Assembly (NCBI GenBank): GCA_026415395.1
Contig: JAOAHD010000007.1
Location: forward strand, 855,972 to 919,971
Direction: 5' to 3'
Length of the DNA stretch: 64,000 nucleotides
From: Candidatus Binatia bacterium
GTDB lineage: Bacteria > Desulfobacterota > Binatia > HRBIN30
The translations under genes and the position numbers were made by a program. Below are positions 1 to 64,000 of the stretch, piece by piece (positions within the stretch are counted from its first letter, which is position 1; the number at the start of each line of letters is the position of its first letter). The notes beneath the pieces are model-generated. The model made no database searches and had not been told where the DNA came from. It saw only the letters and a list, made by a program, of their open reading frames with translations.

Positions 1-959
1 GCCAGCGTAATGGTCATGGCCGCGGGCAGCCCCTCTGGTATCGCCGCGACCGCCAACGCAACCGCGGCGAGAAAGACGTCGCTCGCTGGCTGTCCGCGCG
101 AAAGACCGACGGCAAAGGTCACCGCGGCAAGGGCGAGGATGGCGACGGTGAGCACTCGGCTGAACCCGCGGATGCGGCGGATCAATGGCGTGTCGATCCC
201 TTCGGTTGCCGCGACAAGCTGATGAATCCGCCCGAGCTCGGTGGCTCCACCGGTAGCGACCACGATCCCGGTGCCCGTGCCCGCAGCCACTAGCGTGCCG
301 CAAAAAGCCATGTTGCCTCGATCTGCGAGTGGTGTTTCCGCATCCAGCACTGCGGCGTGTTTCAGCACCGGCATCGACTCCCCGGTGAGCAACGACTCGT
401 CGATGCGCAGCTCATGAGTAGAAATGAGCCGCAGGTCGGCAGGAACCTTGTCGCCAGGTGCTAACACCACCAAGTCGCCCGGTACCAAGAGCTCTGCCGG
501 AAGCTTGCGCTTGCGACCGTCGCGCACGACTGCAGCATTATTTTGTAGGTATTGCTGGAGTGCCTCGAGCGCGCGCTCAGCGCGGGTCTCCTGAACGAAT
601 CCCACAATTGCGTTCACCAGTACCACCCCAAAGATCACACTGGCATCGGTGAACTCCCCGAGAACAAGCGTGATTGTGCCCGCAACGAGCAACACGTAAA
701 TCAGCGGATTGTGCAACTGTAGGAGAAAGCGTTGCCATGGCTCGAGTTTGCGCGGCGGGGGCAGGACGTTGCGCCCAAAGCGCTTGAGCCGTTGCTCAGC
801 CTCTTCCTCGCTGAGGCCACGGTGCACGTCGGTGTCGAGCAGAATCAAAAGCTCGGCAATCGAAACTGCGTGTATGTGCTGCTGCTGCGGCTCGGGGCCC
901 GCCTGTCCGTTGGTCCTTGCGGGCGAGGGCGAGGCGTTTGCGAGTTCAGACGCTGTCAT
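1..959 (-). CDS. P-type cation-transporting ATPase, N-terminal part (~319 aa); 3' end of gene lies beyond position 1
   Basis: Reverse-strand translation from the ATG (rc of 957-959) gives MTASELANAS..., followed by TM helices and the P-type ATPase TM4 motif AIPEGLPA. A GGAG-like RBS precedes the start. The ORF is absent from the track because it has no stop inside the window. Confidence 0.8.
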   Translation of the reverse strand, partial: MTASELANASPSPARTNGQAGPEPQQQHIHAVSIAELLILLDTDVHRGLSEEEAEQRLKRFGRNVLPPPRKLEPWQRFLLQLHNPLIYVLLVAGTITLVLGEFTDASVIFGVVLVNAIVGFVQETRAERALEALQQYLQNNAAVVRDGRKRKLPAELLVPGDLVVLAPGDKVPADLRLISTHELRIDESLLTGESMPVLKHAAVLDAETPLADRGNMAFCGTLVAAGTGTGIVVATGGATELGRIHQLVAATEGIDTPLIRRIRGFSRVLTVAILALAAVTFAVGLSRGQPASDVFLAAVALAVAAIPEGLPAAMTITL

Positions 960-981
960 CGTGCACTCCCAGCCTTCGTTG

Positions 982-1989
982 CTAGAGGTACCGGAGGGCA
1001 TGTCCCACCGGCGCCAAGAACGCGTAGGTATGGCGCGCCGCTCGCGCCCATGGCGCGAGCGCGCGCCAGGAGTACGTGTAAGGCACTTCCTTGGGCCCGA
1101 AGGTACGTTTGAAACGCGCCACCCCAGCAATGCCTGCACCGACCATATCGTAGATGCGGATCCCGTGCTCGGCCGCCCACTGAATAACCTCCCAGTGCAA
1201 GAGGTTGTTGGGCCGCAGCGCCTGGACTTCTACGGCGCTCGCACCATCCAGGTAGTAGATCGTGTGCTGGTCGAAGGGGAAGATGCCCCCGGCGAGGAGC
1301 TTCCCCTGGTGTCGCGCAACGAAAACTTTGGCAAGCTTCCCGCTCCGCAACACGGGAGTCACGACCGGTTAATTCCAGACTAAGCGGCGGCCGGGGGGCA
1401 TGCTCTGCCAACACTTCCCGGGCCATCTTGAAGTAGGTTTCGGCAAGCTCGCCCAAATCCGCTTCCTCCACTGTAACTCCGCTGTTTTGTGCCCTACGAA
1501 TCGCACGGCGACAAGCGGATTCGAGCGATTGCGTCCACAAGGCGTCCGGCCCGCTGCTGAGACCTACGAGAAACGTGCTGCGTGCCTCGAACAAAAACCC
1601 GCGCTGCTGCGGCTCTTCCACGGGCGGCGGTCCTTGGACACGAAATTCTGCATAAGCATCACCTTGGCGTTTGGCTTCCCTGGCGGCGGCGTCCAAAACT
1701 GCGGCCACGAGTTCGGGAGCCACCACCGGACCGAGGTAAGGCGCTGCCGCCTGCGGGGGGAGGAGAAGCCGTGAGTTGCACCGGGCCGCAGCAAGAGAAA
1801 AGTAGAGGCATCAGCACGAACCGTGCGGCCGGCATCGCGAACCTCATATAGGCGCAACTCGCTTTGACTAAAGCGAGTTGCGAGCGCCATCCGACCCCAC
1901 CGATCAAACACCGTGGCGCTACGAAGTTCAGAGAAAACTTCCTCCCACTGCGATTCAATCGTGCAGCGCACCGGTGTGAGAGCAGGCAT
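982..1989 (-). pseudogene. FemAB-family (aminoacyl-tRNA-dependent peptidyl/aminoacyl transferase, GNAT-like fold) gene interrupted by two 1-bp frameshifts
   Basis: Three consecutive minus-strand ORF pieces carry FemAB-like segments. The N-terminal piece reads MPALTPVRCTIESQWEEVF...LYEVRDAG...FLLLRPG, the middle piece reads AIRRAQNSGVTVEEADLGELAETYFKMAREV, and the C-terminal piece reads LAGGIFPFDQHTIYYLDGAS...FKRTFG. Adding one G to the G6 run at 1755-1760 fuses pieces 1 and 2. Removing one base near 1363-1368 fuses pieces 2 and 3. The result is one ~336-aa ORF. Confidence 0.55.
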
Positions 1990-2241
1990 GTTGGACGCTC
2001 TTAACGAGAAGCAAAAACTCCGGCCAGGGCGCACCCGGCATGGCTGAGGCCGTTGTGTGAGGGTAGGTGGCGACGATGTCTTCGGGAGCACCCAGATCCG
2101 CAAGCGCTGAGGCACGAGGGGCGCGGAGCGGATGTGGCCTGTGGACCGCCCACCAATCGCTGCGTGCTTAGAGGCGGTCGCGTGGGCGCCGTGGCCGGCG
2201 CCTTGTCGGCTCGTGCAACCGTGGCCAGGGCGCTCCCCAAA

Positions 2242-3510
2242 TCACGTTGCCGCAGGCGGAGGTAGTCGTGCGGGGAATGTAATTGAGAAACGGCTGCCGC
2301 GCCCGAGAACGGAGTGCACCGTTGCTTCTCCGCCATGTGCTTGCGCCACACGTTGCACGACGAACAAACCCAGTCCGGAGCGTTTGTCCATCGCTTGCGG
2401 CAGTTCCCCGCTGAAGAACGGCTCGAAGATGTGTGCAATCAGCTCTGGTCGAATGCCATCCCCGTTATCTTCCACCCACCAGGTGACCACGAGACCGTCT
2501 TGCCGGCAGCCGATTTCGATTTTCCCTCCGCGACCCACATGCCGCAGCGCGTTGCCGACGAGGTTGTTCAGGGCGCGCTGCAGGAGCCGCTCGTCAGCAA
2601 AGCACGAGGCGGGAGCTCCGGAGATGTCGGTTGCGATCGTAACTCCGATGTCTGCGGCTGTTCCCTCGTACCAGTTCTTCACCCGGTCGACGAGACGCGC
2701 GGGAGAGAAGACTTCCGCGCGGACGACCAGCGGCCGTACGTCCGCACTGGTGGCGTCGATCATGTTGGATAGCAGGTCCTCTGTTTCCGCCGCGATGAAC
2801 GCCACCCGGCGCGCACGCTCGGCGCTGGCTGCATCGCCCTCCTCGGCGATCATCTGGGCATAGCCGGAGATGGCAAAGAGGGCATTTTTCAGATCGTGCG
2901 AGAGTGTGCGTACGGCTTCACCTCGAGCTTCCTGCGCGAACTTTTGCGATTTCGCAATGAGATTGACCACATACGCGACGAGCCAACCGTGAACGGCGAG
3001 ATACACACTGACCATGAGCGCGGTGGCCGCTTGCCGATCCGGAGGCCTTCGGTAGGCGACGTGGTGGGGAACCCAATCGAAGTATTCCGCCGCAATCATC
3101 GCGCAATAGAGAACAATGGCCGCTCCAGTCAGTGCCACTCCGGCCTGCTCGGAGACGAGCAACCCGCCCAATAAAATGACGACGCCGTATAAAATCGGAC
3201 CGCTCGTTTGATCGGCCCCGCCGCCAAAGTGGATCGCGATCGTAAGCGCCACCAGGTCGCAAAGCAGGGCGAAAAATACCCAAGGTTTGCTTGGATCTTC
3301 TCGCCGCAGCGCGATCAGCAGCGCTGGGATCATGGCAATGGCCACCACCTGGCTAATTTCCCACGCTAGCGTGCTCGGCGAAACGTAAAGGCGGAGAACC
3401 CAGATGAAACCCACAATTGCCGCGAGACACGCTGACTTGACGCGGAAAACCGTGCGCACTTGCGGCAAAAGATTGAATTCCCCGCCAGGCATCGACCCGA
3501 ACGGCGACAT
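2242..3510 (-). CDS. membrane-bound sensor histidine kinase (HisKA + HATPase_c); no cognate response regulator adjacent
   Basis: It has 5-6 N-terminal TM helices followed by the H-box LSHDLKNALFAISGYAQMI, the N-box LLQRALNNLVGNALRH, and the G-boxes DNGDGI and GLGLFVVQRV. The start is ambiguous: in-frame Met/GTG candidates lie at 3579, 3510 and 3492. Confidence 0.85.
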   Translation of the reverse strand: MSPFGSMPGGEFNLLPQVRTVFRVKSACLAAIVGFIWVLRLYVSPSTLAWEISQVVAIAMIPALLIALRREDPSKPWVFFALLCDLVALTIAIHFGGGADQTSGPILYGVVILLGGLLVSEQAGVALTGAAIVLYCAMIAAEYFDWVPHHVAYRRPPDRQAATALMVSVYLAVHGWLVAYVVNLIAKSQKFAQEARGEAVRTLSHDLKNALFAISGYAQMIAEEGDAASAERARRVAFIAAETEDLLSNMIDATSADVRPLVVRAEVFSPARLVDRVKNWYEGTAADIGVTIATDISGAPASCFADERLLQRALNNLVGNALRHVGRGGKIEIGCRQDGLVVTWWVEDNGDGIRPELIAHIFEPFFSGELPQAMDKRSGLGLFVVQRVAQAHGGEATVHSVLGRGSRFSITFPARLPPPAAT

Positions 3511-3915
3511 CGTTTCCCGACCGCAGGAGGTTTTGCAAGCAAAAAGACATTTGTGGGATTGCTCCACACGCCCGCACATGCCGGTTGGCCGGCTGCGGAC
3601 TCACCGGAAGCACGCCACGAGGGATCTAACGGATCCGGCAGTGGCGTGTTCCATGCAGCGCCCGCCGGCACGGGCCGCGAGACCGTCCTCGAAGGATGGC
3701 AGGGTGGCGCACGACTTTGCCAACCAGGTGGAGTTTTTGTCCCGCCTATGTCGCCGGGGCGCATGAGAGCAGCACAAGGGGCAGGAGCCGGGTTACTCGC
3801 TGCAAGGTCACCAAATGCGGTAGCTGACGGCAGGAACCTGGACTGCTGGCACGACGGCGGAACGAACGGTACACCGTGACGGGTACTTTTGGGATCGTCG
3901 ACTCAGGAGGGAACG

Positions 3916-4707
3916 ATGAAGCGGTTCGAAGGTCGCGTGGCGTTCATTTCCGGCGGAGGGAGTGGCATCGGCCTCGCGTGTGCACGTGCGGTGGTAGATG
4001 GCGGCGGCAAAGTGATGTTGGCTGGCAGGCGTGAGGATGTTCTTCGCCGGGCGGCGGAAAGTCTCGGCGAGGCGGCGCGTTGGGTGCGCTGCGACGTGAC
4101 GAATCTGGAGGAAGTGGAGCAAGCGATAGCGAGCACGGAACGAGAACTCGGGCCGCTTTCTTTGGCCGTGAACTCTGCGGGCTCAGCGACCATTGGCTCT
4201 GTGCTCAATGCCCGGCCGGAGGAATTTTTCGATACGCTCAACACCAACCTCCTCGGAGTGTACCGCTGCATGCGCTATCAAGCGCGAGCGATGAAAGCCA
4301 ACGGGGGCGGCAGCATCGTGAACATCAGCTCGATTGCCAGTGTGCTGACCCACCGCGGCATGACCGCGTATTGCGTGTCCAAGGCTGGCTTGAACATGCT
4401 GACACGCTGCGCTGCCGACGACCTGGGCGAATACAACATCCGCGTCAATGCTGTAGTGCCGAGCTTGGTCGATACCGAGCTTGCAGCCCCGTTGGTTCAG
4501 CTTGCCGAAGCCCGCGAAGACTACTTGCGCTGTATGCCCATCGCCCGCATCGGCAAGCCGGAAGACGTTGCTCATTTGGTGGCGTTTCTGCTGAGCGACG
4601 AAGCAAGTTGGATCACGGGGCAGTGCATTCCGGTAGACGGCGGCCACACATTGCGCCGCGGCCCGAACTTGGTCGACTTCTTCCGCCCGCTGCTCCCCCC
4701 GGAATGA
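3916..4707 (+). CDS. SDR-family short-chain dehydrogenase/reductase
   Basis: MKRFEGRVAFISGGGSGIG carries the Rossmann TGxxxGxG motif, and the catalytic YxxxK is present as YCVSK. An AGGAGG RBS lies 6 nt upstream of the ATG at 3916. The track ORF begins 27 nt earlier at 3889. Confidence 0.9.
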   Translation: MKRFEGRVAFISGGGSGIGLACARAVVDGGGKVMLAGRREDVLRRAAESLGEAARWVRCDVTNLEEVEQAIASTERELGPLSLAVNSAGSATIGSVLNARPEEFFDTLNTNLLGVYRCMRYQARAMKANGGGSIVNISSIASVLTHRGMTAYCVSKAGLNMLTRCAADDLGEYNIRVNAVVPSLVDTELAAPLVQLAEAREDYLRCMPIARIGKPEDVAHLVAFLLSDEASWITGQCIPVDGGHTLRRGPNLVDFFRPLLPPE

Positions 4708-4754
4708 CGACGTGCTCGAAGATGCGCCGCTGGCCGTGGACGTTTGTGGATATA

Positions 4755-4772
4755 CCCAAGGCCAGCCTTGGG
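4755..4772. terminator. GC-rich hairpin between convergent SDR and bcp genes (candidate bidirectional terminator)
   Basis: The sequence cccaagg-ccag-ccttggg forms a perfect 7-bp stem with a 4-nt loop in the 134-bp gap between two convergent genes. No T-run follows, which is usual at high GC. Confidence 0.3.
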
Positions 4773-4841
4773 CGGACTCTGCTCGCTGCCAGGGAGAAAC
4801 GTAACCGAGCAGCGGAGCAAGTGCGGGTGCCGGCTGCTGAG

Positions 4842-5321
4842 TTACGATTGTGTTCGCGCCGCTTTGATCGCGGCCAATACCTGCTCCGGATGCTTTTCGG
4901 CGTTGGCGACTTTGGCCCAATGTTTCTTCACCTTCCCGTCTGGACCAATCCAAACGGTAGAGCGAATCACGCCCACGGTTTTCTTGCCGTACATGGTCTT
5001 CTCCCCGTAGGCACCGTATTTCTTCATCACTTTGTGGTCCGGGTCGCTGAGCAAGGGGAACGGTAGCTTGTACTTGGCGATGAATTTCTGGTGCGACTCT
5101 GCATCGTCGGCCGACACGCCAACAACGACGACCCCGAGCTTTTGCAACTCCTTCCACGCATCACGAAAGCCGCATGCCTCCTTGGTGCACCCAGGGGTGT
5201 CGTCCTTCGGATAAAAGTACAAAATAAGGTCTGTGCCCGCGAAATCCTTGAGGGAAACCCTTTTGCCTTGCGCATCGGTGAGCTCGAAATCGGGCGCTGC
5301 TTTGCCCTCCGCAATCGCCAT
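4842..5321 (-). CDS. bcp: thiol peroxidase / peroxiredoxin Bcp (bacterioferritin comigratory protein family)
   Basis: The protein is 159 aa and contains AAPDFELTDAQGKRVSLKDF and the peroxidatic Cys motif FYPKDDTPGCTKEAC. Confidence 0.9.
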   Translation of the reverse strand: MAIAEGKAAPDFELTDAQGKRVSLKDFAGTDLILYFYPKDDTPGCTKEACGFRDAWKELQKLGVVVVGVSADDAESHQKFIAKYKLPFPLLSDPDHKVMKKYGAYGEKTMYGKKTVGVIRSTVWIGPDGKVKKHWAKVANAEKHPEQVLAAIKAARTQS

Positions 5322-5369
5322 GCGTTGTCCTCCTTTTCTTCCCCGTTGCTGCCAAACTTTCCTGCCGAA

Positions 5370-6575
5370 TCAAGGGTACAACAGAAACTCGCGTCGCTCC
5401 TCAAGCCAACTCGCTTCTTCTGCTTGCGCGAGAGCGTCTAGATCGCCGGGTTCTGCGTTCGTGTCCTCCACCCAAGTTCGGAGCTCCTCGCCGCCGTTGA
5501 TGAGATCGATGGCGAGACGCTCGAACTCGTACTCATAAGGGAAATGCCGCCACAACGGCTGGTCAGGATGTACCCGGCGGACGGCCTTGAGGAACAACGC
5601 GACGAGGCGCCACGGGCGGAACTGCGTCGGGTCGTACACCGCAGGTTCGACGTGGATTTGGATTCCTGCGCAAAGCTTGCCCGCGTGTTTATGAAAGGTG
5701 GGTTCGAACCAGCACGATCGTAGGCGGCAGCCAGTGAGCCAAGTTGGTGCGAGTGCGAGCATTTCCGCGAGCACTTTTGCAGTATCGAGTCCAGGAGCAC
5801 CCACGAGCTCGAGCGGGCGGGTGGTGCCACGGCCTTCGGAGAAGTGTGTGCCTTCGAGCATAACGGTTCCAGGGTAACAGCGGGCCATCCACAGGTTGGG
5901 GGCATTCGGACTCGGGTTCACCCAGCAGCGTTCCTCGAGCGGCCAGCCGTACCCGGGAGAGGCATACGGTTGCCAGCCCTGCAGTGGCACAATCTCGTAA
6001 GCCACATCGAGACGCCCGCGTACGCAGAAATAGCGCCCGAGTTCGCCCAACGTGAGGCCATGACGGAGAGGAAAATCGCCCGCAGCAACAAAACTCTCCC
6101 ATCCCGGCCGCCGTCTGAGTCCCTCGACCCAGCGCCCGATCGGGTTGGGCCGGTCGAGTACCCAGACCTCCGTGCCCCTGTGCGCCGCCTCTTCAAGTAG
6201 GTAGCGGAAGGTGGTGATAAATGTGTATACGCGGCAACCAAGGTCCTGCAGATCGACGAGCACGACGTCACAATGCTCGAGCATTTGCCTCGTGGGGCGG
6301 CGGTGCTGGCCATAGAGGCTGAATACCGGAATGCCGTGCAGCGGATCGGTGAAATCTTCCGACTCCACCATGTTGTCTTGCTTCTCACCGCGCAGCCCAT
6401 GCTGCGGGCCGAAGGCCGCGGTGAGTTTGGCCCCAGGAATTTGTGCCACGGCATCCAGTGTGTGCACCAGTTCGTGCGTTACTGAAGCTGGATGCGCGAG
6501 CACCCCCACGCGCCGCCCGTGGAGACGACGCTGCCAGTCGGAGCTAGCGAGCAGGTGGTCGATGCCGAACTTCAT
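5370..6575 (-). CDS. DUF1343-family protein (exo-beta-N-acetylmuramidase NamZ-like)
   Basis: The protein is 401 aa and carries family-typical blocks: FGPQHGLRGE, VFSLYG, DVVLVDLQDLGCRVYTF and VLDRPNPIG. Confidence 0.75.
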   Translation of the reverse strand: MKFGIDHLLASSDWQRRLHGRRVGVLAHPASVTHELVHTLDAVAQIPGAKLTAAFGPQHGLRGEKQDNMVESEDFTDPLHGIPVFSLYGQHRRPTRQMLEHCDVVLVDLQDLGCRVYTFITTFRYLLEEAAHRGTEVWVLDRPNPIGRWVEGLRRRPGWESFVAAGDFPLRHGLTLGELGRYFCVRGRLDVAYEIVPLQGWQPYASPGYGWPLEERCWVNPSPNAPNLWMARCYPGTVMLEGTHFSEGRGTTRPLELVGAPGLDTAKVLAEMLALAPTWLTGCRLRSCWFEPTFHKHAGKLCAGIQIHVEPAVYDPTQFRPWRLVALFLKAVRRVHPDQPLWRHFPYEYEFERLAIDLINGGEELRTWVEDTNAEPGDLDALAQAEEASWLEERREFLLYP

Positions 6576-6634
6576 GCGCGTGCCAGATTGTCCCGCCGGC
6601 AGTGCGACAAGATGGTGGATTCATCTCCAACCCC

Positions 6635-7820
6635 TTAGCGTTGCCATTGCAGCAACCAGTCGAGCACCGCTTCGGCGCGGGCGCGGCTGTTGATTTGGCA
6701 GTGGATGGCTTCGCCAGTTTCCCAGACGAATTGCCGGTTGCTCGGCTGCCGCTGCGCAAGCGCCTGCGCCAAGGCTCGGGTGATGCCTGCTGTAACCAAA
6801 GGGTCGCGAGTCGAGTAAGCTAAATAAATCGGTGTGTCGATGCCACGCGCGAGCAGTTGCGTTCCCAGGCTTTGCGCGGCTGCATTTTCCCACGTTCCGT
6901 AATGGGCGAGATAAAACGCGTCGAGAACATCCGTGTAGCCGGGGATGCCTTGCAATAAACCGAACAGGCCCGGCGGATCTTCTTTGAATCCGAGAAGGTA
7001 GTCTGCAGGGCTGTCCACAGCCGCTGCGGCTACCCCATGTGGATTGGCAAGCAAGAGCTGGGCGGTGCGCTGGCCGCCGCCGCTGCAGCCGAAGGAGTAC
7101 TCTCGACTCCCGTCGTGTGGAAAGCGCTGCCGGTACCAGTCCCACACGAAATCGTCCATGCTGCGCCCATATCGCGGGGCCTTGATGTAGTAATCAATGA
7201 CCTCCCCGCGGTGATGACCGCCATCGCCCCAGCAGTTTCCTGGCACCACGATGCCCCACCCTCGCTCCAAGGCAGCGGCCGCAATGGGGCCGCTCGACTC
7301 ACCGCGCAACCCGCGCACCGCACCGCCGCGACTTAAAATCTCGATAAAGCCGACAAAGCTGGGTAGGTCTTGCAAGAGTTGCAGCGCGGTCCGCGGAGCG
7401 GCGTGGACAAACAAAGAGGCGAGTGCCTCGATAAAGTCCAAGCCGTTGCCGTGAAACAGCATGAGCACTGGTGCACCAGGGTTTTGCGGCGGCACAGCCA
7501 AGAACACAGCGGGCGGGCCGGGCGACTCGGTGGCTTCGGGAATGTGCAAGTAGTCAGTGGTGTCCGTGCGCACACAAGGGAAGGCCGGCACTTCATAGAT
7601 TTCGGCGGTGAACTCGCGACCAGCCGAAAGCGCAAAATTGTCGACTTCGCCGCCAGCGCGGGCAATGCGCCAGGTCCAAATGCGACGTGCTTGTGGGCCC
7701 GAGGATGCAGGAGAAGCGCTCTCCCCATCATCGCCGCAGCCGGCGACCAAAACGCAAAGAGCCGCAAACAGTGCTACGGAGCGCGGCCACTCGCGCCAAC
7801 CTTTCCTCGCTCTCTTTGCC
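6635..7820 (-). CDS. secreted lipoprotein alpha/beta-hydrolase (esterase / PHB-depolymerase-like)
   Basis: The start at the ATG rc of 7818-7820 gives MAKRARKGWREWPRSVALFAALCVLVAGCGDD, a lipobox signal ending LVAGC. Downstream are the nucleophile elbow FGCSGGG and LMLFHGNG. The upstream extension in the track ORF (to 8080) is non-coding-looking. Confidence 0.7.
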
Positions 7821-7991
7821 ATGGGTGGGGCGCTTTTTCCCATCATTGTCGGCGTTCGACAAGGTGGGGAGGCAGGAAGGCGCATGCTCAGCCCGTCTGT
7901 GCCGTGGGCCAGTGGGCGAACGGAAAATTGCTTGCCGGACTGGTCAGACGCCGCCCGTCTGCATAGAAATGAGCAATTCGAAGGTTCGGAC

Positions 7992-9527
7992 ATGTGGGAG
8001 CGATGCTGGGCGCGAGCGGGGTGCGTTGTTGTGCCGGCCTGCAGCAGCCTCTTGCTGCTGGCGGTGGCCTTGGCAGGCACTGCGCGGGCGCACTTTCATT
8101 TTGAATCGGTGGCAGAACGCGCGCAGAAGCTGGCCGGGCAGGCCTACCAACCGCAAGAAACGGTTCCGGAATGGCTCACGCGCATCAGTTACGACCAGTG
8201 GCGTGACATCCGCTTCCGCCGCGATCGAGCGCTCTGGCACGATGCGGGATTGCCCTTTCAGATCCAATTTTTTCACCCCGGCTATTACTATCGGCAAACG
8301 GTGGCCATTCACGTGGTTGATGAAGCGGGTGTGCACACCGTTGCCTTCTCCCCGAGCGACTTTGACTATGGGCGGAACGATTTCGCCAGCCGCGTGCCCC
8401 ACAACCTCGGGTTTGCTGGTTTTCGCGTCCACGCGCCCATTAAACGGAAGGACTACTACGATGAGGTCATTGTATTTCTCGGGGCAAGCTACTTCCGCGC
8501 CGTAGGCCGCGAGCAAGTGTTCGGTCTCTCGGCGCGTGGCCTGGCCATCGATACGGGGTTGCCGAGTGGTGAGGAATTTCCGTCGTTTCGCGAGTTCTGG
8601 CTAGTGCGTCCTCAGCCGTGGTCGACTGAGCTCATCGTGTACGCCATCCTCGATAGCCCAAGCGCCACCGGGGCTTACCGCTTTGTTGTACGCCCGGGCG
8701 AGCAAACCCGCGTCGATGTGGAAGCGCGTTTGTACTTTCGCCGTGAAGTCCAGCAGTTAGGGATCGCGCCCCTGACCAGTATGTTCTTCCACGGCGAGAA
8801 CAGTCCGCGCCCGGTTGAGGACTTTCGCCCCGAGGTGCACGATTCCGACGGCTTGCTGCTGCACTTCCGTAATGGGGAATGGCTTTGGCGGCCGCTGATG
8901 AATCCACGCTCCTTGCTGATCAGCAGCTTCCGCATGCAGAGCCCACGAGGGTTCGGGTTGTTGCAGCGAGATCGCAACTTCGACCATTATCAGGACCTCG
9001 AGACGCGGCGCGATTTGCGCCCGAGCGCGTGGGTGGAGCCGCTGGATGACTGGGGCGCCGGACGGGTCATGCTGGTGGAGATTCCCACCAAGTCGGACAC
9101 CAACGACAACATCGTCGCCTTTTGGGTCCCAGAAGCCAAGGTCAAGCCCGATACGCCCTTCAAGGCGCGCTATCGCTTGTATTGGTACGGGGAGGATCCC
9201 AACCGCCCACCTGGCGGTAGAGTGGTGGCTACGCGTCGAGACCGCGGCAATCGCGAGGATGTGTATCGTCTGGTTGTGGACTTCGCGGGTGGTGAACTCG
9301 AGTCGATCCCGGCACAGACGGTCTTACATGGGGCAGTGACAATTGCCTCCGGTGCCGAGTCCGCCGAGCTGCTTGACCAGCAGGTGGTAAAGAACGAGGT
9401 TACCGGAGGCTGGCGTCTGGCCTTCCAAATCCGCCCGCGGCGTAGCGAACCAATCGAATTGCGCGCGTATCTGGTGTTGGGAGAGCGGGTGTTGACCGAA
9501 ACTTGGTCGTATCTCTTGGTGCCATGA
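7992..9527 (+). CDS. opgG: glucans biosynthesis protein G (periplasmic OPG biosynthesis, MdoG/OpgG family)
   Basis: The signal peptide MWERCWARAGCVVVPACSSLLLLAVALAGTARA is followed by OpgG-typical blocks: FQIQFFHPGYYY, DEVIVFLGASYFRAVG and FREFWLVRP. It overlaps opgH in an ATGA arrangement. Confidence 0.85.
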   Translation: MWERCWARAGCVVVPACSSLLLLAVALAGTARAHFHFESVAERAQKLAGQAYQPQETVPEWLTRISYDQWRDIRFRRDRALWHDAGLPFQIQFFHPGYYYRQTVAIHVVDEAGVHTVAFSPSDFDYGRNDFASRVPHNLGFAGFRVHAPIKRKDYYDEVIVFLGASYFRAVGREQVFGLSARGLAIDTGLPSGEEFPSFREFWLVRPQPWSTELIVYAILDSPSATGAYRFVVRPGEQTRVDVEARLYFRREVQQLGIAPLTSMFFHGENSPRPVEDFRPEVHDSDGLLLHFRNGEWLWRPLMNPRSLLISSFRMQSPRGFGLLQRDRNFDHYQDLETRRDLRPSAWVEPLDDWGAGRVMLVEIPTKSDTNDNIVAFWVPEAKVKPDTPFKARYRLYWYGEDPNRPPGGRVVATRRDRGNREDVYRLVVDFAGGELESIPAQTVLHGAVTIASGAESAELLDQQVVKNEVTGGWRLAFQIRPRRSEPIELRAYLVLGERVLTETWSYLLVP

Positions 9528-12121
9528 GCGAGCCAGCGAAGATAGGACGCGGGCTTGTGCCGCAAGTGCTGGCGGTTCCGCCCGAACGACTGTACCAGGA
9601 TTGGGCGGCTGCGCGTGCACGCGCTGTACGGTACGCGCAGGCTCTCGGTGTTCCCCGTGAAGAAGTGGAGCTGCTGGCCGAGCGCGCCGTGCAACGGGCC
9701 ATTGAGCGTCCGCATTGGCCGGAAGGAAGCCATGCGATTGCGGAAACCCTGCGTGCGCTACGCGAACTGGCTGCAGAAAGGAATCGGGTTGCGGCTGATT
9801 GTCTTCCCGCCTTGCCGGAACAGCTCCGTTGGTGCCTCTGTCGGTGGTTGCAAGCCGCGGGCCTCAAGGAAGTGCCGCTGCGCAACGGTTTCCCCACCTC
9901 GCATCAGGTGCTGCGGCGTCGTCACATGCGGCCTGAGGTGGTGGAGCGTCGCGTGTGGCGGCGACTGTGGAAGCGGTTGCGTGGGGTGCGCGATGAGAAC
10001 GTGCTGCGCGGGCGCGAATTGCGCCGGCGCCGCTCTGCCCTGCCGTGGATTCGCGCAGCGCGGATCCGCCGGGTCTTCTTGGCAACACTCGTCTTGTTGC
10101 CGACGATCGTCGCCAGCGGCTTCATGCAAACGGTGCTCCCCTATCAAGGGCGCACGTGGCTCGAGTTTTTCATTGTGCTGTTTTTCGGCGCCCTCTTTGG
10201 CTGGATTTCCATCGGATTTTGGACGGCGGTGTTCGGCTTCTTCACGCTGCTCTTGGGCGACCGTTACGCCATCACCCGCCTGCCACCCGTGGACTCGCGC
10301 TCATTTCGACCGCGCGGGCGCACGGCCATCGTCATGCCGATTTGCGAGGAACCCGTGGAGCGTGTGTTTGCCGGCCTGCGTGCCATTTACGATTCGCTGG
10401 CACGCACCGGCGCTCTGGAACACTTTGATTTCTTCGTGCTGAGCGATAGCGCGGATCCAGGCACTTGGGTGAGGGAGGAGGAGGCCTGGCTTCGCTGGTG
10501 CCAAGAAGTGGATGGCTTTGGCCGCATTTTTTACAGGCGCCGCCGCGTACGCCTGAAACGGAAGAGCGGTAATGTCGCGGATTTTTGCCGCCGCTGGGGG
10601 GCGCATTACGAGTACATGGTGATGCTCGACGCCGACAGCATCATGAGCGGCGACACCATTGTGCGCCTTGTGAAGCTAATGGACGCAAACCCCAACGCCG
10701 GCATGATTCAAACCGCGCCCCGAGCCGTGAATCGGCGCTCTCTGCTTGCCAGAGTGCAGCAGTTCAGCAGCCGGCTTTACGGACCCATGTTTGCCGCCGG
10801 GCTACACTTTTGGCAGTTGGGAGACGGCCAGTACTGGGGGCACAACACCATCATCCGCGTGGAGCCATTTACCCGCCACTGTGGCCTCCCCCGACTGCCG
10901 GGGAAGCCGCCTTTGGGCGGCGAGATTATGAGCCACGACTTTGTCGAGGCCGCGTTGCTGGGCCGCGCTGGCTGGCAAATTTGGCTCGCTTACGATCTCG
11001 AAGGAACTTACGAGGAAGTGCCTTCGACCCTGCTCGAAGAAATGAATCGCGACCGGCGCTGGTGCCAAGGGAATCTGCAGCACTTGCGCTTGTTATTTAC
11101 CGAGGGGCTGTTCGGCGCCCATCGGGTGCTGTTCCTCAATGGCGTGCTGTCCTATGTGTCGGCCTTGCTGTGGTTCGCCTTCTTGAGCCTGAGTACGATC
11201 GAGGCGGTGTCGCACGTGCTCTGGGAGCCGGAGTACTTCCCCCACGGGCCCGCGCTCTTCCCCGAGTGGCCGATTTGGCGGCCAGAGTGGGCGATCGCCC
11301 TGATGGCAGTGACGCTCGCGATCTTGTTCCTCCCCAAACTTCTTAGCGTGTTCTTAGTGACGGTCGTGTGGCAACGAGCGAAGGAGTTCGGTGGCACGCT
11401 GCGGTTGCTCGTGAGCGTGTTGCTAGAGATTTTGTTGTCGAGCTTGTTTGCCCCGATCCGCATGGTCTTTCACAGCCGCTTTGTGGTGCAAAATCTCCTC
11501 GGCCGCACCGTGCAGTGGAAGTCGCAAGGGCGGGAGGATGCGGAAACCACCTGGGGCGACGCACTTCGGCACCATGCTTGGGATAGCCTGTGGGCGAGCG
11601 GATGGGGTTTGGGGCTGTATTGGTTGAATCCAGGGTACTTTTGGTGGTTGACTCCGATCATCGTGGCGCTGATTTTATCGGTGCCGCTGTCCGTGTGGGT
11701 GAGCCGCGTAAGTTGGGGTGAGCGCACGCGGCGCTTAGGGCTGTTCCTGATTCCGGAAGAAGTGTCTCCACCTGTGGAGCTGGTGATTTTGGAGCAATAC
11801 TGGCAACGGCTGCAGCGCGAGGCCGCAGCGCTACCGAAGGGAGAACACGATGGCTTTGTGCGCGCTGTGGTGGACCCGTGGATGAATGCCTGGCATCGTG
11901 CGTTGCTGGGTGTGCCGCGGCGCCTCGCTCCCGAGGTGCGTGCCCGACGGCAACAGTGGCTGGAGCAGCTTGTGGCTGGTGGGCCCCGCGCTTTGTCCGC
12001 ACGCGAGCGCCGTTACCTGTTTTACGACCCCGAACTCGTCGAGGGGTTACACGAGCGGATTTGGTCGCTGGAAGACGAACTGCGATTGCGGGACTGGGGC
12101 CGGCCGGCTGGCGTGGATTGA
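9524..12121 (+). CDS. opgH: glucans biosynthesis glucosyltransferase H (GT2, MdoH/OpgH)
   Basis: The ATG at 9524 overlaps the opgG stop. The protein has multiple TM helices and a GT2 core reading MVMLDADSIMSGD...QTAPRAVN...YWGHNTIIR...MSHDFVEAALLGRAGW. It ends with QGNLQH. Confidence 0.9.
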   Translation: MSEPAKIGRGLVPQVLAVPPERLYQDWAAARARAVRYAQALGVPREEVELLAERAVQRAIERPHWPEGSHAIAETLRALRELAAERNRVAADCLPALPEQLRWCLCRWLQAAGLKEVPLRNGFPTSHQVLRRRHMRPEVVERRVWRRLWKRLRGVRDENVLRGRELRRRRSALPWIRAARIRRVFLATLVLLPTIVASGFMQTVLPYQGRTWLEFFIVLFFGALFGWISIGFWTAVFGFFTLLLGDRYAITRLPPVDSRSFRPRGRTAIVMPICEEPVERVFAGLRAIYDSLARTGALEHFDFFVLSDSADPGTWVREEEAWLRWCQEVDGFGRIFYRRRRVRLKRKSGNVADFCRRWGAHYEYMVMLDADSIMSGDTIVRLVKLMDANPNAGMIQTAPRAVNRRSLLARVQQFSSRLYGPMFAAGLHFWQLGDGQYWGHNTIIRVEPFTRHCGLPRLPGKPPLGGEIMSHDFVEAALLGRAGWQIWLAYDLEGTYEEVPSTLLEEMNRDRRWCQGNLQHLRLLFTEGLFGAHRVLFLNGVLSYVSALLWFAFLSLSTIEAVSHVLWEPEYFPHGPALFPEWPIWRPEWAIALMAVTLAILFLPKLLSVFLVTVVWQRAKEFGGTLRLLVSVLLEILLSSLFAPIRMVFHSRFVVQNLLGRTVQWKSQGREDAETTWGDALRHHAWDSLWASGWGLGLYWLNPGYFWWLTPIIVALILSVPLSVWVSRVSWGERTRRLGLFLIPEEVSPPVELVILEQYWQRLQREAAALPKGEHDGFVRAVVDPWMNAWHRALLGVPRRLAPEVRARRQQWLEQLVAGGPRALSARERRYLFYDPELVEGLHERIWSLEDELRLRDWGRPAGVD

Positions 12122-12149
12122 TCGGCCCGAGCCGAAAACGAGCAAACGC

Positions 12150-12893
12150 TCAAAGCTGCGGCAACCGTTTGGGCGGGCCGAACGCGCCGAAAAAGTGTTC
12201 CGCCCAGGTTGCGAACAGCGGCGTGCTCGGCAGCCCCAGCGTACGCAGCTCGGTGGCCAACTGGTGGCTTCCGAGTTCCAACTCCACTCCTGCCCCAGCA
12301 GGGAACATCCGCGCACCGCGCATTCCTGACGAGAACTCCACCACGCACAGGTCCGGGTGGTACGTGAAGGTGTTCATCACGCTTTCGTCCTCGGGCATTT
12401 CCATCCCTCCGGTGCGCGGCAATGTCAGTCCGACGGCAAACTCGCCATCGAGGAACAAGCGGCAACAAACCTGGTCTGCAGTGTAGTCGAGGTCGATCCG
12501 TTCGACGGTTTTCGGGAACCCCCAGATTTGCCGGCCCGCTGCGCAGGTAAACTCGCCATCGACGGGCAGGCGGTAAATGAACGTCCCTGGCTGCACCGCC
12601 GAGTGTACGCGCGGACGAACGAAAAACACAACCATCACCTCGCGGTACGGGCCCAAGTCGTTGTCCGTGTAGTCGACGAAGCCGAGCACGAGTTGCGATT
12701 GCCCGCGCTCGTGCTCCAAGGGCTCCAAGGCGGGTCCGATGAACGAGCGTGCCGCCTCTGCTGGAACCGAATACACCACGTTGGCCGCCTTGGCCGCACG
12801 AACACGGCACGGCATGACAACCGTTTGCCCGAGAACCTCATAGCGTTGCGCAGTCGGTTCGGATCCCTGTGTTGGGGAGAAGACTTCCATCAT
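12150..12893 (-). CDS. acetoacetate decarboxylase (ADC)-family protein
   Basis: The protein is 247 aa. The ADC-family assignment is from overall sequence pattern recognition, without a diagnostic motif. Confidence 0.55.
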   Translation of the reverse strand: MMEVFSPTQGSEPTAQRYEVLGQTVVMPCRVRAAKAANVVYSVPAEAARSFIGPALEPLEHERGQSQLVLGFVDYTDNDLGPYREVMVVFFVRPRVHSAVQPGTFIYRLPVDGEFTCAAGRQIWGFPKTVERIDLDYTADQVCCRLFLDGEFAVGLTLPRTGGMEMPEDESVMNTFTYHPDLCVVEFSSGMRGARMFPAGAGVELELGSHQLATELRTLGLPSTPLFATWAEHFFGAFGPPKRLPQL

Positions 12894-12995
12894 GGCCGCC
12901 TCCTACACCACGAACGCGCGGGCCATTGCAAGCGGGCAGCGGTAGCTCGAGGTTCGATCTGGCCGCACGAGTTTTTCTGCCCGCGTAGCACGCGG

Positions 12996-14684
12996 CTATG
13001 GGTAGCGAAGAGACCGCGCGCCGGGGCGGAGCTGCAATGCGGTGGTCACACTGGCCTCACCGAGAGTGACGGACACGGTTAAGGAACCACTCGCACTGGG
13101 TTGAATGGCATCGGTTCGTGCCAGGACCGAAAATTCGAACGTATGCTCGTCTCGTTGCACCAGGTCGATAGCCACCACTCCTTGTGCCGTGCGCGAGCGC
13201 CAGCGGAAGCGGTTGTTTCTTGTGTTGCGCAGCCATTCGTCGGGGTTGATGCCGGCCGATAGCAGCAGTTGAGCCCCGTTCCGCACAGAAAAGAAAAAGG
13301 CGTCGTGGAGAATTTGCCAGGCTGGATCGTGGGTACGAAAGGTGCCTTGAAGGAGCAGGCGGTGCCGCGCGGGTTCGTCGCTCTTGTCAAGCACCAAGGC
13401 AGCTCGTTCAAAGGTCAAGCTGGCGCCGGTGGCTTCTGGGTAGAGGCTACACACGGCGGCTCGATCGTCTTCGCGCAGGGCCGCGCCGCGGTAGTCGAAG
13501 TGAGCGCGGAAGTACATCGTGGCATCGGCCAGGAGTCGGTCGCGCTCACCCGGATCGTCGGAAGAGTGGGCGAGCCCGATTGCATGGCCGATCTCGTGCG
13601 TCAGCACCTCGGCAAGGCCAGGAATGTTCCAGAAGGGGCATGCCGCAAATCCGTTGGCGATCACCACATCACCCTCGGAGATTGGGAAGAATGGGCTTCC
13701 AGCGAAGGAACGTGGTTCCCCGGGAACTCCACAAATCCCGCCCACACCGAGCACCCCGATGCAATCCACCGGGTCGGTAATGTCGTCGAACGGATCATTG
13801 AATAGAATTTGACTCTTGCCATCGCACCTCGCAAAGGGTGCTGGTTCCACCTGCTCCTCGACTGCAAAGCGCAGCGCGCTGCAAGCGGGCTCGCTCCACG
13901 CTTCCAGGGCGTCTTTTGCTGCCTGAATAGAGTTGTGCGGCCCGACGGCGAGGTCGCCTGTCGCATCGATGCGAAAAGTAACGGGTGTGCCTGCGTCGGC
14001 TTCGAACCAACGAGCGGCAGCGGGTCCGGAGAACGTAAAACGAGGCCGGCGCACAGTCCCTTGCATGGCGCGGCCAACGAGCGCCGTGAGGCGCCGCGGC
14101 TGCTTGCGCTCTGCTGTGCGCAAGCGCTCGAGAAGCAAGTCGAGCCGATAGCCGCGGCTCGACGAGCGTTCGATGCGGCGTTTCTGCAGATTCCAAGCGA
14201 CGCCGTCCGCGAGGTTTTGCACGGCGTACTCCTGTCCGGTCCGGCTGCGCACGATGCGGAACTTCCCCATCCCGAGGTACAACGTGCGGAAATAACCAGA
14301 GCGGGTGCGGCCAACGAACACTAACACTCGCTCCCCGGTGTAATAGGTAGGTGCCCCAAAGACCCAGCGCTGCTGTACGGACGTTTCACCCCCGGCTTCG
14401 GCGAGCACGATCCGCTTGCCCAGGTAAGCTCCGATCGCACCCTCGACAGCAATGGTCACGTTGGTAAAGGTGCCGATCTCGTTCGTCACCGACTCGATTC
14501 CTTCGACCCTCCCCACCACCACGGCATCGGCGGCTGCAAACAGCTCTTCCGGCTCCCCGAGCACAAACGTGGTTGCCCGCGTGCCCCTAGGGGTGATGCT
14601 CGCCCCGAGCGTTGCGATGACGATGAGCGAGCGGAGCGCTCTTAAGGCGCGGCAAGCAGTGGGAGCAGTTCCGAGGATGCACAC
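12996..14684 (-). CDS. secreted metzincin-type zinc metalloprotease
   Basis: There is an N-terminal signal-like segment, the zinc-binding motif HEIGHAIGLAHS (HExxHxxGxxH), and a downstream Met-turn (ATMY). Confidence 0.75.
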   Translation of the reverse strand: MCILGTAPTACRALRALRSLIVIATLGASITPRGTRATTFVLGEPEELFAAADAVVVGRVEGIESVTNEIGTFTNVTIAVEGAIGAYLGKRIVLAEAGGETSVQQRWVFGAPTYYTGERVLVFVGRTRSGYFRTLYLGMGKFRIVRSRTGQEYAVQNLADGVAWNLQKRRIERSSSRGYRLDLLLERLRTAERKQPRRLTALVGRAMQGTVRRPRFTFSGPAAARWFEADAGTPVTFRIDATGDLAVGPHNSIQAAKDALEAWSEPACSALRFAVEEQVEPAPFARCDGKSQILFNDPFDDITDPVDCIGVLGVGGICGVPGEPRSFAGSPFFPISEGDVVIANGFAACPFWNIPGLAEVLTHEIGHAIGLAHSSDDPGERDRLLADATMYFRAHFDYRGAALREDDRAAVCSLYPEATGASLTFERAALVLDKSDEPARHRLLLQGTFRTHDPAWQILHDAFFFSVRNGAQLLLSAGINPDEWLRNTRNNRFRWRSRTAQGVVAIDLVQRDEHTFEFSVLARTDAIQPSASGSLTVSVTLGEASVTTALQLRPGARSLRYP

Positions 14685-15203
14685 AAGAATACAACTCCGA
14701 GCTGCCTGGGCAGCAAAGTTCGCACCACGCTACCGGGAGTTCGTTGTCGTGAATTCGGCAAGTACGGTGCGATCAGCCAGGTTGCTGCTGCGACCCAAAA
14801 GCAACAGTCGTGTCAAATTTTGTAACGCGCAAATGCTGTGCGCTGTTGGCGTCGGGGACCGGTGGAGGAACACGGCACACGCCAGGCGTCGGTCAAACAC
14901 CCGAAGGCAGCCAGAGTTGTGAGCGCGGGCAGTTGCCCGCGTCGTCGACAGGGAGTTTGTGGTGTGAGACTGCGTTGGGAAAGCGGTAGAGCGACGAGCA
15001 GCGGGGGCAGGCTAACGTCCGGTGCGGGAGCGTTTAGAGGAGACGTTGTCAGGTTGCTCGACTGTGAGTTGCCACCCGGAACCACCCTGGCTCGCGCGGG
15101 TTCGGGCACTCCTCGTTGCATGAACCCTACGCCCCGCATCGACTGCAGTGCTTGCGGTGATGCACGTTCCGCCAAGTGCGCGGCCAGTGCCGCATGCCGC
15201 AAG

Positions 15204-18026
15204 TCAGCGCGGCATGGCCGATTCGACCTGAGTAAGGATCAAGGGGGTAACAAGCTCGATCTGCGCGGGCGAGCGGGCATAGATGACCGGGTCCCCTTGA
15301 TACCACTCGATTTGGCCAGTGACGCGGATGCGGTCGCCTTTGTGGTAGAGTTTCTCGGGGCTTCCGCCGAAGGCGCCCCAATCTGGCTTGCGAATGCGTA
15401 CGAGGAACGCGCCACGGTGGGGTCTTTGGAAGCCTAAGTACACTGCTTTGCCATTGTTAAACACTTCCTGCACCACGCCCTCGATGGTTGCCACACGCCC
15501 GGCAAGCTCACGAGCCGCTGTGTGGGGAAAGACGCCGTGGCTCACCAAAGCCACTCGCGGTGGTCGAGACTCTTCTTCGCTTAACCCAGGCTGCAAGCGA
15601 GCGGTGGGGCTTCCGTGCTCGAGCGCAACCAAGGCACCGTCGGTGCTCAAGAAGTACACGGTGTTGTTGCTGATGACCCAGGCGGCATATTCGCTCCAAT
15701 ATTGGTCGTACACCGGTCCCTCGTCGTAGTAGATGTAGAAACCGGGTGGGAAACTGCGGGGGTCGCCGTCCTGCACCAGACCAGACGCACAGTAATGGCT
15801 CGCGCTAAAGCCGCAGTTGCTCGCTGAGGTGACGATGTGGGGTAGATTCGCCACCGTGATCGGCTGTGTGGCGCTTTGCCCGCGGCTGGCGCCGCGGTCG
15901 AGGATCTCGTGGGCGATGCCGACCATCCAGTGCGCACCGAAGACCTGGTTGCCAGCGGCAGCGAGGTAGGCTTGCTCGTCAGTGGGGAAGAAGGTGTTTT
16001 CCATGAAGCGCACGTCGCCCGCAACAAATCCGGGTATGCTCGTGTCGTCGAGCACGAGCTCGCCAAAGCGCGAGTCTGCCCGACCATCGCATGGCGACAC
16101 AAAACAAGGGCTTCCACGCATAACTACGTACGCAAGTTCTTGCCCACCCGCTGTGGCGATGACCGGCATCGGCCCCATGGGCATGTAGTCACCATCCCCA
16201 AAGCCTCCGTGGCCCACGTTGGGCACAAAGGCGGTACTCCCGTCATCTAGGTCGAGCGCAAGCAAAGCTTGTTGATTCGGTTGAGCGGAGAGGTTCGCAC
16301 GCATCGCCGCGTTGGTGCTCGGCCAGGGCGACCAGGTCCACATCGTGTTCCAATCGAGGCGGAGCTTGATGAATACGATCCCGTGCTGCTCGGCAATGAC
16401 CGGCCAGCCATAGGAGACCTCTGCGTAATTGCTGTTGGCGCCGGGATCGCCAGGTAGCCGCGGCGTCGCCTTGGTGCGCCAGGCTTGCGTCCCGTCGCTA
16501 TTGCGGATGCCATGCACATAAAGATCGCGCGAGGCCACGACGACGAGGTCGCGACTGGGAGAGTACGCGGGCGGCGTGTCGACCGGCGAACCGGCATCGT
16601 AATTCCAAGCCACGCTCAGGGAATGCTTGTCGATGGCAAAAACGCGGTTGCCCATCGACACGAAAACTCGAGCTCCGGCAATTGCCGGAGGCAAGGGCAG
16701 GGAACTCGCTGATCCGGTGGAATAGCTGCCCAGGACGCTACCGGTGGCCGCGTCGAGCTTGTAAAGGACTCCGTTGGCGGAGAGTGCGAACAGAGCTCCG
16801 GAGTCGGGGTCATAGGCCGGAGTGGAGTTGATGGCGGCCGGAGGATCGAAATTCCAGATCTCTGTACCAGACGCTTCGTTGAGGGCGAACACGCCACGGG
16901 TACCAGCAGCAATGTACACGCGTCCGCCACCAGTAACCGGCTGGCTATTGCGGGGCAGACCGAACTTACCGCTGCGCACTTGGCCGGAGCTGTTGGGTCC
17001 ATTCCACGCCCACTTCCAACGCCACGGGGTGGGCACGGCGTCGGGCTGGAAGCTTGTGCGTTGCGCGTTGGCTGCGTGCTGTGTCCATTCATTAGTGCTG
17101 CCCGGGCCAGGAGGCGTCGGGTAGATCGGCGGAACGTCGGTGGCGAACTCCGGCCCAGCCGGAGCGCTCCCGCCAAACGAGCACATGCCCACACTGCGCC
17201 CGCGTGGCGCGGAGTCGGCGATTGCACCGGTGCAAGGACCGGCGGGTCCTTCGTCGAAATGGTACAGCGCAGCCGTGCGCCGGTCGCTCAGAAACGGAGC
17301 GGTTGGACGAGCAAAGTTCGTCGTGTAGCGAACGATCTTGGAGATGCGGACTTCGTCGAGGAATCCGGAATATGAGGGATAACTCGGGCCGGCATCGTGC
17401 TTTTCCGCTCCCAAGACCAAATAAGGGTCCGAGTTGGGATACGAGGTCGGACGTCGGTTGCGATAAGAGACGTTTCCCCGCGGGCCCACGCCGGATGCGT
17501 CAAGAACCCCATCCACGAAGATTGCCATCACTCCGGTGCTGGCATTGCGCGTCACCGCAACGTGGTGCCACTCCCCATCGGCCACAGCGGTCGTCCCACA
17601 GATGGTTTGCGCCTCGCTGCGCTTGGCCACACCGAAGGCAATCTTTCCATTGGCGAGGGACACCCCGAAATCCCCACGGTCCCCGTCGCCGAAGACGTCT
17701 CGGTCCACGATGACGTTGCCGACAATCCAGTTGACGCCGCCGGGTACACAGTCAGGGCTCGTGTTCTCGCTCAACTGCGCTTTCATCCAAAATTCGATGG
17801 TGAAAGAGCGACCGACGTCGGCCGGCACCGCGGGAGCATCGATCTTGATTTTCACGCGATCAATGTCACCGGTACCATGCCCGTAAAAGCGGAGTGAATA
17901 GCCCTGCGCTTGCGCACCCCCGCACCAAAGGGCTGAGCACCACACCGCTAGGCAGACAAGCCGGATGAACGTCCTAAGTGGTGGAACAACGCGCGTTGCG
18001 AGCTCGATTAGCCAATGCATGGCCAT
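15204..18026 (-). CDS. large secreted protein: LamG/concanavalin-like domain + PQQ-type beta-propeller repeats + C-terminal OB-fold (BOF/YgiW-like) domain
   Basis: The start at 18026 or 18020 gives MAMHWLIELATRVVPPLRTFIRLVCLAVWCSALWCGGAQA. The domain assignment (N-terminal LamG-like block, central beta-propeller repeats, C-terminal OB-like fold) is from pattern recognition, so domain names are approximate. The track ORF extends further upstream to 18203. Confidence 0.65.
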   Translation of the reverse strand: MAMHWLIELATRVVPPLRTFIRLVCLAVWCSALWCGGAQAQGYSLRFYGHGTGDIDRVKIKIDAPAVPADVGRSFTIEFWMKAQLSENTSPDCVPGGVNWIVGNVIVDRDVFGDGDRGDFGVSLANGKIAFGVAKRSEAQTICGTTAVADGEWHHVAVTRNASTGVMAIFVDGVLDASGVGPRGNVSYRNRRPTSYPNSDPYLVLGAEKHDAGPSYPSYSGFLDEVRISKIVRYTTNFARPTAPFLSDRRTAALYHFDEGPAGPCTGAIADSAPRGRSVGMCSFGGSAPAGPEFATDVPPIYPTPPGPGSTNEWTQHAANAQRTSFQPDAVPTPWRWKWAWNGPNSSGQVRSGKFGLPRNSQPVTGGGRVYIAAGTRGVFALNEASGTEIWNFDPPAAINSTPAYDPDSGALFALSANGVLYKLDAATGSVLGSYSTGSASSLPLPPAIAGARVFVSMGNRVFAIDKHSLSVAWNYDAGSPVDTPPAYSPSRDLVVVASRDLYVHGIRNSDGTQAWRTKATPRLPGDPGANSNYAEVSYGWPVIAEQHGIVFIKLRLDWNTMWTWSPWPSTNAAMRANLSAQPNQQALLALDLDDGSTAFVPNVGHGGFGDGDYMPMGPMPVIATAGGQELAYVVMRGSPCFVSPCDGRADSRFGELVLDDTSIPGFVAGDVRFMENTFFPTDEQAYLAAAGNQVFGAHWMVGIAHEILDRGASRGQSATQPITVANLPHIVTSASNCGFSASHYCASGLVQDGDPRSFPPGFYIYYDEGPVYDQYWSEYAAWVISNNTVYFLSTDGALVALEHGSPTARLQPGLSEEESRPPRVALVSHGVFPHTAARELAGRVATIEGVVQEVFNNGKAVYLGFQRPHRGAFLVRIRKPDWGAFGGSPEKLYHKGDRIRVTGQIEWYQGDPVIYARSPAQIELVTPLILTQVESAMPR

Positions 18027-18527
18027 TATCGTGTACGTTGGTGCCTCCCCAATCAATGCTTTTTTGCCGCGATCGGAGGGCTTCCAGGGCAGACTTGTCG
18101 GTTTGCGAACATGTCGGCAGCGCTGAGCGTGCTCGCCAGGCCCAGCCTGCGTTACGAGTTGACACACGCGCGTGCCACTCACTGCAGGGGGCCTGCTTTG
18201 CACCTAAGCCGCAACAACCTGCGCTTTTTGCGCCTTTTCGACAGGCGCCCATCCTCGAAGGCTAAGCGCAGTGTAAAACAAGCCCGGGCACGGCGAAGAG
18301 TAGTTTGGGAGGTAGGCGCTCGTTCACGGTGGCAAGAACGCCAGCGAAGTGCGGACCACCAACCCCAGCTCCCCGTTGTCTTGGCCGCCGTGCAGGAAGG
18401 AAGCGGTTGCAAAACACGGAATTCCGCATTCACCCCGTTAGTCAGCTCTGCATGGCAGGACCCAGATGGAGCAGTAGCGTCCGCAACAAAGCGCAGCCGC
18501 TTGTTCGGCCCAGAGCAGCTTACCCGT

Positions 18528-20235
18528 TCACAGCGAACAGTGGAGGGTTTGGCGGAAGGAAGTGCACGATGAGGCGGAGCCGACACGATCGATGGCCGAC
18601 TGCAGGTGCTCAAGGGTGAGGGTGGCCGGACCAGCCAACAGGCCAGTGAAGGCGCGCCGCGTGGCTTGCAAGCGGAAGCGAACCGTGCCGGGTTGACGGG
18701 ACACGGGGCGCAGCGCGATGCGATACCGTCTGGTAGCGCTCACACAACGAAGGCCGCCGCGGGAGGTAGGGCTGCATTCGCTGGCTGCCCACTCGAGGGT
18801 GTCCACCACGTTGCCAACTGCGCTCACGGTTACCCGCAAGCCGGCATTGGCTTCCAGGCCATCGTTGTGCTGCGCAAGATACGTCCCTCGCGCCCGTACA
18901 GAGCCATTGTCGGAGGTCATACTGGAGTTAGGGCGCAAGGTGATGTGTTCGAGGTTCAAGGCGGCATCTTGCGGGTCGCAAGTGTCTCCGAGCCCATCGC
19001 CATGGAGGTCTGCTTGATCCGGGTTGAAGACGGTGGGGCAGTTGTCTGCGCCGTCAGCGATGCCGTCGCCGTGGCTATCTGAGCTTGCGGGTGTCGGTGT
19101 CGAGGTCGGGGTGGCGGTAGGCGTTGCGCAGTTCGCGCTATGGGTGCACAGTCCTTGAGCTAGATTGTAAGAATCGGTGGTGCAGGAAAGCCCGTCGTCG
19201 CAGTCGGCATCTTGGGTGCAAAACGGTTTGATGAACTGGCCGAACGCGCAGGGCGCGCTCCCGACGGCAATCGTTTTTTCCACGGTAGCGGTGGGCGCAT
19301 CGAACACTGACACGGTGCCATCTCCGGCGTTGGCGACACAAACCCTGCGCCCATCAGGATGCGCCGCCACGCCTCGAGGCTGGCTTCCCACCGGCACGGT
19401 AGCGATGACCGCATCGGCACTCACGTCAACGATCGAGACCGTGCCGGATCCCGCTGTTGGTTACAAAAAGGCGCGTGGAATCGGGGCTCACGGCAATTCC
19501 GTAGGGCTGCGTTCCGACCGCAATCGATTTCTGGTAAGGGTAGGGGTACCGCGTAGGGTCGTACGTGACCACGGTATTGGCCGCCTCGCCAGTGAAATAC
19601 ACTTGCCGGTGCCCGCCGCTCGCACCGCCTGTGACTGTGATGCCAGTCGGCGCGACACCGCGAGTAATCAGGTTCCAGCCGAAGTCCTGAGGGTCGATTT
19701 CCGCGTAACCCGGTCCGTTTGCCCCCGAGCCTCCCGGCCCGCCGAGGACAGCCACATACAGCAACCCCTCGTGGTCCACGACAATGCCGAGCGGTTGCGA
19801 TGCGAGGGTAGCTCGCCGCACCGATAAACGAATGGATCGTAGTCGAATACGCGAACACGGTGTCGGCAACGCGATTGGTGACGTAGAACTGTGAATCGTC
19901 CGGAGCCACGGCCACTGCAACGGCGCCGTTGCCCACGTCGGTGCCCGAGAGTGGAGTGGTGACGGTCAGTGTGAGCGGATCGATCACGGATATCGACCGA
20001 CTCACGGTGTTGACGACATACACTTCATCGCCCGCGCGCTTCACGGCTACACCTATCGGCCCAGCCCCGACACTGAGAGTCGTAACCACGGCGTCCAACG
20101 CGGTATCGATGACAGTCACGGTTCCGTCGCCAAAGTTGGTGATGAACGCGAGTGCTCCTGCCCAACACTGCCCCTCGGTTAGGATTAGTGGGAAAAAGGC
20201 GATCAGAAAGAAAAAACGGCCCGTTTAAAAGACAT
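18528..20235 (-). pseudogene. secreted YVTN-family beta-propeller repeat protein with thrombospondin type-3-like Ca-binding repeats; reading frame broken three times by 1-bp indels
   Basis: The start at ATG rc 20233-20235 gives MSFKRAV and then a stop. Adding one A to the A6 run at 20211-20216 restores the signal peptide MSFKRAVFFFLIAFFPLILTEGQCWA joined to GALAFITNFGDGTVTVIDTALD. The gene then continues across three frames (track ORFs 19421-20119, 19426-19920 and 18528-19424). These pieces carry the repeats FYVTN, LFVTNSG and VCVANAGDGTVSVFD, plus TSP3-like DADCDDG and DSHGDGIADGADNCPTVFNPDQADLHGDGLGDTCDP. The frame junctions fall at GG/CCC runs near 19816-19822 and 19450-19452. Confidence 0.6.
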
Positions 20236-20893
20236 CGCTTCCGCCCGGCTGCCGATGGTGCCAGGAGGAAGCAGATGTTGCAACCGAAAAAGTTGACGAC
20301 ACGCATTTGCTGCCGAATGGGCGCCGAACCGTGGCTCGCGCGGTGGTTCTTGCACGCAAAGGCTTCGGTTGCTGGTTGTATCGCGTCGGCCGGACTGCAT
20401 GAAGAGAAGCCGCGTTGTGGGAGCGCACCCACCAGCGGCCGTGCCCGCCGGGGGCCGGGGCGTCATGCCGGCGGAAGCATCGGTCAACCGCGGCAGCAGC
20501 CGAGTCACTGGAGTCGATGTTTCCCGACCTCGCTTTCGCGATTTGCTCGTCAATCACTACCCTTTGCACCAGCGGCTCGAACCCAGGGTTAGTCTTCACA
20601 AGAATGTCCGGTGGGGACAACGTTGGTTTTGCTTGACCGTTGCTTGCTGCTTCTCGGTGTGGCTCGAGTGGCGCACCGGGCTCGAACAACGCGCGGTTGT
20701 GAAAGACGAGCCATTGTTTCGCACGGAGGCGCGAGACTCAGTCGGTGCGCGAGCATGCGAGGTGAGTAAGCACTGCGAACGATCCAGGCTCCTTCCCACC
20801 TTGTCCGCAAGCCGATGCCACCCACGCGGGTGCAAGCGACGCACACGCAACCTCGCTGCCATGCGCGCCGTAATACAATGCCGCTTGCGGCAG

Positions 20894-21763
20894 TTAGTTT
20901 GCGCTGCCGCGCATCACCGTGTCAGCAAAGCGGCGGAGACCGTCTCGAATGCTGTCTGGGTCGAAGCCTGGGGGAGCAATCACGACACGGCTGACTCCGA
21001 GTTCTGCGTAACGGGCAACCAGCTCCTGGTCGACCACAAAAGATCCAGTGGTGATTTCGATTTCGTCGGGGTTGCGCCCGATGCGGCTGCATTCGGCACG
21101 CATGATGTCCAGCAGGCTCTTGAGTTTCGGTGGGTCGCCGAAGGCGGGAAAGAAACCATCGCCCAAACGCGCCGCGCGCTTGGCTGCGGGAGCCGAGTGG
21201 CCACCGATGACAATCGGCACTCCGGGTTGCTGAATGGGTTTGGGATTCGACTCCACCGGGCCCCAACGGAAGAATTTGCCGTCGAAGCTTTGCGGACCGG
21301 GTTTCCACAAAGTGCGCACGGCGCGAATGGCTTCGTCCGTGCGGGCACCCCGCTCCTCGAACGGAACGCCGAGCGTGGCAAATTCTTCAGCAAGCCAGCC
21401 CGAGCCGATGCCCAGGATCGCGCGTCCCCCCGACAACACGTCGAGTGTCGCCACTTCCTTTGCCACGTAGGCAGGGTGGCGCTGGGGCAAAATCAAAATG
21501 CCGCTGCCGAGCCTCACCTTGCGCGTGATGGCGGCGGCAAAAGCCAAGGGTAGGAGCGGGTCAGACAGCGGCGCATCATCGGGGCCGGGCATTTTGCCGT
21601 CGGCACTGTAAGGGTAGCGCGACTGATATCCGACCGGCACGACCACATGTTCCACCGTCCAAATGGAATCAAAGCCGCATTCTTCGGCTGTTTGCACCAA
21701 CGTGGCAAAGGGCTCTGGATAAGCCAGTGGTCCAGCGTTGGTAAATGCCACCCCGAACTTCAT
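20894..21763 (-). CDS. LLM-class (luciferase-like) flavin/F420-dependent oxidoreductase
   Basis: Translation starts at MKFGVAFTNAGPLAYPEPFATLVQTAEECGFDSIWTVEHV (ATG rc 21761-21763). The track ORF reaches 22117, but that extension is low-complexity and unlikely to be coding. Confidence 0.8.
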   Translation of the reverse strand: MKFGVAFTNAGPLAYPEPFATLVQTAEECGFDSIWTVEHVVVPVGYQSRYPYSADGKMPGPDDAPLSDPLLPLAFAAAITRKVRLGSGILILPQRHPAYVAKEVATLDVLSGGRAILGIGSGWLAEEFATLGVPFEERGARTDEAIRAVRTLWKPGPQSFDGKFFRWGPVESNPKPIQQPGVPIVIGGHSAPAAKRAARLGDGFFPAFGDPPKLKSLLDIMRAECSRIGRNPDEIEITTGSFVVDQELVARYAELGVSRVVIAPPGFDPDSIRDGLRRFADTVMRGSAN

Positions 21764-21782
21764 GTGTTCGCCTCCGCTCTTC

Positions 21783-22391
21783 TCATGCTTTTGCGCTTGG
21801 GCGTGCGGAGACTTCGTCGTACCAGCGCTTGAGGTTCTTTTGCTCGGGCTGGATGCGGATGTCCGATACCCGGCCGAAGTCGATGCCGCACAGCGCGGTG
21901 ATGTCGGCAATCGTGAACGTGTCGCCGGCAATGAAGCGGCGATTGGCAAGCTCCCGATCGAGCCATTGCAGACCTTCCACGGCCCACTCCCGATTGACTT
22001 CACCCCACTCTGGCACTTGACGGATGCGGCCGGCGAAAAACGGGTGGCAGTTGCGGAACACCATGGTGATCGGAATGAAAATGTGCAGCTCCATGCGCCG
22101 CTGCCACATTTCCACAATCGCTCGGTCGCGTGCGTCGCGCCCCATCAAGGGGGGCTCGGGATAGAGCTCCTCGAAGTAGCGGCAAATGGCCACGCTTTCG
22201 GCGATGCAGGTGCCGTCGTCGAGCTCCAACACGGGCACGGTGCCGAGTGGGTTCTTCTTGCGGAACTCCGGCGAGCGATTGGCCCCGCCGACGATGTCGA
22301 CCTGCTCATACGGCACTTCGATGCCCTTTTCCGCCAGGAAAATCCGCACCCGCCGTGGATTCGGTGCTAACTGCGAGTCGTAAATTTTCAT
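21783..22391 (-). CDS. glutathione S-transferase
   Basis: The start MKIYDSQLAPNPRRVRIFLAEKGIEVPYEQVD shows a thioredoxin-like N-domain with the TVPVLE segment, followed by an alpha-helical C-domain. Confidence 0.8.
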   Translation of the reverse strand: MKIYDSQLAPNPRRVRIFLAEKGIEVPYEQVDIVGGANRSPEFRKKNPLGTVPVLELDDGTCIAESVAICRYFEELYPEPPLMGRDARDRAIVEMWQRRMELHIFIPITMVFRNCHPFFAGRIRQVPEWGEVNREWAVEGLQWLDRELANRRFIAGDTFTIADITALCGIDFGRVSDIRIQPEQKNLKRWYDEVSARPSAKA

Positions 22392-22441
22392 AGGTTTGCT
22401 CCTTTCTCGTCGAACATGTGTGCTGGCAGATTCCTCCGCAT

Positions 22442-23218
22442 TCAATCGAAGCGACCATGCCGCCCTTCGCCGGCGGTGAAGCGCTGTGCACCAGCGACGG
22501 CCTCGCCGCTCGCGAGCGTGACCCAGCCGCGTCGAAATTCGTTGCGTAACGCTGCTTCGAAGCTCAAGCCCTCCTGCTCGTACGCCGATAAGCGGTCGCG
22601 CCGCAAGCAAGTTTGCGGGAACTTGGCCAGTTCCTGGGCAAGCGTCTCCGCTGCCTCACGACCTTGGCCGACGGGAACGACGCGGTTGACCAGCCCCATT
22701 TCCAAAGCTTCGCGCGCCGACACCGGCCGCCCGGTCAAAATGAGATCCAGTGCGCGACTGAGGCCAATGAGCCGGGGGAGACGCACCGTACCCCCATCGA
22801 TGAGGGGCACTCCCCAGCGCCGGCAGAACACACCAAACACGGCCGACTCTTCCGCCACCCGCAGGTCGCACCACAGTGCGAGCTCGAGCCCGCCAGCCAC
22901 GGCGTAGCCCGCAACGGCGGCAATCACCGGCTTGCCGAGCAGCATGCGCGTCGGGCCCATGGGACCATCGCCATCCTCCTGCACGACGTTGCCTTGACCT
23001 TCGGCCACAGCCTTCAAGTCTGCGCCTGCACAAAAAGTTCCGCCCTCGCCCCACAGCACCGCAACGCTCGCCTTCGGGTCGGCATCGAAACTGCGGAAGG
23101 CGTCGGCCAGTGCGGCTGCGGTGGCACGGTCGACAGCGTTGCGCCGCTCCGGCCGTGACAAAACCACCGTCCAGACCGGACCGTTCACTTCCACCCGCAC
23201 GCTGGTTGGGCGCGTCAT
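22442..23218 (-). CDS. enoyl-CoA hydratase/isomerase (crotonase superfamily)
   Basis: The sequence contains NRPERRNAVD, FCAGADLK and the oxyanion-hole region GYAVAGGLELALWCDLRVA. Confidence 0.85.
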   Translation of the reverse strand: MTRPTSVRVEVNGPVWTVVLSRPERRNAVDRATAAALADAFRSFDADPKASVAVLWGEGGTFCAGADLKAVAEGQGNVVQEDGDGPMGPTRMLLGKPVIAAVAGYAVAGGLELALWCDLRVAEESAVFGVFCRRWGVPLIDGGTVRLPRLIGLSRALDLILTGRPVSAREALEMGLVNRVVPVGQGREAAETLAQELAKFPQTCLRRDRLSAYEQEGLSFEAALRNEFRRGWVTLASGEAVAGAQRFTAGEGRHGRFD

Positions 23219-23291
23219 GTCGTCATCCTCTGGCCGCCCTCGGTACCACTGTGGAGTTTTTCAGGAAAGCCTAGGTTCCTCAGGTCGAGCC

Positions 23292-24794
23292 TCACCCCCC
23301 GCGGGCGACCCATGCGCGGGCATTGCGGCGCACGAGGGCCATGATCGTCAGTTGGGGATTGATGCGGTTCGACGTGGGGAACAAGCTCGCATCGGCCACA
23401 GCCAGGCCGTGGTACCCGTGCACGCGGCCCCAAGGATCGCACACCGAGAGCTGCGCTCTGCCGGCGCGCGCCGTGCCCATGGGGTGAAAAGCCATGACTT
23501 CGAGCTGACTCCGTCGCACGCGCGCTCTTTCCAGCGCGGCCACATCGCTTGCCCGCCGCAGCACGGGTAAAGCGCTCACACCTGAGTAAACCTCCACGGC
23601 TCCGGCAGCGAAAAAGGCCTCGGCAGTGCGGGCGATGGCAAAGAGGAGCTTGCGCACGTCGCGGGTGCCGAGACGGTACCAAGCAACGGGGTGCGGCGTA
23701 CTCCCGATGCTCCACACGCGCCCGCTCGATTCGTCGCTAATCAGCGCCCCAAAACTTGCCATCAGTTCGAAGGCGCGCATCCGCTCGGCATAGGTATGCC
23801 CGAAGCCGGGAATCGCGGCCGCTTGCACCTCGGGGGGAACGAACTGCCCTTGGATGAACACGCCTTGGTCGATGAACTCGTCGATGTTGTAGGCCTGCGG
23901 CACCTCGCGCCAGCCGCGAATTGGTTCGGGAAACAGCGCGACCACGCGGGTAGCGGGGTGAAGGTGCAAGTTGCGGCCAAGCCACGCGTTTTGCACTCCC
24001 GAGGCTTGCAGGAGTGCTGGCGTATGGAGCGCGCCAGCGGCCACGACGACGAGAGGTGCAAACACGTCGAGCTGGACGCCTGTGCTCCGCCCGTGCGGGG
24101 TGACAGCGTCGGCAACCACCCCTAGGGTGCGGCGCCGGTCGAACAAGATCCGGCGCACCCGCGCGTGCACCCACAACGTGGCCCCGCTTGCGAGGGCTTC
24201 CGGAACTTTGCTCACGCTCATGGCCAACTTGCCGTCGCTCGGGCACCCGAATGCGCACCGCCCAGTGGCGAGGCAACCATGCTCGTTGCGCGGGATGCGC
24301 GAGCCCTTCCAGCGCAGCACCCGCTCAACGGCTTCCTGAATGCGGCCGTTGGCCGGGCCGTAAAGCTCGTCGGGTACTGGTTTGATGCGCAAGTCACGCT
24401 CGATCGCGGCGTAGTGCTCGCCGAGTTCGGTAGCGCCTTCGAGTCCGTATTCGTGCTCCCACATTTGCAGCACAAAGTCGGGCGTGCGGTAGCACGTGCC
24501 ACTGTTGATCGTGGTTGTGCCACCGACGCAGCGGCCGAGTGGAACGATGATGGGTGGGACTCCGAGTGTGCCCGTAAGTCCACCATTGCGATAGAGGTGC
24601 GAGAAGGCAAACCGCACGTCGCCCGTGAGACGAACGCCGGTGAAGTAGCTGCCTTCCTCGAGGAGCACGACGCGCCAGCCGGCGGCAGCGAGCTCCGCCG
24701 CTGCGACGGCGCCGCCGGCGCCGCTGCCAACCACCACCGCATCGGCACTGACACGATGGTGGCGCTGAAGCTGCGCGGCATCGTAGGCCATCAT
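23292..24794 (-). CDS. GMC-family FAD-dependent oxidoreductase
   Basis: The FAD-binding motif ADAVVVGSGAGGAVAAAELAAAGWRVVLLEEG is N-terminal. GMC C-terminal catalytic-region blocks are present, with the His-containing motifs HPMGTARAG and GLAVADASLFP. Confidence 0.85.
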   Translation of the reverse strand: MMAYDAAQLQRHHRVSADAVVVGSGAGGAVAAAELAAAGWRVVLLEEGSYFTGVRLTGDVRFAFSHLYRNGGLTGTLGVPPIIVPLGRCVGGTTTINSGTCYRTPDFVLQMWEHEYGLEGATELGEHYAAIERDLRIKPVPDELYGPANGRIQEAVERVLRWKGSRIPRNEHGCLATGRCAFGCPSDGKLAMSVSKVPEALASGATLWVHARVRRILFDRRRTLGVVADAVTPHGRSTGVQLDVFAPLVVVAAGALHTPALLQASGVQNAWLGRNLHLHPATRVVALFPEPIRGWREVPQAYNIDEFIDQGVFIQGQFVPPEVQAAAIPGFGHTYAERMRAFELMASFGALISDESSGRVWSIGSTPHPVAWYRLGTRDVRKLLFAIARTAEAFFAAGAVEVYSGVSALPVLRRASDVAALERARVRRSQLEVMAFHPMGTARAGRAQLSVCDPWGRVHGYHGLAVADASLFPTSNRINPQLTIMALVRRNARAWVARGG

Positions 24795-24800
24795 TGCCGA

Positions 24801-25733
24801 TCACTCCGGCAGGGTAGGCTCGGGGTATGGCCCCTTTTCGCCTCGTTCGCGCCGAAGCCGTGCCAGTTCGAGGCGCGAAGGTAGCCAGTCGTCGTCGACC
24901 CGGAATTCCTGCCGCACGGTTGGCTCGCCATAGGCGTGCAAGCCGAGGAGGAGTTTCAACGCGTGCGCGGCTTGCCGCCGAACCAGCAAGCGGCTGCGCT
25001 CCATCGATTCCAACACGGGCACGCGGTCCTCCCACGAAAGTTCGCAGAGCCGCTCGCGCCGCCCGTGAAAAAGCCGCGGGTTCCAATCCACAAACGCCAG
25101 CAGCCAACCAAATGCTTTGAGGGTCCATGCTCCTTGCGTCGCTAGTTGGCTCTCGACGGCGCTCGCTAGCTTCCCGGGGGCCAGCGGCGGCGAGCCTCCG
25201 GGCGGCGGCAGAAGAAGTGTCTCAGCAACGGCCTCCAGAGTGCGGCGTCCACGTGGCGGCAGAGCTCCTGTCGCCGGTGCCGCCGTGGCCGCGTAAGTGA
25301 GCCACGCGAGCAAAGCGAGCGAGGCGTCGACCAGAAAATTTGCGAGATAGATGAAGTAACGGTCGAACGCGGCAAAAAACCATAGGCAAGTTAGGCTGCT
25401 TGTGGCTTTGCCGATGGCAAGCGGCACCATGAGCAAGCGCCGTTCTGTAGGCGCTTTTGCAATCAGCGCTGCAAGCGCAGTCACCGCCGCCATGTACGCC
25501 ACACCGAGGCTCAACCAAAAGCGATGCGCGAGATGCGGCGCGGGAGGGAAGCCCAAAGGCCGGCCGACAGCGTTGAGCGCATCCACCGTGCCATCAGGAA
25601 AGAGGAAAAAGAGCGCACCGACGAGGCCAAAGGTCCATGCGAGCACGCGGTAAACGAGACCAAGCAGCCGATCGACCGTAGCCTCTGCACTGCTAGGTGT
25701 GGGGTTGCAAGCTAGGGGTCCGTTCGCTGTCAT
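24801..25733 (-). CDS. hypothetical integral membrane protein, probably co-transcribed with the GMC oxidoreductase
   Basis: The 310-aa ORF has about 4 N-terminal TM helices and a charged C-terminal domain. Its stop lies 7 nt upstream of the GMC start. No recognisable family. Confidence 0.5.
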   Translation of the reverse strand: MTANGPLACNPTPSSAEATVDRLLGLVYRVLAWTFGLVGALFFLFPDGTVDALNAVGRPLGFPPAPHLAHRFWLSLGVAYMAAVTALAALIAKAPTERRLLMVPLAIGKATSSLTCLWFFAAFDRYFIYLANFLVDASLALLAWLTYAATAAPATGALPPRGRRTLEAVAETLLLPPPGGSPPLAPGKLASAVESQLATQGAWTLKAFGWLLAFVDWNPRLFHGRRERLCELSWEDRVPVLESMERSRLLVRRQAAHALKLLLGLHAYGEPTVRQEFRVDDDWLPSRLELARLRRERGEKGPYPEPTLPE

Positions 25734-26026
25734 CGCCTTCCTCCACCGAAACCTTAGTTGCTATTCGCAGGGGTCGCGGAACGCAAGCACAGCACAAGGG
25801 CAACTGTTGGAGAAGGCCCTCGGGTTGTCAGCCGGGTGTGAGCGGAGGAGTGCAACGCGACCAGTGACTTTCAGCTAAGGATCGCTCGACTCAAACGTGG
25901 CCAACCCTGCCAAGGGGCAAGGTTAATGGCTCAAGCTTTTCCACGCACGGCTTGCTCTCGCTCGTGGTTGCGTTGGCGGATTGCTCGTTGCCGACAGGCG
26001 AAAAGTATCCGAGTTGCGAGCAGCGG

Positions 26027-27130
26027 CTAATCGGCGGCCGCTTGCTTGCTCCGTTGCGCTCGCCGGCCCTCTCGCTTTCGCCTCGTCGTTGGTTCTCTCG
26101 AACGCAATGGGGAGGTGCGCATCGTCCCTAGCGACCGCACGCAGCGCTGCAGGAGCTCCCGAACCTCTGCCGGCTCGCGGACGGCAGCACTGCGGTAGAT
26201 GGCTTGCACGAGGGCGAGGTGGCGTTTCACGAGTTTGGTGTTTTCGGCGAAGTACGTCGCCCCGGAGCGGTCGGACCAGGAACTCAGGCCCCCACTGACG
26301 TAGTGGGATTCGTAACAATGCGTCCAAAACCGAAAAGGGACTAGGTTTGCTGCCGCGAGGAACACGACGTGGAGGGTGTGAGGAAACTGGCGGATTTGTT
26401 CCAGAGCCCATTCCAGGCATTCCCTGCGCAGCGCTCGCGGCAGTGCACCGTACGTGTCCGAGGCAGCAACGATTGCCTCCACGGTCGCTATGGGTACAGC
26501 AGCGAAAAATTGTAACGAGCCATCGGCGAGGCGTTGCAAGGTACGCTCGCGGTTCGCGGTAGCAACGGCATTCATGGCCACAGCAGGATGGTTCTCGGTA
26601 ACGGGCGGCGAGGTGACGGCCCAGCTCGCTGCGCGGACAGCGAAGTACCGCTCGCTAAATGCCGGGGCCTGCAAGGTGCAGGGAAGGGGTTCGCTCCATA
26701 CCCAGCGACTGCAGCTGCGGGCTTCGTGATACGCAATCAATTCAGCAAACTGCTGCGCTTTGGCGTCCGGCCACGAAAGCTCCCAGAGGAACACCGTGCC
26801 GCTGTTTTGGCCACCGCGCAGCCAGCACGGCTCGACCCCAAACGCAGCCGCAAGAAGACGGAGCTCGTATTCGGAGATGAGGCGTGCCGCTGTGCGACCG
26901 CTGCCGTTGTTGGCCATTAATTCGATCTTGGCAATCCGATCCCGCCGGATGTGGGGAACGTAAGGGAGCTGCACCGGAGGAAAAAGCTGGGAGCGCAACG
27001 AAGAACATCGCTCCGCGAGCTCCGCTTGTGTCCAGCCGCGCTGCTTGCGTAACCAGGCGACGCGCCTGGCGAGTTCTTCGAGTTCGTTGTTACTCAGGCC
27101 TAGAGCGTTCCTTTGCATACGAATTTGCAA
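26027..27130 (-). CDS. XRE-family helix-turn-helix transcriptional regulator with a large uncharacterised C-terminal domain
   Basis: The N-terminal HTH is LRKQRGWTQAELAERCS. The remaining ~270 aa is unassigned. Confidence 0.6.
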   Translation of the reverse strand: MQIRMQRNALGLSNNELEELARRVAWLRKQRGWTQAELAERCSSLRSQLFPPVQLPYVPHIRRDRIAKIELMANNGSGRTAARLISEYELRLLAAAFGVEPCWLRGGQNSGTVFLWELSWPDAKAQQFAELIAYHEARSCSRWVWSEPLPCTLQAPAFSERYFAVRAASWAVTSPPVTENHPAVAMNAVATANRERTLQRLADGSLQFFAAVPIATVEAIVAASDTYGALPRALRRECLEWALEQIRQFPHTLHVVFLAAANLVPFRFWTHCYESHYVSGGLSSWSDRSGATYFAENTKLVKRHLALVQAIYRSAAVREPAEVRELLQRCVRSLGTMRTSPLRSREPTTRRKREGRRAQRSKQAAAD

Positions 27131-27470
27131 TCACAGCGTTTCTGAAAGTGGACTTGCGAGAGACACGGGTAAAGGAGGCGCTATGCCAGTGACCGAAATT
27201 CCTCCGCAGCTCAATGTGATGTGCGCCACGCAGACCCTGTGCTCGACAAAGCACAGGATGTCGCCTGGCGATATGCGCGGAAAGCTTGTACAAGAAGAGC
27301 CACTATTTCTGACAAAATTCTTCAGCATATGCAGCAGCGAGACTTGCATCATAAGAGTGCCCCCCGTCAAGTGATCATGACGAGGTGAGGGCCGGCCGCC
27401 CACTCTCCCTCAGTCGGCTTGCCGCGCGGCGTCGCACCTGCCCGGAAATGCCCGGTTGTCGGCCCTCGCG

Positions 27471-29495
27471 CTAAGACCACCGCGTGGCCGCGTTTGCGGC
27501 GCGCTGCAGGAGTAAGTGTCCTGTGGGGTGGCGCCTGGCGCTCCAGCGTGGTGGAATCCAAGTCGTGCTGCTGAGCTCGACAATCAGTGCTGGTCCCACC
27601 ACGAGCTCGCCGCTGCGAAGCGCATCGCGCTCATAAAGAACGACGGTGTGCCAGCGACCTCGGTAAAACACCCGATGTTTCGTGGCGGTCTTTCCGGCGA
27701 GCACGACCGAGCGATCGACAAAGCGAAGGGGCAACGGCCGTTCGCGCCCGAACACCCGTAGGTTCACGACCTCCACGGCGCGTTCGGGATCATGGTACCC
27801 GTACCATTGCTGATGCGCCCGTTCGAAGCGCGCGCGGTAATCGGGTGCGAGGTCGACGGCAAGCTCGTACGATTGCCCCGCGTAACGAACCTCTAGCTTG
27901 GTCTCGATGCGCTGCCGGGCGGGGGGAATGCCCTCGGCTGACAGCTCGTGGCGTACCTGGGCCACGAGCAGGCTGGCAGCATGCTCGAGCGCCGCGAAAC
28001 TTGGCTCCCTCCACAGTAGGGAACGCACGGCGGTGCGCTCCACGGGTGCAGTTAGCGCCCCCCATGCGGACAATAGGCCTGGTGCCAGCGGGATCACCAC
28101 CCGCGACATTCCCAGTGCGTCAGCGAGCGCACACGCGTGCTGACCGGCGGCGCCGCCGAAGGCGATGAGTGCGCAGCCGCGGGGATCGTGCCCGCGTTCG
28201 ATGCTGACGGCGCGGATCGCGCGCTCCATACTGGCGTTGACGACATCGATAATGCCGGCGGCCGTTGCTTCCACACTCTTGCCCAACCGGCGCGCTAGCG
28301 CACCGACGGCCGACCTCGCACGGGTTTGCGAGAGCGGAATGCTCCCGCCGAGGAACAGCCACGGCACAACGCGCCCGAGCACCACGTTCGCATCGGTTAC
28401 CGTAGGGAGATTTCCGCGTCCGTAACAGGCAGGACCGGGATCGGCGCCAGCGCTCTGCGGCCCGACCTTGAGCAGGCCGCCTTCATCGATAGCGGCAATT
28501 GACCCGCCACCAGCGCCAACCGTGTGCACGTCGACTGCGGGGACCTTCAACGGAAGTCCAGCAATGCTCCACTCCGTCGTCGTGGGCACCCCGCTGTCGA
28601 GCAAACTCACGTCCGTAGAAGTGCCGCCCATGTCGAAGCTAATCGCTTGCCGGATGCCTAAGCTGCGGGCCACCGCCCACGCGCCGCGTACCCCACCGGC
28701 TGGTCCGGAGAGGCAGGTGCGCACGGCCTCGCGCCCGGCGAGCGACGCAGACACTGCACCCCCGCTCGACTGCAACACGCGCAGGCGTGCACCACGCGAT
28801 GCCAGTGACTGTTGCAGGGTTTCCAAATGGCGCTGCATGAGCGGCTGGACATACGCGTTGGTAACGGCGGTGCTGAAGCGTTCGTACTCGCGATGCTCGT
28901 TGGCCAGCGCGTGCGATACCGAGACGAACACAAAACCACGTTGGCGCACGGCGCGTTCCATCGCACGTTCGTGCACTGGGTTGGCATACGAATGGAGGAA
29001 GCAAATCGCCACCGACTCCGCTCCACTTTGTGCGAGCTTCCCGAGCGCGTTCGCGATGGCCCGCTCGCTTAGGGGGACGAGAGGTTCCCCCGTGTGTAGC
29101 ATTCGTTCCTGCACGCTAATGCGGTTCTTCCGCGGCACCAAAGGCTCCGGCCGCTTGGGCTCAGGGTCGTAAAGGTCCGGCCGATTTTGGCGGCCGATTT
29201 CGATCACATCCTCGAAGCCCGCGGTGGTCAGCAGTGCCACCCGCGCTCCTCGCCGCTCGAGCAACGCATTGGTGGCGACCGTCGAGCTGTAGGTCACGGT
29301 GCAACCGGCTCGCTCGCCGAGGAGATGGCGCAAACCGGCAAGCACTGCTTGCGCAGGGTCCGCCGGGGTCGACGGCACCTTATGAAGGCGCAACTCGCCA
29401 TCGATGACGGCAACCAAGTCGGTGAACGTACCGCCAGTGTCGATGCCAACCAAAATGGGCGTTGGTGGTTTCGCGCTAAGGCGCGGCCTTACCAC
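27471..29495 (-). CDS. hydantoinase/oxoprolinase-family protein (HyuA-like, hydantoinase A / acetone-carboxylase-beta type)
   Basis: ILVGIDTGGTFTDLVAV is the N-terminal HyuA signature, and there are ATP-binding blocks such as ISFDMGGTSTD. The track ORF runs to 29648, but that 5' part overlaps fmdB. The likely start is GTG at 29495 (7-bp overlap with the fmdB stop) or TTG at 29453. Confidence 0.75.
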   Translation of the reverse strand: MVRPRLSAKPPTPILVGIDTGGTFTDLVAVIDGELRLHKVPSTPADPAQAVLAGLRHLLGERAGCTVTYSSTVATNALLERRGARVALLTTAGFEDVIEIGRQNRPDLYDPEPKRPEPLVPRKNRISVQERMLHTGEPLVPLSERAIANALGKLAQSGAESVAICFLHSYANPVHERAMERAVRQRGFVFVSVSHALANEHREYERFSTAVTNAYVQPLMQRHLETLQQSLASRGARLRVLQSSGGAVSASLAGREAVRTCLSGPAGGVRGAWAVARSLGIRQAISFDMGGTSTDVSLLDSGVPTTTEWSIAGLPLKVPAVDVHTVGAGGGSIAAIDEGGLLKVGPQSAGADPGPACYGRGNLPTVTDANVVLGRVVPWLFLGGSIPLSQTRARSAVGALARRLGKSVEATAAGIIDVVNASMERAIRAVSIERGHDPRGCALIAFGGAAGQHACALADALGMSRVVIPLAPGLLSAWGALTAPVERTAVRSLLWREPSFAALEHAASLLVAQVRHELSAEGIPPARQRIETKLEVRYAGQSYELAVDLAPDYRARFERAHQQWYGYHDPERAVEVVNLRVFGRERPLPLRFVDRSVVLAGKTATKHRVFYRGRWHTVVLYERDALRSGELVVGPALIVELSSTTWIPPRWSARRHPTGHLLLQRAANAATRWS

Positions 29496-29731
29496 TCGCC
29501 GCCTTCCATCGCACAGGCGCCCCGTTGCGGAGCGCCGCAGGCTCCGCACGGACCGGGCTCGGCTGCAGCCGCCCGAGCCGTGTCGTTGTGGGCCACGGCA
29601 AATGTGGAGAGGAGCCGGTCCACCCGCGCGCTGCCGCAGTGCCGGCAAGCAACGCCGTCACGCTCGCGACCGGAGACTAACTCCTCGAAAGTTTTTCCAC
29701 AGCTTTGGCAGCGGTATTCGAACAGCGGCAT
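29489..29731 (-). CDS. FmdB-family zinc-ribbon regulatory protein
   Basis: MPLFEYRCQSCGKTFEEL...CRHCGS is the classic CxxC...CxxC FmdB N-terminus. The protein is 80 aa. Confidence 0.85.
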   Translation of the reverse strand: MPLFEYRCQSCGKTFEELVSGRERDGVACRHCGSARVDRLLSTFAVAHNDTARAAAAEPGPCGACGAPQRGACAMEGGEW

Positions 29732-29958
29732 GGTTTTCCCTCACACCGTGGGTATTGGCCAGCAGGAGTATGCTTCTGCAACGCGTCTGTTTACCGATTC
29801 GCCAAAGAGTGTGCAAAAGACCTGGCGCCCAAGCAATCCCAGGAGCCGTGCCAACAGAAATCTGAACGCGCAAGAGAGCTATTCTTCATGCAATGAAGAA
29901 GGTGGATCGGCCCTCGCGATCGAGGGAAACCACACCGCGGCGGACCGCGACTGAAGAC

Positions 29959-30720
29959 TCAGCACACGCTCCGGTCCGGCTCGTCGGGGCCGGAGAAGCG
30001 CCGCCAGCGGCCGTGAATCAGGCGCTCGTGCGGGAAGAAGCGAGCTTTGTACGCCATGGTCGCACAGCCCTCGACGTAAAGGCCGAGATACAAGTACGCC
30101 AAGCCCCAAGTACGACACAGCTCGAGTTGTTTGAGAATTGAGTACGTCCCGATGCTCAAGCGCGCCAGCGAGGGATCGTAGTAGCAATACACCGCGGACA
30201 GAGAATCCTCTGCTCGGTCGGTAATCGCCACGCCCACCAAGCGGCCGTCGAGCCAGTAGCTGAGTTCGAACGTTTCGGCGCAGGTGTCGACAAGAAACTC
30301 CTCGTATAATTGCCGGTCGATCAGCCCATCCGTTGTGAGCAGGCGGCGCTCGACTTTGTGTCGGTTGTACAAACGCACCCGCTCGAAGTCAGCCCGCGGC
30401 GGTCCGATCCGCGTTTCCAACAGGGCAGAGCCACGACGGAAAATGCGCCGTTGTGTCCGGTTGGGGCGAAACTCCGACACCGGCAACCGAATGGCCTGGC
30501 AGGCTTGGCAGCCCGGGCACCGCGGCCGGTAGAGCAGGGCGCCCTGACGGCGATCGCCCGCTTCCAACCGTTGTGCGAGTGCGGTGCGCGACAGCGGGCG
30601 TACCGGCAAGCGCAGGGGCATCCGGGCAATCTGACCAGGGAGGTACGGGCACGGGCTGTATTCGTCGTAAACAACCCATTCGCGAGCCGGACCTGTACTG
30701 CTGCGACTCTGACTCTCCAT
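29959..30720 (-). CDS. bpt: arginyl/leucyl-tRNA--protein transferase (bacterial Bpt / Ate1-like)
   Basis: The start at MESQSRSS (ATG rc 30718-30720) is followed by ATE_N and ATE_C-type blocks: YRPRCPGCQACQAIRLPV, RRIFRRG and GLYVEGC. The 22 aa upstream in the track ORF are probably not translated. Confidence 0.75.
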   Translation of the reverse strand: MESQSRSSTGPAREWVVYDEYSPCPYLPGQIARMPLRLPVRPLSRTALAQRLEAGDRRQGALLYRPRCPGCQACQAIRLPVSEFRPNRTQRRIFRRGSALLETRIGPPRADFERVRLYNRHKVERRLLTTDGLIDRQLYEEFLVDTCAETFELSYWLDGRLVGVAITDRAEDSLSAVYCYYDPSLARLSIGTYSILKQLELCRTWGLAYLYLGLYVEGCATMAYKARFFPHERLIHGRWRRFSGPDEPDRSVC

Positions 30721-30839
30721 AAGCCTCAAACGAGCCCCATGTAGCTGGGCACAAATCAGTGTGCAGGGAAAACGGCAGCAAAGCAACTCAGTTTACCACC
30801 CTCGTTTGGGCTCGGAGGGACGGATACACTCACACGAAC

Positions 30840-31601
30840 ATGACTCGGGTCGTCGACAGCGAACAAGAGATCCTGGTGCGCACGGTTGCGGTTTCCCGCG
30901 TGTACCGCCGGGGTGTAGATGAAATCCGCGCGCTCGAACGCGTAACGTTGCAAATTCCGGCCGGTCGTTTCGTGGCTTTTATGGGACCCTCGGGTTCGGG
31001 CAAATCCACGCTAATGAACCTGTTAGCCGGCCTCGATCGCCCCACCTCCGGCGAAGTGTGGGTGGCCGGCCAGCGGCTGGACGTCTTGGACGAAGACCAG
31101 CTCGCTGCTTGGCGGGCGCGGCATGTGGGCCTGATCTTTCAGTTCTTCAACTTGATTCCCGTACTCACCGCGCGGGACAACGTCGCCCTCCCCCTGTTAC
31201 TCACACCTCTCGACAAGCGTGAACGACTGCGGCGGGCGGAAATTGCGCTGCGCATCGTCGGCCTGCGGGATCGCATGCATCATTATCCGCGCACGCTCTC
31301 GGGTGGGGAGCAGCAGCGGGTGGCCATCGCACGGGCGCTGGTGACCGACCCCGATTTGATCGTTGCCGACGAGCCCACCGGCGATCTCGATGCCCGCAAT
31401 GCCGAGGCGGTGTTGGGGCTCTTGCGCCGGCTGCGAACCGACTTTGGGAAAACCATTATCATGGTGACCCACGACCCCCGCGCCCTGCGCTTTGTGGACA
31501 TGGCCTTTCACCTCGACAAGGGCACTTTGTTGGAGGGTGAAGAGGCGGCACGCGCGCACGAGGCGATCTTGGTGGCAGCAGGGGCTGGCCCTCGTGGGTA
31601 A
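30840..31601 (+). CDS. ABC transporter ATP-binding protein (MacB/LolD/FtsE-like)
   Basis: The motifs are Walker [11 protein letters not shown]-loop, signature [15 protein letters not shown], Walker [13 protein letters not shown], and H-loop. Confidence 0.9.
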
Positions 31602-31612
31602 GGGAGTGTGCC

Positions 31613-32779
31613 ATGAGTTACGTGCAGTTGGTTACCGCCAATTTGCTACGCAACAAGCTCCGCGCTGCGCTTACGTTCGGGGCCGTGAGCCTGGCGGTGA
31701 TGCTCGTGGTGTTCCTGCTCACCATGCCGGCGGGCATGGACGCGCTCCTGAATTCCATCGCCAGCAACACCCGGGTTTCTGTGCACAACAAAGCCGGTAT
31801 TGTTTACTCGATGCCCTACGCATATGCCCGCAAGATCCGCCAGGTCGAAGGTGTGGCCGCTGCGGTGGGAACTGCCTGGTTCGGCGGCGCCTACGAAGAG
31901 GAAGGGCGTGTCACCTTTCCCAACTTCGTTGTGGAAGCTGAACACGTGGGCGCGGTCTACCCCGATTATGGCATCGCCCCACAAGCCTTAGACGACTTCC
32001 GCCGTTACCGGGATGGCGCACTCGTGGGGCGGCAAACGATGAAGCGCTACGGGTGGAAGGTGGGCGACCGCATTACCCTCAAGAGCACCGTGTGGGCCGT
32101 CGACCTCGATTTGCGCATCGTGGGCGAAATCCCGCTCGAACGCTCTCCGGTTGTGTGGATCCAGCGGGCTTACCTGGACGAGGCCTTGCTTGCGCAGCGT
32201 GGGCAGGGGCTAGGCATCGTCCATGTGGTGTGGGTCCGGGTGCAGGACCCCAACCGCGTCGACGAGGTGATGCGTTCGATTGACGACATGTTTCGCAACA
32301 GCGAAGCCGAGACTGCTTCGGAAACAGAGAAAAGCTTCTTTGGTAACTTCTTCGGTTCCCTGAAGGGCTTCATGACGATCGTTTTGTTGGTCACCTTCTT
32401 GGTTGCCATTTGCGTGGTGGTGATAGCCGCAAACACTGCCTCGATGTCGATCCGGGAACGAGGGCGAGAAATTGCCGTGTTTAAAGCGCTGGGCTTTCCG
32501 CGCCGTGCGGTATTTGCTGCGCTGTTGGCTGAGTCAGCGTTGTTGTGCACCGCGGCGGGGCTCACGGGAGTGGTGCTGGCCTATGGCTTTACCCACGGGT
32601 TGCGAAGCTTTGCTGCTGTAATTCCGGCGCTCGGTCCGCTGGGGAGCTTTCTCGTTACCCCCGGAGTGGCAGCGCAAGGTGTCGCTCTTTCCCTGGTTGT
32701 TGGCCTCCTTGCCGGGTTGGTTCCCGCTTGGGGCGCGGCCCGCAAACCGCTGGTGGAGACGCTGCACGAAATTTTTTAG
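31613..32779 (+). CDS. ABC transporter permease, FtsX/MacB-type (permease 1)
   Basis: It has an N-terminal TM, a large periplasmic domain, and a C-terminal FtsX-type 3-TM bundle reading FKALGFPRR. Confidence 0.8.
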   Translation: MSYVQLVTANLLRNKLRAALTFGAVSLAVMLVVFLLTMPAGMDALLNSIASNTRVSVHNKAGIVYSMPYAYARKIRQVEGVAAAVGTAWFGGAYEEEGRVTFPNFVVEAEHVGAVYPDYGIAPQALDDFRRYRDGALVGRQTMKRYGWKVGDRITLKSTVWAVDLDLRIVGEIPLERSPVVWIQRAYLDEALLAQRGQGLGIVHVVWVRVQDPNRVDEVMRSIDDMFRNSEAETASETEKSFFGNFFGSLKGFMTIVLLVTFLVAICVVVIAANTASMSIRERGREIAVFKALGFPRRAVFAALLAESALLCTAAGLTGVVLAYGFTHGLRSFAAVIPALGPLGSFLVTPGVAAQGVALSLVVGLLAGLVPAWGAARKPLVETLHEIF

Positions 32780-32784
32780 CGCGG

Positions 32785-33984
32785 ATGGGAACGATGCTCG
32801 GTGGAGGGCTGTTGCCGCTGTCGTACAGCATCAAGAATCTCTGGAGTCGGCCGGTGCGGACGGCGATGACCGTGACCGTGGTTGCCCTGGTCGTCGTCGC
32901 GTCGAGCTTATTTTTGGGGCTGATCACTAGCTTAAAACGCACGCTCGTGAGCACCGGGCATCCTTTGAACTTGGTGGTGATGCGCAAAGGATCGGATAAC
33001 GACGGCGCTAGTGCACTCTCACAGGCAGCGTATCAAGCGATTCGCTTTTACGACGGGATTGCGCGGAATGCGGCGGATCAGCCCTTGGTTTCGCCGGAAC
33101 TGGTGGTGCAGCCGTTTTTTTGGACCATCGAGGGCGGCCGGGAAAATGTGCTCGTGCGGGGTGTGGAACCAATTGCTCTCGAAGTGCACGACCAAGTGCA
33201 GATCATTGCCGGGCGCATGTTTCAGCCGAGCGCAGCCGAGGCGATTGTTGGAAAGTCGCTCATCGGCCGGTACCAGGGAGCCGAGCTGGGAAGCGAGCTG
33301 CGCTTCGGACGCGGCGGTTGGAAAGTGGTCGGGGTGTTCAGTGCGGAGGGCTCGTCCTTCGAGAGCGAGGTGTGGGTGGACGTGCGCGAGCTCGCGAACG
33401 ATGCCAAGCGTCCGCTGCCATACTCCGCCATTCGGCTGCGGGCAAACACGGAAGCCGACCTTTGGGCCCTGAAGGCGCGGATCGAGGCGGACCCGCGCTA
33501 CGCGTTACAAGCTGAGCGCGAAACCGAGTACTACGCCAAGCAATCCGAGTCGGCAAACTCCCTCTACGTGCTCGTAGTGGCGATTGCGCTCTTCTCGGGC
33601 ATCGGCGCCGGCTTCGGGGCGGCGAATACAATGTATGCGGCCGTGCAAAACCGCATCGCGGAGATTGGCACGCTGCGCGCCCTGGGGTTCTCGCGCACGA
33701 GCATTTTGCTCGCCTTTCAATTGGAAGCGCTGTTCCTAGCGGTGAGTGGCTTTGCTGTGGGCGCGGTTGGAGCGGTGGTCCTGGCCGATTCGCTCGGTCG
33801 CTGGCTGCGCGGCATTGGATTCGGGGCCGCTACGTTTACGACCAATGTCGTGCAACTGCGTATCAGTGCTGGAGACCTGATTGTGAGCCTTTGCCTCACG
33901 CTGGCGATTGGATTGATTGCGGGTCTTGGTCCGGCGATGCGTGCGGCCAGACTGCCGCCGATCGAGGCGCTGCGCCGGGGGTGA
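32785..33984 (+). CDS. ABC transporter permease, FtsX/MacB-type (permease 2)
   Basis: It starts with MGTMLGGGLLPLSYSIKNLWSRPVRTAMTV and has the same architecture as permease 1. The C-terminal TM bundle reads LRALGFSRT. Confidence 0.8.
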   Translation: MGTMLGGGLLPLSYSIKNLWSRPVRTAMTVTVVALVVVASSLFLGLITSLKRTLVSTGHPLNLVVMRKGSDNDGASALSQAAYQAIRFYDGIARNAADQPLVSPELVVQPFFWTIEGGRENVLVRGVEPIALEVHDQVQIIAGRMFQPSAAEAIVGKSLIGRYQGAELGSELRFGRGGWKVVGVFSAEGSSFESEVWVDVRELANDAKRPLPYSAIRLRANTEADLWALKARIEADPRYALQAERETEYYAKQSESANSLYVLVVAIALFSGIGAGFGAANTMYAAVQNRIAEIGTLRALGFSRTSILLAFQLEALFLAVSGFAVGAVGAVVLADSLGRWLRGIGFGAATFTTNVVQLRISAGDLIVSLCLTLAIGLIAGLGPAMRAARLPPIEALRRG

Positions 33985-34041
33985 GGTGCGCCCGAAGCGG
34001 CAGCCTCGTCGCTCAGAACACTTCTTGTTAAAGGATGCATC

Positions 34042-35247
34042 GTGGCTGACGACAAAACGACACACGAGTCGCTGAGCGATGCACTGGCGGCGTTGCGCCT
34101 GCCGCGTGAGGACTCTAGCGTGCTTCCTCGCCGGCGCCGCCGCTGGCTGTGGATGGTGCTCGCCTTGGTCGCCCTCGTTGCCCTGCCGTGGTGGTGGTGC
34201 CAGGGGCGGGTGGTAGAGGTGGCGGTTGCCGAAGTGACGCGGATTAGGCCCTCTCAAGCAGGCCCTCTGCCGGTGTTGTCGGGCTCTGGGTACATCGTCA
34301 CGGGGGAGCGTTACGTGTCCATCGGCGTGCGGGTGCCTGGGCGGATCGAGCGCTACTTCGTCGAGGAAGGACAGAGCGTGCGCAAGGGCGACCCCTTGGT
34401 GCAATTGGACGACCGTGACTATCGCGCCCAGGTCGCGCGAGCGGAGTCGCAACTGGCACTGGCGCGCGCCCAGGCGGAGTTGGCCGAGGCAGAACTGCGG
34501 CGGGTACGGACGCTGCGCAGCCAAGGTGTGGCCTCGCAGCAAGAGCTCGACGTTGTGGAAAGCCGCGCCAGGGTGGCGCGCGCCACGGTGAAGCAAGCTG
34601 AGGCAGAACTGCAGCAAGCGCGAGTGAATCTCGACTACACCGTGCTGCGCGCCCCGACGGACGGGGTGATTTTGGCCAAGACCAAAGAGGTCGGCGAGAT
34701 TGCCATCCCGGGTGGATTTGCGGGTTCCGGCGACCTCATCCGCATGGCGAACTTGTCTGACCTTCGCGCTCAGGTGGACGTGAACGAAGCGGATCTGAAT
34801 CGCGTGTTCTTGGGGCAGAAAGCCCTGGTGACGCCGGACGCGTACCCCGATGCGAAATACGAGGCTGAGGTCGTGAAGTTTTACCCACAGGTGGATCGCT
34901 CGAAGGGGACGTTGCGCATCGAGGTGCGCATCCTCGCTCCTGACGACAAGCTCCTCCCCGACATGAGTGCCCGGGTGACCTTCCTTGCCGATGTTGCCGC
35001 GGCCGGGGACGGTGAACCTCTGGTGTTTGTGCCGAGTGCCGCGGTGCGGCGCAATGAGCGTGGTGAGGCCTTTGTGTGGGTCGTGAACGGAGAGCGCGTA
35101 CACCCGCGAGCGGTCAGGCTCGGCCCGACTGTGAGCGGACGCGTGCAAGTGCTTGCCGGCCTGGAAGGCAACGAGCGGGTCGTGGTGAATAACGTGCCGC
35201 TGCGCGAGGCTCAGCGGGTGCGTGTGGTTCAGGGCGGGCAGGCGTAA
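34042..35247 (+). CDS. HlyD/MacA-family periplasmic adaptor (membrane-fusion) subunit
   Basis: There is one N-terminal TM, a long coiled-coil (QLALARAQAELAEAELRRVR), and barrel-sandwich/beta-barrel domains. Confidence 0.85.
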   Translation: MADDKTTHESLSDALAALRLPREDSSVLPRRRRRWLWMVLALVALVALPWWWCQGRVVEVAVAEVTRIRPSQAGPLPVLSGSGYIVTGERYVSIGVRVPGRIERYFVEEGQSVRKGDPLVQLDDRDYRAQVARAESQLALARAQAELAEAELRRVRTLRSQGVASQQELDVVESRARVARATVKQAEAELQQARVNLDYTVLRAPTDGVILAKTKEVGEIAIPGGFAGSGDLIRMANLSDLRAQVDVNEADLNRVFLGQKALVTPDAYPDAKYEAEVVKFYPQVDRSKGTLRIEVRILAPDDKLLPDMSARVTFLADVAAAGDGEPLVFVPSAAVRRNERGEAFVWVVNGERVHPRAVRLGPTVSGRVQVLAGLEGNERVVVNNVPLREAQRVRVVQGGQA

Positions 35248-35248
35248 G

Positions 35249-36646
35249 CTACGAAGCGACGGAAACCCCGTTGGCGGTGTGGCGCTGGAAGTAGCGATAA
35301 AACGGGAGCGCAGTGGCGGTCATAGTGAGTGCCACGGCGCATTCCACCGGCCTCCCCCACAGCAGGCTCGCAGCAATTGCCCCATTGGCCACGAGATAAA
35401 GGGCCGGTAGCCACGGGTACCCCCAAGCGCGATAAGGGCGCGGCCGTTCCGGTTGCTTGCGCCGCAAGGTGTAGAGGGCTGCAGTATCGGCAATGGTGGC
35501 GAGTACGATCGCGAAGGTTGTGTAATCGAGAATTCGCGGGAAGCCTTGCAGGACCAGCACCAACGCGATCGCGGTTACTCCTTGGGCAACAATGGCGCCG
35601 TGGGGCGTGCGGTAACGGTCGTGCACGCGCTCGGCGCCAGGGAAAAAGTACCCGTCGAGTGCCATCGCGTAGGCAATGCGCGGGCCGACGAGTACGGTGG
35701 CGTTGAGGCAGCCGAGCACGGAGGCCAGCACCAGAAGTGCGATGGCGGTAGCCCCAACGTCGCTGAGGAGCACACGTGCGGCTGCTTCGCCCACATTGGG
35801 TTGATGGCTCAGCTCGTGGATAGGAAGAGCGTACAAATACACAACGTTCAAAAGCAAATACGCGCCAATACACAGCCCGAGGCCGAGGAAGAGCGCGCGG
35901 GGGATGGTTGTACCCGGACGATGAATTTCGCTCGCGACGTACACTGGAGCATTCCAGCCGAGGTAACTGAACAGCACCGGGGAGAGGGCCAGTCCAAAGT
36001 TCGTCCAAAGAGCATTAGCCTCGAGCTGCGGGCCAACGAAATGGGCCCACGACCCGCGGCCAGTGGAAAACGCCCAGGCACTGAGGCCCACAATCGCTAG
36101 CACTTTGATCAGCGCAGTGATGTTGTTGAGGCGCGCACCGCGGCGGACTCCTGCGTAGTTGATTGCGGACACCACCGTAATCGTTGCCGAGGCGAGTAGC
36201 AGGGTGCCGCCTCGGTCGAGCCCAACAAACCGGCTCACACCCTCGGCAAAGCCGGCGGCGAGAGTGGCTACGGTGCCGGCGTAAATCACGAAGAAGGACA
36301 GCCACCCCACTATGAATCCAGCAAATGGGTGGTACGCTTCGCGCAAATAGACGTAATCCCCACCGGCGCGGGGAAACATCGCACCGAGTTCGGCATTGGC
36401 GAGTGCTCCGGCAAGCGACAGCAAGCCGCCGACGAGCCAGACGGCAAGAAACAGCCCGGGATGGGGGAGCAAAGCGGCAATCGGACCGGGCGTGAGGAAA
36501 ATTCCCGCACCGATGATCGAGGAAACGCACAACATCGTTGTGTCGAAAAGGCCGAGCTCTCGATGCAAACGGTCCTGCGGATGGCGATCGTCAACAAACA
36601 CGCTGCCGGTGTGACATAGCCGCAGCACTCGTTCCAGACCGTTCAC
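35249..36646 (-). CDS. APC-family amino-acid permease
   Basis: The protein has about 12 TM helices. The N-terminal signature is GLFDTTMLCVSSIIGAGIF. Confidence 0.85.
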   Translation of the reverse strand: MNGLERVLRLCHTGSVFVDDRHPQDRLHRELGLFDTTMLCVSSIIGAGIFLTPGPIAALLPHPGLFLAVWLVGGLLSLAGALANAELGAMFPRAGGDYVYLREAYHPFAGFIVGWLSFFVIYAGTVATLAAGFAEGVSRFVGLDRGGTLLLASATITVVSAINYAGVRRGARLNNITALIKVLAIVGLSAWAFSTGRGSWAHFVGPQLEANALWTNFGLALSPVLFSYLGWNAPVYVASEIHRPGTTIPRALFLGLGLCIGAYLLLNVVYLYALPIHELSHQPNVGEAAARVLLSDVGATAIALLVLASVLGCLNATVLVGPRIAYAMALDGYFFPGAERVHDRYRTPHGAIVAQGVTAIALVLVLQGFPRILDYTTFAIVLATIADTAALYTLRRKQPERPRPYRAWGYPWLPALYLVANGAIAASLLWGRPVECAVALTMTATALPFYRYFQRHTANGVSVAS

Positions 36647-36758
36647 GCGCGAATCAATCGAGTCGTTGCCGGTGGGTGCTTGCGGAAGACACGGGGACCT
36701 GGGTTAAGCACGGTACACGACAAGCTAGGCTTGCCGCCAGGAAAGTCGTGAACGCTCA

Positions 36759-38186
36759 TTGCCCAGGCGAGCGGAGGACGCCGCGGTGTGCTGGCCACGA
36801 TCCATCCTCGGAGACGGATTCTTTGCTTTGGTGCGGTGCTCAGTCGCCTCACGGTTGACAAGGGAGAACTCGGTTCGTGACATTGCGAGCAGCACCTGCC
36901 TCGGAGGCAACGATCAATGCCAGCCTAGACAATTGGTGCGGGAGTCCATCAAAGAGGTCTTCGCTGTGTACCAGGCGGGGGACGTGCCGGTCGATGGCTT
37001 CCCGGTGTTCGCCGTGGCGGCATATATCGCTATGGCAGCCTGGCCCTTAATTGTGTTTTTTGGGTCAGACCGAGAGCGCAAAGTGTACGGGCTGCTTGCC
37101 TGCACGGTCGCGCTCGGGGCCAGCTTGTGGCGCTTCGGGCAGACGCCACCTGGGGTCTGCTGCATGGACACAAACGAGAACATGCTGATTTTTTACAACA
37201 CCGGGCGTTTTCATTGGTCGTTTCTATTCTTGGAGAGTCGCGCACCCATGGGGCAAGGTTTCGATTTTCTACCAGTGTATGTGTTTAACCGAGTGTTCCG
37301 GAACTTTTATGGTGAGCGTGTTGTTGGGCTCATCTTTCATCTGCTGATCGTCCTTGGGGCGAGTGCGTTGCTTCCGCGTCGTGGCTTGCTAACAGGGCTC
37401 GCTCTCATTGCGTGCGCCCCAAGCCTTTTGTGGGCTTCGCGCCACATGCAAGGGGCTCCGCTGCTGTTGGGAAAGCTTGGTCTGATCGGCTGCCTACAGG
37501 TCCTTCGGGAGCGCTGGAATTGGAAGGCTGCCCTCGGTGCTCTGGGTTGCCTCAGTTACTTGTCGTGGGGATATTTGCCCATGCGAATCACGTACGTGTT
37601 TCCCGTGCTCTGGTTGTGGCAGCGGCCCAGGGCGCTTCTGATGATTTACCTCCTTTTCAGTGTGCCCCTTTTCCTTACGCTCGTTGCTTTACGAAAATAC
37701 GTCCAGCAGCCCGTTGAGTGGAGGCTTCTGCCGAGACACCTGACCACTGGGAGCTATCGGATTCCGGCGCTAGGCGACGTGAGCCTGAGCCTCCGGTCGC
37801 TTGTCGACCCGCGAGGCGGGGTCAAAACAACCGCCTCGCATGAAGGTGTCCAGGCCCTCCCCTTAACCGCAGTTCCGTTTGTTCTCTGGGGGGCGATGAA
37901 GGGGCCGTTTGGCATTGCCGCTTTGGCCGCGACGACGCCGGATATCTTCTCGGAAGGAGCGGCCGGCCGGAGTCACCGAATGATGGTGAACGTTTTGCCA
38001 CTGGCTTTTGCGGCCGCTCAGGCGCCGAGTCATCCAGTACTCGGGCTCTTGGTCGCTGCGGAAGGAATCGGTCGTTGGGTATGGATCAGTTTGTACACCA
38101 GACCGTTGTTGTGGTGCTGGCACAATGGCTACGTCGGGTTGAATCCTTGTGAACACGTAGAGCCTCGGCCAGTCTACTGCAGGTAA
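36759..38186 (+). CDS. hypothetical polytopic membrane protein (possibly GT-C-fold glycosyltransferase-like; unverified)
   Basis: The 475-aa ORF has at least 9 hydrophobic helices. The start is uncertain: the first TM begins around residue 80, and an alternative Met lies at 37032. Confidence 0.5.
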   Translation: MPRRAEDAAVCWPRSILGDGFFALVRCSVASRLTRENSVRDIASSTCLGGNDQCQPRQLVRESIKEVFAVYQAGDVPVDGFPVFAVAAYIAMAAWPLIVFFGSDRERKVYGLLACTVALGASLWRFGQTPPGVCCMDTNENMLIFYNTGRFHWSFLFLESRAPMGQGFDFLPVYVFNRVFRNFYGERVVGLIFHLLIVLGASALLPRRGLLTGLALIACAPSLLWASRHMQGAPLLLGKLGLIGCLQVLRERWNWKAALGALGCLSYLSWGYLPMRITYVFPVLWLWQRPRALLMIYLLFSVPLFLTLVALRKYVQQPVEWRLLPRHLTTGSYRIPALGDVSLSLRSLVDPRGGVKTTASHEGVQALPLTAVPFVLWGAMKGPFGIAALAATTPDIFSEGAAGRSHRMMVNVLPLAFAAAQAPSHPVLGLLVAAEGIGRWVWISLYTRPLLWCWHNGYVGLNPCEHVEPRPVYCR

Positions 38187-38339
38187 CTGGAGAAGGTAGA
38201 CGCCCGTCGCTGGGGCGAGGCCGACATTGGCCGTCCGGGAGTTCCGCTCCCGTGGAGAGCGGGTCTCGTTGGTCGGGCCGACACACCGTGATGACATTGA
38301 CCCATTTCGGCGCGCTGGTGCCGTGGTAAGGTGTGTCCT

Positions 38340-39437
38340 ATGACGCGACGAGAGAGGGTGCAGGTCGGGGTGAGCTTGCTCGCGGGGGCGGTGTTTTTGT
38401 TGCTGGCGTTTCGCAATGTTTCGCTCGGTGAGTTGGGGCAGGCGCTCGGCCGCTTCCATTGGCCATGGTTGATTCCCGCGCTCGGCGTGAGCTTGCTGCT
38501 CATGGTGCTGCGCACGTGGCGGTGGCAGCTCGAGCTCCGGCCGCTGGAGCGCGTTCCCTTCGGCCGGCTTTGGGCCGTAACCTCGGTGGCCTATTCGGCA
38601 ATCAATCTGATCCCCGCGCGGCTGGGTGAGGTGGTGCGGCCGTGGCTCGTTGCGCAGTTCTCGAACGTACGCATGTCCCAAGCAGTGGGCAGTTTAGTCG
38701 TTGAAAAGCTCATGGATTCGTTTTGCATCCTTGCGTACACCTTGGCTGCGCTGCTGCTCAGCGAGCAACTTCCCGACTGGGCCCGTCGCGGCGCGGTGGT
38801 CCCAGCGGTTGTGACGGTGGTGTTCGCTGTTTTGGTCGCGCTCGCCTATACGAAGGGAGAGCAGTTCGTTACCCGGCGTGTGGCGTTGGCGTTGCCGGAG
38901 CGGGTGGGCGAGGGCTTGAGTCGGGTGGTCCGCGCGGTGCTGGAGGGCATGCGGGTGCTGCCCGACACTCGGCTTTTGGCGCAAGTGTTTGTCTTGTCTT
39001 TGCTGCTCTGGTTTTTGCCGATTTTGTCGAGCTGGATCGTGCTGAAGGGATTCGGCTTCCCGGTGCCGTTCTCGGCGGCGTTGTTGGTGTTCCTCTTTAT
39101 CGGCCTGGCAACGGCGATTCCGAATCCGCCTGCCATGGTGGGAACCTTTCAGTATGCTTGTGTCTTGGCCTTGGGCATTTACGGCATCGAAGAAAATGCT
39201 GGGCTGGCATTCGGGCTGTTGTTGAACGCTTTGCAAGTCCTCACCATTGTTGCGCAAGGGATTGTGGGAGCGATGGTGCTGGGCTTACGCTGGGCTGACA
39301 TCCGCCGCGCCGGGCGAGTCGTGAGGCACGGGGAAGTGGACAAAAGGCTAGAGCTGCCTGCGCCGGTGATAGAGGTCTCGCTGGAGCCAGTCGATCCAGA
39401 GCGGTGCCGTGGAGTAGAGAGGCACGAGCAGAAATAG
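38340..39437 (+). CDS. flippase-like protein, lysylphosphatidylglycerol-synthase transmembrane-domain family (UPF0104 / LPG_synthase_TM)
   Basis: It starts with MTRRERVQVGVSLLAGAVFLLLAF and has about 8 TM helices with charged loops in the usual family pattern (LRTWRWQ..., RLGEVVRPWL). The ATG at 38340 has a GG-rich RBS. Confidence 0.7.
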   Translation: MTRRERVQVGVSLLAGAVFLLLAFRNVSLGELGQALGRFHWPWLIPALGVSLLLMVLRTWRWQLELRPLERVPFGRLWAVTSVAYSAINLIPARLGEVVRPWLVAQFSNVRMSQAVGSLVVEKLMDSFCILAYTLAALLLSEQLPDWARRGAVVPAVVTVVFAVLVALAYTKGEQFVTRRVALALPERVGEGLSRVVRAVLEGMRVLPDTRLLAQVFVLSLLLWFLPILSSWIVLKGFGFPVPFSAALLVFLFIGLATAIPNPPAMVGTFQYACVLALGIYGIEENAGLAFGLLLNALQVLTIVAQGIVGAMVLGLRWADIRRAGRVVRHGEVDKRLELPAPVIEVSLEPVDPERCRGVERHEQK

Positions 39438-39938
39438 TGAGTGCACGAACGCGTCAGGGAGCCAGCGGAGCCCAAGGGAGAAGTTGCCAATTAAAGCACC
39501 CAAGAGCACGTAATTGGCCACGCCGCCCCAATGCCCAATGCGGTTGCTCATCCTGTGTTGCTCATCAGCCTCGGCCCCGCCGCGGGAGCGAACGACGTAA
39601 GCGCTAAATGCGCAGAGGATGCTTGCCGGCACCCACCAAGGAACAAGACCGAGAAGCACGTACGCAACAAAAGCGCAGGTGAGGAAGGCAATGTCGGCCC
39701 CATGATCGAGCCATCGTCCGTAGGTGCGACCCACGGGGTTGCGACGCGCCCAGCGGCCGTCGGCGATGTCGCTCCATGCGGCAAAGGCAAACAAAGCTGC
39801 CGTGGCGAAACTGGCCGCGCGCGAGCCGCGCTCTGCTTGCCAGACGCACCAAGCGAAGAGGGGCCCAGCGAACACCCGGCCGAGCGTGAGGACGTCGGCA
39901 GCGATGGGTTGCCCAGACAGTTGGGTCACATTCGTCAA
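39348..39938 (-). CDS. CDP-alcohol phosphatidyltransferase-family protein (PgsA-like)
   Basis: The family signature DIADGRWARR...GRWLDHGADIAF (DxxDGxxAR...GxxxDxxxD) is present. The protein is 196 aa and all membrane. Confidence 0.8.
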   Translation of the reverse strand: MTNVTQLSGQPIAADVLTLGRVFAGPLFAWCVWQAERGSRAASFATAALFAFAAWSDIADGRWARRNPVGRTYGRWLDHGADIAFLTCAFVAYVLLGLVPWWVPASILCAFSAYVVRSRGGAEADEQHRMSNRIGHWGGVANYVLLGALIGNFSLGLRWLPDAFVHSLFLLVPLYSTAPLWIDWLQRDLYHRRRQL

Positions 39939-40453
39939 CTACCTTGCCGCAGGAGGGATCGAACTTCGCCGGTCTCCCGCAGGAGCTCGTTCATCGTGAC
40001 GATCCAAGGGCGCGCGGGTGCGCTCGTGGATCGATGGTCTTCATCGCTTCCGGTGTCGGCCTGTTGTTCCGTGGGGTTCTGCCCATCACGCACAGCGGTG
40101 AGAAAATTCTTGTGGCGTTCGAGCAGCGCACCAAACTTCCGTAAGGAAGCCCGGGGAGCGCCTCCCTCTTGACTGTGGAGAAACTGCTCAGCTTCTTGAA
40201 TTTCGCGACTATAGCGCTCGAGCGCTTCGTTTACGTCGCCCTTTTCCTCCACGGCTCGTAAGAGATCCACGGCCGCGGTGGTCACCCGACCCAAGTGCTG
40301 CTCGGCGCGTGCCGCGTAGGATCGGTCGGAGCACCCAGAACTGCCGAACGTCAGGATGACACTGAGGACCGCGCACCACGGGCCCCTGGCCCGCCACGGC
40401 GGCCTAGCCGCTGTACATTTGCTCGATGAGGCTAGCGTATTTCTCATGCACAA
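39935..40453 (-). CDS. hypothetical lipoprotein
   Basis: The signal/lipobox-like N-terminus ends ...AVLSVILTFGSSGC. The mature part is hydrophilic. Its stop overlaps the start of the CDP-alcohol transferase gene by 4 bp. The start is uncertain (M at 40453 or 40447). Confidence 0.45.
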   Translation of the reverse strand: MCMRNTLASSSKCTAARPPWRARGPWCAVLSVILTFGSSGCSDRSYAARAEQHLGRVTTAAVDLLRAVEEKGDVNEALERYSREIQEAEQFLHSQEGGAPRASLRKFGALLERHKNFLTAVRDGQNPTEQQADTGSDEDHRSTSAPARPWIVTMNELLRETGEVRSLLRQGS

Positions 40454-42227
40454 CTCGCCGCTTCATTTTCATCGTCGGGGTGAGTTCGCCGGAGTCCACC
40501 GTCCACTCCTGCGGCACGATGGTGAACTTCTTGATGCGTTCCACCTGGCTGAGACTTTGGTTCACTTCGTCGATGTACCCCTGCACGACGCTTTGCACCT
40601 TCGGATGCTGAGCGAGCACGCTCAAGTCGGCTGGCAGATCATTTTGCTGGGCCCAGGCGAGGGTGGTCTCGGGATCGAGGACAATGAGTGCGGACACAAA
40701 CGGCCGCCGGTCACCAATCACGCACGCTTGCCCGATCAGCGGCTTCTGCTTGAGCATGTTTTCGATATTGGACGGTGCGATGTTCTTACCGCCCGCAGTG
40801 ATGATGATTTCCTTTTTCCGGTCGACGATGCGGATGTAACCTTGCTCGTCGATCGTGGCGATGTCACCGGAGTGCAGCCACCCGTCCTCATCGAAGGTTT
40901 GCCGGGTGAGCTCCGGATCTTTGTAGTAGCCCGCAGTTACGTTGCCACCGCGCACGAGGAGTTCCCCGTCGTCGGCAAGTTTGACCTCGACTCCCGGTAT
41001 CGCCTGGCCCACAGTGCCGATCTTGATGGCGCCAGGACGGTTCCAAGAGGTCGGACCCGTATCCTCCGACTGGCCGTACACTTCCGCAATCGGCACACCG
41101 ATCGCGCAAAACCACTCAATCAGTTCCGGGGCAATCGGAGCTGCCCCGCTACTGGCAATCTTGATTGCGTCGAGCCCGACGCGCTCGCGGATCATGGCGG
41201 TGATGAAGGCGGTGTTTTGCACCTGCTCGGCCAATTCGGCAGGGACCGGTTCGCCTTTCTGTTCGAGGCGAATTTTCTGCAGGTTTACTTCGATGGCGTG
41301 CTTGACCATCGACCGCTGCGGCTCGTCGAGCTTCTCAATGGCAGCAACGAGTCCCGCGTGCAGTTTCTCCCAGATCCGTGGGACTGCAAAAAAGAACTCC
41401 GGGCGGACTTCACGCAAGTACTCAGCAATTTGTTGGGGGTTCGGGCAGAAGTAGCAGGTGGAGGCGCTTTTCAGGTGCAGGTAATAGCCAGCCATGCGCT
41501 CCGCGATGTGCGCCAATGGCAAGTAGGAAATGTGGCGCATGCCCGGGGTACGGGGGAACAGCCGGTCGAGGGACTCAGCCGTCCAACATACATTATAGTG
41601 CGTCACCATCACGCCTTTGGGGGGACCGGTTGTACCCGAGGTGTAGATCAAGGTTGCGAGGTGCTCGGGTTTCACTGCTTTCGCGCGCGTCTCGACCTCG
41701 GCGAGCGTTTGGGAGTCCGCACGTGCCTCTAGTTGGGAGAGCGTGACCACACCAGCTTCGCCCGCCAAACTCTCCCCCTGGTCGATCACCACAATGTGCC
41801 GGAGCTTGGGAAGCTGGGAGCGGATGCACGCCACCTTGCGGTACACGTCCGGATTCTCCGCCACAAAGACCACGGCCTCGCAGTGGTTGAGGATGTACTC
41901 GATTTGTGGAGGAGCGAGCGTGCTGTAGACCGTGACCGGAATCGTCCCGGCATGCAGGGCGGCAAGATCGATCAAGTAATGCTCCGGGCGATTGGAAGCC
42001 AAGATGCCGAGAAATTCTCCGGGCTTGACCCCCAGTTTGATCAGGCCCGCAGCGAGTGCACGCACACGCTTGCCGTAGTCGCGCCAGTTGAGAGCATGCC
42101 AAGCCCCGTCTGCCTTCCACTTGAGAGCGTCGAGCTCCGGGTAGCTCTCCACGGCGTTCTGAAATAACGTGCAGACGGTTTGTCCTGCGACTTTCCGGTC
42201 GATATCCGCGCGTTCATTAAGGCTCAT
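40404..42227 (-). CDS. long-chain-fatty-acid--CoA ligase (AMP-binding, FadD-like)
   Basis: The AMP-binding motif LIYTSGTTGPPKGVM and downstream blocks YGQSE, HSGDIA...DEQGY...IVDRKKE are present. The protein is 607 aa. Confidence 0.9.
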   Translation of the reverse strand: MSLNERADIDRKVAGQTVCTLFQNAVESYPELDALKWKADGAWHALNWRDYGKRVRALAAGLIKLGVKPGEFLGILASNRPEHYLIDLAALHAGTIPVTVYSTLAPPQIEYILNHCEAVVFVAENPDVYRKVACIRSQLPKLRHIVVIDQGESLAGEAGVVTLSQLEARADSQTLAEVETRAKAVKPEHLATLIYTSGTTGPPKGVMVTHYNVCWTAESLDRLFPRTPGMRHISYLPLAHIAERMAGYYLHLKSASTCYFCPNPQQIAEYLREVRPEFFFAVPRIWEKLHAGLVAAIEKLDEPQRSMVKHAIEVNLQKIRLEQKGEPVPAELAEQVQNTAFITAMIRERVGLDAIKIASSGAAPIAPELIEWFCAIGVPIAEVYGQSEDTGPTSWNRPGAIKIGTVGQAIPGVEVKLADDGELLVRGGNVTAGYYKDPELTRQTFDEDGWLHSGDIATIDEQGYIRIVDRKKEIIITAGGKNIAPSNIENMLKQKPLIGQACVIGDRRPFVSALIVLDPETTLAWAQQNDLPADLSVLAQHPKVQSVVQGYIDEVNQSLSQVERIKKFTIVPQEWTVDSGELTPTMKMKRRVVHEKYASLIEQMYSG

Positions 42228-42897
42228 CCAGACGGTCCCTCCACGTTTTGCGAAAATGTGCGAGGGAACTTAACCGCAAGGGCTTATGGGCGGCAATAGG
42301 TTGGGGGAGGAGGCCGTCTCTTTGCAAGTCCGCCACCACGGTGCCCGCAAGTTCCGCAAGCAAACGTTGATCGGCGTACACCGGGTCTTGCCGTGGGAGG
42401 AGAAGCGAGGGGAGCCAATGCCAAATTGTGATGCGCTCGCGGTACGTGTATGCGTGCTCCCTCCCTTCTACGCTTTCCGCTTGTACAGCGACCTCGAGCG
42501 TAGTTGATTCCCGGAGGGGGATGATGCCGATGCTCATTCCAAAGAGCACAGCGTTGGCGAGCATGGCAGCCGTTGAAGGCGGGGCCCCGCGGTTCAGGCG
42601 GACGGTTAGAGCGAGATGCCTTCCCTCCGTCGCTCCCGGGTCGACTACGATTGCTCCCGCGTCTTGGAGCGCCGTAACAAGGGCGGCACGCAAACGGCCA
42701 TGCTGCGGATCGCGGCGGTGGCCCGCACCGCCCGACTCAAAGGACAACCACACAACCGGACTTGTGCGACTGAGCTGGCCGGGTGTAGGCTGGCGCACTG
42801 CCAACCAACCCGAACGGTGCACGTAACACCCTGAGACGGAGAAAGTCCCGCCGATAAGCAGCACTGCCAGCCACGCGCGTGACCGATGACTCTGCAT
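42217..42897 (-). CDS. hypothetical lipoprotein
   Basis: The ATG at rc 42895-42897 has a GAGGAGGG RBS. The signal is MQSHRSRAWLAVLLIGGTFSVSGC, ending in lipobox SGC. Confidence 0.55.
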   Translation of the reverse strand: MQSHRSRAWLAVLLIGGTFSVSGCYVHRSGWLAVRQPTPGQLSRTSPVVWLSFESGGAGHRRDPQHGRLRAALVTALQDAGAIVVDPGATEGRHLALTVRLNRGAPPSTAAMLANAVLFGMSIGIIPLRESTTLEVAVQAESVEGREHAYTYRERITIWHWLPSLLLPRQDPVYADQRLLAELAGTVVADLQRDGLLPQPIAAHKPLRLSSLAHFRKTWRDRLDEP

Positions 42898-43171
42898 ATG
42901 CCCTCCTCGGCCGTTGTGTGTCTTCAGCTTAAACAATGCGCGGTGGCCGATGGCAAGCAGAGCTTCCAACCTCTCATCCGGCCCGAAGTGGTCGCCGCCG
43001 GGAGATGGTACTCGTGGTCCGCGCCGCTCGGAGCGATCGATCGGGATCGGGGACGGTTGAAGAACACGGGCGTTGTAAGCAGGGCGGGGGTCACGCGACC
43101 AATGATTGCCTCACCCTCGGCGTGAGAGTAAGGTGCGGATGCTCCGTAGAAGACGAGGAGGGAACGAGAAC

Positions 43172-43433
43172 GATGAAGGGCGCAAAGGGTCTGGCGATTG
43201 CGGCTGCCGCAGCGGCGTTGTTTGCTTCCAAAGCTTTAAGTGCGGGAACTCACGAAGGTGCGGCTGAAGCGAAGAAAGTGAAGTGCGAGGGTGTGAACGA
43301 GTGCAAGGGGAAGGGCGAGTGTGGTGGTGCCACCCACGACTGCGCGGGCAAGAACGAGTGCAAGGGTAAAGGCTGGGTGGAAATTTCGGCCGAAGAGTGC
43401 AAGGCCAAGGGTGGCAAGATCAAGCAGGACTGA
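43172..43433 (+). CDS. Sec-signal-peptide, 6-Cys RiPP precursor of the bufferin type (BufA-like; DUF2282 / BUF_6/12Cys-like)
   Basis: The protein is 87 aa: MKGAKGLAIAAAAAALFASKALSA | GTHEGAAEAKKVKCEGVNECKGKGECGGATHDCAGKNECKGKGWVEISAEECKAKGGKIKQD. A signal peptide is followed by a Lys/Gly-rich core with repeated C-x-G-x-N-E-C-K-G-K-G units. A GAGGAGGG RBS sits 10 nt upstream. It lies immediately upstream of the DUF692 and DUF2063 genes. Confidence 0.75.
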
Positions 43434-43466
43434 ACACGTGCTAGCATTCTTGCGGCCGGGGCTGCC

Positions 43467-44321
43467 TTGGGGTTTTTGGGTTTTGGCGTCGGTTTGCGGC
43501 CGAAGCATTATCCGGAAATTCTCGGTCACTGGCCTAAAGTAGATTGGTTCGAGGTGATCACCGAAAATTTCCTGGTCGCGGGCGGCCGCCCGCGGCGGGT
43601 TTTGGAGCAGGTGCGAGCCCACTACCCGCTAGTGCTGCATGGTGTGTCCTTGTCGGTGGGCTCGGCGGATCCGCTGAACTTCGACTACCTCCGACAGGTG
43701 CGCGATCTCGCCAGGCGGATTGAGCCTGAATGGCTTTCGGATCATCTGTGCTGGACAGGCGTCGGCGGTGTGAATCTCCACGATTTACTTCCCTTGCCTT
43801 ACACCGAAGAAAGCTTGCGGCACGTGGTCACTCGCATCCAACAGGTGCAAGACTTCTTGGGGCGGCAAATCTTGCTCGAAAACGTGTCTTCTTACTTGGA
43901 GTTCGCGCATTCGACGATGAGCGAGGCCGAATTTGTGGCCGCGGTGGCCAGCCAAGCGGACTGTGGCATCCTGCTCGATGTGAACAACCTGTACGTCAAC
44001 GCGTTCAATCACGGGTTCGATGCCCTCGAATATCTGTCGGCCTTGCCCGCGAAGCGGGTGCGGCAAATCCATTTGGCCGGGTATGCCGACCGCGGAACGT
44101 TCCTGCACGACACCCACGACCACCCGGTGTGGCCCGCCGTGTGGGATTTGTACCGTGAGGCCATTGCCCGCTTTGGGGCAGTTGCAACGTTGATCGAGTG
44201 GGACGCTGCCTTGCCCCCGCTTGCCACCGTACTGGCTGAGGCGGAGCGAGCGCGGGCGATAGCGCAGGAAGTGTTGGGTCGCGGTGGTCGAGCTCAAGCG
44301 TGTGCAGTGGTTGCTCAGTGA
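43467..44321 (+). CDS. DUF692 / UPF0276 multinuclear non-heme iron oxidase (MNIO; MbnB/BufB-like)
   Basis: The TTG start lies 33 nt after the precursor stop, in the same frame. The family signatures are LGFGVGLRPKHYPEIL, DWFEVITENF and HGVSLSVGS, inside a TIM-barrel-like fold. The protein is 284 aa. Confidence 0.8.
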   Translation: MGFLGFGVGLRPKHYPEILGHWPKVDWFEVITENFLVAGGRPRRVLEQVRAHYPLVLHGVSLSVGSADPLNFDYLRQVRDLARRIEPEWLSDHLCWTGVGGVNLHDLLPLPYTEESLRHVVTRIQQVQDFLGRQILLENVSSYLEFAHSTMSEAEFVAAVASQADCGILLDVNNLYVNAFNHGFDALEYLSALPAKRVRQIHLAGYADRGTFLHDTHDHPVWPAVWDLYREAIARFGAVATLIEWDAALPPLATVLAEAERARAIAQEVLGRGGRAQACAVVAQ

Positions 44322-45111
44322 GCTCATCCGCGCGCCGGAGGGAGTGGCCCCGGCCGTGGCTGGGCTCTCGCCGGACGCGCGAGCCTTATGGGAGGGGCTT
44401 GTGCGGCCCTACGGCCAGCTCGACGCAGTGGCGCGGCTCGACATTTACGCCAACATGTACTTCTTCCGCATCCGCGATGCTGTGGCGGATGATTTCCCGA
44501 CCCTGCGTGCCACGATCGGAGCGGAGCGGTTTCACAACCTCATGACCGACTACTTGCTCGAACACCCCTCACGCTCGTTTACGTTGCGCGATGTCGGTCG
44601 AGCGCTGCCTGCGTTTTTGCGCCAGCACTCGTTGTTGCACGAGTGGCCCTGGCTTGCGGATTTGGCGGAGCTCGAGTGGGCGGTGGTCGAAGCGTTTGAC
44701 GCAGCCGATCGTCCGCCGGCTGGTGAGGCTGAATTGGCGCGGGTTCCGGCTGAAGTATGGGGGCAGTGCACCCTGCTCTGGCACCCCTCGCTGCGCGTCC
44801 TGGCCTGTGGCTACCCGGTGCACCTCCCGTGGCAACGCTGGCAGAACGACGAAGAACCGGGGGAGGTCTCCGCAGCACAGACGTGGCTTCGTATCTGGCG
44901 GCGAGATGAGCGTGTGTTCGTAACTGCGGTGAGCCAGGAAGAGGCCCACATCCTTAAAGAGCAAGAGAGCCTCGGCGCTTTGGCCGAACGGCTAGCGGCG
45001 CAGTGGGGCGAAGAGGCTGTGGCGCAACGACTGGCAACGTGGCTCGCGGAGTGGGTGCAGGCGGGAATTGTTTGTGGCTTAGAGCCGCTCAAGTGTCGAG
45101 CACAAACGTGA
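44284..45111 (+). CDS. DUF2063-family partner protein (MbnC/BufC-like)
   Basis: It overlaps the MNIO gene by 38 nt. The family-typical N-domain reads LDIYANMYFFRIRDAVADDFPTLRATIGAERFHNLMTDYLLEHPSRSFTLRDVGRALPAFL. Confidence 0.75.
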   Translation: MVELKRVQWLLSELIRAPEGVAPAVAGLSPDARALWEGLVRPYGQLDAVARLDIYANMYFFRIRDAVADDFPTLRATIGAERFHNLMTDYLLEHPSRSFTLRDVGRALPAFLRQHSLLHEWPWLADLAELEWAVVEAFDAADRPPAGEAELARVPAEVWGQCTLLWHPSLRVLACGYPVHLPWQRWQNDEEPGEVSAAQTWLRIWRRDERVFVTAVSQEEAHILKEQESLGALAERLAAQWGEEAVAQRLATWLAEWVQAGIVCGLEPLKCRAQT

Positions 45112-45289
45112 GATTCATCGAGACGCGGTACTCTTTGATCTTGTTCTTCTCGATCTTTGCCTGAATCCGGGTAACCTCGGCGGCAGTGACTCCGCGCAGG
45201 GTTTTCGTTGCGCGCTTGACGCCTTCTTCAATAGCCTTTTCGATTGTTTTGGCCGAAGCCACAATTTCCGTCACCCGTGCCGTTGCCAT
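45089..45289 (-). CDS. dodecin (flavin-binding)
   Basis: The protein is 66 aa: MATARVTEIVASAKTIEKAIEEGVKRATKTLRGVTAAEVTRIQAKIEKNKIKEYRVSMNLTFVLD. An AAAGGAGGAG RBS lies directly upstream. The track ORF is extended upstream to 45388. Confidence 0.85.
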   Translation of the reverse strand: MATARVTEIVASAKTIEKAIEEGVKRATKTLRGVTAAEVTRIQAKIEKNKIKEYRVSMNLTFVLDT

Positions 45290-45481
45290 CGCCGCTCCTC
45301 CTTTTTGTGCTACGCGGTCGCATGCTATCCCGGCGTCGGCCAGCGTGACAAGGGCGTTTGCGCCGAGGGTCTGCGGTCGCTTTGGCACGAGCGGTCAGCT
45401 CTACTTGACCGACGTGTGCAACCATGAACAATGCGGGCGCAGTCGCGAGAGCAACATCTTAAATGGAGGATGCGCGAACTA

Positions 45482-45928
45482 ATGGCAAACGCAGCTCAGG
45501 AAACCACAGCTCGCCCTCGGCGGCGGCCAATTGTGCCGTTCTTGCGTTTGGGGGAAGGCGAGGAACAGCCCTATTTGGTGGCTCGCAAGTGCAACAATTG
45601 TGGTGCGCTGTATTGGGGCAACCGCGTCGCTTGCGCCCGCTGCCGGCAAGCCGCGGGGTTCAGCGAAGTGCGGGTGAGTAACCGGGGAACGTTGTGGACG
45701 TATTCGATCGTGCACCAGTCGATGCCTGGCATCCCGGTGCCTTATGTTGCGGCGATTGTCGACTTGCCAGAAGGTATCTCTGTGCGTTGCACGTTGGTTG
45801 ACGTGGAGCCGGATCCGGCCAAGCTCCAGTTTGGCATGCCTGTGGAGATGATCACTCGGAAGGTACGGGAAGACAAAGAGGGCAACGATGTCATCGCCTT
45901 CTTCTTCCGGCCCGCAACCAATGGTTAG
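45482..45928 (+). CDS. Zn-ribbon + OB-fold protein (DUF35 family, thiolase-associated)
   Basis: The start MANAAQE has a GGAGGA RBS. The rubredoxin-like ribbon is CNNCGALYWGNRVACARC, followed by the OB-fold region GTLWTYSIVHQ. Confidence 0.8.
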   Translation: MANAAQETTARPRRRPIVPFLRLGEGEEQPYLVARKCNNCGALYWGNRVACARCRQAAGFSEVRVSNRGTLWTYSIVHQSMPGIPVPYVAAIVDLPEGISVRCTLVDVEPDPAKLQFGMPVEMITRKVREDKEGNDVIAFFFRPATNG

Positions 45929-45966
45929 AAGGTTCAGAGAGGCACGAAGAGGAGAACAGAACGACG

Positions 45967-47097
45967 ATGCGTGACGTGTATGTGCTCGGTGTAGGAATGA
46001 TCAAGTTTGGGCGTTATCCCGACCGCGACGTGGCGGAGCTTGCCGCCGAAGCGGCTCTGCTCGCCTTGCGCGACGCCGATCTCACGATCGACGACGTGCA
46101 ACTGCTGGCCTCGGGGAATTTGTTTCAAGCGCATGCTATGGTGGGCCAGCGCATCCTGCAGCAAATTGGCCAAACCGGAATTCCGGTCATTAACGTCTCG
46201 AATGCCTGCGCTACCGGCTCCACGGCATTTCGTGAAGCGTATTTGGCCGTACGAAGTGGAGAGTACGACATCGCGCTTGCAGTGGGCTCGGAACAAATGG
46301 GAAAGGCCGGGCTGTTGGGTGCGGGAGAGCGGCGCGAGTCGGTCGAGGGCATTCTCGGTAGTGGTCTGATGCCCGCGGTGTTCGGCCAGGCGGGTGTGGA
46401 GCACATGCGTCAGTACGGCACCAAAGTGGAACATTTCGCCAAGATCTCGGTGAAGAACCACAGGCACTCTGTGAAGAACCCGCTGTCGCAGTATCAGGTC
46501 GAGGTGAGCTTGGAGGACGTGCTCAACGCTCGAATGGTGGCTTACCCGAACACCCTATACATGTGTTGCCCCACGGGTGATGGTGCGGCAGCGGCGGTGT
46601 TGGTGTCGGAGGACATCAAAAAGAAGTCGAATCGCAAGGCGGTGAAGGTGGCGTGCTCGGTGCTCACCTCCGATCCGTGGACGGAGCGCGATCTGACCTT
46701 GCCCGACGTGAACACTCTAACCCGCAACGCGGCACGCCAGGCGTATGAGAAGTCCGGCATTGGCCCGAAGGATTTGGACTTGGTCGAGCTGCACGATTGC
46801 TTCGCTACGGCGGAACTCCTCCATTACGAGAACTTGGGATTGTGTGCCGAAGGAGAAGCAGGGCGTGCGGTCGACGAAGGTTGGTTCGAATGGGGTGGTC
46901 GCTTGCCAGTGAACGTGAGCGGCGGGCTCTTGTCCAAGGGGCACCCCCTCGGTGCAACCGGAGTGGCAAACATTTACGAGATTGTCACGCACCTGCGTGG
47001 TGAGGCCGGAGAACGACAGGTGGAGGGAGCAAAGGTCGGCCTGGCGCATGTGATCGGCCTAGGCTCTGCCTGCACGATTCACATATTTACTGTCTAG
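45967..47097 (+). CDS. thiolase-like protein (SCP-x-type lipid-transfer/thiolase partner of DUF35)
   Basis: The start is MRDVYVLGVGMIKFGR. The active-site region is NVSNACATGSTAF. Confidence 0.8.
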   Translation: MRDVYVLGVGMIKFGRYPDRDVAELAAEAALLALRDADLTIDDVQLLASGNLFQAHAMVGQRILQQIGQTGIPVINVSNACATGSTAFREAYLAVRSGEYDIALAVGSEQMGKAGLLGAGERRESVEGILGSGLMPAVFGQAGVEHMRQYGTKVEHFAKISVKNHRHSVKNPLSQYQVEVSLEDVLNARMVAYPNTLYMCCPTGDGAAAAVLVSEDIKKKSNRKAVKVACSVLTSDPWTERDLTLPDVNTLTRNAARQAYEKSGIGPKDLDLVELHDCFATAELLHYENLGLCAEGEAGRAVDEGWFEWGGRLPVNVSGGLLSKGHPLGATGVANIYEIVTHLRGEAGERQVEGAKVGLAHVIGLGSACTIHIFTV

Positions 47098-47324
47098 GCG
47101 GCGAGACTTCCGCGGGCATCCGGGGCTATCGCAGGCGCCGCTCCTAAGCAGGGTGGTGCCCGGCCGCAGGTCTTCAGGCGCGGCCCACGCGGCGGGTGCA
47201 ACGGCGCGCTGCAGACGATGATTCGACGGGTAGGTGCCGTTCGTTCCCTTTCCGGCTTGGGCAGCGCGGGTAACCGCAGGAACGTTGAGTAGACCCACGC
47301 GCGTTGGGGCGCGAGTACCGTCCC

Positions 47325-49610
47325 TCACCGTGGCCCGGAGGTGTGGGGCGCACGGTCGTTCCGCACGAAGGCTTGCAACTCCGTGCCCACGGGCGAACCC
47401 TCGCGGAAGAACACCGCGGGTTGACCGATGGGAGCGGGAACGACGAGATCTTTCGGACCCACATGTGTGACGCCCGACCAAAGGTGGATCCACGAACCCG
47501 CGGGTAGGTAGACGGGAACTTCCTCTTGGCCAGGATCGAGAACGGGAGCAACGAGCAAGTCTGGCCCCACGAGAAATTCCTGGAAGGTGATCTTCCTCAC
47601 GCGCGGGTCTTCGGGATAGTGCAGGAACAGGTGACGAACTACGGGTGACCCGCGTTCCGCTGCCTCGCGAACGAGGCGTTCTCGATATTGCTGCCAGCTT
47701 GCAAACAGGCGAGCAAAGTAAGCGAACCAATCTAGCGTGTTGGGGTCGGAGTAAAACTGATGGTTGGCCTCCGGCAAATTGCCCTCGTGCGTACGGAACA
47801 CCACTTGAAAGGCGGCGAGTTCCAGCCAGCGCAAGAGTAACTCGCGGCTGCGGCGGTAGCGGAGCAGTGGGCGGTCGATGGTTGTGTACCCCCCGATGTC
47901 CCCGTGATTGAAGGCGAAGCCGGAAAGACCAGAGGAAAGTAGACCCGTGACGGCACTCTTGATGCCGTCGTGGGAATCCCACGTTACCATTTGATCTCCG
48001 AGCCAAAACAGGGTGGCGAAGCGCGGGCTTTGGGTAAAACCTGAGCGCATGAAAAACAGGCCTTCGTTGCCGAGAGCGCTGCGGTCGAGAGCATCGAGGT
48101 TCACCTCCGCCCAAAGCACCGGGTACTGATTGTGCAGGGCGGATGCATCACCGTTTGCGAGCTGGGCATCGAAGGGGAGTCCCTCGCCAAAGTCGGCCAT
48201 CCAACCAGAAATGCCGATGGCGACGAGATTCTGTTGAACGACGTCGATGAACCACTCGCGGGCCGCGGGCTGGGTCCAATCTAAAAGTCCGGCAGAAAAC
48301 GTAGTGTTCTTGATCAGGTACGGCTGGCCATCGCGCTGGCGAACGAGGAAACCGGCGTGGGCAGCTTCGCGAAACAAGTTCTGCCGGTGGTTGGGCTTCT
48401 CTGCCACATCGACGAGGAAGGGGTTCAGGTAGGTGAGCATACGGATGCCGTCTCCGCTGAGGTCGGCAACGAGCGCCTCCCACTCCGGATAACGGTCGCG
48501 ATCGAGTTCCCAGTTCCACCAAAGCTGCTTTCCGAAAGCAGTGGTGCGCTGGCCCACCCAGTCCTGTAACCAAAATGCAGCCACGGGTGTATGGCGCTCT
48601 TTGAGCTGTTCCCACACCTGGCGCACGGCTGTGGTTCCGCCTTGCATGCCGACGATGGCCCCTTTGAGTACCCAGGAGGGGAGCGCGCGCATCCGACCGG
48701 CAACCGAAGTGTGCGCAGCGATAAGTTCTAGAGGTGTGGCGCCCGCGTAGAGGTGCCCGCGGAGACTGCTGGACCAAACTTCCACATCGACTCGCTCGGG
48801 GTTGCGCAAGTCGAAGGTGGCATACTCGGTATTGTTCAGTGCGAGAGAGCGGAGTTTCGAGGTGATGTAATGCGGAACAGGTGCATAGGTAGTGTGCCAG
48901 CTCCCCCCGGCGCCGGCGATGAGGTCGAGCACCGCCGTTACGGGTTGCGCTCCGCGGCCGATCCCTTGCTCGCTGACAACGATCGGAACGCGGTGGCCCT
49001 TGAAGTCGAAGTAGGTGAATTGTTCGCCAAACCCAAAGATCCGCTCGTCGGGTTCGGAGGCGAAGGACAAGCGCACGCGGTTGTAAGCGGGATTTTGGAT
49101 GCGCGCCTCAATGGCGAGGACGTTGTCGTCGCGCACGGTCAACGTGAAGGAGTAGCCGACGGAATTGCCCGGGCAGTGTAGCACCCCAAGGATTTGATAC
49201 TCTTGCGCAGTGGCTCGGATAGCTTGAATCGCCTGGTCTAGGCATAACTCGTGTACCGCCTGATCGAGGGTGAACAAACTGCGCTGCTCGCGTACGCGTC
49301 CCGTTGCCTTGGCGGCGGTTACAAATGGGCGACCAGGCAAGGTGTGCCAGAGAGTTTGATTGCGGCTGGGCTGCGTGATGGTGAGCGCCGCGTCGTTCCA
49401 AGTTGAGCCGGCCCAGCGGATGGACCAGCGGCCGAGCGCAATCGGAGCGGGCGGGAACTCCGCGCCAGAAGCCGTAAGGCGCCCCTCGCGCCCGCACGCA
49501 GGGGCGCCGATGAGGAAGGGTAGCAGTGCAAGGAGTGGGTAAAGCTTCGGGCGAGTGGGGGGAGAGGAGGTCGCAGAGCTGCGCCGCCTTTGGGGAATTC
49601 TCGTTGTCAT
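47325..49610 (-). CDS. glycoside hydrolase family 31 (alpha-glucosidase/alpha-xylosidase-like), secreted/lipoprotein
   Basis: The start MTTRIPQRRRSS...LLALLPFLIGAPACG (ATG rc 49608-49610) is a signal peptide. The GH31 catalytic region reads GISGWMADFGEGLPFDA. About 177 aa upstream in the track ORF is junk. Confidence 0.75.
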   Translation of the reverse strand: MTTRIPQRRRSSATSSPPTRPKLYPLLALLPFLIGAPACGREGRLTASGAEFPPAPIALGRWSIRWAGSTWNDAALTITQPSRNQTLWHTLPGRPFVTAAKATGRVREQRSLFTLDQAVHELCLDQAIQAIRATAQEYQILGVLHCPGNSVGYSFTLTVRDDNVLAIEARIQNPAYNRVRLSFASEPDERIFGFGEQFTYFDFKGHRVPIVVSEQGIGRGAQPVTAVLDLIAGAGGSWHTTYAPVPHYITSKLRSLALNNTEYATFDLRNPERVDVEVWSSSLRGHLYAGATPLELIAAHTSVAGRMRALPSWVLKGAIVGMQGGTTAVRQVWEQLKERHTPVAAFWLQDWVGQRTTAFGKQLWWNWELDRDRYPEWEALVADLSGDGIRMLTYLNPFLVDVAEKPNHRQNLFREAAHAGFLVRQRDGQPYLIKNTTFSAGLLDWTQPAAREWFIDVVQQNLVAIGISGWMADFGEGLPFDAQLANGDASALHNQYPVLWAEVNLDALDRSALGNEGLFFMRSGFTQSPRFATLFWLGDQMVTWDSHDGIKSAVTGLLSSGLSGFAFNHGDIGGYTTIDRPLLRYRRSRELLLRWLELAAFQVVFRTHEGNLPEANHQFYSDPNTLDWFAYFARLFASWQQYRERLVREAAERGSPVVRHLFLHYPEDPRVRKITFQEFLVGPDLLVAPVLDPGQEEVPVYLPAGSWIHLWSGVTHVGPKDLVVPAPIGQPAVFFREGSPVGTELQAFVRNDRAPHTSGPR

Positions 49611-49694
49611 GACGCAGCCATTTACATGAATTCGAATACCGATTGCTGCCCTTGACCGGCGCGCAACGGGGTCGTTAGGCAGCTTGAGCTCACT

Positions 49695-50540
49695 ATGAAT
49701 CTTGCGTGCAAGGGGCCGCCTGAGTTGTTCGGGTTTCCGCGGCACCGGTGGCTGGATTACGGGCCGTGGCTTGCGGCCGCGATGGTCTCGCACGCAATAC
49801 TGGTGTGGGCCTTGTCGCACATACCTGTGCAGGTGTTGCCGTTGGTGGGCGAGCCACCATTGCGGGTGACCATTGTCGGGCTGCGTTCCGGTGGAGGCGC
49901 GCCCCCCGGAGGGCCCGCTGCGGAACATCGAGAAGAAGCTGGTATGGGAGCAATGCGGTCGTCGCCCGACGCGGGTGAACAACCGCCTGCAGATCCGGCG
50001 CCTCAGCGAAATCACCAACCGAAGGTTCGAAGGCCGGCGCCAGCGCGCAACCAAAGGGCGAAGGTAGCCGAGGCAAACACGGAGCGGAGCGCAACCCGTT
50101 CGGTGGTCCCGAACAAAGCCGAGGACGACCTGGGTTCCCACTTGGGGGCGAGCGAAGGGTCGGGCGGTGCTGGCGCGAATGCTGCGGGAGGCAAGGGGGA
50201 AGGAAACGGCGGCAGTGGTGCAGCCGGGGGAATGGGGGGGCGAGGCGGAGTCGCTGGGACCGGAGTGGGCGATGCCCGTGCGTACTGCCTGCGTTGTCCG
50301 CCGCCTGTGTACCCCGTGATGGCGCGGCAGCGCAATTGGAGTGGAGTGGTGCGCGTGTGGCTGGAGCTAGCGGGAGACGGAACGGTGCGCACAGCGCGGG
50401 TGGAACAGTCGTCCGGGCATGAGGTTCTTGATCGGGAGGCACTGGCTGCGGCAAAGAACAGCCGATTTCGCTTACCCGCAGACGCGTCGGGCCGCACGAC
50501 CAGCGGGGTCATCGAGTACCGCTTCGAACTCGTGGAGTAA
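49695..50540 (+). CDS. TonB-family energy-transducer protein
   Basis: It has an N-terminal TM, a Pro/Gly-rich linker, and the C-terminal TonB domain VYPVMARQRNWSGVVRVWLELAGDGTVRTARVEQSSGHEVLDREALAAA. No exbB/exbD genes are adjacent. Confidence 0.75.
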   Translation: MNLACKGPPELFGFPRHRWLDYGPWLAAAMVSHAILVWALSHIPVQVLPLVGEPPLRVTIVGLRSGGGAPPGGPAAEHREEAGMGAMRSSPDAGEQPPADPAPQRNHQPKVRRPAPARNQRAKVAEANTERSATRSVVPNKAEDDLGSHLGASEGSGGAGANAAGGKGEGNGGSGAAGGMGGRGGVAGTGVGDARAYCLRCPPPVYPVMARQRNWSGVVRVWLELAGDGTVRTARVEQSSGHEVLDREALAAAKNSRFRLPADASGRTTSGVIEYRFELVE

Positions 50541-50686
50541 AGCGGCCGCAATCGGCAGTGGCCGAAGCGAGAAATCTACACGTGTTCGGACGGCCGAACA
50601 CGTTGCGCCGATAAGGCCTTTGCGTTACCGACTTGGACTCGTTGCGGGTCGGCCCCCGAGGCGGGCTGCCTGGCGCTGTGTTGCGT

Positions 50687-53341
50687 ATGAAGGAGCTCCC
50701 GAAAACCTATGACCCCTCGCAAGTCGAGGACAAGTGGTACGCCTTCTGGGAACAACAGGGATACTTTTGGGCTGAGGAAGACCAGCCGGGCCCGCGTTTT
50801 AGCATCGTAATCCCACCGCCGAACGTCACCGGTGTGCTCACGATGGGGCACGTCCTGAACAACACCTTGCAAGACATTTTGGTGCGCTACAAGCGCATGG
50901 ATGGCTTCGTGACCCTGTGGCTTCCGGGAACGGACCATGCCGGAATTGCCACACAGAACGCGGTTGAAAAGCAACTCGCGAAGGAGGGGTTGGATCGGCA
51001 TCGCCTCGGCCGCGAGGCATTTTTACAGCGCGTTTGGGAGTGGAAGGAAAAATATGGCCGCACCATTTTGCTTCAGCTCCGCAAGCTCGGCGCTTCGTGC
51101 GACTGGCGGCGAGAGCGGTTCACCATGGACCCTGGGCTCTCTGCTGCCGTGCGCGAGGTGTTCGTGCGCTTGTACGAAAAAGGGCTCATTTACCGCGGCC
51201 AGCGAATCATCCACTGGTGCGTTCGTTGCCACACCGCGCTGTCTGACGAAGAGGCGATTACCGTAGAGGGTGGCGAAGCTGGCTCGCTGTGGCACATCCG
51301 CTACCCAGCCGAAGATGGCGGGGAGGGTGTGGTGGTGGCCACGACGCGTCCGGAGACCATGCTCGGCGACGTGGCGGTTGCCGTTCACCCTGACGATGTC
51401 CGTTACCGGCACCTCATCGGAAAGCGGGTGGTGCTGCCATTGCTGGAGCGGCCCATTCCCGTGATTGCCGATCCGGCGGTGGATCCGAGCTTCGGCACCG
51501 GTGCAGTGAAGGTAACCCCGGCGCACGATGCCGCCGATTTCGAGATTGCGCAGCGCCAGAATTTGCCGCCGTTGGTGGTGATGGATACCGAGGGCAAGAT
51601 CAACGAGAACGGAGGCCCCTACCGAGGCTTGGAGCGCTTCGCGGCGCGGCGGAAAATCGTGGCCGACCTCAGCGAGCGCGGCTTGCTGGTGAAGGAGGAG
51701 CCGTACCGTGTGCCGGTGCGGCGCTGCGAGCGCTGCCAGACGGTGATCGAGCCATATCTATCGACTCAATGGTTCGTGCGCATGAAACCCTTGGCGGGGC
51801 CGGCGATCGAAGCGGTGCGGTCGGGCAAGCTGAGGCTCATTCCGGAACGTTGGGTTGGAGTGTACCTCCATTGGTTGGAAAACATCCGTGATTGGTGCAT
51901 CAGCCGCCAGCTTTGGTGGGGGCACCGAATCCCGGTTTGGTATTGCGCCCAATGCGGCAAGGAGACGGTCGCCCGCACGGACCCGACTGCCTGCGCTCAC
52001 TGTCGCTCGACGGAGATCGTACAAGATCCCGACGTGCTCGACACTTGGTTTAGTTCTTGGCTGTGGCCGTTTTCGACCATGGGTTGGCCGGAGCGCACGC
52101 GGACTCTGGAGCGCTTCTATCCCACGGATGTTCTCGTGACGGGAGCAGACATCATCTTTTTCTGGGTGGCCCGGATGGTCATGGCAGGGTGCGAGTTCAT
52201 GGGGGAGGTGCCCTTCCGCACGGTGTACTTCAACAGCATCGTGCGCGACCTGCAGGGCCGTAAGATGTCGAAGTCGCTGGGCAATTCCCCAGACCCCTTG
52301 GAGGTGATTCAGGAGTTCGGTGCCGATGCGCTGCGCTACACGATCGTGGCTCTGGCGCCTCCCGGTGAGGATGTCCGCTATGCAAAGGAGAAAACCGACC
52401 TCGGGCGGCACTTCGCCAATAAGATCTGGAACGCCGCGCGCTTCGTGTTGCGACAGGTGAAGCCGGGGGAGCAGGTGGCTCCGCTTGCGGCCTACCGCTC
52501 GCAGGAATTTGCGGTTGCAGACCGTTGGATTCTCTCCCGCCTGCAACAAGTGATCGAAAACACGCGGAGCGCTCTCGATCAGTTCCGCTTCAACGATGCC
52601 GCATTAGGAATCTACCAGTTTCTCTGGCACGAGTACTGCGATTGGTACATCGAAATGGCCAAGCTGCCGCTTTCCAACACTGGCTCCGCAGAAGCTCGGC
52701 GTACGTGCTCGGTATTGGTGGCGGTGTTGGATCAGGCGTTGCGGCTCCTGCACCCGATCATGCCGTTTGTCACAGAGGAGGTCTGGCAGCATTTGCCGGT
52801 CGAGCGACCAGCGGCCAGTATCATGGTGGCGCCATTCCCGCGGGCGGATCAGGCTTGGCGAGATTCTGCCGCCGAGGAGTGCGTTGCGCAAATCCTTGCG
52901 GCGGTACGCGGCGTGCGAAATTTGCGTGCGGACCTGGGTCTACCTCCCGGGCAAGCCCTGACGGTACGCCTTCCTGCAAGCGTGTCGCCCGAGATGGAAG
53001 CCCTGTTGCGTGCGTATCTCAAAGTGCTGGCACGGGCAGAACGCATCGAACGCATGGAGAAGGGTGAGCACCCAGTGGGGGAACCTTCGGTCATGGTCGA
53101 TGGGCTCGGCGAGCTATTTCTCCCGGTGCGCGGCCTTGTGGATACCGCCGAGGTGCGGCAGCGCTTGGAACGGGAACTCGGGAAATTGAGAAAAGATTTA
53201 GAGCTCGTCGAAAGTAAGTTAGCTCGGGAGGATTTCGTTGCCCGGGCACCGCGCGAAATCGTCGAGAAGGAGCGCGAGAAAGCAACAGCGCTGCGCCAGC
53301 GCGCGGAGAATTTGCGGCGGCACCTCGAAGCGCTCGCTTGA
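50687..53341 (+). CDS. valS: valine--tRNA ligase
   Basis: The start is MKELPKTYDPSQVEDKWYAFWEQ. The HIGH motif is PPNVTGVLTMGHV and the KMSKS motif is present. The C-terminal coiled-coil is typical of ValRS. The protein is 884 aa. Confidence 0.95.
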   Translation: MKELPKTYDPSQVEDKWYAFWEQQGYFWAEEDQPGPRFSIVIPPPNVTGVLTMGHVLNNTLQDILVRYKRMDGFVTLWLPGTDHAGIATQNAVEKQLAKEGLDRHRLGREAFLQRVWEWKEKYGRTILLQLRKLGASCDWRRERFTMDPGLSAAVREVFVRLYEKGLIYRGQRIIHWCVRCHTALSDEEAITVEGGEAGSLWHIRYPAEDGGEGVVVATTRPETMLGDVAVAVHPDDVRYRHLIGKRVVLPLLERPIPVIADPAVDPSFGTGAVKVTPAHDAADFEIAQRQNLPPLVVMDTEGKINENGGPYRGLERFAARRKIVADLSERGLLVKEEPYRVPVRRCERCQTVIEPYLSTQWFVRMKPLAGPAIEAVRSGKLRLIPERWVGVYLHWLENIRDWCISRQLWWGHRIPVWYCAQCGKETVARTDPTACAHCRSTEIVQDPDVLDTWFSSWLWPFSTMGWPERTRTLERFYPTDVLVTGADIIFFWVARMVMAGCEFMGEVPFRTVYFNSIVRDLQGRKMSKSLGNSPDPLEVIQEFGADALRYTIVALAPPGEDVRYAKEKTDLGRHFANKIWNAARFVLRQVKPGEQVAPLAAYRSQEFAVADRWILSRLQQVIENTRSALDQFRFNDAALGIYQFLWHEYCDWYIEMAKLPLSNTGSAEARRTCSVLVAVLDQALRLLHPIMPFVTEEVWQHLPVERPAASIMVAPFPRADQAWRDSAAEECVAQILAAVRGVRNLRADLGLPPGQALTVRLPASVSPEMEALLRAYLKVLARAERIERMEKGEHPVGEPSVMVDGLGELFLPVRGLVDTAEVRQRLERELGKLRKDLELVESKLAREDFVARAPREIVEKEREKATALRQRAENLRRHLEALA

Positions 53342-53540
53342 GTGCTTACGGCCTCTTCTCCGCGGGACCTTGCGCCTGCGCTCCATTCTGCACGCAGGAC
53401 TTGAGATATGGCCGAGGGCTGCGCGGGGCAGGCCCGCAGCGAGCCTTTGGGCCCGTGGTTGGCAGCGGTGCATTGACTGAACAGCAGCCTCGCCACTAAA
53501 AGCAGCAATTCAAAACTTGCTCCGGGAGGCACACCGACGA

Positions 53541-55364
53541 ATGGCTGAACCATTGATGTTCGATGCACCCACATTCACTGTAAGCGCTCACATCGAAGCC
53601 CGTGCTCGTCATCCGGTAACACGGGACAAAGTATTGCTGATGCACCGAGATCGGCGTTGGACGTATCGGCAGTTTCGCAACGAAAGCGTGCGCACTGCGC
53701 ATTTTTTGCTTCAGCGGCTCGGTAAAATTGACAGTGACCATCCCGGCCACGTTGCCATGTTGCTCGAAAATCACCTCGAGCTGCTCTCACTGTACGGCGG
53801 GTGCGCTTATGGTGGCCTGCTGTTGTTCGGTGTGAACACTGGGCTGCGCGGCGAGGTGTTGGCTGGAGTGTTGAATCATGCGCGGGCTCGTGTGCTGGTT
53901 GTAGACGAGAAGTTTCTTCCGGAAGTCGAACGAATTCAAAACCAGCTTCGCTATCTTGGGTCTGAAAATATCTTGGTGTTGCGCACGCAAGGCGGCGAGG
54001 TGCCTGCCACCCGGGACTATGTGGCGTGTCTCGACCGCGAGGTGGGGCCGAGCGAGCGTGAATTGGATCCGCCGGATGTCGCCGTCTCGCCGGACACGAA
54101 CCTGATGGTGATTTACACTTCCGGAACCACTGGCTTGCCGAAGGGGATCTTGAACAACCATATGAAGCTTTGTGCGGTCGGCTTCGGCGTCTCTTCGAAC
54201 CTCGGCCTGACGTATGAGGATGTCGGGTACGGTTGCATGCCCTTGTTCCACTCGAACTCGATGTTCGTCGGCTTTATGCCGGCGTTTTGGGTAGGGGGCA
54301 GCATGGGGTTGCGCGAGCGTTTTAGCGCGAGCCAGTTTCTCGATGATATCTTTACGTATGGCTCCACGTTCTGGAATTACGTCGGTGAGCCCGTGCATTA
54401 TGTGCTGGCGGCAATCGAGAAGCGCTATGGCGGCGACGAAGAGGTGATTGCGCGGGAAGTGACCAACAATCCTCGGAACAAATTGCGCTATGCTGTGGGC
54501 AACGGAGCGGCCCCGCCAGACATCGATAAGTTCATGAAGTGGCTCGGGCTCGAAGACATGTTCGAGCTTTACGGCTCCACCGAGGCGGCCATTAGTACGT
54601 TCCGGCGAAAAGGGGATCCACGTGGGTGCGTAGGTGAGATTACCGATCCGGCCGTGAAGATCTTGGCGCCAGACGGTAGCGAGTGCGAGCCAGCGCAATT
54701 GGGCCCCGACGGGAAGCTCCTCAACTACGACCGAGCTGTGGGAGAAATTTGCCGCGTGGCGCCGGATACTGCGCTGTTCCAAGGTTACTACGACAATCCG
54801 CAGGCCAACCAGGAAAAGTACCGCGACGGGGTGTACCACTCCGGCGACTTGGGCCACATACTGATCGTCAATGGGCGGCGGTACTTGTACTTCGATGGCA
54901 GGACGGATGACTGGATTCGCAAAGACGGGGAAAATTTCTCGGCCGCGCAAGTAGGCCGCTTGCTGAGCGAGCACCCGGACATCCAACTTGCTGTCGCCTA
55001 TGGCGTACCTTGCCCAATTTCCGACGAGTTGGTGATGGCGGCAATCAAGCTGCGCGATGGAGCGGAATTCGATCCGCAGGGTTTCTTCAATTGGTGCGAG
55101 AAACAGGTCACGCACGGCAGCATGGATCGGAAATGGTTCCCGGACTTTGTCCGGATTGTCGACGATTTTGAATACACGCAGACGCAGAAGGTGTTGGTGC
55201 GAAACTACAAGAAGGTTCACTTCGATCTCAATCGCATTCCTGATGCGCGCATTTACTGGCGCCGCCGGGGCGATACGACGTTCCGGCCATTTACTCGCGA
55301 CGACTACGAGGGCTTACGGCGCGAGTTTGCGGCTCAGGAGAAACTGGAACTGCTCGATCGTTAA
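53541..55364 (+). CDS. acyl-CoA synthetase / AMP-dependent ligase
   Basis: The ATG at 53541 has a GGAGG RBS 11 nt upstream. The AMP-binding motif is MVIYTSGTTGLPKG. The track ORF begins at the TTG at 53517. Confidence 0.8.
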   Translation: MAEPLMFDAPTFTVSAHIEARARHPVTRDKVLLMHRDRRWTYRQFRNESVRTAHFLLQRLGKIDSDHPGHVAMLLENHLELLSLYGGCAYGGLLLFGVNTGLRGEVLAGVLNHARARVLVVDEKFLPEVERIQNQLRYLGSENILVLRTQGGEVPATRDYVACLDREVGPSERELDPPDVAVSPDTNLMVIYTSGTTGLPKGILNNHMKLCAVGFGVSSNLGLTYEDVGYGCMPLFHSNSMFVGFMPAFWVGGSMGLRERFSASQFLDDIFTYGSTFWNYVGEPVHYVLAAIEKRYGGDEEVIAREVTNNPRNKLRYAVGNGAAPPDIDKFMKWLGLEDMFELYGSTEAAISTFRRKGDPRGCVGEITDPAVKILAPDGSECEPAQLGPDGKLLNYDRAVGEICRVAPDTALFQGYYDNPQANQEKYRDGVYHSGDLGHILIVNGRRYLYFDGRTDDWIRKDGENFSAAQVGRLLSEHPDIQLAVAYGVPCPISDELVMAAIKLRDGAEFDPQGFFNWCEKQVTHGSMDRKWFPDFVRIVDDFEYTQTQKVLVRNYKKVHFDLNRIPDARIYWRRRGDTTFRPFTRDDYEGLRREFAAQEKLELLDR

Positions 55365-55418
55365 CAGCGGTGGAACAAACGCCGCGTTCGCGGCGGACTG
55401 AGGGAACGGGAGGCAACT

Positions 55419-56387
55419 ATGGCGATCGTCGTCATGCGCTTTGACTTGCGGGTGCCGCCCTTTGCGACCACGGATCACGCCCGGCAATACGCGGCTTGTC
55501 TGGAGATGTGCCGTTGGGCGGATGAATTGGGGCTCGACATGTGCGTATTGTCCGAGCACCACGGAGTGGAAGATGGCTTCTTGCCAGCGCCGCTCACATT
55601 AGCAGCAGCCATCGCGGGCGCGACGAAACGGTTGCCGATCAATGTTGCCGCACTGTTGGTGCCGCTGCATGATCCGATTCGCTTGGCTGAAGAGTTGGCC
55701 GTGTTGGATCTCGTAAGCAGCGGACGAGTCAGCGTGGTTGCTGGCCTTGGTTACCGGCCGGAGGAGTTCGCCATGGCTGGAGTGGATCGCGCCCAGCGGG
55801 GCAAGCTGCTGGAAGAAGGGATCCAGGTGTTGCGTCAAGCGTGGACGGGTGAACCCTTCGAGTTCCGCGGCCGCACGGTGCGCGTGACACCTAAGCCCGC
55901 CAATCCCATTACGATCTTCTTGGGTGGCTCCACGCCTGCAGCGGCGCGCCGGGCGGCGCGGCTGCGGACGGCGTTTCTCCCCGCCATCGCGGATCCCCAA
56001 CTGGCGACGATCTACCAAGAGGAATGTGTGCGCGTGGGTTTCGACCAAGGTTTCGTGATGATGCCAGGAGGGCCGGGGTTCGTACATGTTTCGCAGGATC
56101 CAGAGCGGGATTGGGAGCGCATCGGACCGCACGCGTTGTACGACGCCACAACCTACGCTGCGTGGCAAACGCCGGATCAGCGCTCGCAGGTGCATGTGCA
56201 CGGGAGTACGCTCGAAGATGTTCGTCGCTCCGGGGTTTACCAGGTGCTCACCCCGGAAGAGTGCGTGGCGCTTGCACGGGAGCAAGGGCGGCTGGTGTTG
56301 CACCCGCTGATGGGAGGGATTGCGCCGGAGTTAGCCTGGGAGAGCCTACGCTTGTTCGAACGCGAAGTGTGGCCGCGGATCCGTTAA
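55419..56387 (+). CDS. LLM-class (luciferase-like) flavin-dependent oxidoreductase
   Basis: The start is MAIVVMRFDLRVPP. The TIM-barrel luciferase-like pattern includes GLDMCVLSEHH. Confidence 0.8.
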   Translation: MAIVVMRFDLRVPPFATTDHARQYAACLEMCRWADELGLDMCVLSEHHGVEDGFLPAPLTLAAAIAGATKRLPINVAALLVPLHDPIRLAEELAVLDLVSSGRVSVVAGLGYRPEEFAMAGVDRAQRGKLLEEGIQVLRQAWTGEPFEFRGRTVRVTPKPANPITIFLGGSTPAAARRAARLRTAFLPAIADPQLATIYQEECVRVGFDQGFVMMPGGPGFVHVSQDPERDWERIGPHALYDATTYAAWQTPDQRSQVHVHGSTLEDVRRSGVYQVLTPEECVALAREQGRLVLHPLMGGIAPELAWESLRLFEREVWPRIR

Positions 56388-57407
56388 ATGCGCTTTCTCT
56401 GTGATGACCGCGGTGGGGTTCGTTACGGCCGCTTTGAAGAGCCGGTGGAGGAAATCGACTATCGCCGCTGCCGGTTGATCGATGAGTACGATCGCCCCGC
56501 TGGACGGTGGCGCCGTTACTTTGGCTTTAAGCAATTCGAATTCCTCGGCGGGGTCAGCGAACAGGTCGTCTTTGGCTGCGCCCTAGTGAATGTGCGTTAC
56601 GCTGCTTCGGCATTCTTGTATGTATATTGGCCGAGACAAAAGCTCCTCGACGAATTCAGTTTCGTGCGTCCGCTGGCCCTGGGTGTGACCATGGACCAAC
56701 GCCCCGAGGACGGCCTTGCGGAGTTTGCGAGCGGCGGGGCCAGAATTCGTTTCTCTGCGGGTCGGCTTCCGCGAAGCCGGCAACTGATCGCGGACCTGCC
56801 CGGCCGCCTGGTTATCGAGGCCGAGTGGGACGAAGAGAGCCCGCCCACTAAGCCGATGCGCATTTGCACGCGTTCGGGCGCGGCCGGCTGGGTGTTCGCG
56901 CGCAAGACTGCGGGTCAGCAAGTACGCGGCACCTTGGAGACCAAAAATGGTCGCGTCGACCTGGCTAGTGTGGGCACGCTCGGTCATCGCGATTGGAGCG
57001 CCGGCTACATGCGCCGGGAAACGCATTGGCTATGGGGGTGTTTGGCTGGACGTGCCAACACGGGGGAGGCGATTGGACTCAACATCTCGTGCGGCGTGAA
57101 CGAAACGAGCTTTACCGAGAACTGTTTCTGGGTCGACGGCCAGCGGGAGGACCTGTGGTTGGTGCACTTCGACTTCGAGCGCACCAATTTCATGCGACCT
57201 TGGCGAATGACATCCAACGATGGCCGTTGCCAACTGTCGTTCCAACCCGAGGCATGCCATCGCGAGCGCATGCGTTTGGGGATACTCGGCCTGAACTTTT
57301 GCCAACTGATCGGCCGGTACAGCGGGGAGTTAATGCGGGCAAATGGCGACACGCTGCACCTGGAGCGCCAACTCGGATATGCCGAGTGGCAGTATGCTAA
57401 GTGGTGA
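56388..57407 (+). CDS. DUF2804-family protein
   Basis: The ATG follows the stop of the previous gene directly. The protein is 339 aa. The DUF2804 assignment is from overall sequence pattern recognition. Confidence 0.5.
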   Translation: MRFLCDDRGGVRYGRFEEPVEEIDYRRCRLIDEYDRPAGRWRRYFGFKQFEFLGGVSEQVVFGCALVNVRYAASAFLYVYWPRQKLLDEFSFVRPLALGVTMDQRPEDGLAEFASGGARIRFSAGRLPRSRQLIADLPGRLVIEAEWDEESPPTKPMRICTRSGAAGWVFARKTAGQQVRGTLETKNGRVDLASVGTLGHRDWSAGYMRRETHWLWGCLAGRANTGEAIGLNISCGVNETSFTENCFWVDGQREDLWLVHFDFERTNFMRPWRMTSNDGRCQLSFQPEACHRERMRLGILGLNFCQLIGRYSGELMRANGDTLHLERQLGYAEWQYAKW

Positions 57408-57600
57408 CCGTCAGCTAGCTTGCACGCCATCGATCCGAGGTCGGTAATTCGGCACCGGTCATTCCAGGAGCGCCCGCTGCGATTGAGCCAGCCCGCGCAA
57501 GGCGAAGTTTTAGGCGAGGGGTAGATTCGCTCCGAGGCCGCGAGGTTCAGCCGTGGCGGCAAGGCGTGGTATGTGCACGGCCGCTTGGCGGCCACTCCCC

Positions 57601-57990
57601 TCATTGGTTTCCGGTGGAGTCCGGCGCGGTTTGTCGGAGCCACGTTTGCATATCGAAGTAGTCCCGCCACGCCCGGATCTTCCCGTTTTCGATTTCGAAG
57701 ACCCCGGCAACCGGCAACTCCACGTCTTTGCCGAGGAAGCGAAAGCGGTCGATCCGCTCGGTGAAGACGACATTGTCCTTGCTGGCGAGGTGCAGAATCT
57801 CGAATTCGATGGACTCCGCGGGGCCGACAAAAGTCTCGAGGGTGGCTCGGATTGCATCTAAGCCCTGTAAGGGTGGCAGCGGCATGTTGTGGTAGACCGC
57901 GTCTGGGTGGAAGAACTCCAGCAGACGATCGATGTTCCGCTCCCGCCACGCTTCACAAAAGGCGACGACAATTTCTTGGCTCGCGCGCAT
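57601..57990 (-). CDS. SnoaL-like / NTF2-fold protein (limonene-1,2-epoxide-hydrolase-like)
   Basis: The start is MRASQEIVVAFCEAWRERNIDRLLEFFHPDAVYHNMP. The protein is about 129 aa. Confidence 0.65.
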   Translation of the reverse strand: MRASQEIVVAFCEAWRERNIDRLLEFFHPDAVYHNMPLPPLQGLDAIRATLETFVGPAESIEFEILHLASKDNVVFTERIDRFRFLGKDVELPVAGVFEIENGKIRAWRDYFDMQTWLRQTAPDSTGNQ

Positions 57991-58445
57991 GATTGCCCTC
58001 CCAAGCAAACAATCCGCTACCAACGTGTATCACGAGTGTGCTGGTTTTACCTAGGGGGGATGGTAAGCTAGAGAGCAAGCTCCGAACCCTCTCTGCGCCC
58101 GACCCCACGCGGCCAGCCGGGTAGTTGGTCCACCTACTGTCAATTCCTCGGCCGCGTTGCTTGTTTATTTTCCCGAGTCACTCCTCGCCGTTCGACGCCT
58201 TGAGGCTGGGAACCTGAGAAGAGCTAGCGAAGCCGCTTGTGTGCTTGTTGATTTAGCGGGTTCAAGACCAAAACTCCGATTGACTTCGTCTTTTTTGAAT
58301 GGCAGGTTGCTCGTGCTGGCCTTCGTGTAGGCATCGGCTAGCAGGTTGGGTACGTCAACAGGATTGTACGCAGTGGTTCTTGACCAGTGGTTCGAACCGC
58401 AAAGGGGGTAATGCACGGGGTGTGGTGAATTGTAAGGAGGAAGAC

Positions 58446-60968
58446 ATGGCGGTCCACGATCGATGCTTCCGGGTCGGGTGCATTTGCCGATCCTTGCGTT
58501 TATGGCGTGCCTTCGCGGTAGCCGTGTTGGCGGTGGTGGCAGCTCGGGGAAGTGCGCAGCTAGGGGAGCGGTTGCGGCTGGTGAGTGTCAATCCCGCCGG
58601 CCAAGCGTCCAACGGTACCGCTGGCGGGGTGGGGATGGACCGTGAGGGGCGGGTGGTCGGCTTTTATTCGGATGCCTCCAACTTGGTCGTCCTTGATACG
58701 AACCAGACGCGAGACGTGTTCGTGCGCGATCTTGTGACGGGTGCGACGGAGCGGGTGAGCGTAAGTTCCACTGGGGCCCAAGCGAACGGGCCCAGTCATG
58801 CACAAGGTGGCAACGTGTCCCTGAGCGGCGATGGTAGCCTCGTGGTCTTTTATTCAGCGGCGACCAACCTTGTGCCGGGAGACACCAATGCTCGCGCAGA
58901 CGTGTTTGTGCGCCGCAGAGATGCGGGAACGACGGAGCGGGTGAGTGTGGCGAGTGACGGGTCTCAGGCGAACGGGCACAGCACCTACGCAGCGATCAGT
59001 GCCGATGGCCGTTGGGTGGCCTTTCAGTCGGAAGCAACAAACTTGATCCCCGCCGATACAAATCGCGTCACCGATATTTTCGTGCGCGACCTGGTGAACG
59101 GCACCACGGAGCGACTGTGCAACGTCCAGCCGAACGGGCCGAGCTCCAACCCGGCGATTAGCGAGGATGGCTCGGTGGTGGCGTTCTCCTCGGCGGCCAC
59201 GAATTTGGTCAACGGCGACACCAATGGGCGGCTCGATATTTTTGTGTGCGACCGGACTCGCGGCAGCGTCGAGCTTGTGAGCATTGCCTCCGACGGCACT
59301 CAAGGAAACGGCGACAGCATCTTGCCGGCCATTAGTGCGGACGGTCGGTTCGTCGCATTTAAGTCGCTCGCGAACAACCTCGTGCCGGATGATCGGAATG
59401 GTGTCGTGGATGTGTTTGTATTCGATCGGCAGAGCCGCACGACAGAGCGGGTGAGTGTGAATGTACGTGGGGGCAACGCAGACGACTTCTCTTTCCCGCC
59501 GACGATCTCGGCGGATGGTCGGTTCGTGGCCTTCGGTTCGTCCGCAACGAACTTGATCTTTAACGATTCGAACCACGTGTCGGATATGTTCGTGCGCGAT
59601 CGCCAAATTGGGCGCACGCTGATTGTGGATGTGAACGACCGTGGCGAGCTGGCTAATGGCGGCGTTCCCGATGCGGCGCCGGCGATTTCGGGGCCTGGCA
59701 CGCGTGTGGCCTTCGTCTCGTTTGCCACCAATCTCGTGCCGGGCGGTGCCTCGACAGGGCAGGCGTACGTCGCTCAGAATCCGTTTTTCGGCCCGGGCGC
59801 GTGCCCCGACGGGCTTTGCCCTGAGGGGCTGGTTTGCGTGGAGGGATTCTGCGTGACCCCGACGCGCACACCAACTGTGACGCGAACCCCGACGCCGACG
59901 CAAACGCGCACCCCGACGAATACGCGCACGCCAACACCCACTTTCCGCCCCTGCGAGACGGATGCTGACTGCCCTCCGGACCATCATTGCCGTGGCGGTA
60001 CGTGCAAGAAGAAACGCGAGTGTGACGATAACGACCCGACGATTGACCGACTGAATTGCTTTGACCGCGAAGCCTGTGTCGATGGCCTTTGCGAGTGTGG
60101 CGGGGATTGTAATCGCGATGGTTTCGTGTTCGGGAACGAGGTATCGAACGCTGTGTACATCCTTGGCGATGTGCTGCCGCTCTCGCAATGTGCAGCCGCC
60201 GATCTCAACGGAGATGGGCAGGTGATGGGTAACGAGATTACGCAGATCGTGTTGAACTTGGCACGAGGTTGCGTGCAGGAGGGTAGGCCCCTCACCTTTG
60301 CGCACGACCGCGGGCAAACGGTGACGCTGATGATCACCGCGCGTGCCGCAGGCGAGGATCGGGTGGATGTCAGCGTGGAGGCTAGCGGCGGCGAGGGCGA
60401 GCTAGCGACCGTGCAGTTGGATTTGCTGTACGATCCCGCCCTGTTGGGGATTGCGGACCCAGGGCGCGCGTGTCGCTTGGACGATCGCATTCGCGGCTCT
60501 CACGTGTTGCTGGCCACACAGCCGCAAAACCCGCCAGCACCGGAGGGGCGCAAGCGATTGCGCCTGTTCGCGGGCGATCTCGCGTTCCCGATTCAGACTT
60601 TTGCCGATGGCCCGGTGTTCCACTGTACGTTCTCCCGGGTGCAGGGAGGCGCAGGCGAAGCAGTATTTGGTGCAGACCGTACGAATGTGGGTGACCAACG
60701 AGCCGATACCTATCGTGTTGTTGTTGTTTCGGGTGGGATTACTCTGGAAGCTCCCACGGTCACTGAGCCGACACCGACAATGAGTTGTGCCGGTGACTGC
60801 GATGGCAATGGTCAGGTCATGGGCAACGAGATCACCACGGTGGTGCAAATTATGGCTTCGCGCCTGCCGTTGAGTGCGTGCCCGAACGCGGATGCAGATG
60901 GTGATGGTGAGGTCACGGTAGGCGACGTGACCAAAGCGGTCATCCGCTTAGCACGGGGGTGTCCATGA
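58446..60968 (+). CDS. secreted PD40/WD40-like beta-propeller protein carrying two dockerin-like Ca-binding repeat pairs that flank a cohesin-like beta-sandwich domain
   Basis: The ATG at 58446 has an AAGGAGGA RBS. The signal is MAVHDRCFRVGCICRSLRLWRAFAVAVLAVVAARGSAQ. A ~44-aa repeat occurs 8 or more times (ISADGRxVAF.S.ATNL...DTN...DVFVRD...G.TERVS). There is a TPT(R/Q)TPT linker, a Cys-rich module, and dockerin-like pairs DCNRDGFVFGNE...DLNGDGQVMGNEI and DCDGNGQVMGNEI...DADGDGEVTVGDV. The central segment reads VTLMITARAAG...ATVQLDLLYDPALLGI...FHCTFSRV. Confidence 0.7.
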   Translation: MAVHDRCFRVGCICRSLRLWRAFAVAVLAVVAARGSAQLGERLRLVSVNPAGQASNGTAGGVGMDREGRVVGFYSDASNLVVLDTNQTRDVFVRDLVTGATERVSVSSTGAQANGPSHAQGGNVSLSGDGSLVVFYSAATNLVPGDTNARADVFVRRRDAGTTERVSVASDGSQANGHSTYAAISADGRWVAFQSEATNLIPADTNRVTDIFVRDLVNGTTERLCNVQPNGPSSNPAISEDGSVVAFSSAATNLVNGDTNGRLDIFVCDRTRGSVELVSIASDGTQGNGDSILPAISADGRFVAFKSLANNLVPDDRNGVVDVFVFDRQSRTTERVSVNVRGGNADDFSFPPTISADGRFVAFGSSATNLIFNDSNHVSDMFVRDRQIGRTLIVDVNDRGELANGGVPDAAPAISGPGTRVAFVSFATNLVPGGASTGQAYVAQNPFFGPGACPDGLCPEGLVCVEGFCVTPTRTPTVTRTPTPTQTRTPTNTRTPTPTFRPCETDADCPPDHHCRGGTCKKKRECDDNDPTIDRLNCFDREACVDGLCECGGDCNRDGFVFGNEVSNAVYILGDVLPLSQCAAADLNGDGQVMGNEITQIVLNLARGCVQEGRPLTFAHDRGQTVTLMITARAAGEDRVDVSVEASGGEGELATVQLDLLYDPALLGIADPGRACRLDDRIRGSHVLLATQPQNPPAPEGRKRLRLFAGDLAFPIQTFADGPVFHCTFSRVQGGAGEAVFGADRTNVGDQRADTYRVVVVSGGITLEAPTVTEPTPTMSCAGDCDGNGQVMGNEITTVVQIMASRLPLSACPNADADGDGEVTVGDVTKAVIRLARGCP
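59856..59943 (+). repeat. Thr/Pro-rich low-complexity linker coding repeat (TPTRTPTVTRTPTPTQTRTPTNTRTPTPT)
   Basis: The nucleotide sequence consists of direct ac(g/c)cc(g/a)ac-type hexamer/nonamer iterations. Similar tracts occur at 61696-61850 and 62284-62470 in the next gene. Confidence 0.7.
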
Positions 60969-61021
60969 CGTGGCTGCGAAGGTTGAAAAGGCGTGGGTGT
61001 GTTAGGCAGGAGGAGGCGCCA

Positions 61022-62599
61022 ATGAGGCAGCAAGTGCAGCCGCAGCAGGCTCGCAGAAACGGGATACGGAAGCCAAGCCTTTTGACCGCGATGACTTGTG
61101 CTGGCATTTGGAGCTTCTTTGCCTTGCCGGCACTAGGGGTGGTCACGATTCGTGTCACCACATCCGATGCGTTTACGGGAGGGGATGGTGCTCCGCCCGA
61201 GGCGGCAACCATGACAGTACGTCTGGAGCGGGAAAACTCGAGCGAGGTGGCAACGACCGTCAACTTCGACCTGATCTTTCGCACAGCGCAGTTCGATTTG
61301 TCCGGAGCATGCGAGGATGAGTCGCCGTGTCAGCTTTCAGAGACGTGTCCCAATGGAGGAACGTGCCGCTTCGTTCCAGTTCGATGTCAGAAGGATCCAC
61401 GGCTCGCGGACCATCTCTTGGAAGTTGTACCTCCGGATTTTCAGAACGTGCCGGCTGGGGAGTATCGGTTGCGCTTTGCATTGGTGACGACGACCTTCTC
61501 GAACCCCTTGCCGGTCATCGACGACGGGGTGTTGCTCACGTGTAGCCTTCCGCCGCAGGCTAGCGCTTCACCAGGCCCGCAGGTCATCTCCTACCAGAGG
61601 CTGCAGGTGGCGGACAACCAGTTGCCCGCGCGAGAGGTTCCTTCGCAGATCGTCTTGCAATTGGGTCAAATTGTGGCCGGAGCACGAAAAACAGCAACAC
61701 CGACGCCCTCGCCCACGCCGACTGCGACTGGGCCCACCGCAACGCCAACGGGCACGCTGGCGACGGAGACGCCGACTCCTACGCAATCGCTTACCCCCGG
61801 CACGCCGATCCCGCGCACGCCGTGTCCCTCGCCACGCCCGGCGCCGGGAGGCCCCGCGGTGTACGCCGAGGATGTAGTGCTTGCCGCGAGTGGCCCCGTG
61901 ACGGTGACGGTCAAGCTCGCCGCAGGTGACCGTCAGATTGTGGCCACACAGAACGACCTGGCGTTGACTGGTGGCATTCGCATCGACGCCGGTACCGGCG
62001 GCCGCCCCGACTGCACAGTGAATCCCGAGCTGAACAAGAACGGTTCCACCTTTGGGTTCCTGCCCCCTGGATGCAGCGGTGATGCGTGCACAGGAATCCG
62101 TGCGGTCGTTGTGTCGCTGGACAACGTGGATCCGATTCCCGATGGAGCGGTGTTGTACACATGCCGAGCGACGCTGACGGATGTGGAGGCGCGTGTCGAT
62201 GTGACCGGTGTGGTGGGGAGCGACGCAAACGGGGATCCGGTTCCAGGAGTCGGTAGTCGCGACGGGTTTATATGTGTGGAGCCGCCGCCCACTCCCACAC
62301 CGACGGTTACCAACACCGCGACGCCTCAGCCGCCGAGCCCGACGGCGACCGTGACCTCGCCGGCCGCGACGAGAACGGCCACGCCAACCGGAACGGGAAC
62401 AATCGGTACGCCCACGTCCACGCGAACGCTGGGGAGCCCGACCGCGACGCGAACGGCGACGGGGCCTGCTCCCAGTGAGGGAGGCAACGGTTGTGATTGC
62501 AACGTGGCTGGCACTCCGGGTGCGGGTTGGTCGTCTGCGTGGCTCTTGCTGCCGGCTCTTTTCCTGAGGTGGCGGCGCCGGCGCTTGGGTGTAGCGTGA
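61022..62599 (+). CDS. cell-surface scaffold-like protein with cohesin-like domains, Thr/Pro linkers and a C-terminal MYXO-CTERM-like sorting signal
   Basis: The ATG at 61022 has an AGGAGGA RBS. The signal is MRQQVQPQQARRNGIRKPSLLTAMTCAGIWSFFALPALG. The cohesin-like segments are VNFDLIFRTAQFDL and IVATQNDLALTGGIRIDA...VLYTCRATL. There are three TP-rich linkers. The C-terminus GNGCDCNVAGTPGAGWSSAWLLLPALFLRWRRRR matches the GC-motif + TM helix + Arg-cluster pattern. Confidence 0.65.
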   Translation: MRQQVQPQQARRNGIRKPSLLTAMTCAGIWSFFALPALGVVTIRVTTSDAFTGGDGAPPEAATMTVRLERENSSEVATTVNFDLIFRTAQFDLSGACEDESPCQLSETCPNGGTCRFVPVRCQKDPRLADHLLEVVPPDFQNVPAGEYRLRFALVTTTFSNPLPVIDDGVLLTCSLPPQASASPGPQVISYQRLQVADNQLPAREVPSQIVLQLGQIVAGARKTATPTPSPTPTATGPTATPTGTLATETPTPTQSLTPGTPIPRTPCPSPRPAPGGPAVYAEDVVLAASGPVTVTVKLAAGDRQIVATQNDLALTGGIRIDAGTGGRPDCTVNPELNKNGSTFGFLPPGCSGDACTGIRAVVVSLDNVDPIPDGAVLYTCRATLTDVEARVDVTGVVGSDANGDPVPGVGSRDGFICVEPPPTPTPTVTNTATPQPPSPTATVTSPAATRTATPTGTGTIGTPTSTRTLGSPTATRTATGPAPSEGGNGCDCNVAGTPGAGWSSAWLLLPALFLRWRRRRLGVA

Positions 62600-62627
62600 A
62601 GCGAACTCATTGGTAGAAGGTGAGGTG

Positions 62628-64000
62628 ATGTCCGACTTACCGTGGCGCTCGGTTTGGGGCGAGGGTGTGGTCGCAGAGGTGGACAAGCGACCGACAGTTG
62701 AGGAGTTGATCTCGCGGTTCGAGCGCCGGCAAGGCTTGGTCGGCATCATCGGCCTCGGCTACGTGGGGTTGCCGCTTGCTGCCACATTTGCTGAGGGCGG
62801 CGTGGCGGTTTTGGGCTTCGACATCGATCGGAGCAAAGTGGAGGAGCTGAGGGCAGGGAGAAGTTACATCCGGCACATCGAGAGCGAGCGGCTCGGGAAA
62901 ATTGTTGCCCATCAGGGGCCGCGACCCTCGCCGGGGAAGTTTTACCCGACGGCCGACTTTGCGCTTCTCCGGTTTTGCGATGCGATCCTGATTTGCGTGC
63001 CGACGCCGCTGAGCCCGAACCGGGATCCCGACCTGTCTTACGTAGAGAAAACGGGGGAGACCATTGCGGAATACCTGCGCCCTGGGCAGCTGGTTGTGCT
63101 AGAGAGCACCACTTACCCAGGGACCACGGACGAGGTGTTGAAAACGATCCTGGAGCGATCCGGGTTGCGCGTCGGGGTCGACGTGCACCTGGCGTTCTCG
63201 CCAGAGCGGGAGGATCCAAATAACCCGCACTTCACGACCCGCACGATTCCAAAACTGGTTGGAGGCGTTACCGAGGCCTGCACGCGCGTGGCAGCGGCTT
63301 TATATGGGGCAGTGCTCGAGCGGGTGGTGCCGGTGTCATCAGCAAGGGTGGCGGAAGCGGCGAAGTTGCTGGAGAACATTTATCGGTGCGTGAACATTGC
63401 CTTGGTCAACGAGCTTAAGGTGCTGTTCGACCGCATGGGAATCGATATCTGGGAGGTCATCGATGCTGCGGCAACCAAACCCTTCGGGTTCACCCCCTTT
63501 TACCCTGGGCCGGGTTTGGGCGGGCACTGTATCCCCATCGATCCATTTTATTTGAGTTGGAAAGCGCGGGAGTACGAGTTGACCACGCGCTTCATCGAGC
63601 TCGCTGGTGAGATCAACCACGCCATGCCGGCTTTCGTCATCGGGAAGCTGGCCGATGCGTTGAACGAGCGGCAAAAGAGCCTAAAGGGCGCGCGCATCCT
63701 CGTGCTCGGTGTGGCGTATAAAAAGGATCTCGACGACACCCGCGAGTCGCCAGCGTTGAGACTGATCGATCTCTTGCTCCGCAAAGGAGCGCGGGTGAGT
63801 TACCACGATCCCTACGTTCCGTACTTGAAGCGGTCGCGAAATTATGATTTTAACATGGCGTCAGTTCCATTGACTCGGGATGAGCTGGAGCGTGCGGATG
63901 CGGTGGTGGTGGCGACGGACCATTCGGTGTTCGACTATGAGTTCATCGTCGAGGCAAGTCAGCTTGTCATCGATACGCGCAATGCGACTCGCCATGTGCG
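62628..64000 (+). CDS. nucleotide-sugar dehydrogenase (UDP-glucose/GDP-mannose dehydrogenase family; UDP-N-acetyl-D-mannosamine/glucosamine dehydrogenase-like), 3' end beyond window
   Basis: The ATG at 62628 has a GAAGGTGAGGTG RBS. The NAD-binding segment is GLVGIIGLGYVGLPLAATFA. The catalytic Cys region is GFTPFYPGPGLGGHCIPIDP. The C-terminal UDP-binding domain reads ILVLGVAYKKDLDDTRESPA. It is not in the track because it has no stop within the window. Confidence 0.85.
   Translation, partial: MSDLPWRSVWGEGVVAEVDKRPTVEELISRFERRQGLVGIIGLGYVGLPLAATFAEGGVAVLGFDIDRSKVEELRAGRSYIRHIESERLGKIVAHQGPRPSPGKFYPTADFALLRFCDAILICVPTPLSPNRDPDLSYVEKTGETIAEYLRPGQLVVLESTTYPGTTDEVLKTILERSGLRVGVDVHLAFSPEREDPNNPHFTTRTIPKLVGGVTEACTRVAAALYGAVLERVVPVSSARVAEAAKLLENIYRCVNIALVNELKVLFDRMGIDIWEVIDAAATKPFGFTPFYPGPGLGGHCIPIDPFYLSWKAREYELTTRFIELAGEINHAMPAFVIGKLADALNERQKSLKGARILVLGVAYKKDLDDTRESPALRLIDLLLRKGARVSYHDPYVPYLKRSRNYDFNMASVPLTRDELERADAVVVATDHSVFDYEFIVEASQLVIDTRNATRHV

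Follow-up and report, generated by a model that had tools for sequence, protein, structure and literature searches.

Gene content and organization of the locus

In a 64-kb stretch of a Candidatus Binatia genome (hereafter the window), positions 43173–45111 of the plus strand carry three genes in the same direction, bufA2, bufB and bufC. They are packed tightly, with a 33-nt gap between bufA2 and bufB and a 38-nt overlap between bufB and bufC, as described in a first-pass annotation of this DNA. The features of the locus are as follows:

43106–43134, plus strand: candidate sigma-70-type promoter, TTGCCT-N17-TAAGGT, 38–67 nt upstream of the bufA2 ATG
43155–43162, plus strand: Shine-Dalgarno sequence, GAGGAGGG, with GGAGG at 43157–43161, 11 nt before the ATG
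43173–43433, plus strand: bufA2, 86-aa bufferin-2 precursor (NF050166, 456 homologues, invariant columns, purifying selection)
43173–43244, plus strand: predicted bufA2 signal peptide, codons 1–24
43245–43430, plus strand: 62-aa core of bufA2, with cysteines 38, 44, 50, 57, 63 and 76
43284–43316 and 43341–43373, plus strand: duplicated stretch inside the core, with 33-nt copies that are 82% identical and 57 nt apart
43467–44321, plus strand: bufB, 284-aa MNIO (DUF692) maturase, TTG start (NF050167, PF05114)
44284–45111, plus strand: bufC, 275-aa DUF2063 and RRE-like partner (PME1 type), GTG start (PF09836)

The gene content and order, as well as the family of all three proteins, are established by this analysis. 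The earlier assignment of a bufferin-type MNIO RiPP locus was borne out by curated models, which were passed by the precursor (NF050166), the MNIO (NF050167) and the partner (PF09836). Among 80 related loci, a precursor homologue was located immediately 5′ of the MNIO gene in approximately 70, and the A-B-C order in these loci was found in Binatia, Legionella, other Gammaproteobacteria, Myxococcota, Bdellovibrionota, Acidobacteriota and Planctomycetota. Two of the related loci (L046 and L050) carried 12-Cys tandem precursors, which fits the family name BUF_6/12Cys.

The precursor gene and its product

The precursor had been annotated as an 87-aa product starting at 43138; however, this position is out of frame and lies 5′ of the ribosome-binding site. 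The coding sequence begins with the ATG at 43173, which follows the Shine-Dalgarno sequence, and encodes 86 aa; the nearest in-frame start 5′ of this ATG is a GTG approximately 18 codons earlier. In a MAFFT alignment of the regions upstream of the precursor gene in six related loci, the GGAGG and the ATG formed the sole conserved block. Comparison with four Binatia orthologues revealed 32–47 synonymous versus 7–12 non-synonymous codon changes, and 456 homologues of the protein were found in the database (E ≤ 1e-3). The synonymous excess, the number of homologues and the placement 5′ of the MNIO gene indicate that this small ORF is a genuine gene under purifying selection, and this conservation is among the established results.

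The precursor (sequence MKGAKGLAIAAAAAALFASKALSA/GTHEG..., the slash marking the predicted cleavage site) scored 83.8 bits against the Cu_RiPP_BufA2 equivalog NF050166 (cutoff 60, E = 7e-24), and its residues 7–83 aligned to positions 2–78 of the 79 model positions, end to end. Among Pfam families no match was obtained at E ≤ 1, and thus none to PF10048 (DUF2282). Accordingly, of the two precursor families that had been proposed for an HMM search, BUF_6/12Cys was the one recovered. The cleavable Sec-type signal peptide that had been described was also predicted here, by rule and by family alignment. It has a basic n-region (K2/K5) and an Ala/Leu h-region with a Kyte-Doolittle value of 2.5 for residues 7–17. 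The Ala at position –1 (Ala24) is conserved in 99% of homologues, with L, V, T or A at –3, and the signal peptide contains no lipobox Cys.

The six cysteines (38, 44, 50, 57, 63 and 76) were invariant in 63 homologues and conserved in at least 99% of 116. In the former set, C38, N42, C44, G48, C50, C57, G59, N61, C63, K64, G65, K66, G67, C76 and G81 were all invariant, and a similar conservation of columns was observed in the 116 aligned sequences. The reiterated C-x-G-x-N-E-C-K-G-K-G units reported for the core are real: there are two of them, C-E-G-V-N-E-C-K-G-K-G and C-A-G-K-N-E-C-K-G-K-G, encoded by the two copies of the 33-nt direct repeat. The duplicated CxGxNxCKGxG unit is kept family-wide, in hundreds of homologues from many phyla, and so are the richness in Lys and Gly and the 6-6-7-6-13 Cys spacing.

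On the other hand, the view of this precursor as an unusually Lys- and Gly-rich, divergent subtype with evenly spaced Cys pairs was contradicted. Its K+G fraction (0.337) was near the median of 120 homologues (0.312) and below their 95th percentile (0.36), and its Cys spacing of 6-6-7-6-13 was the commonest pattern, present in 42 of 78 related precursors from Binatia to Legionella. Because the Cys spacing is modal, the key columns are invariant and the alignment to NF050166 is end to end, the sequence comparisons place BufA2 near the family consensus.

The AlphaFold model of BufA2 was weak (pLDDT 61.9), with C38 in the first β-strand (36–39) and C76 in a short helix (73–78). The placement of these two residues in the low-confidence model matches the bufferin disulfide topology and may lend it weak support.

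The MNIO enzyme BufB and its partner BufC

The second gene had been taken for a DUF692/MNIO protein, and the model searches agreed: BufB, which contains LGFGVGLRPKHY and DWFEVITENF, scored 380.5 bits against PF05114 and 385.3 bits against NF050167 (MNIO_BufB; cutoff 310). Its scores against sister equivalogs were clearly lower, at 268.3 for HvfB (cutoff 360), 107 for ApyH, 61.1 for MbnB (TIGR04159; cutoff 325) and 39 for ChrH. In the PDB, sequence matches were found to 3BWW (3e-48), TglH (2e-24) and MbnB (2e-8). The Fe ligands of MbnB are His54, His90, Glu133, Asp163, Asn166, His192, Asp208, His210 and Glu239 (PMC9060507). Eight of these nine align with identical residues of BufB (H58, H93, E138, D171, N174, H202, D215 and H217), and the ninth, Glu239, corresponds to E244, as placed via the conserved LIEWD motif. 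The conservation of the metal ligands is thereby established. Since no exact database match to the product starting at TTG-43467 is on record, the start codon of bufB is uncertain.

The third gene encodes the DUF2063-type partner that had been suggested, with 66.7 bits against PF09836 (cutoff 27.2). The score of BufC against the Pfam NGO1945_C model was 20.9 bits, below the cutoff of 27. It aligned full-length to NF050145 (HvfC) at 84.4 bits, below the cutoff of 142; HvfC was the sole NCBIfam partner model that matched BufC. The AlphaFold model of BufC (pLDDT 94.8) establishes the partner fold, matching TglI (8HI7_A; TM 0.67, E = 1e-7) and NGO1945 (3DEE; TMt 0.70, E = 7e-5); the Foldseek comparison with MbnC gave E = 0.1 and TM 0.31. 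An identical 275-aa protein (100%) from a Candidatus Binatia MAG is named 'DNA-binding domain-containing protein' in NCBI. A role of BufC as a DNA-binding regulator was rejected because its model resembles TglI and NGO1945, and the present identification corrects the older label in the source record.

Upstream region and gene neighbourhood

We propose the sigma-70-like element at 43106–43134 as a candidate bufA2 promoter. A pattern search found TTGCNT-N17-TANNNT upstream of the precursor in five of six close Binatia loci; when the 150 nt upstream in the window were shuffled, 0.85% of the shuffled sequences contained it. The element scored under the threshold of a generic promoter scan. No conserved operator or ECF promoter was found upstream of bufA2 in the MAFFT alignment of the six loci. 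A terminator-like hairpin between bufA2 and bufB (43456–43470) was rejected as an attenuator: four terminator-like hits were found where 3.0 ± 1.8 would be expected by chance, and shuffled versions of the intergenic RNA fold at least as well (z = +1.31). Rfam yielded no match at gathering thresholds over the whole 64-kb window.

Among the scanned predicted ORFs of the window, we found no DoxX gene, no gene for CopA, Cus, a multicopper oxidase or CueR/CsoR, and no ECF sigma/NrsF (sigma/anti-sigma) genes. The absence of copper and ECF/NrsF genes from the window neither supports nor refutes a copper role of BufA2. The lack of a DoxX gene was thus correctly noted, but it is not a peculiarity of this locus: the founding buf2 operon, that of Caulobacter vibrioides, also 'lacks a bufD1-like gene', and even Buf1 can do without DoxX (PMC11626156). 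Moreover, a DoxX-looking membrane protein, judged by N-terminal sequence only, followed bufC in only approximately 7 of 80 related loci.

The dodecin and DUF35/thiolase genes described after bufC are present; dodecin is convergent with bufC and overlaps its 3′ end. Dodecin stays beside bufC even in a related locus in which both outer flanks differ (L081). Two other neighbours, a divergent putative lipoprotein of 250 aa (42217–42969, minus strand) and a minus-strand acyl-CoA synthetase, were rejected as cluster members: their synteny is limited to the three closest genomes, and in L081 and L084 other genes take their place.

One could also imagine that the Binatia Buf2 peptide, rather than detoxifying copper on induction, is made constitutively and acts in the periplasm as a redox buffer or as a store or chaperone of copper. 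The close convergent pairing with the gene for dodecin, a flavin-buffering protein, which is conserved in the lineage, could then reflect a functional link between the buffering of flavin and that of copper or redox state. The sigma-70-like candidate promoter, the lack of ECF/NrsF or copper genes nearby and the retained dodecin are consistent with this idea. However, short-range synteny among related genomes explains the promoter type, the missing copper genes and the kept dodecin equally well, and we regard the idea as very doubtful.

Comparison with known systems

We compared the locus with characterized MNIO-dependent systems. The closest likeness is to bufA2-bufB2-bufC2 of Caulobacter vibrioides (CCNA_03001–02999), which likewise comprises three genes without DoxX and a precursor with a Sec signal peptide. 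In Caulobacter Buf2 a signal peptide precedes a core of 61 residues that contains six Cys (PMC11626156), and the two systems share a core of approximately 61–62 residues, the six Cys, a BufB-type MNIO and a DUF2063 partner. The Binatia precursor and its MNIO both score above cutoff against the NCBIfam equivalogs that take their names from the Caulobacter Buf2 system. The printed Caulobacter numbering (Cys24/Cys50) does not match the 38-residue span from CysI to CysVI observed here, and the cysteines were compared by description only. The two systems differ in that the host is Candidatus Binatia and not an alphaproteobacterium, the window contains a sigma-70-like promoter candidate instead of a SigF/NrsF-type regulator, and the 3′ end of bufC is overlapped by the convergent dodecin gene.

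Bufferin 1 (BufA1, a DUF2282 protein, with BufB1, BufC1 and the DoxX protein BufD1) shares with the Binatia locus the enzyme pair and the logic of a signal-peptide precursor. An outer disulfide, conversion of central Cys to thiooxazoles and periplasmic copper binding would also be shared, as predicted by analogy. However, the Binatia precursor does not match PF10048 and has six Cys rather than four, and therefore does not belong to the Buf1 type; the locus also lacks a DoxX gene and adjacent sigma/anti-sigma genes.

The systems for oxazolin (HvfA/B/C), fontiphorin, gonophorin and bulbicupramide ('captophorins') share with the Binatia locus the pair of an MNIO and a DUF2063/RRE (PME1) protein; the action of this pair on Cys beside Lys/Gly to give copper-binding thiooxazoles would be a further common trait. 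BufB and BufC can be aligned over their full length with HvfB and HvfC, scoring below the model cutoff in both cases (268.3/360 and 84.4/142). Captophorin precursors contain EGKCG-type Lys-Cys pentamers, whereas the Binatia precursor has the Cys-Lys arrangement NECKGKG in a folded 6-Cys domain; its core contains no EGKCG repeats, and it falls outside the oxazolin/Buf_EGKCG (HvfABC) family.

The methanobactin enzyme MbnB resembles BufB in its MNIO TIM-barrel and the nine matching Fe-ligand residues, and MbnA/MbnB/MbnC yield a copper chelator by Cys oxidation, as is predicted for the Binatia locus. In contrast, the Binatia partner is a DUF2063 protein and not MbnC, BufB scores 61.1 against an MbnB cutoff of 325, and the precursor is an 86-aa protein with a signal peptide, unlike MbnA, a short leader-core peptide. 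The Binatia product would be a retained mini-protein containing thiooxazole, whereas methanobactin is a secreted small chalkophore with oxazolone/thioamide groups. The locus is therefore not a member of the methanobactin (MbnABC) class.

Finally, TglH/TglI of the 3-thiaglutamate pearlin pathway are related through TglI, the best structural match of BufC, and TglH, which BufB matches at 2e-24. TglHI, however, removes the Cys β-carbon from the C-terminal Cys of a scaffold peptide, and precursor type, chemistry and biological role all differ from those of the Binatia locus.

Proposed function and alternative explanations

Taken together, bufA2, bufB and bufC in all probability form an operon for the biosynthesis of a bufferin of the Buf2 (BUF_6/12Cys) family, which would sequester copper in the periplasm through thiooxazoles. 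From homology to Caulobacter Buf2, we infer the sites and the chemistry of Cys modification, the disulfide, the periplasmic location and the copper role, as follows. The 86-aa precursor would be made with its Sec signal peptide and, before export, BufC, with its helical DUF2063 and C-terminal RRE-like domains, would present it to BufB in the cytoplasm. BufB, a putative multinuclear non-haem iron oxidase, would turn the central C44, C50, C57 and C63 into 5-thiooxazole heterocycles by O2-driven four-electron oxidations. The modified peptide would then leave the cytoplasm through Sec and lose its signal peptide by cleavage after Ala24, and a C38–C76 disulfide would staple a small β-strand/helix fold. 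The mature 62-residue mini-protein would be kept in the periplasm, where its thiooxazoles would sequester Cu(I)/Cu(II) and buffer copper stress. The predicted monoisotopic mass of the core is 6375.00 Da unmodified and approximately 6356.86 Da when mature (–18 Da). The Caulobacter Buf2 product differs by –18 Da, with CysI and CysVI unmodified and the four central Cys each at –4 Da; it absorbs at 305 nm and is induced by copper (PMC11626156).

We considered the possibility that the biosynthesis is unchanged and the role differs, the peptide binding another soft metal (Hg/Ag/Zn/Cd), protecting against oxidative or sulphur stress, or serving in the periplasm as a copper store or as a chaperone for copper enzymes. 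The failure to find copper-homeostasis or ECF/NrsF genes in the 64-kb window and the sigma-70-like candidate promoter are compatible with this, as are the MerC-Buf2 fusions carried by mercury loci (PMC12452194). In addition, a related MNIO/DUF2063 cluster of Microbulbifer was neither expressed nor copper-responsive (PMC12538549), so the physiological role may differ between lineages. However, in Caulobacter copper, but none of Fe, Zn and Mn, induces the two characterized bufferin operons, and each of them aids growth under copper stress (PMC11626156), while every characterized thiooxazole peptide of this class binds copper (PMC13097082). Because BufA2 lies near the family consensus, its sequence gives no grounds for expecting different ligands. 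We consider a different role unlikely.

Oxazolone/thioamide pairs of the methanobactin kind, in place of 5-thiooxazoles, are much less probable still. BufB is homologous to MbnB with a matching Fe ligand set, the two kinds of product are isomers that are difficult to distinguish, and oxazolin was at first assigned as oxazolone/thioamide. Nevertheless, re-examination gave 5-thiooxazole for oxazolin, fontiphorin, gonophorin and the bufferins, and PME1-dependent MNIOs broadly install 5-thiooxazoles (PMC13097082); the absorbance of Buf2 at approximately 305 nm also contrasts with that of methanobactin at 340/390 nm (PMC13097082; PMC11626156), and against the MbnB equivalog (cutoff 325) BufB scores just 61 bits.

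It is scarcely credible that the product of the small ORF remains unmodified, as a Cys-rich periplasmic protein containing three disulfides, with the MNIO and DUF2063 proteins acting on another substrate or the latter being a DNA-binding regulator. This reading accords with the 'DNA-binding domain-containing protein' name in the source record and with the sizeable share of Buf precursors that have no adjacent MNIO gene (PMC12452194), but not with the adjacency of precursor, MNIO and DUF2063 genes in approximately 70 of 80 loci across phyla, with the match of the BufC model to the peptide-presenting partners TglI and NGO1945 rather than to transcription factors, or with the requirement of both BufB and BufC for bufferin 1 modification (PMC11626156).

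The bufferin family, its chemistry, its architecture, including three-gene forms without DoxX, and its distribution were already known from work of 2024–2026; curated HMMs recognize every part of the Binatia locus, which raises no new question. The locus, very probably a canonical Buf2 bufferin operon, would thus add one more lineage to a very widespread RiPP family, and BufA2 and its enzyme pair could serve the comparative biochemistry of thiooxazole formation.

Identification and layout of the locus

By sequence comparison, the three-gene locus is a near-consensus operon for bufferin 2 (Buf2), and belongs to an already described family. The first-pass annotation had correctly recognized it as a bufferin-type MNIO RiPP locus (43138-45111): the precursor and the MNIO enzyme scored above curated equivalog cutoffs, and the published three-gene architecture of the founding Buf2 operon of Caulobacter vibrioides is the same. 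The genes are arranged head to tail on the + strand, as follows:

43157-43161, + strand: GGAGG, Shine-Dalgarno sequence of bufA2, GAGGAGGG ahead of the ATG
43173..43433, + strand: bufA2, precursor CDS, ATG start, 86 residues, MKGAKGLAIAAAAAALFASKALSAGTHEGAAEAKKVKCEGVNECKGKGECGGATHDCAGKNECKGKGWVEISAEECKAKGGKIKQD
43467..44321, + strand: bufB, MNIO/DUF692 enzyme, TTG start, 284 aa
44284..45111, + strand: bufC, DUF2063-type partner, GTG start, 275 aa

These CDS coordinates bear out the earlier description of three co-directional genes with a 33-nt gap (bufA2-bufB) and a 38-nt overlap (bufB/bufC). Only the start coordinate and the product length required correction, the observation being otherwise exact: position 43138 is out of frame and 5΄ of the ribosome-binding site, the CDS begins at 43173, and the product has 86 rather than 87 residues.

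The generic promoter scan upstream of bufA2 found nothing, and in an alignment of six upstream regions conservation was limited to the ribosome-binding site and the ATG. A pattern search returned one element:

43106-43134, + strand: TTGCCT-N17-TAAGGT, candidate promoter, 38-67 nt before the bufA2 start codon

Five of six close relatives carry the pattern TTGCNT-N17-TANNNT upstream of the precursor, compared with 0.85% of shuffles. This suggests a candidate sigma-70-type promoter, in contrast to Caulobacter, where control is known to be of the ECF (SigF) type. A hairpin-like site between bufA2 and bufB was unsupported, and the Rfam search of the window returned nothing.

The BufA2 precursor

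We found 456 homologues of bufA2 at E ≤ 1e-3, and a homologue lies directly 5΄ of the MNIO gene in approximately 70 of 80 related loci. Compared with four orthologues, bufA2 displayed 32-47 synonymous and only 7-12 non-synonymous codon changes; by these comparisons the small ORF is a real gene. Its product scored 83.8 bits against NF050166 ('BufA2 family periplasmic bufferin-type metallophore'; cutoff 60) and its alignment spans the model from one end to the other, positions 2-78 of 79. The Pfam search, DUF2282 included, gave no match at E ≤ 1.

The six Cys residues (38, 44, 50, 57, 63 and 76) and the reiterated C-x-G-x-N-E-C-K-G-K-G units reported earlier are present, and the units, two in number, are also visible as a 33-nt direct DNA repeat (43284-43316 and 43341-43373, 82% identical). 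The proposal that the precursor is a divergent subtype, unusually rich in Lys and Gly with evenly spaced Cys, was not sustained, because these features are the family signature. The K+G fraction of 0.337 is within the family range (median 0.312, 95th percentile 0.36 among 120 retrieved homologues, 116 of which contain exactly six Cys). Shared by 42 of 78 precursors adjoining BufB homologues, 6-6-7-6-13 is the most frequent Cys spacing and is found in Binatia, Legionella, other Gammaproteobacteria and Planctomycetota; precursors of Alphaproteobacteria are one residue off (6-6-7-6-14). In two alignments, one of 116 and one of 63 sequences, C38, N42, C44, G48, C50, C57, G59, N61, C63, K64, G65, K66, G67, C76 and G81 were invariant, and G40, K45, G46, H55, D56, W68, K79 and G80 were conserved at ≥90%. 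Judged from these alignments, the precursor lies near the family consensus and is no divergent subtype.

Among the related loci from other genomes (L handles), the following arrangements are known variants within the family, whose name, BUF_6/12Cys, covers both six-Cys and 12-Cys forms (PMC11626156; PMC12452194); the tandem 12-Cys versions are those of Porticoccaceae:

L046 3482-4000; L050 76-546; L052 5406-5864: 12-Cys tandem-domain precursors, Porticoccaceae
L019 5196-5856; L027 5190-5837: two tandem precursor genes
L047 3198-3464: precursor 3΄ of bufC, not 5΄ of bufB

The signal peptide was judged by rule and by family alignment. The n-region is basic (K2, K5), the h-region consists of Ala/Leu (mean Kyte-Doolittle 2.5 over residues 7-17), and the c-region ends at Ala24, which is kept in 99% of homologues, with A/V/T/L at position -3. 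The best reading is the Sec-type peptide proposed before, with predicted cleavage at ALSA|G leaving G25-D86 as a 62-residue core, compared with 61 residues in Caulobacter Buf2 (PMC11626156). Since no Cys occurs at +1, the precursor is not the lipoprotein variant, which accounts for approximately 16% of Buf2 precursors (PMC12452194).

The BufB enzyme and its partner

The assignment of gene 2 to DUF692/MNIO was confirmed by scores above cutoff for both PF05114 (MbnB_TglH_ChrH; 380.5 bits, cutoff 25) and NF050167 ('MNIO family bufferin maturase'; 385.3 bits, cutoff 310). Scores for HvfB (268 bits), ApyH (107), MbnB (61) and ChrH (39) were below their cutoffs (360, 400, 325 and 600, respectively). 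In the HMMER alignment with MbnB (7TCR), BufB residues H58, H93, E138, D171, N174, H202, D215 and H217 lie opposite His54, His90, Glu133, Asp163, Asn166, His192, Asp208 and His210, and E244, inside the conserved LIEWD motif, corresponds to Glu239; in MbnBC, these MbnB residues are described as ligating Fe1, Fe2 and Fe3 (PMC9060507). The closest BufB relatives (77-80% identity) come from Candidatus Binatia MAGs and 'bacterium HR30'.

Gene 3 scored 66.7 bits against PF09836 (DUF2063; cutoff 27.2), and its full-length alignment to HvfC scored 84.4 bits, below the cutoff of 142. Because the sequence search of the PDB with BufC found no match, its structure was predicted from a 51-sequence alignment (pLDDT 94.8, pTM 0.89). 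Foldseek comparison of this model with the PDB gave three matches at E ≤ 0.001: the MNIO partner TglI (8HI7_A, E 1e-7, TM 0.67; and 8HCI_A) and the DUF2063 protein NGO1945 (3DEE, E 7e-5, TMt 0.70); the match to MbnC was weak and fell below these three. The earlier identification of a DUF2063-type partner is therefore upheld by family and predicted fold, and the TglI/NGO1945-like model indicates a peptide-presenting partner (BufC/'PME1') rather than a DNA-binding regulator. In NCBI, a Candidatus Binatia MAG encodes a protein with 100% identity to BufC, labelled 'DNA-binding domain-containing protein' after the legacy DUF2063 naming. Both family and predicted fold identify it as a RiPP maturase partner, and the public annotation is therefore out of date.

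Genomic neighbourhood

None of the immediate neighbour genes relates to metals. Upstream, the opposite strand encodes a putative lipoprotein and an acyl-CoA synthetase; downstream are a dodecin, a DUF35/thiolase pair (both noted previously as following bufC), a GH31 glycosidase and ValRS. The features concerned are:

42217-42969, - strand: 250-aa ORF, divergent, with an 11-nt overlap with the acyl-CoA synthetase gene (40404-42227) at the 5΄ end of the latter
45089-45289, - strand: dodecin gene (66 aa, PF07311), convergent with bufC, 3΄ ends overlapping by 23 nt (45089-45111)
L001-L003 ~7617-7817; L081/L082 10069-10269, - strand: dodecin counterparts

The 250-aa ORF had no Pfam match and carries a lipoprotein-like signal (…LLIGGTFSVSGC…) after an internal Met; L002 and L003 have orthologues, but in L081 and L084 there is no linkage of this ORF to buf. 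Each of the five close Binatia loci that continue beyond bufC has the convergent dodecin directly after it, and L081/L082 keep the pairing despite different genes on both outer sides; dodecin was not seen beside buf operons outside Binatia. Either simple synteny or a functional association could account for the pairing.

A scan of the remaining predicted ORFs in the window found no DoxX, ECF sigma/NrsF, CopA/Cus or multicopper oxidase genes. The missing DoxX gene had been noted as a peculiarity; its absence stands, but it is normal for the Buf2 subtype. The founding Caulobacter operon 'lacks a bufD1-like gene', even the DUF2282-type bufferin Buf1 can dispense with DoxX (PMC11626156), and a DoxX-looking membrane protein, judged by N-terminal sequence alone, lies 3΄ of bufC in only approximately 7 of 80 loci.

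Separately, a MacB-type ABC efflux set (ABC ATPase, two FtsX/MacB permeases and a HlyD/CusB-like membrane-fusion protein) is located at 30759-35247 (+), approximately 8 kb upstream of the buf operon, and L084 has a similar MacB/HlyD set upstream of its own.

Proposed maturation and function

Caulobacter Buf2 was recovered as the core without its signal peptide, with a mass shift of -18 Da and absorbance near 305 nm; the shift is -4.03 Da at each of the four central Cys, with CysI and CysVI left unmodified and probably joined by a disulfide (PMC11626156). The operon is induced by copper and supports growth in copper stress, and Buf1 modification requires both BufB1 and BufC1 (PMC11626156). The PNAS 2024 text and preprint number CysI and CysVI as Cys24 and Cys50, which are 26 apart, compared with a span of 38-39 residues in the window precursor and most relatives; this is either a numbering slip or a real difference.

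The modified peptide may plausibly have another physiological role, be it in binding a different metal, in redox stress or in storing copper: the window offers no link between the operon and copper, and a related Microbulbifer cluster is not copper-responsive (PMC12538549). Oxazolone/thioamide chemistry is disfavoured by the current literature, which generally assigns 5-thiooxazoles to the products of MNIO-PME1 pairs (PMC13097082). Conserved synteny and the predicted BufC fold contradict both an unmodified disulfide protein and a regulatory role for the DUF2063 protein.

We infer the bufferin mechanism for this locus by homology, the family assignments excepted. BufC would present BufA2 to the iron enzyme BufB, which would convert C44, C50, C57 and C63 to 5-thiooxazoles; the modified peptide would then be exported by Sec and cleaved after A24. 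The predicted core mass is 6375.00 Da unmodified and approximately 6356.86 Da when mature. C38-C76 would close the small fold: a low-confidence AlphaFold model of the precursor places C38 in a strand (36-39) and C76 in a helix (73-78), consistent with the disulfide between strand and helix that has been described in bufferins. Once in the periplasm, the product would chelate copper.

Follow-up and report, generated by a model that had tools for sequence, protein, structure and literature searches.

The window, the whole 64,000-nucleotide stretch of DNA analysed here, comes from a Candidatus Binatia MAG (phylum Binatota), and thus from neither a myxobacterium nor any other member of the Myxococcota. 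Two adjacent genes form the subject of this analysis, both of them real ORFs on the plus strand, as are all features described below. Gene 1 (58446..60968; 840 aa) encodes a secreted PD40-propeller protein with a dockerin-cohesin-dockerin C-terminal region; its ATG is preceded by the Shine-Dalgarno sequence AAGGAGG, while the mechanical ORF opens earlier, at 58299, and its product is 100% identical to a hypothetical protein from a Candidatus Binatia MAG (P0111). Gene 2 (61022..62599; 525 aa) encodes an anchored two-cohesin protein, carries the Shine-Dalgarno context GGAGGAGG ahead of its ATG, and has syntenic orthologues of 44-71% identity (P0001-P0008). The preliminary description of the locus had placed the genes 54 bp apart; they are indeed neighbours, with a measured gap of 53 bp that holds no terminator. 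When all 302 window ORFs of at least 80 aa were scanned in six frames, two or more Ca loops occurred only in gene 1, cohesin profile matches only in genes 1 and 2, and a Cys/TM/Arg tail only in gene 2.

A nucleotide-sugar dehydrogenase gene, as previously proposed, begins 28 bp 3' of gene 2 (62628..64000, truncated where the window ends; TIGR03026 score 421 bits, cut-off 189.8) and is probably carried on one transcript with it. Its membership of the system described below is doubtful: the dehydrogenase is found at the orthologous loci L001, L003 and L006, and L004 lacks one at that position, so that the surface glycan/EPS context it had been taken to hint at is weak.

The N-terminal half of gene 1 starts with a predicted signal peptide (aa 1-37, 58446..58556), read by eye from a basic n-region, a hydrophobic core and an A-x-A-like site (...VVAARGSA/Q). 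This is followed by a PD40/TolB-like beta-propeller (aa 40-450, 58563..59795) of about seven repeats with D[VI]FV[RC]D ends, which, as the preliminary description had it, is of the PD40 type (Pfam PD40, 48.2 bits against a cut-off of 20.9; 57/57 orthologues matched). We propose that the propeller is a ligand-binding module without a catalytic domain. Beyond it lie a short Cys module, CPDGLCPEGLVCVEGFC (aa 453-469, 59802..59852), whose C453, C458, C464 and C469 are near-invariant across 77 orthologues, a Thr/Pro linker (aa 470-499, 59853..59942), and a larger Cys-rich beta-hairpin module (aa ~500-551, 59943..60095) identified by weak EB/DUF7107 matches, invariant Cys and a model of short hairpins (pLDDT 72-90). 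The single Cys-rich module earlier placed after the linker corresponds to the larger of these; the shorter one stands before the linker.

In the C-terminal half of gene 1, four 12-residue loops of the form D-x-[ND]-x-[DN]-G-x-V...[ED], at aa 554, 586, 784 and 816, pair up as two complete modules of two loops each, the loop starts within a module lying 32 residues apart, and the two modules flank a beta-rich segment. This agrees with the two duplicated Ca-loop modules described previously, and Pfam Dockerin_1 matches 39/57 orthologues (best E 1.2e-7). Doc1 (C551-C609, 60096..60272; loops D554-E565 and D586-E597) has four invariant Cys, invariant D/G/V/E/C columns across orthologues, and a helix after each loop (model residues 64-74 and 96-108); Doc2 (C781-C839, 60786..60962; loops D784-E795 and D816-D827) has model helices at residues 294-304 and 326-338 and scores 19.2 bits against Dockerin_1 (aa 782-828), under the 22.9 cut-off. 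Each module is about 60 aa long, with two helices and without an entering helix ahead of the first loop. Since Doc1 and Doc2 are each kept across orthologues, yet are only 39-50% identical to one another, their sequences suggest two binding specificities.

Cohesin-like domains had been described in both genes, and profiles and predicted folds together show that the three beta-sandwich segments are cohesins, the gene 1 domain and D1 by profile and fold, and D2 by profile. The gene 1 cohesin (aa 621-767, 60306..60746) gave an AF2 model with pLDDT 89.7 whose best 43 Foldseek matches in the PDB are all cohesins; its family profile matches the cohesin 6kg8 (E 6.7e-4), and Pfam Cohesin matches 37/57 gene 1 orthologues. 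D1 of gene 2 (aa 40-220, 61139..61681; AF2 pLDDT 89.7, pTM 0.85) is of the same subtype, with an added four-Cys insertion of about 30 aa. It aligns with gene-1-type cohesins, with which it has a Cys pair in common and which make up 13/24 rows of the alignment behind its model, and its best 48 Foldseek matches in the PDB are again all cohesins, so that comparison of predicted structures with known ones, as had been suggested, led to cohesins and not to an unrelated fold. D2 (aa 278-420, 61853..62281) belongs to a GRPDCTVNP...C..C...PIPDG..LYTC subtype; a profile built from 28 relatives matches solved cohesins only (5n5p_A, E 3.5e-10, then 5m2o, 5aoz and 6kgc), and its family aligns with that of the gene 1 cohesin at an hhalign probability of 96.4%. 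A Pfam search, likewise suggested earlier, found PD40 in gene 1 but left the window's own two proteins under the Cohesin and Dockerin_1 thresholds, with no Cohesin match in either.

Gene 2 opens with a predicted signal peptide (aa 1-39, 61022..61138), read by eye and kept in position in orthologues. Thr/Pro linkers follow D1 (aa 222-275, 61685..61846) and D2 (aa 421-487, 62282..62482), and the protein closes with a MYXO-CTERM-type sorting signal (62483..62596) composed of GNGCDC, a spacer, WLLLPALFL and RWRRRR, the tail sequence ending ...GNGCDCNVAGTPGAGWSSAWLLLPALFLRWRRRRLGVA. The assignment of this C-terminus to the tripartite MYXO-CTERM class holds by a slight margin, with TIGR03901 scoring 20.8 bits over aa 488-521 (cut-off 20). 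The same model matches 27/35 of the tail-bearing gene 2 relatives submitted (best E 6e-7), and reaches E <= 0.01 in only 6/25 syntenic partner tails. Across the tails of 25 partner proteins, neither the Cys nor the Pro of the TM helix varies, and the Gly ahead of the Cys and the run of Arg are near-invariant; the Gly-Cys motif is thus conserved in Binatota, and the tail is not the ordinary TM anchor, lacking that motif outside the Myxococcota, that had been considered as an alternative.

We examined the arrangement of the pair in 35 loci, each a species representative. In 24 of these, the gene that follows the gene 1 orthologue both matches a cohesin profile and has a complete G-C/TM/RRR tail; most of the others end at a contig edge. 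The arrangement still holds where identity in the gene 1 C-terminal region has fallen to about 30%. This class-wide adjacency strengthens the case for a functional linkage of the two genes. In other genomes, too, the partner genes contain a match to a D1- or gene-1-type cohesin, which is the part common to all of them. Among 110 gene 2 relatives, with one to five cohesins each, 47 have the tail and 25 have dockerin loops, with only 2 having both, a near-exclusion that, as far as sequence goes, is what a division into anchoring scaffoldins and docked subunits would give. The same four-Cys dockerin module terminates many other Binatia proteins; the cargo sampled comprises propellers, peptidases and one MtrC-like cytochrome, with no glycoside hydrolase among the 25 families listed.

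The reading that we favour, at a probability of roughly 60%, is that genes 1 and 2 form a two-component, non-cellulosomal cohesin-dockerin module for surface display. The modules, loops, linkers and tail noted in the preliminary description are confirmed, and its interpretation of them as a binding system is partly supported. In the proposed mechanism, the gene 2 protein would be exported by Sec, with its C-terminal helix holding it in the inner membrane; the next steps, on the analogy of Myxococcus, would be lipidation of its conserved Cys, cleavage by a CPBP-type myxosortase and transfer to the cell surface, where the two cohesins, carried on long Thr/Pro stalks, would serve as sockets. The secreted gene 1 protein would plug into these through one of its two distinct, putatively Ca2+-binding dockerin-like modules, thereby displaying its propeller. 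D1 is the most likely docking site, because it has been conserved in every partner gene; in a distance-matrix comparison, neither dockerin stood out as co-evolving with it. Because gene 1 has its own cohesin and a second dockerin, it could also act as an adaptor that recruits further dockerin-tagged proteins or more copies of itself.

An alternative that we consider unlikely is that the dockerin-like modules of gene 1 bind the cohesin of that same protein, whether in cis or from one copy to another, making the dockerin-cohesin-dockerin region a folded stalk or homo-oligomerisation unit, with gene 2 encoding a separate surface adhesin that shares the operon. The unit is invariant in all orthologues, short linkers join Doc1 to the cohesin (about 10 aa) and the cohesin to Doc2 (about 12 aa), and some partner genes (L004, L015 and L017) have a dockerin and a cohesin of their own. 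The pTM of 0.73 for the 341-aa, four-module C-terminal model likewise exceeds what would be expected were only the 150-aa cohesin confidently placed, and hints that the region may pack on itself instead of reaching gene 2; such packing is, however, a guess from one number, and self-binding leaves unexplained both the cohesin-plus-anchor neighbour of gene 1 in 24/35 loci and the mutual avoidance of anchors and dockerins.

Similarly improbable is a scenario in which these domains are look-alikes that do not pair at all, the loop modules being disulfide-stapled EF-hand-type stabilisers and the sandwiches binding glycan, mineral or another cell, so that the two products would be independent surface or periplasmic proteins. 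Glu occupies loop position 12 in three of the four gene 1 loops, as in EF-hands, where dockerins usually have Asp, and of 33 cases of the module in other Binatia proteins, 15 are assigned to EF-hand_1 and only 3 to Dockerin_1. The modules could be plain Ca2+-binding units, because EF-hand proteins match their profile better in the PDB (2jnx, E 4.7e-8, and calmodulins) than does a true dockerin (6kge_D, E 2.8e-4, rank 17). Non-cellulosomal cohesins and dockerins of unassigned function are, moreover, widespread according to PMC9012536, citing Peer et al. 2009. Set against this are the union of three cohesins and two dockerin-architecture modules in one conserved gene pair, the Dockerin_1 matches among orthologues, a module size and two-helix make-up that are dockerin-like and not those of a four-helix EF-hand pair, and the scaffoldin-like spread of tails, dockerins and multi-cohesin proteins. 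Public records name gene 1 orthologues 'Protein TolB' or 'Tol biopolymer transport system component', and the PD40 repeats give a weak match to TIGR02800; the equivalog score, 28.6 bits against a cut-off of 343, nevertheless effectively refutes a TolB-type periplasmic role in the Tol-Pal envelope system, which is also at odds with the C-terminal half of gene 1, with the recurrence of its propeller elsewhere in fusion with many other extracellular modules, and with neighbours at 53517-64000 that include no Tol-Pal component.

Compared with known systems, the gene 2 anchor resembles MYXO-CTERM/myxosortase substrates (MrtX, MrtC, MrtP; Myxococcota, Bradymonadales) in its N-terminal signal peptide and tripartite, TIGR03901-passing tail, with an invariant Cys after Gly/Asp-rich residues, then a TM helix and an Arg cluster, and in its adhesin-like surface cargo, as for M. 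xanthus (PMC11980579). That tag has been described as specific to myxobacteria and widened only to Bradymonadales, whereas the Binatia tail sits in Binatota, has an invariant Pro in its TM helix (LLLPA), and matches the model at the borderline in syntenic partners; a motif scan of the window and of 930 kb of related loci revealed no candidate CPBP protease or myxosortase. Non-cellulosomal cohesin and dockerin modules have been treated by Peer et al. 2009 (cited in PMC9012536, which also deals with ANME archaea); further cases are the hypothetical 'planctosome' of freshwater Planctomycetes (PMC6461901) and the Archaeoglobus fulgidus cohesin 2xdh. Our literature search found no paper connecting Binatia or Binatota to cohesin or dockerin. 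As in those cases, non-CAZyme proteins are involved, in organisms without sign of cellulose degradation, and the proposed role is surface-complex assembly; unlike them, the Binatia pair is a fixed two-gene unit, conserved class-wide, with a Cys-containing C-terminal sorting signal as its anchor. From the cellulosomes of Clostridia and Ruminococcus (type I-III pairs) it differs in its Binatota instead of Firmicute host, in a MYXO-CTERM-type tail in place of SLH repeats or a sortase signal, in sampled cargo that, among the 25 families listed, includes no glycoside hydrolase, in dockerins whose four Cys are invariant, with Glu at loop position 12, and in a cohesin flanked by two dockerins on one protein. 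It nevertheless has in common with cellulosome scaffoldin systems the two-segment Ca-loop dockerins of about 60 aa and a hierarchy in which multi-cohesin proteins are anchored, adaptors combine cohesin with dockerin, and subunits bear a dockerin tag; judged on these sequence features, it looks like a small, non-cellulose counterpart of the cellulosome "plug and socket" system.

The two adjacent open reading frames of the cohesin-dockerin module proposed in the preliminary description, together with the modules claimed for them, were confirmed in the sequence. Gene 1, which encodes a secreted PD40-propeller protein of 840 aa, lies on the plus strand at 58446-60968, with a preferred ATG at 58446 preceded by AAGGAGG, and is followed after a spacing of 53 bp, within which no terminator-like site was found, by gene 2 (61022-62599, plus strand; 525 aa), whose ATG at 61022 is preceded by GGAGGAGG. 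A nucleotide-sugar dehydrogenase gene (TIGR03026, 421 bits) begins 28 bp past gene 2. On the upstream side stand genes for an alpha-glucosidase (47325-50141, minus strand), a valine-tRNA ligase (50633-53341), an acyl-CoA synthetase (53517-55364), a luciferase-like monooxygenase (55419-56387), a DUF2804 protein (56388-57407) and a limonene-epoxide-hydrolase/SnoaL-like protein (57601-58023, minus strand); this stretch of the window (47325-58023) is ordinary metabolism and looks unrelated to the gene pair. At L003, a related locus from another genome, the genes from the acyl-CoA synthetase through the SnoaL-like protein are kept in synteny. At L004, a further such locus, the gene-1 orthologue is immediately preceded by an open reading frame of at least 2,531 aa (L004:1-7552), which runs off the locus and has no Pfam match. 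Gene 1 is 100% identical to a protein annotated as hypothetical in a Candidatus Binatia MAG, where it lies on a contig of 1.28 Mb; near relatives come from 'bacterium HR30' and further Binatia MAGs, and the source phylum is Candidatus Binatota (class Binatia), not Myxococcota.

Read from its N-terminus, the gene 1 product comprises a signal peptide, about seven PD40 repeats, a short Cys module and a Thr/Pro linker, followed in its second half by a larger Cys-rich module, a first dockerin-like module (Doc1), a beta-rich segment of ~150 aa, a short Thr/Pro linker and a second dockerin-like module (Doc2). The propeller was borne out by Pfam (PD40, 48.2 bits); an identity as TolB (TIGR02800) was rejected, at 28.6 bits against an equivalog cut-off of 343.15. 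Doc1 is a module of ~60 aa with 12-residue Ca-binding loops at D554-E565 and D586-E597, and Doc2 has its two loops at D784-E795 and D816-D827, which places the anticipated two-loop Ca modules on either side of the gene-1 cohesin. Of the Pfam families expected here, PD40 alone passed on gene 1 itself: PF00963 (Cohesin) matched neither gene 1 nor gene 2, even at E <= 1, and PF00404 (Dockerin_1) reached 19.2 bits, under its gathering cut-off of 22.9, on module 2 only. Across 57 full-length gene-1 orthologues (51-84% identity), Dockerin_1 matches 39 at E <= 0.01 (best E 1.2e-7) and Cohesin matches 37 (best E 2.3e-12); one gene-1 orthologue carries the database name 'cohesin domain-containing protein'. 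An AlphaFold2 model of gene 1 aa 500-840 (mean pLDDT 89.7, pTM 0.73) runs from short Cys hairpins through two helices and a beta-sandwich to two further helices, and the best 43 PDB matches returned for it by Foldseek are all cohesin modules, which argues against the unrelated Ig or fibronectin fold that had been named as the alternative for the cohesin-like segments. When searched against PDB sequences, a profile of the gene-1 cohesin found 6kg8_A at E 6.7e-4.

Doc1 and Doc2 are each built from two segments, a loop plus a helix, that repeat every 32 residues; no helix leads into the first loop, which is immediately preceded by a Cys hairpin, and each module shows two long helices only in the AlphaFold2 model. 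Sequence and model together fit the dockerin architecture, in which tandem 12-residue Ca loops, each with a helix, occupy ~60-70 aa. An EF-hand reading draws on a 28-module profile, which, against PDB sequences, placed an Entamoeba CaBP first (4.7e-8), then calmodulins, with the dockerin 6kge_D 17th (2.8e-4), and loop position 12 is Glu in three of the four gene-1 loops; separation of the gene-1 modules from EF-hands is impossible by sequence alone, and it is module size and helix count in the model that favour dockerin. Within each dockerin-like module four Cys are invariant, spaced 4, 27 and 27 residues, from which we infer two putative disulfides per module, and the identical spacing recurs in many other Binatia proteins that carry one such module at the C-terminus. 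The identity between Doc1 and Doc2 is only 39-50%, though each is well conserved among orthologues, and this combination of conservation and mutual divergence suggests that the two modules may have different partners.

Gene 2 begins with a signal peptide, read from sequence, and continues with a first cohesin, D1 (aa 40-220), a Thr/Pro linker, a second cohesin, D2 (aa 278-420), another Thr/Pro linker and the C-terminal tail. D2 was combined with 27 relatives into a profile, which, against PDB sequences, gave 5n5p_A as its best match (E 3.5e-10), followed by 5m2o, 5aoz and 6kgc, the matches with meaningful E values in this set being cohesins only, and hhalign gave a probability of 96.4% for the relation between the D2 family and that of the gene-1 cohesin; these profile comparisons point to D2 being a cohesin. 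D1 can be aligned with the gene-1-type cohesin, with which it shares a conserved Cys pair and DPRL...RLRLF motifs, and contains in addition an insertion of ~30 residues with four further Cys (C..C..C..C; window 61310-61400, gene 2 aa 97-122). This insertion is missing from some distant syntenic partners, that is, from genes next after a gene-1 orthologue in other genomes (rows from L015, L023, L024 and L028). Because the full-length MAFFT alignment of gene 2 set D1-type fragments onto D2, folding was restricted to D1. The resulting AlphaFold2 model (pLDDT 89.7, pTM 0.85), whose alignment held 13 gene-1-type cohesins among 24 rows and may be biased by them, is predicted to form a flattened jelly-roll beta-sandwich of ~140-150 residues that superposes on solved cohesins, and Foldseek placed only cohesins among its best 48 matches (highest TM 0.74). 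A D1-only query (window 61136-61687, 184 aa) returned zero homologues by word-indexed search, despite orthologues 60-70% identical there, a result that we attribute to the sensitivity gap of the search rather than to biology.

At its extreme C-terminus gene 2 carries GNGCDC...WLLLPALFLRWRRRR, composed of a Cys motif, a TM helix and an Arg cluster. The claim that this is a MYXO-CTERM tail held marginally, GNGCDC...WSSAWLLLPALFLRWRRRR scoring 20.8 bits against TIGR03901, for which the cut-off is 20. Among 25 partners, C491 of the tail and the helix residue P511 never vary, and G490 and R518-520 hardly do; TIGR03901 matched at E <= 0.01 in 27 of 35 submitted tail-bearing cohesin relatives (best E 6e-7) and in only 6 of the 25 syntenic partners. 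Some tail-bearing relatives are already named 'MYXO-CTERM' in the JGI and NCBI databases. A crude motif scan, which covered 64 kb of the 1.28-Mb contig and 930 kb of related loci, yielded no convincing myxosortase/CPBP candidate in either. Loose CPBP-motif candidates numbered one in the window, an 872-aa open reading frame at 9503-12121, and one in the related loci.

Scanning a single genome for each species returned 342 related stretches, from which 80 loci, labelled mostly as Candidatus Binatia and otherwise with other or generic names, were retrieved. On orthologous contigs a gene-1 orthologue is followed by a gene-2-like gene, usually by the dehydrogenase, and then by a pair of paralogous secreted proteins and an arginine decarboxylase. 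In a survey of the 35 loci that span the entire Doc-Coh-Doc region, 24 have a partner with an N-terminal cohesin-profile match, a variable middle and a complete tail of the pattern (Gly/Asp-rich)-Cys-spacer-LLLxPAxLLW-RRRR, while the rest are mostly interrupted at a contig end. This pattern persists where the C-terminal region of gene 1 is no more than ~30% identical. The middle differs by genome: it is absent, consists of a D2 cohesin (the arrangement in this window), or combines Cys modules with a dockerin and a cohesin. Gene 2 is thus constant in D1 and the anchor, and because these alone are constant, we put D1 forward as the candidate socket for gene 1. A mirror-tree comparison over 23 genomes singled out no gene-1 module: the propeller correlated with D1 at r 0.77, and Doc1, cohesin and Doc2 did so at 0.83-0.87, with partial r of 0.57-0.67, the pairs being non-independent. 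The preliminary interpretation as a whole is partly supported, in that the domains were confirmed and the linkage of the two genes strengthened by the partner survey, and the dehydrogenase, missing in L004, had to be given up as a fixed, obligatory member.

The two paralogous secreted proteins (~370 and 383 aa; L001:11325-13664, also in L003, L004 and L006) fall past the 3' end of the window and stand, in every orthologous locus examined, after the dehydrogenase position and just before the arginine decarboxylase. They have the motifs ILVFPK, NTSNS.V.V.C.Y, ELKCV and LKGEA in common, gave no Pfam or NCBIfam match, and may be members of the same surface module. Binatia-type gene pairs were also seen on contigs labelled Myxococcales, Margulisiibacteriota, Terriglobales and Mycobacterium sp. 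(L011, L019, L020, L031 and others), at 50-71% identity (34% for L031), and these odd labels are probably MAG binning or labelling errors.

We classified 110 relatives of gene 2, the majority of which matched via D2 and which carry one to five cohesins each. The Cys/TM/Arg tail is present in 47 and at least two dockerin loops in 25, the two features occurring together in only 2; this near-exclusive distribution of anchor and dockerin, with the multi-cohesin proteins, suggests an organisation like that of anchoring scaffoldins, adaptor scaffoldins and docked subunits. Three to five tandem D2-type cohesins occur in the relatives P0005, P0009-P0015, P0046 and P0056, some of which have a MYXO-CTERM tail, some of which are tail-less and one of which ends in a dockerin; these proteins could serve the system as primary or adaptor scaffoldins.

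A search for other dockerin-bearing proteins, as had been suggested, found 33 with the four-Cys module in loci from several Binatia genomes, with several such genes per genome. Their passengers include beta-propellers (SGL, Vgb lyase, sortilin/BNR, NHL, YncE-like and FG-GAP), peptidases (M28, trypsin and kumamolisin pro-domain) and an MtrC/MtrF-type cytochrome, and no glycoside hydrolase was found among the 25 commonest families of this small sample. A single four-Cys dockerin-like module ends, and at times begins, many Binatia proteins (L041-L087), where it reads C-x-G-D-C-D-G-D-G-x-V-T-I-x-E-L-I...C...D-x-x-G-D-G-x-V-x-I-x-E-L-I-x-A-V-x-x-A-L-x-G-C; the helix positions of this general Binatia dockerin differ from those of the gene-1 dockerins (G-N-E-I-T).

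In the mechanism that we propose, gene 2 would be exported by Sec, processed at its MYXO-CTERM-type tail in a manner modelled on M. xanthus, and would then display its two cohesins at the cell surface, with D1 as the proposed socket. Secreted gene 1 would dock there via one dockerin, displaying its propeller, and its own cohesin and second dockerin would be left free for more assembly. This docking model is weakened by the pTM that the four-module fragment of gene 1 reached (0.73), by the non-discriminating distance matrices and by the lack of a convincing myxosortase candidate in the window and in 930 kb of related loci; given that pTM, the Doc-Coh-Doc region may instead pack on itself. Extended to the phylum, the boldest reading is of a Binatota-wide, hierarchical cohesin-dockerin 'surface-ome', in which MYXO-CTERM-lipid-anchored scaffoldins with one to five cohesins, gene-1-like adaptors, and propellers, proteases and multihaem cytochromes on disulfide-stapled four-Cys dockerins would be combined, a tentative proposal to which we assign a probability of roughly 0.4.

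Binatota are an uncultured phylum of soil and sediment with a global distribution. If the binding is real, the module would be a Gram-negative cohesin-dockerin assembly anchored by a C-terminal Cys-lipid sorting signal rather than by SLH or sortase, and would offer a clue to the surface layout of proteases, binding propellers and possibly electron-transfer cytochromes in this phylum, a testable function for many 'enigmatic' non-cellulosomal cohesins and dockerins, and, for the engineering of protein scaffolds, a new set of orthogonal parts made up of the four-Cys dockerin and its cohesins. If the wider reading is true, it would add a Gram-negative scaffoldin system whose anchor is new and whose cargo is non-carbohydrate, and extend MYXO-CTERM/myxosortase sorting past Myxococcota and Bradymonadales to a further phylum. 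If the binding is not real, the finding shrinks to two modular surface proteins of known domains.

The component parts of the system are already known. Catalogues of non-cellulosomal cohesin and dockerin modules go back to Peer et al. 2009 (as cited in PMC9012536); such modules have been discussed for ANME archaea (PMC9012536), and a hypothetical 'planctosome' with cohesin and dockerin was proposed in Planctomycetes (PMC6461901). Among the papers searched, none connects Binatia or Binatota with either module. What appears new is the use, in a new phylum, of a MYXO-CTERM-type anchor for cohesin scaffolds, the Doc-Coh-Doc adaptor, the Cys-stapled dockerins with their putative disulfides, and a gene pair that is fixed across the class. 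The MYXO-CTERM tag is described as specific to myxobacteria, plus Bradymonadales, and in M. xanthus its processing involves lipidation of the Cys, the CPBP protease MrtX as the cleaving enzyme, and delivery to the surface by way of the T2SS (PMC11980579), whereas the host of gene 2 belongs to Candidatus Binatota and lies outside both lineages. The cargo differs as well: where the cellulosome gathers dockerin-tagged carbohydrate-active enzymes, the Binatia sample consists of propellers, peptidases and a cytochrome.
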